Shown here: positions 1 through 22,178 of the stretch, one piece after another | Position numbering within the stretch: position 1 is the stretch's first letter | How the letters are laid out: each line of letters opens with the position of its first letter | Assembly: GCA_027491735.1 (NCBI GenBank) | Contig: JAOZGP010000040.1 | Span: 1 to 22,178, forward strand | Direction of reading: 5' to 3' | Source: Thermoproteota archaeon | GTDB lineage: Archaea > Korarchaeota > Korarchaeia > Korarchaeales > Korarchaeaceae | DNA length: 22,178 nucleotides | The notes under the pieces: generated by a model | Databases searched by the model: none | What the model was told of the DNA's origin: nothing | The model's input: only the letters and a program-made list of their open reading frames with translations | Translations under genes and position numbers: made by a program

Positions 1-26
1 ACTCCCTTCAGCCGTCCCCGCTTCGG
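1..26 (+). repeat. 26-bp direct terminal repeat, copy 1 (ACTCCCTTCAGCCGTCCCCGCTTCGG)
   Basis: Exact match to 22153-22178. Confidence 0.95.
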
Positions 27-112
27 CTTGAGGTCTCGCACATCTGAAGGGCACAACACGCTAAGAACTCAGTTAAGATCCCGAAAGAGGCCGTGACGAT
101 GCCACATCATCC
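1..112 (-). mobile_element. Part of a short palindromic repeat element (putative IS200/IS605-derived non-autonomous element), truncated at the window start
   Basis: 1-26 is identical to 22153-22178. GAGGCCGTGACGATGCCAC (87-105) resembles the reverse complement of the hairpin at 22081-22105. There is an internal CCCTTCAG/CTGAAGGG stem (4-11 with 44-51). Confidence 0.45.
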
Positions 113-175
113 GTGAATTAGCTCCTCCAGAATCGTTTTCATTATGATTATGGAAATCTCTCTGTTTCAAGTAGA

Positions 176-769
176 TTACACGAGAGAACAAATATCCTCG
201 AGATCTTTTCTGGGTCTTGGCTTTACTTCTTCCTTAGGATATCCAACTGGCACCACAGCAATGAGTTTACATCCATCAGGAGGATTCAGGAGCCTGTTGA
301 TCTTATCCTCCATGAAGTTCACGACGCCTATCCAGCACGTTCCGAGACCCATTGCCGCCGCGGCCACCATCATGTTCTCTACAGCAGCTGCTACACTCTC
401 CACCCCCCACAAGAACTCCACATCAGAGAATTCTTCCTTGAGTCCCCTTCTTCTCTCGTCCAAGTAGGCCACTACATAAACAGGAGCGAGATATAGTCCC
501 TCATCGAACTTCCTCAAGAGCTTCTTCACCTGCTCCCTTTTGAGCTCCTTCTTCCTAGCTCTTTCGTAGTAGAACAGGTGAGCATCCCTTATGATCTCCC
601 AGATCCGCTTAACGACGTCACCTCTCTTAACAACAATAAAAAACCATTGTTCCAGTCCCATAGCGTTGGGAGCTCTGATGGCTGCCTCCAAAACTCTCCT
701 TAATCTGCCTTCCTCCACAGGCTTGTCCTCAAAGAGTCTCACACTACATCTACGAAATATGCCCTCCAT
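176..769 (-). CDS. Nitroreductase family protein (FMN-dependent)
   Basis: Typical motifs: RRCSVRLF, AAIRAPNAMGLEQWFFIVV, AAVENMMVAAAAMGLGTCWIG, VPVGYP and RPRK. SD-like AGGTGA precedes the ATG. Confidence 0.93.
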   Translation of the reverse strand: MEGIFRRCSVRLFEDKPVEEGRLRRVLEAAIRAPNAMGLEQWFFIVVKRGDVVKRIWEIIRDAHLFYYERARKKELKREQVKKLLRKFDEGLYLAPVYVVAYLDERRRGLKEEFSDVEFLWGVESVAAAVENMMVAAAAMGLGTCWIGVVNFMEDKINRLLNPPDGCKLIAVVPVGYPKEEVKPRPRKDLEDICSLV

Positions 770-771
770 GG

Positions 772-792
772 GTTCACCTTCACTAGGTGAAC
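772..792. promoter_or_regulatory. Perfect inverted repeat GTTCACCT-N5-AGGTGAAC at the nitroreductase start (candidate operator or RBS hairpin)
   Basis: 8-bp arms at 772-779 and 785-792, between a TATA-like TTTTTAGG (minus strand, 808-801) and the ATG at 769. Confidence 0.45.
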
Positions 793-905
793 AACCCTTT
801 CCTAAAAATCAGCCGTTCAAAACAGCAAGGCCTTTGACGTGAGCTGTTCCTGAGAGGTAGGAACATGATGCGTTCTCCTGATTCGATGGAGAAAATTGGC
901 TGAGC

Positions 906-1526
906 TCATCTCTCCCGAGAAAGAAAGATCTCCACGAGTCCTATAAGCTCCTCAACAGGTTCGGGAGAGAAATCTATCCTCAGATCCATGATCCTGTCGT
1001 AGCTCCTTCCATACTCCGTGGGACCCACAACCAAGATGGCAGCAGCTCTGTCTCCTCTTGCATCTCCCCCTGCTTTTTGACCGGCCTTGAGGGATGAAAG
1101 AAGCCGCCACACAAGATCGCCTCCGCTCTCCAGAAAAGTCTCAACAATTCTGTCTATGACCTCTCTAGAGGACAGCAGGTTTCCTAAAGCCACGTATGAA
1201 CCCTCTCTGTAGCTCCAACCGACTTCTCCAGGAAGTTCAGATCCGCAGTGGATAGCCACCTCTCCATAGGCGGATATCACCCCGACCTGTCTTACCTCAG
1301 GAGATCTATCCATACTCAACGCCTCGTCCAGGGCTTCCTGTGGGCTTCTGTCCTTCTCCATGAGATTGAGTATCACGGGGCCGAGCGATGGGTTTGTGTA
1401 TCCCTGAGTTATCACTCCTCCCACCTTGTACTTGCACCAGAGAACCCTGGATCCCACTGCTATGCTTCCAGAAGCAGTCACACCCCCTATGTACGTCCCC
1501 TCGACTGCTATCATGCTGTAGGTCAT
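906..1526 (-). CDS. DUF1028 family protein (Ntn-hydrolase-like fold)
   Basis: Start revised to MTYSMIA (ATG at 1526). Motifs VGGVITQG..NP..G, RQVGV, GNLL, AGGDARG and DLRID fit DUF1028. Confidence 0.85.
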   Translation of the reverse strand: MTYSMIAVEGTYIGGVTASGSIAVGSRVLWCKYKVGGVITQGYTNPSLGPVILNLMEKDRSPQEALDEALSMDRSPEVRQVGVISAYGEVAIHCGSELPGEVGWSYREGSYVALGNLLSSREVIDRIVETFLESGGDLVWRLLSSLKAGQKAGGDARGDRAAAILVVGPTEYGRSYDRIMDLRIDFSPEPVEELIGLVEIFLSRER

Positions 1527-1663
1527 CGGAGGATCAGTGAACACCGGGACCTGAAACAACTTAACCGTTTGGGTTAATGGGATCAGGAGTTCTGCCTGCT
1601 TGTGGAGAGCGTTATCCCTTATCAGGTAGACCTTCTATGAGAGCTTCATCTCGATGGAGGTCA

Positions 1664-1776
1664 CTAAATAGGCCATTCTTCCATGCGGTAGGCTATATCC
1701 CAGGAACATGTACTCGTATTTGCTTGCTGTTACGAATATTCCTCTGAGTCTTTCGTAGCCTCCTTGATTTCCCATA
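1664..1776 (-). pseudogene. tenA: C-terminal remnant of TenA (thiaminase II / aminopyrimidine aminohydrolase), frameshifted
   Basis: The minus strand reads GGYERLRGIFVTASKYEYMF, then one extra C, then WDIAYRMEEWPI*. This matches the TenA C-terminal YExxFWDxAY motif and lies at the end of a thiamine operon. Confidence 0.8.
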
Positions 1777-2350
1777 TCGAACTATTTTCCGAACATCTCA
1801 TCAGGAACATCACGCAGTCCATCTCCCTCATGAGCTCCTCCACTAGAATCCTCTCCCTGCGACTTATCCCACTTCCCCTGTCTTCTGCTAGGGTTGATCC
1901 ATAGTATGCGTTTCCCAAGAAGGTGCTGCTTTTTCTTACACAGTTCAGTATGTCCTCCAAAGGGCCTGCCTGCAGGTAGATCGAAAGGTCGTTCATAACA
2001 AGCACCGGAGTGGGTTTCTCCAAATATGTCAGGAGAAAGGGTCTTATCGCTTCCAAATTATACCTGGCTAGCCTCAGGACCTCTTTGGCATCTCTGCCCT
2101 CTAGACGAGGAGCTCTCAGGGACTTAGGCCTCAAGTACCTCACCTGATCTGGTATGTTCATGTAGCGGGCGAGTGAGAGCCCCACACCTTTCCTCTCAGG
2201 TCCCATATCTATCACAGTCACTCCTTCTCGGGGAAGGAGAGCGTAGAGTATCTCAACCGTGTGTCTAGTTTTTCCAGATCCCACATCTCCAGCTATTAGC
2301 GTCCTCTTTCCGAAAAACCTACTAACTAAACGTTCTCCAGGTAATCCCAA
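1730..2350 (-). CDS. Uncharacterised small P-loop NTPase in the thiamine salvage operon
   Basis: Walker A GDVGSGKT, a VTVID strand and Walker-B-like VLVMND. Overlaps the thiW stop. Confidence 0.8.
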   Translation of the reverse strand: MGLPGERLVSRFFGKRTLIAGDVGSGKTRHTVEILYALLPREGVTVIDMGPERKGVGLSLARYMNIPDQVRYLRPKSLRAPRLEGRDAKEVLRLARYNLEAIRPFLLTYLEKPTPVLVMNDLSIYLQAGPLEDILNCVRKSSTFLGNAYYGSTLAEDRGSGISRRERILVEELMREMDCVMFLMRCSENSSIWEIKEATKDSEEYS

Positions 2351-2858
2351 TTTTTCTCAACCCCAGAAGGGCGAGATAACCCATTACACACCCTGGCACC
2401 GAGCTGATGGCCCAGCTCCCCCATATCGGTATGAGGGCCCACATCATCTCCTTGTGACCAAGGATTGGAGCGAACACACAGACGGAGATTGTTCCTCCTA
2501 TCAGGACGGTGCCCAGGGGTTCAAATAGAGCAGCAATCTCGACATTCCTTCGGTTAAGCCTTCTCAGGAGCCAAGCCACACTCCCAACGACGACAGCTCC
2601 AGGTATCCCGCCGGGGTACGCGTATACGGTCCCGACCCCCAGACTCATCCTGATCGTCCCCACTATCACGGCTATAAGGGAGGCCCACCAAGGCCCGAGT
2701 AGGACACCAGCTATCGCGTTTATCATGTGCTGCGCTGGATACGCCTTCGATGCCAGGAAAGGAAACCAGAGATAGGGGGATATGATCACGCCCAGAGCTG
2801 AGAGGAGCCCAGCTGTGGCTACCTTCTTTGTTGTGACCGTCCTCTCAGTAGCTGTCAT
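2322..2858 (-). CDS. thiW: ECF transporter S-component ThiW (thiazole precursor uptake)
   Basis: KAYPAQHMINAIAGVLLGPWW, IRMSLGVGTVYAYPGGIPGA and EPLGT are ThiW hallmarks. ATGA overlap with thiDN. Confidence 0.92.
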   Translation of the reverse strand: MTATERTVTTKKVATAGLLSALGVIISPYLWFPFLASKAYPAQHMINAIAGVLLGPWWASLIAVIVGTIRMSLGVGTVYAYPGGIPGAVVVGSVAWLLRRLNRRNVEIAALFEPLGTVLIGGTISVCVFAPILGHKEMMWALIPIWGSWAISSVPGCVMGYLALLGLRKIGITWRTFS

Positions 2859-4222
2859 CCAATCACCTCTGTGAGCTTCTTCACAATCTTCGCAAGCTCA
2901 ACGGAGTCCTTCCCCAGCAGGACTATCATAGGCTCCTTCCCCCAATCCCCCCTGTGGTAGATGACGTCAGGAACTCTCCCCACTCTTTTTATTGCTTGTT
3001 CAACCCCCCAGGGTACCGATGCTCCTTCGCGCTCCTTGATCCTTGGGGGTTCCTTCCTTCTATCGTAGTGTGAGATTGCAAGCCCCATTCTCCTCAGCTC
3101 AGCGAGGATCTCCTCGTCAAATGCTATGTTCAAGGCGGCCCTCACCTCCGCATTGTATCTCCTGGCTGCAAGTATGTACCTGGCTAGGTGTGAGCTAGCA
3201 CCGAATTCTGGTGGAGAGGATGCCCTTATCCTATTCCCAACTCTTCTAAGCCTCCCGGGAATAGCAACAATGTCTATAACGTCTACGGCATAGGGTAACG
3301 ACATTGCCACATTGATTCCAACCTCGGGCGCGATCTTCTCAGCATTATCCAGTGACTCGAGCAACTCAACCGCTTCCTCGACCCTCTTCCACGTGTGATA
3401 TCTTTCAGAGTCGTTGTAGAGTCTGGCCATAGGGTTCAGAGGGCCATGCCCAGATCCCACAGGGATGCCGAACTTTATAGCATGCGTGACCAGCTTCTTG
3501 GCCACCTTAAATGCCTCCTCCACGGAGGACCCCTTAGCCAGCTCAGCTGCTATGGCTGCCGAGAACGAACATCCCGTGCCGTGAGTGCACTTCGATCGCA
3601 TTCTCGGTGCTGATAGCTTCAGGTACCTTCCGTTGTGATACAACACGTCCACGGATTCGGTCTCCCTCAGATGTCCGCCCTTAACTATGACGGCCGCGGG
3701 ACCCATATCAGCTATGAGCCTCGCTGCTCTCTCCGCATCCTTCAAGCTCCCTATCCTGACGCCTGCAAGAACCTCCGCCTCCCGCGCATTCGGTGTAACC
3801 ACTTCGGCCATTGGCAGGAGGACCTTGATCAGCGTGTCCTTGGCATCGGATCTCAGAAGGGGAGCGCCGCTCTTCGCTATCATGACGGGGTCCACGACCA
3901 AGGGGATCTGATGTTCCCTCACCTTCTCAGCCACAGCTTCTATTATCTCGGCGGTGTGGAGCATCCCTGTCTTTGCTGCATCAACGCCGATGTCCTCCAC
4001 AACCGCATCTATCTGCGCTTTCACGACATCGATGCTTACGTCCTGAATTGCCGTAACCTCTCTGGTGTTCTGAGCTGTTATCGAGGTTAAAGCTACAGTT
4101 CCATGAACTCCTAAAGACGCAAAGGTCTTTAGATCAGCTTGTATTCCAGCTCCTCCACCGGAATCGCTGCCCGCTATCGTCATGGCTACGGGGACCTTGG
4201 AGAACACGTCTAACCAGACCAT
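2855..4222 (-). CDS. thiDN: Bifunctional HMP/HMP-P kinase ThiD fused to archaeal thiamine-phosphate synthase ThiN
   Basis: N-terminal [28 protein letters not shown] and THGTGC motifs (ThiD). C-terminal [28 protein letters not shown] (ThiN). ATG at 4222 is preferred over GTG at 4231. Confidence 0.96.
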
Positions 4223-5478
4223 CTCTCCCACCTTCTCAACAAGTATTGAAGCAGAGCGGACATCAGGAAGGAAGGCAGACTGGCTCCCACGTCGGGGAAG
4301 TGTGTGGCTATAGCGAAATAAGTTGTAAGCCCGACAATCCAGGAGATGATCGATCTGGGAACTATCCTCGGAGCTCCCTCGTAGAACTCCTCCACATCCA
4401 CCCTTCCCCTTCTCACCAAGAAGTACTCGGAGAGCATCACTCCGAAGAGAGGAACGAAACTAGCTCCTATGAGCAGTAGAAACCACTCATACTTGGACAA
4501 GGGTAGAAAGTAAGCTAGCACAGCCGATAGAATGGATATTAGGACTATCAGCTTCCACTGTCGCGCCTTGGGGAAGGCGTTCTGAATGGAAAGAGCACAG
4601 GAGTAGACATCAGCAAAGGCGTTGTCTGTCTCATCCACTAATATGAAAAGGAGAGCCATCCAGCCGAAGTAAAGGGAGAGTATGGAGGCAGCAATGAACC
4701 CCCGACCGGACATCAGAGCTAAAGCTGCTCCCAGAGAGTAGAACCATGCGTTAGCCAGGGCATATCCCAACATCGTGGAGAGCGTACAGGACCAAACCTT
4801 CGAGCTGAACCTGTTATAATCGCTGACCAGGGGCATCCAGGAGATAGGCATGGCTATCACTAGATCTAGGGCGAGAGTCCAAGGGAGACCTCCTCTTCCT
4901 CCGGAGATTGCCCACTTAGGAGTTGTTATGACCATATAGGTTATCCAGGCTGTTGATGCATAGACAAGCCATATGGCGAACTTCTCGAGCCACTGCCTCA
5001 CCACGGTGAGAGGCCCTCCCACAGCCAAGAGCATAATCACAACGGTGAACAGGACGAGGAAAAGTAGCTCACAGCCGCCGCCCAGAATGAGGGACGATGC
5101 ATCCGCCATGATTTTAAGTTCAAAGGCCGTCCATCCCACCAGCTGTATTACGTTTAGGATCGTTGCGATATAAGATCCCGCGAAGCCGAGGATAGGCCTG
5201 AGGGAGACCATGGTGGGAACTCCATGCCTCGCCCCAATCACCCCCGCTGACGCTAAGAGCGCGCTGCCTGCAATAGATCCCACAAGAGACACTAAGATCG
5301 CCTGATCAACTGTTAGAGCTGGAGCCATCAAAGCTCCGGCCTGTAGAACCAGAATGCCAACACCTAAACTCGACCAGAGGACAAACAAATCTATACCTCT
5401 TAGGATCCTGGCACTCTTGGGTACGGGCTCTATCCCCCACTCTGGAGGTCTTCTGATCTTCCATCTTGGCCCTGACAT
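4210..5478 (-). CDS. cytX: NCS1/purine-cytosine permease family transporter, CytX-like (putative hydroxymethylpyrimidine transporter)
   Basis: Multi-TM protein with [25 protein letters not shown] and DNAFADVYS motifs. Lies under a TPP riboswitch. Start revised to ATG at 5478 (SD GGAGG upstream), because the ORF-track start falls inside the riboswitch. Confidence 0.88.
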
Positions 5479-5483
5479 CGTAT

Positions 5484-5505
5484 CCCTCCAGCGGGCGCTG
5501 GAGGG
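5484..5505 (-). promoter_or_regulatory. SD-sequestering hairpin (riboswitch expression platform)
   Basis: Minus-strand CCCTCCAGCG-CC-CGCTGGAGGG buries the GGAGG SD just upstream of ATG 5478. Its GCGCCCGCTG is complementary to the aptamer 5' strand CAGCGGGCGC. Confidence 0.75.
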
Positions 5506-5525
5506 GCTGGCCAGCATAAGGAGGT

Positions 5526-5629
5526 GCGGGCACACTCCCTACGCCGGCATTACCCGGATCAGGTTCAAGGGGTCGGCGGCAGGCTAGCCGCCCTCTCAGC
5601 CGGGTTCCCCCAGCTCCCCTGGCGCCCGC
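5526..5629 (-). ncRNA. TPP (THI-box) riboswitch aptamer
   Basis: The minus strand reads GCGGGCGCC-AGGGGAGC...GCTGAGAGG...GACCCCTTGAACCTGATCCGGGTAATGCCGGCGTAGGGAGT-GTGCCCGC. It has the conserved GCTGAGA, GAACCTGAT and TAATGCCNGCGTAGGGA motifs, and P1 is GCGGGCGC/GTGCCCGC. It sits upstream of thiamine genes. Confidence 0.97.
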
Positions 5630-5886
5630 TGATCTTCAACATCAGTAGATTCTGATAAGTTTTATCCTTGCGCTTCAGCCAACCATCCTCCTCGAATTTA
5701 AAAGCCCTCGTACATATACGAGCACACAGCAGTTGAAGAGGAGCTCTACGCAGTTAAGCAAACAGGTGAGATATTTGAAGCTCATCCAAAGCAGTCCAAA
5801 AACGGGAACAGAGGAGAGATCAGATCATAAGGATGCCCAGATCACCAAAAAGTTTTTCATGGTGCAGTGAGTTGTTGGACCATCCC

Positions 5887-6336
5887 ATGCCCGGATACAG
5901 GACGCATCTGCTCACCAGCCTGACCTTGGCGACGGTTTCTGCTCCGCTGACCTCCAAGTATCTCCGACTTGACCCATTAAACTTTCTCCTCTTCATACTT
6001 CTCGCAGGAATAGGTTCCTTGGCGCCAGATCTTGATCATCCAAAATCTAAAGCCCACAGATTTATCATGAAGCTGGCCTTGATCGTTGTTCCCATATCAG
6101 CAGTGCTGATCCTAGAAGGAATCTGTCCGGTAGACAACGTCCTCGTTCCATGCTTCATCCTAGCCCTGATCTCCATACCCAACTTGTTCAAACACAGGGG
6201 GCTTTGGCACTTTCCTTTAGGCCTCCTGCTAGCAGTTCCCTTGTACTTCTTCCTTGAGACTGGTGGGCTTGCGGCCTCTGCTGGCTACACTCTCGGGTAT
6301 ATCAGTCACCTGTTCCTCGATCACCTCGAGGCATAG
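5887..6336 (+). CDS. Membrane-bound metal-dependent hydrolase (YdjM family)
   Basis: Motifs RTHLL, PDLDHP, HRGLWH and GYISHLFLD, plus hydrophobic helices. Start revised to ATG at 5887. Confidence 0.88.
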   Translation: MPGYRTHLLTSLTLATVSAPLTSKYLRLDPLNFLLFILLAGIGSLAPDLDHPKSKAHRFIMKLALIVVPISAVLILEGICPVDNVLVPCFILALISIPNLFKHRGLWHFPLGLLLAVPLYFFLETGGLAASAGYTLGYISHLFLDHLEA

Positions 6337-6490
6337 AGGAATGAGATAAGGTATTTCGATGGAGGTTTGGGGACGAAAGGAGGAGGATACCAGCCCTTCA
6401 CAGATATATGTCCATCGAGGAGTGAGAATCGCACTAAAGTATGAGGGGTGTCCTTCGTCGATGTATATTAGATCTTAACAAATGCGGATA

Positions 6491-6803
6491 CTATATCACC
6501 CCAATCCGCTTGAGGAGTAGGTGAATCGCTATGGCTCTCCAGACAGTTAATATAACGCTCATCATCCACTTAAAGTTGCTGTTCAGGTCTTTCCTTAACT
6601 CACTTATCTCCCTCCTTAGATAGCCTATGTCGCCCTTCAGCTCCTTCCTCAAGGCTTCTATGTCGTTCTTGCTTGCTGAATTCCTTAGCGCGGTATTTAT
6701 CATAGCCAACCTGGCGTCAGGCTCAGCTACAAGCAGCCCAGCTAACCTCTTCTTAGCTGAAGCGTCCTTCTCAAACAGGTCAAACCACGTCGCCAGCCGT
6801 CAA
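6491..6803 (-). pseudogene. Frameshifted archaeal coiled-coil protein with C-terminal TM (DUF1640/ATKxD-like)
   Basis: TTG at 6803 gives LTAGDVV, then an extra T, then DLFEKDASAKKRLAGLLVAEPDARLAMINTALRNSASKNDIEAL...FKWMMSVIL. The ORF track catches only 6491-6709. Confidence 0.6.
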
Positions 6804-7070
6804 GCTCGCATACATTCTAAGCTGGCAAGAATATAAGGAGTTATCACGAGCTAAAGTAATGAAATAACTGGATCGGTGAGCTTGGGCCATCCTTGTCCCG
6901 TCTCTTCCTCTTAGCTTGGGGATGTAGTCAAATAGAAGGGCATGTGAGTTGGGGGAGAGCATTGCAGCATTATCGCTAAGGTGAAACTGGGTGACAGGAG
7001 CGACTCGTAATGCTGCATGTATGACACATGACACCTCCGGAACGTCAAGATTTTATAAAAATCTACCGCG

Positions 7071-7290
7071 AGAAGGCCACCACTCGAAAGCGGTGGATGA
7101 GCTGCTGTTAAACTTAAATGTCCTGAAGCGTTTTTAAGTAAGTGACAGGCTCCTCAGCTTCACACCGGGTGGCGGTCCGTGACCACTTAAGCCTGGTGAA
7201 CAACTCAAACCCAGGTGTGTGAGGGGCCGTTGTAAGACTGTGGTTCATAGGTGGACGTCCCAAATCTCTGGGCGATGAGGATAGCTCCAC
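7071..7290 (+). mobile_element. Possible degenerate IS200/IS605-derived remnant
   Basis: GAAGGCCACCACTCGAAAGCGGTGGATGAG (7072-7101) resembles IS605-type subterminal hairpins. Downstream GTGGTTCATAGGTGGACG resembles tnpB 3'/omega-RNA regions. Recognised by eye only. Confidence 0.3.
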
Positions 7291-7381
7291 AGACGGATTT
7301 GTGAAGAGATTTCCCACTCCTGAGCCCTTAAATTTCTATCCCGTGGAATGTTGATTCAAATTCGGTGTGTGAGGTGGTTTT

Positions 7382-7732
7382 TTGGACGATGTGGAGAAAG
7401 CCAGAGTGGTTCAGTTGATCCTTAGGGGAAGGACAAAGGAGGCCATGCGGCTGGTTTGTGAGAGCTTCGGAAAGCAACCTCCAAAGATGAAAGTCGGCCG
7501 AGTGAAGGGTCAGGGGAGGGCTTTGGCCGTGTATCTCCCTCGGAGATCAACAATCTACTTCTCAGATGGATCTCTGACCAGGAACCCTTTCGTGGTCCTA
7601 CACGAGCTCTACCACCACATAAGGTTCCTCGCTGAGAAGCATAGAGGGACTGAAAAGCACGCCAACAAGTTCGCCATGGAGTTCATAAGAGCCTTCAGTA
7701 AACTATCGAGAAGTCCTCAAACTCCCGAGTAA
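7382..7732 (+). CDS. Small HExxH (zincin-like) putative metalloprotease, uncharacterised
   Basis: VVLHELYHH followed by TEKHANKFA (HExxH...E-x-x-A pattern). SD GAGGTG precedes the TTG. Confidence 0.75.
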
Positions 7733-7994
7733 CCCTCTCCCATCTGACCTCCACTCTGTCCACCCTGGCGAGAGGTGGACCCCTGTGAGCCCATCTTATC
7801 AATTCATCCACTCTGTCCTTCGGTCCCTCCACCACAGCCTCGACGCTTCCATCTGGGAGGTTTCTCACCCACCCTGTGAGGCCCAGCTCAGTGGCACGCC
7901 TTCTCATGGAGGATCTGAAGAAGACCCCCTGAACTCTTCCATAGATCCTGAGGTGAGCCCTGACGCGGTCCTCCACTTTCCCCCCTGAATGCAT
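7695..7994 (-). CDS. acyP: Acylphosphatase
   Basis: [21 protein letters not shown] and GPPLARV signatures. The start may be GTG at 7976. Confidence 0.96.
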
Positions 7995-8040
7995 TGCATA
8001 AGATGCTATAAAGATTCTGCGGTGAGATTGACGAGTGGCC

Positions 8041-8820
8041 TCAGAGGCTGGCCAGGGCTATGCCGGCCAGTATCAGCAGGGCTCCGAGGATCCCCTGTAA
8101 AGACAACCTCTCTCCCAAGATCGCTGCAGATGACACAGCAGCGACGACAGGTTCCACAAGGTATGCAATTGCTGCTACATCGGGAGGGATGTATTTCTGA
8201 CCTTCCGCCTGTGCCCACAGGCCGAACACCGTCCCAAAGACTGCTGTGTAGACGACAGCCCCTGCACTGACTATCGAAAACTTAGGGATGCCACCCAAGG
8301 TCGCCAGGGGAGCACTTCCGGCGGCCATGACCACGGATTGAGCGAAGGCTATCGACGTGGGGTCGCTCTCCCTGGTGCACATGGTCACCAGCACTATCTG
8401 AACAGCCCACAGAAAGGCAGATATAAGCGTCAACAGATCCCCGAGGTTGAGGCTCGCAGTCAGGTCGGTGAGGAGGGCCAGACCAATCATGCCCAGTCCC
8501 AGCGAGGCGAGGTCCTTTGTGGAGGGTTTGCTTCTCAGGAGAAGGAGTGCCACCACGGGGGTGAAAACGGCGTACATCCCGGTTATAAACCCGGAGTTTG
8601 TGGCTGTCGTGAACTCCATCCCTCCCACCTGCAGGGCTAGTGCTGCTAAGGATACAAAACCTGTTAGGACGCTCAATCCCGTCAGCTTCGGCCTCGATAT
8701 GGCTATCAGCACAGGAAGGGCAAGCAAGAACCTCATGAATATGAACTGAAATACGGACAGGTCGTTCAGAGCCAACTTTATGGCAGGGAAGGTTAGCCCC
8801 CATACGATTCCGGAGGCCAC
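8041..8820 (-). CDS. EamA/DMT family transporter
   Basis: Two EamA repeats ([29 protein letters not shown]). The real start may be upstream at CTG 8847. Confidence 0.92.
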
Positions 8821-8883
8821 GAGCAGGACTTTACCTCTAGCTGACAGCTGAACACCCCTTCCGACGAGGAACGCTCCCTTTGA

Positions 8884-9558
8884 TCAGGCGGGATGTCCGC
8901 AGTATTTCCCAGTCCTTATGTACACCACACCCTCAGCGATCATTACGGCGTGATCGGCCATTCTCTCGAGGTACCTAAGTATCAGGGTTATCGCCACAGC
9001 GCAGAGAGGAGACTTCTCCCCCCCACCGACAACTCTCTTGACATAGTTGTCGTAGGATCTGTCCACCAGATCATCCATTTCTATGACCCTCTTGGCCATA
9101 TCTACGTCCATGTCCTCCATGGCTTTGAGAGCTAGGGAGACCATCTCCTTGGTTATCTCCCAGGTTCTGAGGGCGATCCCAAGGGCACAGCTCTCTATGC
9201 TTCCAAAACTCTCTATAACCTCCGAGATGTCCTCCGAGTACCTCCCCAATCTGACCAAGCCGTAGGACACCTCTAGAATGGATGCTATAGTCCTCAGGTC
9301 TGATGCCATCGGCTGGAACCTGGCGATCAGAGCTATTGCCTCCCTCCTTATCTCCTCATGCCTCTTTATGAGCTCCCTTGACAGGTGCTTCACCTCATCC
9401 ATAGAGCTTTTTGGATCCTCCTTCCCAGCGAATGAGGCCAAACAGTGATTAGCAGCCTCTAAAGCCAGCTCACTGGCTGAATAAAGCCTACAGAGGAGCT
9501 TCTTAATCTCCTGCCTAAGGAGACTGGCTGTCATGAGATCATCCTCTTGGCGAATCAC
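8884..9558 (-). CDS. phoU: Phosphate uptake regulator PhoU family protein
   Basis: IARFQPMASDLR, RLGRY..DI, MDDLVD and RYLERMADHA motifs. Confidence 0.92.
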   Translation of the reverse strand: MIRQEDDLMTASLLRQEIKKLLCRLYSASELALEAANHCLASFAGKEDPKSSMDEVKHLSRELIKRHEEIRREAIALIARFQPMASDLRTIASILEVSYGLVRLGRYSEDISEVIESFGSIESCALGIALRTWEITKEMVSLALKAMEDMDVDMAKRVIEMDDLVDRSYDNYVKRVVGGGEKSPLCAVAITLILRYLERMADHAVMIAEGVVYIRTGKYCGHPA

Positions 9559-9595
9559 CTCAACAGGCGAACTTCAAGCTTAAGAATATTTAGGG

Positions 9596-9775
9596 GTTCG
9601 GGGGACATCATCACTCGTAGACGAACATCTCCTGGGCATCATCTCCTTTAGATCCGCCCCTCTCGGGGAACCCAAGGCGCCCACATCCGAAGATTGAGGG
9701 CTGCGGGTTGATCGTCGACAGGGACGAAGCTGCAGCCCTCACAACGCATGAGTCTGCCCTCCAGGCCACCACTTC
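9596..9775 (-). mobile_element. tnpB: Degenerate tnpB 3' end / IS200-IS605(IS607)-type right-end remnant
   Basis: The minus strand reads GRLMRCEGCSFVPVDDQPAALNLRMWAPWVPREGRI* (stop at 9648). This resembles the TnpB zinc-ribbon CxxC and the DRDxxAxxN+QMWG tail, with the RuvC-III motif decayed. Confidence 0.6.
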
Positions 9776-9840
9776 GAGACCTGGAGAGCACCCCTGCGTA
9801 GCTCACCACAACCCGTTCCTCGCCCAGACCGAGTATTCTC

Positions 9841-9990
9841 TCATCTCCGGCTCTGGAACCCCCTCTTGCTCACCTCGAGGAGGAGATTCTTGCTTCTAGC
9901 TATCTCCCAGACCTCATACCCTTTCTCCACCAACTTTTCAGATGTCCTCCTTTCTATCCCCCTACTAGCCCCAGAGATGGCTACTTTCAT
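9841..9990 (-). pseudogene. N-terminal remnant of a short-chain dehydrogenase/reductase (SDR)
   Basis: MKVAISGASRGIERRTSEKLVEKGYEVWEIARS is a Rossmann TGxxxGxG motif with the last Gly changed to Glu. It stops after 49 aa. A shifted frame continues with VVVSYAGV (NNAG-like). Confidence 0.75.
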
Positions 9991-9994
9991 CTCA

Positions 9995-11191
9995 TCAGAC
10001 ACCTTTCTGTGGGTTCAACAGGTTGAAGAACCACCTCAGAACCTCTAGGGATATGATCCCGTAGGCTTTGCTGAGTGCTCTCGCCTCTATCTCTGATACG
10101 TACTCCTCAGTAAACTCTGGGCTCAGTGAGATGAGGGAGTCGACCATATCTATGGTGAAGGGAAGACCTGTGGTCTTGTTGAAGAAATTCTTCTGACCAA
10201 GCCAGAGTTTAAGTCTGTCGATCGGTATCGAGGAGGGGTACTCCACTTCGCAGGTGGGGGCCTCGGGAAACTTCCTCACCTGAAGCCTTCTCAGCTTTTT
10301 AACCAAACTCTCGTCCATCCCCAGAACTCTATAAGGTTCGTAGGCCCTCTCTCTAGCTACTTCAAGAGGAGTTTCAGGCCATATCCCTCTGTGGGCCATA
10401 TAGGCCAGCTGAGTGTACACGTAGACAGGATCGTCTCCTGTTATCCTCTCATATCTCAGGATCGTGTTCGACGGCATGATCATAGAGAGAAGAAGCTTGT
10501 CTATTATCGTCACAGGACTGTCGATCCTCCCCACGAGATCTTTGTTCCTCAGAGCTAGCCACCCTCCGATGGCCCTTGTGTGGCTCCTCTTTATCACTCC
10601 CATGACCCTCTCGCTCTCCACCAGCCTGTTAGTCAGCTGACACGTCTCCTCAAATAGAGTCCCCTCCCTCTCTCCAAAGAACCCCTGCTTTCTCATCCTC
10701 AGAGCTGAATAGATGAAACCATAGAAGCTCCCGTCTATCATCAGAAAACCGTCTTCCAGTCGGTTGAGCACCTCAACAGCAGCCTTTCTTTCAGCATAGA
10801 TTGATAGGAGGTTGAAGAAGTACTTGCTGACCTCTTGCGAGAACGCCTGCTTTCTCTTGAACTGACCAGCTTCGTAACCCTCATATATCCTCTTCATGCC
10901 CTCCAGGATCACAACTCCAACGGAGAAGACGCCGTACCTAACCCCAAGCCTCTCGCTCAATCTAGGAGATCTGGAGCCATCGATTGCAGCAACCCGGAAC
11001 ACCCGGTCGTGCTCGCTAAGATCCTCCACGAGGGGAACTATTTTCCTCTTTAGCTCTAAAACGGTTCTTTGAAGCCTCTCCACAACATTAACTATCCTAC
11101 CAGCCTCCTTCTCTGCTTCTTCGAAGAACTTATACTGAAGGTCATGTGGTAGCTTCAGCCACTCCACCTCGTCATCGGCTCCGCTCATCAC
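9995..11191 (-). CDS. nurA: NurA-family 5'-3' nuclease
   Basis: RVAAIDGS, FLMIDGS, GVIKRS and C-terminal GLPF..D..D motifs. Translationally coupled to herA. Confidence 0.85.
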   Translation of the reverse strand: MMSGADDEVEWLKLPHDLQYKFFEEAEKEAGRIVNVVERLQRTVLELKRKIVPLVEDLSEHDRVFRVAAIDGSRSPRLSERLGVRYGVFSVGVVILEGMKRIYEGYEAGQFKRKQAFSQEVSKYFFNLLSIYAERKAAVEVLNRLEDGFLMIDGSFYGFIYSALRMRKQGFFGEREGTLFEETCQLTNRLVESERVMGVIKRSHTRAIGGWLALRNKDLVGRIDSPVTIIDKLLLSMIMPSNTILRYERITGDDPVYVYTQLAYMAHRGIWPETPLEVARERAYEPYRVLGMDESLVKKLRRLQVRKFPEAPTCEVEYPSSIPIDRLKLWLGQKNFFNKTTGLPFTIDMVDSLISLSPEFTEEYVSEIEARALSKAYGIISLEVLRWFFNLLNPQKGV

Positions 11192-11709
11192 TACACCTCA
11201 AATGTTATCAGGAGAGGTATCGGGCTTGGGTTCATGACGCCGGCGAAGTAGAACCTTCCATCCTCAAGGTTGAGAAGGTATTCCGGAGTTATTCCATAAG
11301 GACCGAGCCACTCCTTTGCACCTCCCTCTCCGGCGGCGTCCAGAGGATGTAACCTCCCATAGAAATTGGTGTTAAGGTTTCTCCTCACAGCAGCGTTCAC
11401 TCCTATCTCTCCAGAGATTCCTTGAGCTATGAGCGTCAGGTTCAGGTTGTGCTTTCTACCCAGAGCGGCCAAGTTCTTTACAGCGTTTGTGACCTCAATC
11501 TGAAGTCCCTCCGGTCGAAACGGTGTGTACTGGGGGGCCTCGTCTATTATCAGGACCATGCTCAGGTCATGTCCCGAGCTCATCCTGTCCATGAGCTCCT
11601 TGGTCAACGTTATAAAGAAGCTCAGCTTGGCGTTGCTCGAGAACTCGGACATATCCACCACGGTGACTCTTGGTCCATTCAGCAGAGAGGAGATTCTTCT
11701 TGTTCCCAT
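11191..11709 (-). CDS. herA: HerA-like ATPase, C-terminal part (after frameshift)
   Basis: VTVVDMS, Walker B LIIDEAPQY and arginine-finger region LGRKHNLNLTLIAQ. Confidence 0.82.
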   Translation of the reverse strand: MGTRRISSLLNGPRVTVVDMSEFSSNAKLSFFITLTKELMDRMSSGHDLSMVLIIDEAPQYTPFRPEGLQIEVTNAVKNLAALGRKHNLNLTLIAQGISGEIGVNAAVRRNLNTNFYGRLHPLDAAGEGGAKEWLGPYGITPEYLLNLEDGRFYFAGVMNPSPIPLLITFEV

Positions 11710-12638
11710 GACCTGGCGGAGGTGATGGGTTTCAGCTTCCTGAAGATCCTATCGGAGGCCCTCTCGGCATTGGACCTCCATCTCTTATCTACCTGATCGA
11801 TGTACTGGCGTATATACCTCTGGATCTCCTCGTAGAGCTCATCGCACGTGTGCACTCGGTTGAGCAGATCATGCCAGGAGCATACCAGCTGATCAAAGAC
11901 GTCCTGCATGGAAGCGTTCCCCGCGAACTTGTCCGTTATTCCGCTCAAGTACTTCAGGATGGATATCTCGTCCTGAGCCACCTCTGAGATTGGGACGACA
12001 TCCTCATAGTACGGGACGTAATCACTCCCGCTCCAGTCCAGCACTAGAACCCTCAGCCCACATCTTATGTAGAACGGAATGAGAACATACCTCGTGAACC
12101 AGGACTTCCCCGTGCCAGTTGCTCCGAAGACTCCCACATGATAGGGCACGTAAAACTTATCCGCTGGAACCCTCCAGGTCGGATGCCCGTCCAGATGGGC
12201 ATCTAGCCACTCCAGCTGCTTTGCTGATGGAGCTATATATCTTTCGAGAGGATTCTCATCGTCGTCGAACAGGTAGACAGGGGACCTCGGGGCTATTATT
12301 TTCCTGTTTGGTCTTATCCTTATAGCACCTTCTCTCTCCTCCACTTCTCCTATCAGGGATATCTGAAAGGAGAAGACCTCCCTCGAGCTTGAAGGCTCCC
12401 CTCCATACTTCATGTAGGCTATGTCCGGTCTGTATCTGGAGAGGTTAAGCAGCTCGTTCCTACCCAAACCCCTCCTCAATACCCCTACGACCTTACCGAT
12501 CTTTCCTCCTTCTCCCCCGTTCTCTATCAGAACGAGACTTTCTGAGGAGACCTCAGACTCCATGTCCTTGAGCAACACAGCGGTCGCTGATGTATCCGTT
12601 GCTCCGTCGGCAATCCTACCTATCAACCTCAAGTCCAT
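11679..12638 (-). CDS. herA: HerA-like ATPase, N-terminal part (HAS barrel + Walker A), frameshifted
   Basis: IGRI N-terminus, PRSPVY, Walker A HVGVFGATGTGKS and VLVLDWSG. Start revised to ATG at 12638, with TATA-like TTTTTATC about 30 nt upstream. Joins 11191-11709 via a -1 shift. Confidence 0.82.
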   Translation of the reverse strand: MDLRLIGRIADGATDTSATAVLLKDMESEVSSESLVLIENGGEGGKIGKVVGVLRRGLGRNELLNLSRYRPDIAYMKYGGEPSSSREVFSFQISLIGEVEEREGAIRIRPNRKIIAPRSPVYLFDDDENPLERYIAPSAKQLEWLDAHLDGHPTWRVPADKFYVPYHVGVFGATGTGKSWFTRYVLIPFYIRCGLRVLVLDWSGSDYVPYYEDVVPISEVAQDEISILKYLSGITDKFAGNASMQDVFDQLVCSWHDLLNRVHTCDELYEEIQRYIRQYIDQVDKRWRSNAERASDRIFRKLKPITSARSWEQEESPLC

Positions 12639-12808
12639 CCCCAAAACACCGGTATGCGAAGAGATAAAAACATGAGATGTGATCTCGCACCCTACGATCA
12701 CGACAGACGTGGATCATTACTACGGATCGTGCTCCACGGCAGTTCGATTATCTCGTGATCCCACTCTTCTATCTTACAGGACAAGTCCCGGCCTTTGTAG
12801 GAGATGGA

Positions 12809-13366
12809 TCATCTCTCGATCCTTCGGATCTTCATCACGTCAGCTCTCGTTATTATCCCGATGACTTCTCCCTTCCTGCTTACAATCAAAGACGGGAATC
12901 TCTCCAGCATGGGGAGCACCAGGTTCACGGAGGTGTTCTCCCCTATCATCGGGGGAGGATCCGACATGACGTCGCCTATCCTCCGCCTGAGGAATCCCTT
13001 CGGATCTGAGCTCACGATCCTCACTAGATCCCTCTCTGTGAAGTTTCCAACAAGTCTCTCACCTTGGAGGACGGGTACTTGGCTTATTCCATACTTCTCA
13101 AAGAGCTCTACTGCTCTCTCGACCCGATCATCAGACTTCACTGATATTACAGGAGAGGTCATTATGTCGGATGCTCTGCCACCGGATCTCATCAGATTGA
13201 AAAGGGCCTCAGAGATCGCTCTAAGTTTCGAGTAAGACGGATCGACTTGACCATTCTCAATTTTTGCTATGAAGGATTGACTGACTCCAGACAGCCGAGC
13301 AAGCTTTCTTTGCGTTATGCCAAGGTTGAGCCTGATCCTCCTTATATCCTCCGGCTCTATTATCAT
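12809..13366 (-). CDS. XRE-HTH + CBS-pair transcriptional regulator (COG3620-like)
   Basis: HTH (ITQRKLARLSGVSQSFIAKIENGQVDP) followed by two CBS domains (ISQVPV, GIITRADV). Confidence 0.93.
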   Translation of the reverse strand: MIIEPEDIRRIRLNLGITQRKLARLSGVSQSFIAKIENGQVDPSYSKLRAISEALFNLMRSGGRASDIMTSPVISVKSDDRVERAVELFEKYGISQVPVLQGERLVGNFTERDLVRIVSSDPKGFLRRRIGDVMSDPPPMIGENTSVNLVLPMLERFPSLIVSRKGEVIGIITRADVMKIRRIER

Positions 13367-13387
13367 CAGGTCCCTACCTCACTCCTT

Positions 13388-13430
13388 CTATATATTCCTT
13401 TTGGAATCAGATAATAGCAAGGATTTTATT
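13388..13430. promoter_or_regulatory. Divergent promoter region with ATTCC-N4-GGAAT palindrome
   Basis: TATA-like TATATA (13389-13394) for the regulator and TTTTATT (13424-13430) for the met operon. The palindrome is at 13394-13407. Confidence 0.5.
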
Positions 13431-13450
13431 CCGATAATACGGCTTGTGGT

Positions 13451-14335
13451 ATGCGTTTGACACTTGTCGGGATACATTCCAGGCCTGATTATCTGATAAA
13501 GGCTTCTAGAGACTTAGATAGGGGAAGAGTTGGTGAGAAGGAGTTTCTGAACCTTCTAAGAATATCTGAAAGTGAGATAATTGAACTTCAGAGTTCTCTA
13601 GGTTTTGAACCGGTCATAGACGGAATGTTCAGGTGGCAGGACATATTCAGACCGCTGACCAGAACGATATCGGGATTGTCAGCTGGTCCACTGAGCAGGT
13701 TCTTCGACAACAACACCTTCTTCAGAAGGCCGGTAGTCGGCTCCAAGTTGGAATATGTTGGTGGAATGGAAGATTACTTCAGGGGTGAGAAGCTCATCCT
13801 CCCAGGACCGTATACATTTCTGAGATCTTGTGAGGACAGGAACTACAGGTCGAAGAGAGAGCTCATCAAGGACTACGTTCATTGCCTTGAGGAGATCACT
13901 GATGATCTAAAGCCCACCGAGGTCCAGATAAATGAGCCCTGGTTGGTCTACAAGTACAGAAGGACGAATCCCGATGATGAGGATCTCCGTGCGGTCGCTG
14001 AGTGCTCGGAAACCCTCCGTGCATCGATACACCTGTACTTCGGTGATTGTTCATCAGTCGCTGAATCCCTCTCCAGGCTGGGGGTGAAAGTCATAGGTGT
14101 AGATCTGATCGAAACACAACCGGAGGGCCTGAAAGGAATCGATTCAGACCTCATCCTCGGAATTGTGGACTCAAGGAACACGCTTATGGAGAATGAAAAA
14201 TCCCTTTTGGAGCTGATAGAGCCATTTGAAGGAGTTTACGCCATCTCCCCAAACTGTGATCTCGAATTTCTCCCCTACAATCGTGCTTTGCGTAAGATGG
14301 AGCTTCTATCACGATTAAGAGGTGAGGTCTCATGA
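13451..14335 (+). CDS. Split cobalamin-independent methionine synthase, N-terminal-like (folate-binding) subunit
   Basis: DGMFRWQD, RFFDNNTFFRRP, LPGPYT, QINEP, GIVDSRNT and SPNCDL match the MetE N-terminal barrel. ATGA overlap with the next gene. Confidence 0.85.
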   Translation: MRLTLVGIHSRPDYLIKASRDLDRGRVGEKEFLNLLRISESEIIELQSSLGFEPVIDGMFRWQDIFRPLTRTISGLSAGPLSRFFDNNTFFRRPVVGSKLEYVGGMEDYFRGEKLILPGPYTFLRSCEDRNYRSKRELIKDYVHCLEEITDDLKPTEVQINEPWLVYKYRRTNPDDEDLRAVAECSETLRASIHLYFGDCSSVAESLSRLGVKVIGVDLIETQPEGLKGIDSDLILGIVDSRNTLMENEKSLLELIEPFEGVYAISPNCDLEFLPYNRALRKMELLSRLRGEVS

Positions 14336-15414
14336 TCACACAGGAGATAGGGAGCCTCGCCAAACCCAATTGGAGGGTCAAGTTTATTCGAGGGGAGAGC
14401 CTCTTAGAGAGTGATCTGGGAGAACTGAGATACTGGGATGAGGTGCTGGGACTTAAGTTTGACTTAAGCCTCCTCAAGAAGAGAGGAGAGGGGAGTATAA
14501 GGAAAGCAGTTGAACACTCAGCTCTGCAGGCTATAAGGCTTCTGGAGAAGGCTGGACTCGATGTTGTGTTTGACGGTGAACAGTTCAGGACGGAGATGTA
14601 TGAGTACCCCTTGAAGCATGTTAAGGGGTTCGAGTTCGTCGGACTTGTCAGAAGCTTCGACAACAAGTACTACAGAAAGGCGGCCTGCGTCAACGTCCCG
14701 GAGTTGAGAGAACCGTATCATCTCGAGGAGTTTCTGTTCGTCAAGAGGCACACCAGGAGAAAGATCAAGATCCCAATAACGGGACCATATACGCTGGCCG
14801 AGTGGTCCTTCAACGAGTATTACGTCGAGAAGCATGGAAGGGGATATGATGCCAAGCGCGAGTTCGTTCTGGATATAGCTAAGAACGTGATCAGGCCCAA
14901 TCTCGAGACCTTGATAGAGGAAGGTGCAGAGATCATACAGATAGATGAGCCTGCCCTGACCACGAAGCCGGATGAAATCCCCATATTCGTTGAGGCCTTC
15001 AATGACATGATCTCTGGACTTGAGTGCAAGTTCAATGTACACATATGTTACAGCGATTACTCCGTGCTGTTCCCCGACATACTGGAGTTGAAAAACTGCA
15101 ACCAGCTGGCCCTGGAGTTTGCGAACAGAGATGATGAGAGGAGAAGCGGTTATGATCTCCTTAAAACCCTCAGGGATTATTCCTATGAATGGGAACTTGG
15201 TTTGGGTGTTGTGGATGTACATACTGATTTCATAGAGCCACCGGAACTCATCAGAGACAGGATATTGTATGCCACTAAGTTCTTGGATCCGAGGAAGATC
15301 GTTGTGAACCCGGACTGTGGCCTCAGAACTAGAACATGGGATGTGGCGTTTGCTAAGCTCAGGAACATGGTCAAAGGAACCAGGATGGCTGAGGAGGTGT
15401 TGAGGTTTGCTTGA
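14332..15414 (+). CDS. metE: Cobalamin-independent methionine synthase, catalytic Zn-binding subunit
   Basis: DGEQFR, ITGPYT, IQIDEPAL, Zn ligands HICY / E / NPDCGL, and GVVDVH. Confidence 0.93.
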   Translation: MITQEIGSLAKPNWRVKFIRGESLLESDLGELRYWDEVLGLKFDLSLLKKRGEGSIRKAVEHSALQAIRLLEKAGLDVVFDGEQFRTEMYEYPLKHVKGFEFVGLVRSFDNKYYRKAACVNVPELREPYHLEEFLFVKRHTRRKIKIPITGPYTLAEWSFNEYYVEKHGRGYDAKREFVLDIAKNVIRPNLETLIEEGAEIIQIDEPALTTKPDEIPIFVEAFNDMISGLECKFNVHICYSDYSVLFPDILELKNCNQLALEFANRDDERRSGYDLLKTLRDYSYEWELGLGVVDVHTDFIEPPELIRDRILYATKFLDPRKIVVNPDCGLRTRTWDVAFAKLRNMVKGTRMAEEVLRFA

Positions 15415-16252
15415 GAAGGTCCTTGATGAGAGAAAGGTGGTCACAGTAGAGGTCATTCCTCCAAAGGGACCAAATCTTCTTGAGTTTCTGAATAAGATAT
15501 CCAACTATAGGACCGTTTTCGATGGATTCAACGTGCCAGAGCTTGTCATGAGAAGGGACAGCGATGCATGGATCAATACCTTCTATGTGGCTGTGAGGAT
15601 GAGGGAGAGGGGAGTTTTGGCCATTCCTCACATAACCTGTAGGGAGCACACGAGGAGGAGCGCTGTATCCCATGTGTTGATGGGAATCAGCGGAGGGGTG
15701 GACGACGTCCTGGTCGTCAGGGGGGACAGCCTGGGCACCCACTCCAGAGAGGTGTTCGAGCTCGACACCATTGGGATGATAGATCTCGTGATCTCGACCT
15801 ACCTCAGGTTCTCCGGTAGGAGACCCACAGTCCTTGTGGCTGCTGATCCTAACACTCCTAACCTGGACGATGAGATAAGTAGAACTCTCAAAAAAATTGA
15901 GGCTGGTGGAAAGATCGTTCAGACTCAGCCTGTGTTCGATCTGAACAGGTTTGAAAAGTTCCTGAAGGAAGTTAAAGGAGAACATCCAGAAGTTAGGGTG
16001 TTGGGCGGAGTTCTTCTGCTCGTCAGTTCGAGAACAGTCGAGAGACTTAAAAGAACTGTGGGCCTACCGATTCCGGAGAAGATCGCCGTCAGGTTAAGCT
16101 CGAGTGAGGATCCTGTCTCAGAGGGCATTCATATCGCCAAGGATCTCGGCTCATCGATAATCGATATCTGCGATGGAGTTCATGTGTTCTCCATGGGCAG
16201 GCTTGAAGCCGCTGCTGAGGTGGCTGAGGGGATCAGAGGTCTATCTCGGTAA
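15407..16252 (+). CDS. metF: Methylenetetrahydrofolate reductase (MetF-like)
   Basis: VTVEVIPPKG, IPHITCR, VRGD, KKIEAGG..VQTQPVFD and GVHVF. Overlaps the metE stop. Confidence 0.88.
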   Translation: MLEKVLDERKVVTVEVIPPKGPNLLEFLNKISNYRTVFDGFNVPELVMRRDSDAWINTFYVAVRMRERGVLAIPHITCREHTRRSAVSHVLMGISGGVDDVLVVRGDSLGTHSREVFELDTIGMIDLVISTYLRFSGRRPTVLVAADPNTPNLDDEISRTLKKIEAGGKIVQTQPVFDLNRFEKFLKEVKGEHPEVRVLGGVLLLVSSRTVERLKRTVGLPIPEKIAVRLSSSEDPVSEGIHIAKDLGSSIIDICDGVHVFSMGRLEAAAEVAEGIRGLSR

Positions 16253-16369
16253 GGATGAATCGCCGTACCACCTTCTGCTTACCCTGAATCTGTAGTACCT
16301 TCTCCTTTTGCCCTCACATACGGATCCGGCCACCATCTCTCCGAGCTTTATGGGATCATACCCGGACAA
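16241..16369 (-). pseudogene. N-terminal remnant of a COG5014-type radical SAM protein
   Basis: TTG at 16369 gives MSGYDPIKLGEMVAGSVCEGKRRRYYRFRVSRRWYG, then unrelated DSSLPR*. The YDP...RxYYRFR...WYG(G) N-terminus normally precedes a CxxxCxxC motif, which is absent here. Confidence 0.65.
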
Positions 16370-16373
16370 GTCC

Positions 16374-17225
16374 TCACCTGTACATCAGGACGATGTCGCC
16401 CATCCTCAGGCCGAGGGAGTTGGCTACCACGGGGCACTTGACCATGAGCAGGTAGAATATCCCCCGAAACTCGCTCAAGCTTTCATAGTTCCCTTGACCT
16501 TTAGATATAACCAAATCATGCTCCCTTATCCATCCGAGAACCTCTTCGGAGTTCCTCTTAGGACCCGTCCCCGGTTCTCCGTTGCTAACTGTCCTGAAGC
16601 TCACCCCTGGAAGTTCATCAAGCCCCACATGCCTCACGTCCTCCATGGTGGCGTCGTTTATCATGGGCCCTCCCTTTACGACAAATGTGACCTCGAGATT
16701 CCTTCGTTCCAGGAGAACCTCCAGGAGCAGTTTGTCAAACGCTATCTCTCCTGCATTGTCAGCGAAGTACAGAAGAGATGACGCCTCATCAAGTCTTCTC
16801 CTCAGGAGATCGTAGTGGTCTACTGTGAGCTCAGATCTCAGAACCATGTCCAACGTCTCCTCGAGGTCGTATGAGGAGAGAGCTCCGAAATCCATTATGT
16901 TTCCAGCTATCGCCATCTTGACAGCGGCCTTCAAAGGATCCTTGCTCTTCTCTATGATCTCTCTGCAACAGGAGAGTAGCGACATCGCGTGGTCGTTGCT
17001 CTTTCTCTTGACCTCAGCGTAGGGATCTCCTCCTGCGAACTTCCTTATGATCCTCTGCACCCCGTAATCTAACTCGGGAGGTGTGACGTTCCAGTCGACG
17101 GACAGGAGGAACCTCATCACCTCTCTGAGAGCCTCCTTTACGACTGACTCATCCGCTGAGATGAACCTCAAGGCCTGAACAGTCTGCCTCTGGAGACATG
17201 GTATGCACTCAGCCCTCAGCTTCAT
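16374..17225 (-). CDS. DUF89/ARMT1-like damage-control metal-dependent phosphatase
   Basis: ECIPC N-terminus, DPY..K, AIAGNIMD, DNAGE..FD, INDAT and SKGQGNYE. Start revised to ATG at 17225. Confidence 0.93.
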   Translation of the reverse strand: MKLRAECIPCLQRQTVQALRFISADESVVKEALREVMRFLLSVDWNVTPPELDYGVQRIIRKFAGGDPYAEVKRKSNDHAMSLLSCCREIIEKSKDPLKAAVKMAIAGNIMDFGALSSYDLEETLDMVLRSELTVDHYDLLRRRLDEASSLLYFADNAGEIAFDKLLLEVLLERRNLEVTFVVKGGPMINDATMEDVRHVGLDELPGVSFRTVSNGEPGTGPKRNSEEVLGWIREHDLVISKGQGNYESLSEFRGIFYLLMVKCPVVANSLGLRMGDIVLMYR

Positions 17226-17371
17226 AGGAGAAGGATGGTGATTGTGATAATAACGATTACGCTCACGGTGCGAGGAACACTGGATGATCAATGGCATGCC
17301 GATGGACCATCGGCATCAGGGCACAGTCCGTCGCCGAGAAGTTAATATTGAAGATCGAGCCTGCTTCATTT

Positions 17372-18301
17372 GTGAAGTTGATCTTCGGTCCGGTTCCATC
17401 CAGGAGATTGGGCAGGTCTCTAGGAGTGAACAACATACCTCCCAAGCACTGCACGTACTCATGCGTCTACTGCCAGGTTGGAAGGACTGCCAGGCAGGAA
17501 GTCGTGAGGAAGAAGTTCTACGAAATGGAGGACCTGGTACAGGAGGCCACGATCGCTGCCGAGAGATCTAAGCCAGACTACATAACATTCGTTCCGGATG
17601 GAGAGCCCACTCTCGACATAAACCTCGGAGCCGAGGCCAGGGAGATCAAGAGAAGAATTTCGTTCAAATTGGCGGTGATAACAAATTCGTCCCTTCTCTG
17701 GAGAGAAGATGTGCGACGAGATCTGGAGGCCTTCGATCTCATCTCCCTGAAAATCGACTCCATGACCGAGAGAATCTGGAGAAGGATTAACAGACCTCAT
17801 CCAAGCTTGAGCCTTGAGAGGATCCTCGATGGAATGAGGCACCTGTTCGACAGGCTCGGAGGTGAGAGGATAATAACAGAGACAATGATTGTTGACAAAG
17901 TTAACACCGAGGAGGATGAGATTGAGAGGATAGCTGAGTTCCTGGCGGAACTCTCCCCCAGGACTGCTTACCTGAGCGTACCTGTGAGACCCCCGGCCGA
18001 GAGATGGGTCCTTCCTCCCAGCGAGGAATTCCTCCTCAAAGCCCGTGAGGTCCTGTCGGAGAAAGGACTCAGGGTTGAGCTCCTAACCAGACCGGAGGGC
18101 TCAGGATTAGAGCCTGGAGATGATCCCAGAGAGCAGATTCTTGGAATAGCAGCAGTCCATCCGCTCAGAATGGATTACGCCCTCGAGCTTCTGGCCAAGA
18201 TGGGGTGTGGGCGGGAGCTCGTAGATGAGCTCCTCGAAGAGGGTTTGCTTGTCCTGAGGAAGTACAGGGGAGAGGAGTTCCTAGTGAGGAGAATAGGATA
18301 G
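17372..18301 (+). CDS. Radical SAM protein (COG0731 / Tyw1-related Fe-S oxidoreductase)
   Basis: FGPVPSRRLGRSLG, CTYSCVYC (CxxxCxxC), DGEPTL and ITNSSL. Start is probably GTG at 17372 rather than 17291. Confidence 0.9.
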   Translation: MKLIFGPVPSRRLGRSLGVNNIPPKHCTYSCVYCQVGRTARQEVVRKKFYEMEDLVQEATIAAERSKPDYITFVPDGEPTLDINLGAEAREIKRRISFKLAVITNSSLLWREDVRRDLEAFDLISLKIDSMTERIWRRINRPHPSLSLERILDGMRHLFDRLGGERIITETMIVDKVNTEEDEIERIAEFLAELSPRTAYLSVPVRPPAERWVLPPSEEFLLKAREVLSEKGLRVELLTRPEGSGLEPGDDPREQILGIAAVHPLRMDYALELLAKMGCGRELVDELLEEGLLVLRKYRGEEFLVRRIG

Positions 18302-19840
18302 CTCGGCCATCTCCTCGTCAAGCCCTTTCCAAATGACCTTCACCCCAGCTCTCTCAGCCAGAGGTACGGCAAGTTCCTCGGGAACCTTCAGGTCCCTCAG
18401 GATTCTCCTAAGATCGGAGATCCTTCGAGGTCTCTCCTCTGTAGTCCTCCTGGAGATCACATCGAGGAGTTTCGATGATATCAGATAGTCTCCAACCAAC
18501 TCGTAGCCTTTAGGACAGCAGATATCTCTTAACTGAGCTGATGTAACTCCAAGCTTGGATGAAAGGTCCCTTAAGGAAATCACATCTTCCTCAAGCTTCA
18601 TCTTGTTGAGAACCTCCTTAAAGGAGTTCTTCTTCTTGTTCCACAACTTCTTCTCAACCTCCTTCAGCTTTCTAGCCAAATCAGCGTGATCAATCCTTCT
18701 TTCAAAGTAAAGAACCTCTTTTTGTGTGGTTTCGATCTTGGAGCAGAGGAGATCCTTCCTGGCCACTAACAGGACTGGTTCCTTGACCAACCTGAGCTTC
18801 TCCACCTTCCTCTTTATGTAGTCAGGGGTCCAAAACCCGACCACCTCGACGTACATCCCGATCGGACCCTTCTTGAGGAGGAAGTCTGGTATTACCAGCG
18901 ATCCATCAGCTACAAGAGGCTCTGGTTCCCTGACAACGGTCCATCCTCCAGCTGAGCAGGCCCTGGCGAACTCCTTCTCGAGGGAGCTGTCGTACTCGAG
19001 TTTGGGGTACCTCATGTCGGGAAACAGGTCTCTTCGAGTGTCGTCAACCTCCAAAAGCACTATCCTCTTTCTCCTCCCGATTCTCCTGACTATTCTAGCT
19101 CTGATGGACCAATTGCTCAGGGAGGCCACGTAGGGAACGAGTTTGGCCATCGCCATGCCGTACTTGGTTGTAAACTTGAGAACTGATGCCGGTCCATCGA
19201 GAGATAGCTTGAGCACCCCCTTCCATTTGTACGGCATGTACATAAGGCCGAGCCTCTTCACAGCTCTCATTAGGTACTTAACCTCGTTTCCGGAGGAGGA
19301 GGTCAGAACCTCCATCCTCACTGACTTGAACATCGCCGTTTGAAGGAGGGATAGGTTGTACTCCTTCAGAAGGTCTTCAGGGCTGGGTTTGTCGAAGCCC
19401 ACCAGCCGAAGGGATGGATCGAAATCAGCCCACAGAGTGAACTCCAATTCCTCGGCGCTCATGCCGAGCTCATCGGCGGCCAACTGCAGGGCCTCTCTCC
19501 GGTAATCCTCAGTCACGAACCCACCATATCTCTGGTTGACTATTCTGTAAACGATCTCTCTAGCCTTCACTGGATCCATCCTGGTCTCAGGTCTTTCAAA
19601 TGTGGACCTCCTCTCAAGAAGGATGTAAAGTCCTCTTATCAGCCTGTAATCCAGACCTGCTGATTCATACTCCTCCTCCATCTTCTCTGCATCATCCTGA
19701 ATCTCTCTCAAGGTCCTTCCCTGCTTGAAGATGGATATCAGATCACTGGCCAGGTTCAGTTCCTCCTCTCGGCCCAGCGCCCATCTGAGGTGAAGCTTTC
19801 CATTCCTGACGAAGGCCCTGAGAAGCTGGGATTGAAGCAT
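18281..19840 (-). CDS. bax1: DUF790 family endonuclease Bax1 (XPB partner)
   Basis: YNLSLLQT, LGLMY, DGPAS...YG..MA, YDSSLE..F and REPEPL...IPDF...EVVGFWTPDY. TGATG-coupled to xpb. Confidence 0.9.
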   Translation of the reverse strand: MLQSQLLRAFVRNGKLHLRWALGREEELNLASDLISIFKQGRTLREIQDDAEKMEEEYESAGLDYRLIRGLYILLERRSTFERPETRMDPVKAREIVYRIVNQRYGGFVTEDYRREALQLAADELGMSAEELEFTLWADFDPSLRLVGFDKPSPEDLLKEYNLSLLQTAMFKSVRMEVLTSSSGNEVKYLMRAVKRLGLMYMPYKWKGVLKLSLDGPASVLKFTTKYGMAMAKLVPYVASLSNWSIRARIVRRIGRRKRIVLLEVDDTRRDLFPDMRYPKLEYDSSLEKEFARACSAGGWTVVREPEPLVADGSLVIPDFLLKKGPIGMYVEVVGFWTPDYIKRKVEKLRLVKEPVLLVARKDLLCSKIETTQKEVLYFERRIDHADLARKLKEVEKKLWNKKKNSFKEVLNKMKLEEDVISLRDLSSKLGVTSAQLRDICCPKGYELVGDYLISSKLLDVISRRTTEERPRRISDLRRILRDLKVPEELAVPLAERAGVKVIWKGLDEEMAELSYSPH

Positions 19841-21156
19841 CAGCCGACCCCTTTCCTCCTCCTGCTGGATATCCTCACCTCGGTAGTTCCTCTGGAGACT
19901 ATTTCATAGAGAACTGCTCTTTTTCCTTCTCTCCTCCTTAATATCCTTCCAAGTCTTTGAACGAATTCTCTTCTGCTTCCAGTACCGCCCAAGATTATGC
20001 CCACCCTGGCATCGGGAACGTCAACGCCCTCGTCGAGGACCTTCGACGTCACCACCTTGGTGACGGAGCCTATCCTGAACCCATCCAGAATGGACTTCCT
20101 CTCCTTGTGCTTGGTTCTATGGGTTATCAATGGTATTAGGAATCTCCTGTTTATCTCCTCAGCCATATCGTTGAACTCCGTGAATATTATGATTTTATCT
20201 TCTCTGTGGCTCTCTAGCAGATCCTGAAGAACCTTCAACTTTGCCTTAGAATTTATGGCAATCTTTCTAGCTCTGTTCCAAGCTAAAAGAGCTTTTCTAG
20301 CAGCCTTGCTCCTACCACTGATCATGACAAGTCTTCTGAAGTCCTCCAAGGACCTCATCTCGAGTTCCACTTCCCGAAGAGCTTCCTTGTATTCCTTCAT
20401 CGCTTTCCTGTACTCCTCCTTCTCTTCCTCAATCAGATCTACCTTTATCCTGACTGTGTCGAACTCCGCCAGATGGACTCCTGCCAGCTCCTTGGGACTG
20501 ATCCTGTAGACAACTCCACCGACTATGGGAAAGAGGAGGCTGTGCCTTCCATCCTCCCTCTCCAAAGTGGCCGTCAACCCCATTCTGTACGGAGAGGCTG
20601 CTGCTTCTCCGATCTCTATGTAGCTCTCGCCCGCTAGATGATGAACCTCATCGTACACCACAAGCTCGAACTTGTTTCCCAGCTCCTCCGCCCTGAGGTA
20701 GGCCGAGTCGTATGTTATCACCGTAACGGACCTCATGTCCGACCTACCCCCTCCCACGATGCCTGCATCCACTCCGAGCAACGTCTCGAATCTCCTCGCC
20801 CACTGAGTGAGGAGAGGAATCGTCGGGACCACGACCAAGGTGGAGCACCTGAGGAGCTCCACTGCCTTTAAGGCTATGTATGTTTTGCCAGCACCCGTCG
20901 GCAGGACTATTATCCCCCTCCTCCTCATCATCCATGAGGACAGGGCATCTCTTTGAAAGGGCTTCAACTTCACCCTTGACCTAATCTTCGGCGGTGGGAA
21001 CGGTTCCATCACGTCATCCACGGCATGAAGGAGCAAACTCTTCAGCTCGGGATACCTGAAGGCGGGAGCCCGAAGGGCTCCTATCCTCTCATCCCAGGTG
21101 CAGTAGGGAGCTCTCCTCAGCCCCTCCACTATCACAGTCCCTCTGCTGTATCTCAT
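19840..21156 (-). CDS. xpb: XPB/Rad25-type SF2 DNA helicase
   Basis: LPTGAGKT, DEVHH, GLTAT, RED motif (LEREDG), LDEGVDVP and QRLGRILR. Start revised to ATG at 21156 (ATGA overlap with the hydrolase). Confidence 0.93.
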   Translation of the reverse strand: MRYSRGTVIVEGLRRAPYCTWDERIGALRAPAFRYPELKSLLLHAVDDVMEPFPPPKIRSRVKLKPFQRDALSSWMMRRRGIIVLPTGAGKTYIALKAVELLRCSTLVVVPTIPLLTQWARRFETLLGVDAGIVGGGRSDMRSVTVITYDSAYLRAEELGNKFELVVYDEVHHLAGESYIEIGEAAASPYRMGLTATLEREDGRHSLLFPIVGGVVYRISPKELAGVHLAEFDTVRIKVDLIEEEKEEYRKAMKEYKEALREVELEMRSLEDFRRLVMISGRSKAARKALLAWNRARKIAINSKAKLKVLQDLLESHREDKIIIFTEFNDMAEEINRRFLIPLITHRTKHKERKSILDGFRIGSVTKVVTSKVLDEGVDVPDARVGIILGGTGSRREFVQRLGRILRRREGKRAVLYEIVSRGTTEVRISSRRRKGVG

Positions 21157-22001
21157 GCGGAGGGTGGGTAAGCCTTCTGGAGGAAACTCACCAGACATGC
21201 GTTCACCTTCTCCGGCTCCTCAAGTAGGAGGTAGTGACCTGCATCTGGGAACACCACCATCTCCGAGCTCGGGATCTCCCTAAGCTTTTCCGTGAGGAAA
21301 AGAGGAACCATCCTGTCACGACCGCCAGCTATCACCAGGGTGGGAATCTTGATCTTGGAGAGCTTATCGCTTAAATCGAAATTTTTGAGGCTAAGGAAAA
21401 CATTCACAATATCCTCCGGAGAGTTGACCTGTATGGCTCTCATAGCCCAGTCTATAAGCTCTTCGGATGCCTTCTCAGTGAACATGTCCTCAACCTCCCT
21501 CCGGAACTCCTTCATGTAGTACTCTCTGTTGTCCAAGGCTGTGAAGAACTCGAATGGAGAGGAGAGGGAAAAGGCCATCGTCTCGGCAAGCTTCCCCAGA
21601 TACTCCTTGAGGGGATCGTATCCTCCTCTTCTCCTATGCGCTCTGCTGGCTATCAGGACTAATGCTCTAACAACATCAGGATGATCCACGGTGTACTGCA
21701 AGGAGATCAGTCCTCCCATTGACCATCCCATGAAGGCAGCTTCCTTCACGTTCAGATATGTTAGGAGCTCGTGAAGGTCATCGGAGAACTTCTTCACGGA
21801 GGAAGGCCTCCTCAGCCTTGAGGATCTCCCATGCCCTCGAACGTCCAAGGCCAGGACCCTATATCTCATTGACAACACAGGGATCTGCTCCTTCCACCAT
21901 TCATGGGATGCCCATGCCCCATGAATAAGTACTATCCACCTTCCCCTCCCTCCATAGATCTCGTAGAAGATCCTACCATCCTTCAGCTCTAGGTTGGGCA
22001 A
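21153..22001 (-). CDS. Alpha/beta fold hydrolase
   Basis: HGA oxyanion motif, DVRGHGRS, nucleophile elbow GWSMGG, G.RD acid and AGH histidine. Confidence 0.93.
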   Translation of the reverse strand: MPNLELKDGRIFYEIYGGRGRWIVLIHGAWASHEWWKEQIPVLSMRYRVLALDVRGHGRSSRLRRPSSVKKFSDDLHELLTYLNVKEAAFMGWSMGGLISLQYTVDHPDVVRALVLIASRAHRRRGGYDPLKEYLGKLAETMAFSLSSPFEFFTALDNREYYMKEFRREVEDMFTEKASEELIDWAMRAIQVNSPEDIVNVFLSLKNFDLSDKLSKIKIPTLVIAGGRDRMVPLFLTEKLREIPSSEMVVFPDAGHYLLLEEPEKVNACLVSFLQKAYPPSA

Positions 22002-22078
22002 GGTCTCCCCATCAACACCTGGTTACCAAGATTAAAAAGATGTAATCCAAGGAACCTGTTCCAGTCACCTCTGATTTC

Positions 22079-22178
22079 GTGAGGCCGTGGGCACCGTCAC
22101 GGCTCCATCCTCAGCCCATCAGCTGATCTCGGGAGGTGGTCACCGGATCCCCACTCCCTTCAGCCGTCCCCGCTTCGG
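22079..22178 (-). mobile_element. Other part of the short palindromic repeat element, truncated at the window end
   Basis: Minus-strand hairpin GCCGTG-ACGGTGCC-CACGGC followed by CTCAC, like an IS200/IS605 right end ending in TCAC. Shares 26 bp with the window start. Confidence 0.45.
22153..22178 (+). repeat. 26-bp direct terminal repeat, copy 2
   Basis: Exact match to 1-26. Confidence 0.95.

Follow-up and report, generated by a model that had tools for sequence, protein, structure and literature searches.

What does a P-loop protein encoded at the end of a thiamine-salvage operon do in an archaeon for which no hydroxyethylthiazole (HET) kinase is apparent? A preliminary description of the DNA analysed here, a stretch of 22,178 nt referred to throughout as the window, suggested that the protein might be the missing thiazole kinase, or else a component that energises or regulates ThiW, the thiazole transporter encoded beside it. 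We have examined these proposals by comparing the gene, its neighbourhood, its distribution among archaeal genomes and the predicted structure of its product.

A P-loop gene closes a TPP-controlled operon

The features of the window that bear on this question are the following.

5518–5630, minus strand: TPP riboswitch aptamer (68 bits to Rfam RF00059, whose gathering score is 54.3; match to positions 1–105 of 105 of the model)
4210–5535, minus strand: cytX, putative hydroxymethylpyrimidine (HMP) permease (PF02133, 75.4 bits; TIGR02358 thia_cytX, 292.4 bits, below the cut-off of 309.85)
2855–4231, minus strand: thiD–thiN fusion, HMP/HMP-P kinase and thiamine-phosphate synthase ThiN (PF08543, 315.1 bits; PF10120, 204.8 bits; NF006346, 624 bits)
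2322–2858, minus strand: thiW, ECF-type S component for a thiazole precursor (PF09512, 134.6 bits; TIGR02359, 149.9 bits against a cut-off of 84.35)
1730–2350, minus strand: P-loop open reading frame (ORF), 206 residues, candidate hydroxyethylthiazole kinase
2267–2290, minus strand: Walker A motif GDVGSGKT, residues 21–28, read from the ORF translation
1988–2005, minus strand: Walker B-like strand VLVMND, residues 116–121
906–1559, minus strand: DUF1028 gene (PF06267, 178 bits), 170 nt downstream of the P-loop gene

The operon runs along a single strand with overlapping gene ends, in the order riboswitch, cytX, thiD–thiN, thiW and P-loop gene, which comes last. The aptamer upstream bears out the earlier placement of the P-loop gene within a TPP-controlled operon, and the overlap with the end of thiW, also noted earlier, amounts to 29 nt. 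The P-loop frame begins with a TTG at 2350 and stops at 1730. In the public gene call, P0001, the protein has 184 residues and begins at a GTG that falls within the Walker A motif; because close relatives align from residue 1, encoded by the TTG at 2350, this start codon has probably been miscalled and the annotated protein shortened.

The preliminary description had also seen a tenA remnant downstream. This reading has to be withdrawn: the next ORF is the DUF1028 gene, and the TenA profile PF03070 has no match in the whole genome at E ≤ 1. No counterpart of the DUF1028 gene is found in any of 80 related loci (see below), and it therefore probably lies outside the thiamine operon. A TPP riboswitch also heads the operon in three of 12 related archaeal loci that were scanned (L001, 2738–2851; L003, 1430–1525; L008, 243–356). 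The other nine have none at the gathering score and are therefore regulated in some other way. A terminator-like site at 2023–2005, inside the P-loop gene, was treated as a chance occurrence, three such sites being found where 4.0 are expected.

Several other regions of the window may be recorded here. The 1.7 kb or so at 6336–8041 hold no ORF of at least 120 residues, no tRNA and no Rfam match at the gathering score, only short ORFs of 67–116 residues. At 9995–12701 (minus strand), a region resembling HerA comes after a NurA gene and is read as two ORFs, one of 172 residues without a Pfam match and one of 340 residues with DUF87, and HerA may be split or frameshifted here. The N-terminal and catalytic domains of cobalamin-independent methionine synthase are encoded at 13451–15414 (plus strand) by two genes overlapping by 4 nt, and an MTHFR gene follows. 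At 18281–21198 (minus strand), the gene for an XPB-type helicase adjoins a DUF790 gene, which we take to be the archaeal XPB–Bax1 pair.

The P-loop protein belongs to a family of its own

A word-based search returned 33 homologues of the P-loop protein, and an exhaustive phmmer search returned 259 representatives at E ≤ 1e-3, with 184 at E ≤ 1e-10 and 33 at E ≤ 1e-30. Given these relatives and the 17 invariant columns in an alignment of 22 sequences, we conclude from sequence comparison that the ORF is more than a chance reading frame. The family has a length of about 190 residues, most of the best 150 of the 259 representatives falling in the range 170–235. Scanning one genome per species identified 189 loci that encode a relative, and the best 80 of these, which were used for the analysis of gene neighbourhoods, are all archaeal. 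They come from Korarchaeota-like lineages, Bathyarchaeia, Nitrososphaeria, Caldarchaeales, Methanomethylicia, Thermoprotei, Brockarchaeota and Odin- and Promethearchaeota, and include four MAGs labelled Methanocellales.

Both motifs reported for the 206-residue protein were located in this ORF. As is characteristic of the RecA-like (ASCE) P-loop superfamily, the Walker A motif follows the pattern GxxxxGK[ST], and the Walker B element is a hydrophobic strand ending in Asp. Among 158 family members, the Walker A residues G21, G26, K27 and T28 are 94–99% conserved, and N120 and D121 of the Walker B-like strand are conserved at 98% and 99%, respectively. In the same 158-sequence alignment, the positions that are at least 85% identical are L18, G21, G26, K27, T28, D48, P51, G57, P81, R82, N98, L117, N120, D121, L126, G129, T143, N147, Y149, G151 and E166, so that conservation extends far beyond the nucleotide-binding site.

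A search of the P-loop protein against the Pfam and NCBIfam profiles yielded no family at E ≤ 0.1. The argument made earlier that it is not an EcfA, for want of an ABC signature, holds, as the LSGG sequence is absent and ABC_tran likewise gives no match at E ≤ 0.1. At E ≤ 1, the Pfam matches of the 22 aligned sequences were confined to P-loop families of a generic kind (DUF87 and AAA_22 in 16 of 22 each, AAA_16 in 14 of 22), along with weak ABC_tran matches in seven of 22, the best at 1.4e-4. A profile search of the sequences of solved structures gave matches at the level of the Walker A motif only, the best being HerA with an E-value of 0.0025. Relatives are named 'hypothetical protein' in their sources and, once, 'cytidylate kinase' (P0027). 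In the ESM Atlas, too, the nearest clusters are unnamed 'hypothetical protein' entries, with NTPase_1 at only 0.81, a mere lead. Of the three unnamed clusters that lie nearest, two include bacterial entries, most often from Thermodesulfobacteriota, which may mean either that the family extends to bacteria or that contigs have been mis-binned. A full-text literature search, limited to such text as it could reach, returned no description of the family, which may nevertheless have been noticed before, for example in a regulon table.

No ThiM in the thiamine gene set

The source genome, 87.85% complete, consists of 41 contigs totalling 1.36 Mb. CytX, ThiD, ThiN, ThiW and ThiL are all present, the last with a match of 205.6 bits, as are two ECF-type modules. 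A search of this 87.85%-complete genome did not find ThiC or ThiE; Thi4 is represented merely by N-terminal FAD-motif fragments within larger proteins and ThiG by a single partial match of 27.8 bits. The absence of thiM from the window, reported earlier, was confirmed and extends to the genome, in which the matches to PF02110 consist of the ThiD domain itself and a partial match of 29.5 bits situated in a 512-residue YjeF_N+Carb_kinase protein.

Because ThiC, ThiE, Thi4, ThiG and ThiM are missing from the gene set, the organism looks, on genomic grounds, like a dual HMP/HET auxotroph. The signature given for such auxotrophs in the accessible text of PMC6593275 consists of ThiD, ThiE, ThiM and ThiL/ThiN with the transporters CytX and ThiW. 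Each of these elements has a counterpart in the genome, save the HET kinase. As far as can be judged from the gene content, the phosphorylation of HET is thus the sole salvage step without a gene.

Linkage and fusion of the P-loop gene to thiW

When the best 80 of the 189 loci were searched by tblastn with proteins of the window, ThiW was found in 69, ThiD–ThiN in 62 and CytX in 23. The position of thiW relative to the P-loop gene is distributed as follows.

Same strand, directly upstream (gap of at most 100 nt): 49 loci
Same strand, upstream within 1 kb: 6 loci
Same strand, directly downstream: 3 loci
Divergent, within about 110 nt: 5 loci
Divergent, at about 1.5 kb: 6 loci
No ThiW in the locus: 11 loci

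If the starts of the longest ORFs are used, the two genes overlap in most of the adjacent pairs, the largest overlap being 106 nt. In four of the 11 loci that lack ThiW, the sequence upstream is shorter than 600 nt; of five genomes tested in which the genes are not linked, four encode ThiW at another site. Other thiamine genes lie near unlinked P-loop genes, an AIRS-family ThiL-like gene in L051 and ThiD–ThiN in L068. In two Bathyarchaeota-type loci without an adjacent thiW (L056 and L061), both from genomes that encode ThiW elsewhere, a gene of the SBF (sodium/bile-acid symporter) family lies upstream of the P-loop gene (4372–5490 and 3224–4249, respectively, both plus strand); it might specify a second thiazole carrier.

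The two proteins also occur as a single chain. Two natural fusions, P0068 (387 residues) and an ORF of L030 (378 residues), have ThiW at the N-terminus followed by the P-loop domain. They are collinear through the linker while being only 39% identical, and we conclude that they are not assembly artefacts. A third fusion, P0043, is N-terminally incomplete. These proteins came from the exhaustive search and the scan of loci, the word-based search for longer, fused relatives having found none. The fusions suggest that the P-loop protein is physically close to ThiW.

The P-loop gene accompanies ThiW and avoids ThiM

The preliminary description had proposed that homologues should co-occur with thiW and be anticorrelated with thiM, and the survey of archaeal genomes came out as predicted on both counts. 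Most of the surveyed genomes are incomplete MAGs, related genomes are not independent of one another, and the evidence is comparative throughout. The counts of genomes are as follows.

Korarchaeota, 43 genomes: P-loop gene in 20 (E-value of 7.5e-22 or better), ThiW in 20 (over the cut-off), both in 20, P-loop gene only in 0, ThiW only in 0, true ThiM in 0
Thermoproteota, 401 genomes: P-loop gene in 125, ThiW in 126, both in 123, P-loop gene only in 2, ThiW only in 3, true ThiM in 14
Asgard phylum, 116 genomes: P-loop gene in 20, ThiW in 18, both in 18, P-loop gene only in 2, ThiW only in 0, true ThiM in 0

Carriers of either gene thus possess both in 20 of 20 cases in Korarchaeota, 123 of 128 in Thermoproteota and 18 of 20 in the Asgard sample. 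One of the two Thermoproteota cases with the P-loop gene only is at a contig start, and two of the three with ThiW only are at contig ends. In a fourth phylum, a sample searched for ThiW contained it in four of 201 genomes, exactly the four known carriers of the P-loop gene. All samples together, the P-loop gene is present in 165 of 168 ThiW-positive genomes.

Full-length ThiM (229.9–288.3 bits, model positions 1–245) is encoded in 14 of the 401 Thermoproteota genomes, and none of the 14 carries the P-loop gene. The probability of this zero overlap would be 0.005 if the genomes were independent, which they are not. Ten of the 14 score between 279.7 and 288.3 bits and are probably one clade, so that the anticorrelation rests on few lineages. 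No PF02110 match in 50 P-loop genomes drawn from several phyla exceeds 49.2 bits, and this highest one is partial; the matching ORFs are of about 290 or about 510–540 residues. No full-length ThiM is found in the 43 Korarchaeota, where the best match is partial, at 43 bits, or in the 116 Asgard genomes at E ≤ 1e-15; these two groups therefore agree with the claim but provide no contrast. The contrast is provided by one genome, G253, the only well-assembled ThiW genome without a P-loop gene. It encodes ThiW with its own ecfA–ecfA'–ecfT and is one of the 14 that have ThiM (259 bits).

The predicted structure is RecA-like

An AlphaFold2 model computed from the 22-sequence alignment has a mean pLDDT of 85.2 and a pTM of 0.85. 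The VLVMND sequence gives rise to a strand, E116–120, in this model, and the core of the predicted chain superposes on RecA-like ATPases. Since the Foldseek matches are RecA-like ATPases, led by FlaH (E-value 2.7e-7, TMq 0.51) and followed by F1, KaiC, Rho and RadA, the modelled fold is RecA-like (ASCE). The closest of the structural matches in size is CobU, with 13% identity in the structural alignment.

A comparison with the CobU, KaiC and kinase folds, which had been proposed earlier, thus upholds the RecA-like assignment and brings out CobU as the nearest in size, but it does not single out kinases, because CobU and CobA are within 1 Z unit of mechanical or regulatory ATPases (Rho, Rad51, FlaH, KaiC and F1). 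The nearest neighbours of similar size are enzymes that move phosphoryl, nucleotidyl or adenosyl groups onto small precursors of cofactors; by analogy, such chemistry would be feasible on this scaffold, a resemblance that bears on feasibility and not on function. Adenylate-kinase-like P-loop kinases give no Pfam match at E ≤ 0.1 and do not figure among the best 50 structural matches listed per comparison, though the protein may yet be of this class. Prediction of a complex of ThiW and the P-loop protein from alignments gave a score of 0.00 in two runs and carries no weight either way.

Discussion

The operon, the gap in the pathway, the gene neighbourhoods, the phyletic profile, the exclusion of ThiM, the fusions and the fold lead us to favour, with a probability of about 0.6, the reading that the P-loop protein is a soluble, ATP-dependent HET kinase of a new family with a RecA/CobU-like fold, which replaces the ribokinase-fold ThiM in many archaea. 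The earlier suggestion that this NTPase is the missing thiazole kinase gains support from the co-occurrence with ThiW, the exclusion of ThiM and the G253 genome, from which we infer the kinase activity itself.

To our knowledge, the substrate of ThiW has never been shown experimentally. HET is its assigned substrate in the accessible text of PMC6593275. On the kinase reading, ThiW with a canonical ECF module would import HET, and the P-loop protein would phosphorylate it to HET-P. CytX would import HMP, which ThiD would convert to HMP-PP; ThiN would join HMP-PP and HET-P to form thiamine monophosphate; and ThiL would make TPP, which would turn the operon off through the riboswitch. Within the protein, K27 and T28 of the Walker A motif and D121 of Walker B would hold Mg-ATP, and the family-specific invariant residues D48, R82, N98, N147, Y149 and E166 may form the thiazole pocket and supply the catalytic base. 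Movement of the γ-phosphate to the hydroxyethyl group would yield HET-P for ThiN and, at the same time, hold the thiazole inside the cell once imported. Kinase and importer would be kept matched by translational coupling and, in certain lineages, by their fusion. A bolder version, which we regard as doubtful, is that the kinase is, in addition, docked or fused at the cytoplasmic side of ThiW, so that import and phosphorylation are coupled in a vectorial 'import-and-trap' module for a vitamin precursor, ancient enough in origin for Korarchaeota, Thermoproteota and Asgard archaea to have it in common.

The data on genomic context and co-occurrence would be the same if the protein were an ATP-dependent enzyme of thiazole or thiamine salvage with another substrate or chemistry, whether a kinase of carboxy-HET or thiamine or a CobU/CobA-like nucleotidyl- or adenosyltransferase activating the imported thiazole. 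The nearest structures, CobU and CobA, perform guanylyl and adenosyl as well as phosphoryl transfer, and carboxy-HET is a thiazole vitamer that is used, according to the available part of PMC5899164. A thiamine kinase, however, would leave CytX, ThiD and ThiN of the same operon without a thiazole-phosphate partner. More generally, ThiN needs a phosphorylated thiazole, for which the genome shows no other route, and the mutual exclusion between this family and the HET kinase ThiM suggests a shared reaction. We therefore consider this alternative rather unlikely.

The near-absolute dependence on ThiW and the fusions would equally fit a protein acting on ThiW itself: an ATPase bound to ThiW whose role would lie in the gating, energising, assembly or regulation of the transporter and not in any chemistry on the thiazole. 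The overlapping reading frames, which suggest translational coupling, the attachment of the P-loop domain to the C-terminus of ThiW, and a fold common to the accessory or regulatory ATPases FlaH and KaiC are in keeping with such a role. Against it stands the coexistence of canonical ECF energisers. Separate ecfA, ecfA' and ecfT genes are found beside thiW in L087, L016, L011 and L089, an arrangement at odds with the P-loop protein being the ATPase partner of EcfT. Thus, ecfT–ecfA is divergent from thiW–P-loop in L016, the order in L011 is ecfA..ecfT–thiW–P-loop, and a Methanomethylicia genome has a thiW–ecfA–ecfA'–ecfT operon (L087) with the P-loop gene on another contig (L014). All 50 P-loop genomes that were tested for genes of the EcfT family have them. 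Because canonical ecfA and ecfT genes share these clusters or immediately adjoin thiW, the earlier proposal that the NTPase energises ThiW is disfavoured: ThiW has its ordinary energiser, and genomes retain the P-loop protein alongside it unless they have ThiM. In G253, ThiW and its own ECF module do without the P-loop protein, and the ThiW-bound role would in any case leave the HET-kinase step unfilled; we judge it improbable. Very much more improbable is that thiW has for a neighbour, by accident, a generic NTPase with no connection to thiamine. The lack of a family annotation and the similarity to known families at the Walker A level only would suit such a protein, but the linkage survives at least five gene arrangements, several phyla and physical unlinking, and the P-loop gene is all but universal among the ThiW-positive genomes. 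As a separate observation on L016, the ecfT–ecfA pair there adjoins a gene (531–1466, minus strand) that is divergent from thiW–P-loop–cytX–thiDN and encodes 311 residues ending in a ThiN domain (125.5 bits), the architecture of the archaeal ThiR regulator.

If the P-loop protein is a HET kinase, its closest functional counterpart would be ThiM (PF02110, ribokinase-like fold), with which it would share the reaction and the place in a salvage route that, in the accessible text of PMC6593275, comprises ThiD, ThiE/ThiN, ThiM and ThiL with CytX and ThiW. The two families have complementary distributions and no sequence relationship, the P-loop protein giving no match to PF02110 or NF006830 at E ≤ 0.1. 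Unlike ThiM, the P-loop protein has a Walker A P-loop and a predicted RecA-like fold and hardly ever occurs apart from ThiW. CobU (adenosylcobinamide kinase/guanylyltransferase) is likewise a small RecA-like P-loop protein, and acts on a hydroxyl of a cofactor precursor; its low identity to the P-loop protein, the absence of a Pfam match at E ≤ 0.1 and a context of thiamine, not cobalamin, set the two apart. EcfA and EcfA' are also P-loop ATPases encoded beside an S component, but EcfA has about 280 residues, against about 190 in the P-loop family, and the P-loop protein lacks their ABC features while true ecfA, ecfA' and ecfT genes coexist with its gene in the same clusters. From the FlaH/KaiC-type ATPases, the P-loop protein differs in having no match to the KaiC profile (PF06745) at E ≤ 0.1, in its conserved motifs outside Walker A and B, and in a context of vitamin salvage instead of motility or the clock. 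On present evidence, the P-loop protein founds a family without a Pfam or NCBIfam model, probably a new family for a known reaction and a non-orthologous replacement of ThiM.

Genome reconstruction of HMP/HET salvage looks for ThiD, ThiE/ThiN, ThiM and ThiL, and archaea that have CytX, ThiW and ThiD–ThiN without ThiM therefore look like dead ends. If the present assignment is correct, the missing step would be filled for about one in three of the Thermoproteota genomes sampled, about one in two of the Korarchaeota and one in six of the Asgard genomes sampled, and predictions of vitamin auxotrophy for uncultured archaea would be corrected. It would also represent a further case of non-orthologous enzyme displacement, on a RecA/CobU-like scaffold that is seldom used for small-molecule kinases.

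Follow-up and report, generated by a model that had tools for sequence, protein, structure and literature searches.

Does the leader of a korarchaeal thiamine salvage operon contain a TPP riboswitch, and through which exchange of base pairs could such an RNA control the genes behind it? The question is raised by a stretch of DNA of 22,178 nucleotides (the window), on whose minus strand a first-pass annotation, made from the sequence alone, had placed a TPP aptamer followed by a hairpin over the Shine-Dalgarno (SD) sequence of cytX. The analyses described below make it likely that a TPP riboswitch fills the whole 5' leader of a cytX-thiDN-thiW-(P-loop) salvage operon and serves as a translational OFF switch, as judged from folding models.

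The aptamer, its operon and its host

The Rfam covariance model RF00059 matches the minus strand at 5630-5518 with 68.0 bits (gathering score 54.3, E 1.1e-11). This result bears out the canonical TPP aptamer claimed by the first-pass annotation, whose coordinates were right to within a few bases. The alignment spans model positions 1-105, which is the full model without truncation, and the match is the sole one to the TPP class in the 1.36-Mb genome. Visible in the consensus alignment are the three-way junction of P1-P5 and the motifs CUGAGA and ACCUGAUCCGG.UAAU.CCGGCGUAGGGA, which show no variation among 24 related leaders and which we take, from solved TPP riboswitch structures, to be the stretches that contact TPP. 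P1 consists of 8 bp, one of them G-U, formed by 5629-5622 and the 3' side GUGCCCGC (5533-5526). Its 5' side belongs to a slightly longer 'switching' strand, CAGCGGGCGC (5631-5622). The aptamer also resides where the class would be expected, in the leader of thiamine genes, with CytX, ThiDN and ThiW encoded directly downstream on the same strand. By its sequence, the element is confirmed as a genuine TPP riboswitch by class, and TPP sensing is predicted.

All four genes of the operon lie on the minus strand. The first (4210-5478, ATG at 5478) encodes a cytX-like NCS1 permease, a putative hydroxymethylpyrimidine (HMP) transporter (PF02133, E 4.5e-21), that scores 292.6 bits against TIGR02358 thia_cytX, just under the curated cut-off of 309.85. 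It is followed by a thiD-thiN fusion (2855-4222) for an HMP/HMP-P kinase and thiamine-phosphate synthase (PF08543 and PF10120; 624 bits against NF006346, cut-off 528), whose likely start at ATG 4222 gives a 13-nt overlap with the end of cytX (stop codon 4212-4210). The third gene, thiW (2322-2858), specifies an ECF-type S component for a thiazole precursor (PF09512; TIGR02359, 149.9 bits versus 84.35), and its start overlaps the thiDN stop in an ATGA. The fourth (1730-2350) encodes a conserved small P-loop NTPase with the Walker A motif GDVGSGKT and no match among described families. Searched by profile against PDB sequences, it gave Walker-A-level matches only (best E 0.0015, to HerA), and a Pfam scan of 27 members of the P-loop family gave weak generic families only (DUF87 in 10, AAA_22 in 8 and AAA_16 in 6). 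Of the 16 other genomes that have it, 10 place the gene roughly 3.2 kb beyond the riboswitch and on its strand, and the order of all four genes after the riboswitch is conserved in 10 other genomes. The riboswitch marks the operon, including its uncharacterised P-loop protein, as thiamine-related.

The contig carries archaeal markers (NurA/HerA, XPB with DUF790, ThiDN and a split MetE), and the nearest named CytX relatives come from Thermoproteota and Ca. Korarchaeum metagenome-assembled genomes. The host is archaeal and Korarchaeia-like, presumably of hot-spring type, as the archaeal placement assumed at the outset predicts. The accompanying remark that riboswitches are rare in Archaea fails for the host lineage, since 27 of the 40 genomes of the class have a TPP match. 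ThiR controls archaeal thiamine genes in response to a thiamine phosphate; Rodionov and colleagues reportedly described it in 2017 as the archaeal thiamine repressor, a ThiN-domain regulator. Besides the riboswitch, the host genome encodes a ThiR-like protein with HTH and ThiN domains. Full-length ThiR-like matches occur in 8 of the 40 class genomes, and only the genome of the window has the riboswitch too. To judge from these matches, the ThiR-like protein and the TPP riboswitch are almost mutually exclusive within the class.

Upstream of the aptamer, the most AT-rich 10-mer is a TATA-like promoter box, AUAAAACUUA (5665-5656), with its centre 31.5 nt from the P1 core. The corresponding box centre has a median position of -30 in the 24 leaders (range -23.5 to -43.5). 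In archaea, transcription starts about 26-27 nt downstream of the box centre. The transcript therefore probably begins near 5632-5634, 2-4 nt upstream of P1; the conserved box by itself predicts 5632-5633, in line with the start near 5632 that had been expected. A small palindrome in the same region, ATCAG-N6-CTGAT (5656-5641), was considered as a possible operator and dropped; the genome contains 4 matches where about 1.3 would be expected, and no match is close to another thiamine gene.

The genome's own 16S rRNA ends in ...GGAUCACCUCCC (also given as ...CACCUCCC). SD-like 5-mers are present at -20 to -8 in 32.6% of 1265 open reading frames, compared to 16.5% in a control window, and they form a 4-5-fold peak at -13 to -9. 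By these signals, the organism is one that employs SD-led initiation. The SD of cytX is GGAGG (5489-5485), whose first base stands 11 nt before the ATG. Between aptamer and start codon, no intrinsic terminator signal was detected in any of the 24 expression platforms, where the longest uridine run is 2 in every case.

Mutually exclusive pairings in the leader

The cytX SD is part of a hairpin (5505-5484) with arms CCCUCCAGC (5505-5497) and GCUGGAGGG (5492-5484) and the loop GCCC (5496-5493). Its 9 bp have a folding energy of -19.4 kcal/mol (z -4.39), and none of 200 shuffled sequences folds equally well. The hairpin proposed over GGAGG is thus present, except for a tenth pair that is impossible because the loop would be 2 nt. 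The P1 3' strand has a mimic within this hairpin, the segment 5498-5489, which runs from the last bases of the 5' arm through the loop into the 3' arm. In the window, CAGCGGGCGC has exactly two occurrences, the switching strand itself (5631-5622) and a reverse-complement copy (5498-5489), when zero are expected by chance (100 shuffles). The exact 10-nt complementarity between 5' strand and hairpin noted earlier is therefore real and above chance expectation. The duplex of these two segments has an energy of -24.2 kcal/mol versus -12.0 +/- 2.8 with shuffled 5' strands, none of which was as good in 500 trials. This 'anti-sequestrator' helix includes the first G of GGAGG (5489). It is lengthened in the minimum free energy (MFE) structure of the ON state by AGGGG from J1/2 and the P2 5' strand (5620-5616), which pairs with CCCCU of the anti-SD arm (5506-5502); an equivalent extension is paired in 95 of 96 alignment cells among relatives.

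Folding calculations reveal a second alternative helix. Fourteen base pairs join GCCGGCGUAGGGAG (5548-5535), the 3' strands of P5 and P4, to the linker CUCCUUAUGCUGGC (5523-5510) that follows the aptamer. This 'anti-aptamer' helix disrupts P1, P4 and P5, and its formation sets the 5' strand free. The two-state model of the first-pass annotation is upheld in its core and was incomplete, having missed this helix; its anti-sequestrator also reaches about 18 bp in relatives. The MFE structure of the leader in the window is the ON state (-92.8 kcal/mol, z -4.5). When prefixes of increasing length are folded, the aptamer is the MFE structure at 108-118 nt, the anti-aptamer helix appears at 124 nt, and the anti-sequestrator is complete at 146 nt, with the SD free from then on.

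The linker sequence is also similar to the 16S rRNA 3' end (CACCUCC).

Conservation was assessed in a MAFFT alignment of the 24 leaders, which precede cytX, thiC or an ABC binding-protein gene and which are related to each other, so that they do not represent independent events. The anti-sequestrator is paired in 85.7% of alignment cells, compared to 43.5-50.0% when the partner strand is slid, and in 88.7% when extended to 18 pairs. Two-sided changes occupy 26 cells versus 8.5 +/- 2.4 in shuffles, and the covariation score is 0.325 versus 0.203 (0/500 for both). Compensatory changes fall at five pairs and include G-C to A-U exchanges that track P1 too; the number of pairs with two-sided change (5) is itself not above shuffles (108/500). 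P1 is paired in 98.4% of cells, with compensatory change at 2 pairs, and the SD sequestrator hairpin in 83.8%. For the anti-aptamer helix the value is 91.7%, against 44-54% slid. This helix is nearly devoid of covariation because its aptamer side is invariant. RNAalifold, given no structure, recovers the anti-sequestrator together with the core of the anti-aptamer helix. Across the 24 leaders, then, an alternative helix exclusive of both P1 and the sequestrator is conserved with covariation.

Individual leaders give a more varied picture. The duplex between 5' strand and hairpin has an energy of -15.6 to -30.5 kcal/mol in 22 of 23 Korarchaeal leaders, and the remaining one, from the same genus (L007), forms a weak duplex only (-9.0). 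In 7 of the 23, the per-locus shuffle test is weak (>25/500) because the sequences are GC-rich, with shuffled means of -10 to -19 kcal/mol. When 5' strands are swapped between clades, those of C and G clearly pair best with their own partner, an exercise that is only partly informative because P1 is nearly identical in most clades.

Ensemble calculations predict that these pairings govern access to the SD. At 37 C, the opening probability of the SD in the window is 0.69 without constraint and falls to 0.00 if P1 is locked, to 0.00 if the 5' strand is blocked and to 0.01 if the linker is blocked. At 75 C, it is 0.77 unconstrained, 0.01 with P1 locked and 0.05 with the 5' strand blocked. Unconstrained opening is higher than opening with P1 locked by 0.3 or more in 14 of the 24 leaders at 37 C and in 21 at 75 C, and the median SD unpaired probability over the 24 with P1 locked is 0.01 (37 C). 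A block on the 5' strand brings a fall in opening of 0.3 or more in only 11 of the 24 at 37 C and 12 at 75 C. The mutually exclusive, TPP-dependent folds that had been proposed are supported, at the level of models, by the agreement of covariation, unaided consensus fold and ensemble calculations over the 24 leaders.

Two energetic details bear on how the switch may operate. If 15 nt of coding sequence are included, the MFE structure of the window at 37 C (-93.6 kcal/mol) combines the SD hairpin with the anti-aptamer helix. The ON state (-92.9) lies only 0.7 kcal/mol above it, so that opening of the apo state may be partial. In a nearest-neighbour model, which leaves out the tertiary contacts of the aptamer, a locked P1 comes at a cost of 10.4 kcal/mol at 37 C and 5.9 at 75 C. 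This cost plausibly exceeds what ligand binding at cellular concentrations could supply at equilibrium, and kinetic, co-transcriptional control must therefore be assumed.

A proposed switching mechanism and its rivals

In the proposed mechanism, the aptamer (P1-P5) would at first be the sole structure available, and TPP could bind at this stage. With TPP bound, P1 (5629-5622 with 5533-5526) would stay closed and the linker single-stranded, and the hairpin 5505-5497:5492-5484 would bury GGAGG. With its SD buried, cytX would be closed to ribosome loading. Without TPP, the linker (5523-5510) would invade the 3' strands of P5 and P4 (5548-5535), looping out the 3' side of P1 and releasing the 5'-terminal strand. 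The released strand could then pair with the anti-SD arm and hairpin apex (5631-5622:5498-5489 and 5620-5616:5506-5502), and formation of this anti-sequestrator would leave the SD and start codon open. We infer TPP binding, the order of folding, the transcription start and the effects on downstream genes.

Control of the whole operon is a tentative part of the proposal. The switch could act on all four genes through their overlapping stop and start codons, an arrangement (13 nt at cytX/thiDN, ATGA at thiDN/thiW) that often goes with coupled translation, and the maintained gene order speaks for this as well. That it regulates cytX alone, while thiDN, thiW and the P-loop gene are each translated from a ribosome site of their own whether or not TPP is present, is a serious competitor with somewhat less than an even chance: the likely thiDN ATG has AGGUG 11 nt upstream and the thiW ATG has GAGGUGAU just upstream, both of which match the 16S rRNA 3' end. 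A different objection concerns the linker, whose AUG (5517-5515) is in frame with cytX. If this were the true start or that of a regulatory upstream open reading frame, the hairpin region would be coding. Of the 24 leaders, 19 have an AUG here, and in 10, the window included, it shares the frame of the main start and is joined to it by an open frame. However, five leaders lack it, 9 of the 19 have it out of frame, CUCCUU rather than an SD stands upstream of it, and an SD-like motif precedes the downstream start in every leader. The AUG is conserved because it pairs with the invariant aptamer strand. As a start codon, of cytX or of an upstream open reading frame, it was rejected on frame, absence from leaders and want of an SD, and we give it very little chance.

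Even with the aptamer accepted as real, refolding might instead alter transcript elongation or mRNA stability, for example through nuclease sites, and the SD hairpin could be incidental. Bacterial relatives of the cytX riboswitch work through terminators, and archaeal riboswitch mechanisms are essentially untested, fluoride being named in a 2021 paper as the only natural archaeal riboswitch determined experimentally (PMC8241225). We consider such RNA-level control unlikely. The short uridine runs of all 24 platforms stand against it, the switching structure holds the SD itself at the distance from the start codon that the genome prefers, and in all three gene contexts the arms of the hairpin follow the SD. 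It is still less probable, to a degree approaching dismissal, that the match between 5' strand and apex has no function, whether as a by-product of GC-richness or of a duplicated P1 3' strand, and that the hairpin is constitutive or temperature-sensitive. A GC-rich background does yield strong chance duplexes, as the seven leaders with weak shuffle tests illustrate, and an RNA thermometer is conceivable in Korarchaeia, which are presumed thermophiles. Against this reading stand the five compensated pairs with exchanges that follow P1, the specific register, pairing retained ahead of three unrelated genes, a helix that RNAalifold finds unaided, and an exact 10-mer with zero chance expectation.

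Comparison with known systems

The class of this riboswitch, its SD-sequestering logic and its occurrence in Archaea are all known from before (McCown et al. 2017, PMC5473149). There, archaeal riboswitches number 79 in Euryarchaeota, 6 in Crenarchaeota, 1 in Korarchaeota and 1 in Thaumarchaeota; those for TPP and fluoride are the most common. The TPP riboswitches it catalogues (RF00059) belong to the same aptamer class, and the survey is a census of aptamers. Our literature search, confined to the main texts of openly accessible papers, found no description of Korarchaeal, Bathyarchaeal or other archaeal TPP expression platforms and no account of this platform's spread within Korarchaeia.

Close mechanistic parallels are the E. 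coli thiB and thiM riboswitches, which likewise combine a TPP aptamer, an SD stem formed on P1 stabilisation and an anti-sequestering helix in competition with P1, with a logic of strand displacement that applies to thiB as to the model proposed here (bioRxiv 10.1101/2022.08.24.505126). In thiB, the strand common to both folds is P1's 3' side, which is invaded by a linker segment that repeats the 5' side, so that a local hairpin forms. The korarchaeal leader mirrors this arrangement. Its common strand is P1's 5' side, located right at the beginning of the mRNA, the mimic of the P1 3' side resides in the sequestrator apex, and the two join in a long-range helix around about 125 nt. The anti-sequestrator is accordingly not composed of the P1 3' side and adjacent linker as in thiB, and a second, separate anti-aptamer helix is needed. 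Because P1's 5' side is shared, the leader would work like thiB with a different platform architecture, and in the setting of an archaeal promoter, ribosome and probable growth temperature.

The cytX TPP riboswitches of Chloroflexota use the same aptamer ahead of CytX proteins that are 46-53% identical. Most of 15 bacterial leaders show a GC-rich hairpin and U run typical of intrinsic terminators, followed, where the start region is in view, by an unpaired SD, which indicates transcriptional rather than translational control. The fluoride riboswitch of Thermococcus kodakarensis, also natural and from a thermophilic archaeon, is thought to act on translation (PMC8241225). It has another ligand and aptamer, induces expression and is experimentally tested, whereas the korarchaeal switch is known from sequence and folding. 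ThiR controls archaeal thiamine genes as well; it is a protein repressor on DNA, and the korarchaeal switch is RNA.

On balance, we lean slightly towards a scenario in which Korarchaeia replaced the hairpin-plus-U terminator seen on most of the bacterial cytX leaders examined with a lineage-specific, modular platform of three helices, a mirror of thiB that stands ahead of three unrelated thiamine genes and alternates phyletically with a ThiR-like protein in the class. Its parts would be the 5'-terminal switching strand, the anti-aptamer linker and the SD hairpin with its P1-3'-mimic apex. If true, this would be the first archaeal metabolite riboswitch with a mechanism that is readable base by base and testable. 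For a domain in which riboswitch gene control is largely untested, the family offers a covariation-backed model with mutable nucleotides named, and its 24 leaders, which serve three kinds of gene, are natural variants of it. RNA-based and protein-based thiamine control would alternate within a single class. The same pairing of aptamer and gene is associated with terminators in Chloroflexota and with an aptamer-embedded ribosome site in Bathyarchaeia, and together with the korarchaeal platform it would make a clean case of one sensor rewired to each host's expression machinery.

The riboswitch, its operon and its relatives

The element on the minus strand at 5630-5518 matches the Rfam TPP model RF00059 over its full length (68.0 bits, E 1.1e-11), well clear of the 54.3-bit gathering score. 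It is a real riboswitch, and the first-pass annotation read its TPP aptamer correctly. Nothing else in the window matches Rfam, and the host genome (1.36 Mb, 41 contigs, 88% complete) has no second TPP match. That host is archaeal. The contig carries NurA/HerA, an XPB helicase with DUF790, a ThiD-ThiN fusion and a split MetE. The closest named CytX relatives come from MAGs titled Thermoproteota archaeon (85-86% identity), followed by Kor1/Kor3 and Candidatus Korarchaeum sp. (60-73%). These gene hallmarks and CytX relatives rule out a bacterial contig, one of the outcomes that the earlier annotation had named as counting against its reading.

The riboswitch precedes a gene for a CytX-like NCS1 permease (5478-4210, minus strand; PF02133), whose TIGR02358 score of 292.6 bits is just below the 309.85 cut-off. 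On the same strand, cytX is followed downstream by a ThiD-ThiN fusion gene (NF006346, 624 bits versus 528), then by thiW (TIGR02359, 149.9 bits versus 84.35) and by a fourth gene (2350-1730), a 206-codon ORF for a P-loop NTPase with the Walker A motif GDVGSGKT. cytX and thiDN overlap by 13 nt if thiDN begins, as is likely, with the ATG at 4222; the thiDN stop and the thiW start share the sequence ATGA, and the fourth ORF may start inside thiW. Translational coupling along the operon is plausible from these overlaps. Because thiDN and thiW each have an SD-like motif of their own, we infer rather than observe that the riboswitch controls the whole operon.

The four-gene order recurs behind the riboswitch in 10 of 16 other genomes with the fourth gene. 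Its product (roughly 190-206 amino acids, with conserved motifs NDLSIYLQAG and GNAYYG) matches no Pfam or NCBIfam family. Among the 33 relatives returned by a search, those with organism names are Korarchaeota, and the only functional name is a single source label, 'cytidylate kinase'. No convincing ThiM (PF02110) was found in the 40 genomes of the class, the best match being a partial one of 41 bits inside ORFs of ~510-540 amino acids. Since the operon imports a thiazole precursor through ThiW, the missing thiazole kinase may be the fourth-gene protein, which could instead be an ATPase serving ThiW. Searches of the window's own genome (88% complete) returned no ThiC (PF01964) and, for Thi4 (PF01946), nothing beyond short cross-hits to cofactor motifs; this organism may have to import both thiamine precursors.

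TPP matches at E <= 0.001 occur in 27 of 40 species genomes of the class, 25 of them above the cut-off. By genus, leaving out the window's own genome, they are found in g1 (2/3), g2 (5/5), g4 (17/21) and g7 (2/2), and none are found in g3 (0/5), g5 (0/1) or g6 (0/2). The window's genome also encodes, elsewhere, a 315-residue ThiR-like protein (G000:C24:14427-15371, minus strand, equivalent to L113:1468-2415) with a weak N-terminal HTH and a ThiN domain (PF10120, 119 bits). Full-length relatives of this protein occur in eight of the 40 genomes (G000, which is the window's own, G001, G005, G007, G009, G015, G025 and, partially, G018), and of these only the window's genome has a TPP riboswitch. 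Within the class, thiamine control by RNA and by protein therefore looks almost complementary.

We collected 24 complete leaders, spanning 16 nt upstream of aptamer helix P2 to the start codon, from upstream of cytX (13), thiC (2) or an ABC-type binding-protein gene (9). We excluded loci that are truncated or have half an aptamer (L015, L021, L023, L024, L025, L107, L110, L111) and duplicates of used loci (L027, L028, L029, L032, L105, L106, L109). Two of these loci, L023 (G019:C2:749598-749709) and L111 (G051:C18:4205-4281), are remnants that keep the 3' half of the aptamer and a CUCCUUA linker, have lost the 5' half, and show no recognisable SD hairpin; L023 sits 1.6 kb upstream of an intact riboswitch. 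Downstream of the riboswitch at L002 (G002:C4), the thiC frame has an in-frame TAG where its L022 homologue has GAG; sequencing error, pseudogene formation and recoding are all conceivable.

In the 24 leaders, P1 is preceded at a conserved spacing by an AT-rich, TATA-like box (centre -31.5 in the window; median -30 across leaders). Together with the usual archaeal spacing between TATA box and transcription start, this box predicts a start at about 5632-5634, so the mRNA would carry only a few nucleotides ahead of the riboswitch. A small palindrome, ATCAG-N6-CTGAT (5656-5641), falls between the box and this predicted start. It has four sites in the genome versus about 1.3 expected, and none of the others is near a thiamine gene.

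A predicted sequestrator and two competing helices

The cytX SD sequence GGAGG (5489-5485) begins 11 nt before the ATG and is buried in the hairpin CCCUCCAGC-GCCC-GCUGGAGGG (5505-5484, minus strand; -19.4 kcal/mol, z -4.39, equalled by 0 of 200 shuffles). All sequence features described in the first-pass annotation are present, and its hairpin stands with one correction: it has 9 bp rather than 10 because a 2-nt loop cannot close. The exact complementarity it reported between the P1 5' strand and this hairpin was recovered as well. CAGCGGGCGC has exactly two copies in the window, one per strand, at 5631-5622 and 5498-5489, with a chance expectation of zero.

The organism uses SD-led initiation. 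Its own 16S rRNA ends in ...GGAUCACCUCCC, and 5-mers complementary to this end start at -20 to -8 upstream of 412 of 1265 long ORFs (32.6%) versus 209 of 1265 (16.5%) in a control window, with a 4-5-fold peak at -13 to -9. None of the 24 platforms has a U run longer than two, and they lack terminators of both the bacterial and the U-tract type.

The anti-sequestrator, in which the 5' strand pairs with the hairpin, recurs in relatives. In 22 of 23 leaders the 14 nt before P2 pair with the apex and 3' arm of this hairpin, giving a duplex of -15.6 to -30.5 kcal/mol whose end lies 7-13 nt ahead of the start codon; the exception, L007, reaches only -9.0 kcal/mol. When the 5' strand was shuffled at each locus, the window was decisive (0/500) and 16 of 23 leaders gave at most 25/500; the test was weak in the other seven because their sequences are GC-rich.

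In a MAFFT alignment of the 24 leaders made without structural input, the anti-sequestrator is a 14-pair helix (columns 3-16 with 152-165) with 85.7% of cells paired; shifting the partner by 1-3 columns lowers this to 43.5-50.0%. Both sides change at five pairs, for example columns 8-160 (C-G 15, A-U 7, U-A 1) and 13-155 (A-U 13, G-C 8). There are 26 cells with two-sided change versus 8.5 +/- 2.4 in shuffles (0/500), and the covariation score is 0.325 versus 0.203 (0/500); against this, the number of such pairs is not unusual (5 versus 3.9, 108/500), and the leaders are related sequences. P1 is paired in 98.4% of cells with two compensatory pairs, and the same 5'-strand columns covary with its 3' strand; one strand therefore tracks two partners. 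Four further pairs between the P2 5' strand and the anti-SD arm (columns 17-20 with 148-151) form in 95 of 96 cells, bringing the 18-pair helix to 88.7%, and RNAalifold, given only the alignment, returns the anti-sequestrator as its consensus. Comparative evidence from the 24 leaders thus favors the mutually exclusive folds, P1 or anti-sequestrator, that had been proposed.

The core of the earlier switch model is supported, and a second helix is missing from it. The anti-aptamer 5' arm GCCGGCGUAGGGAG (5548-5535, minus strand), which comprises the 3' strands of P5 and P4, pairs over 14 bp with the linker CUCCUUAUGCUGGC (5523-5510, minus strand), which follows P1, in every fold of the window leader. 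Across the alignment 91.7% of cells are paired versus 44-54% when slid, and this pairing explains the strong conservation of the linker. With an invariant aptamer side, the helix changes only by one-sided G-U/G-C exchanges in the linker, and covariation statistics therefore say little about it. The helix is incompatible with P4 and P5 and holds the P1 3' strand in its loop, setting the 5' strand free.

Energies and predicted folding order of the two states

For the window leader at 37 C, the aptamer fold with the SD hairpin has -87.3 kcal/mol, the ON state (both competing helices, SD free) -92.9, and a mixed state with the anti-aptamer helix and the SD hairpin -93.6. The ON state becomes the MFE at 85 C (-24.7 versus -23.5). 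Median pair probabilities in unconstrained ensembles are 0.93 for the anti-sequestrator, 1.0 for the anti-aptamer helix and 0.0 for P1.

SD opening, the probability that the six SD columns are unpaired, is 0.69 in the unconstrained window leader at 37 C and 0.00 with P1 enforced or the 5' strand barred from pairing (0.77, 0.01 and 0.05 at 75 C). Medians over the 24 leaders are 0.365, 0.01 and 0.05 at 37 C and 0.65, 0.02 and 0.18 at 75 C. With P1 locked, SD opening falls by 0.3 or more in 14 (37 C) and 21 (75 C) of the 24 leaders. Barring the linker from pairing carries a median cost of 12.3 kcal/mol at 37 C. It reduces SD opening in the window from 0.69 to 0.01 at that temperature (0.77 to 0.27 at 75 C), and the decrease reaches 0.3 or more in 8 (37 C) and 7 (75 C) of the 24 leaders.

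For the window leader, the energy penalty of locking P1 is 10.4 kcal/mol at 37 C and 5.9 at 75 C. In a model as simple as this, with tertiary contacts left out, the penalty is too high for the ligand alone to switch the RNA at equilibrium. Folding of growing 5' prefixes suggests kinetic control instead. The canonical aptamer is the MFE only at about nt 108-118, the anti-aptamer helix dominates from nt 124, and the anti-sequestrator is complete at nt 146, from which point the SD is open. Ligand bound during the short aptamer phase would presumably stop invasion by the linker.

Comparison with known platforms

Archaeal TPP riboswitches are already on record, and a 2017 census counts riboswitches in Euryarchaeota (79), Crenarchaeota (6), Korarchaeota (1) and Thaumarchaeota (1) (PMC5473149). 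The standard design of translational riboswitches in bacteria is a sequestered SD opposed by an anti-sequester. The anti-sequester of E. coli thiB is a local hairpin of the P1 3' side and a linker copy of the 5' side (bioRxiv 10.1101/2022.08.24.505126). Set against that description, the Korarchaeal platform would work in the same mode and is its mirror image: the shared strand is the P1 5' side, the sequestrator apex mimics the P1 3' side, and the anti-aptamer helix is an additional, separate element.

The same aptamer also precedes cytX in more distant genomes. Chloroflexota CytX relatives (46-53% identical) have it, and most of the 15 leaders read (L047, L065, L066, L070, L071, L075, L078, L080, L081, L085, L087, L090, L092, L095, L104) continue into a GC-rich hairpin and U run, an intrinsic terminator, followed by an unpaired SD where the start region is in view. 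Here, then, a different platform accompanies the same sensor and gene. All 13 scanned cytX loci of MAGs titled Bathyarchaeia/Bathyarchaeota have the aptamer (63-78 bits). At five of them (L043, L048, L057, L060, L062; about 1391-1510 in each) a likely GUG/AUG start abuts the P1 3' side, with the aptamer's GGAGGGA 6-8 nt upstream; there, the aptamer itself would contain the ribosome site. In the remaining eight, a long AU-rich linker leads to UUUUGGAGG. In a search of main texts, mostly outside subscription journals, we found no paper describing the Korarchaeal or Bathyarchaeal platforms.

The proposed Korarchaeal mechanism is supported by comparison among relatives. It belongs to a known class with a known regulatory logic, so it will not surprise a specialist, and its value is as a precise, testable archaeal case.
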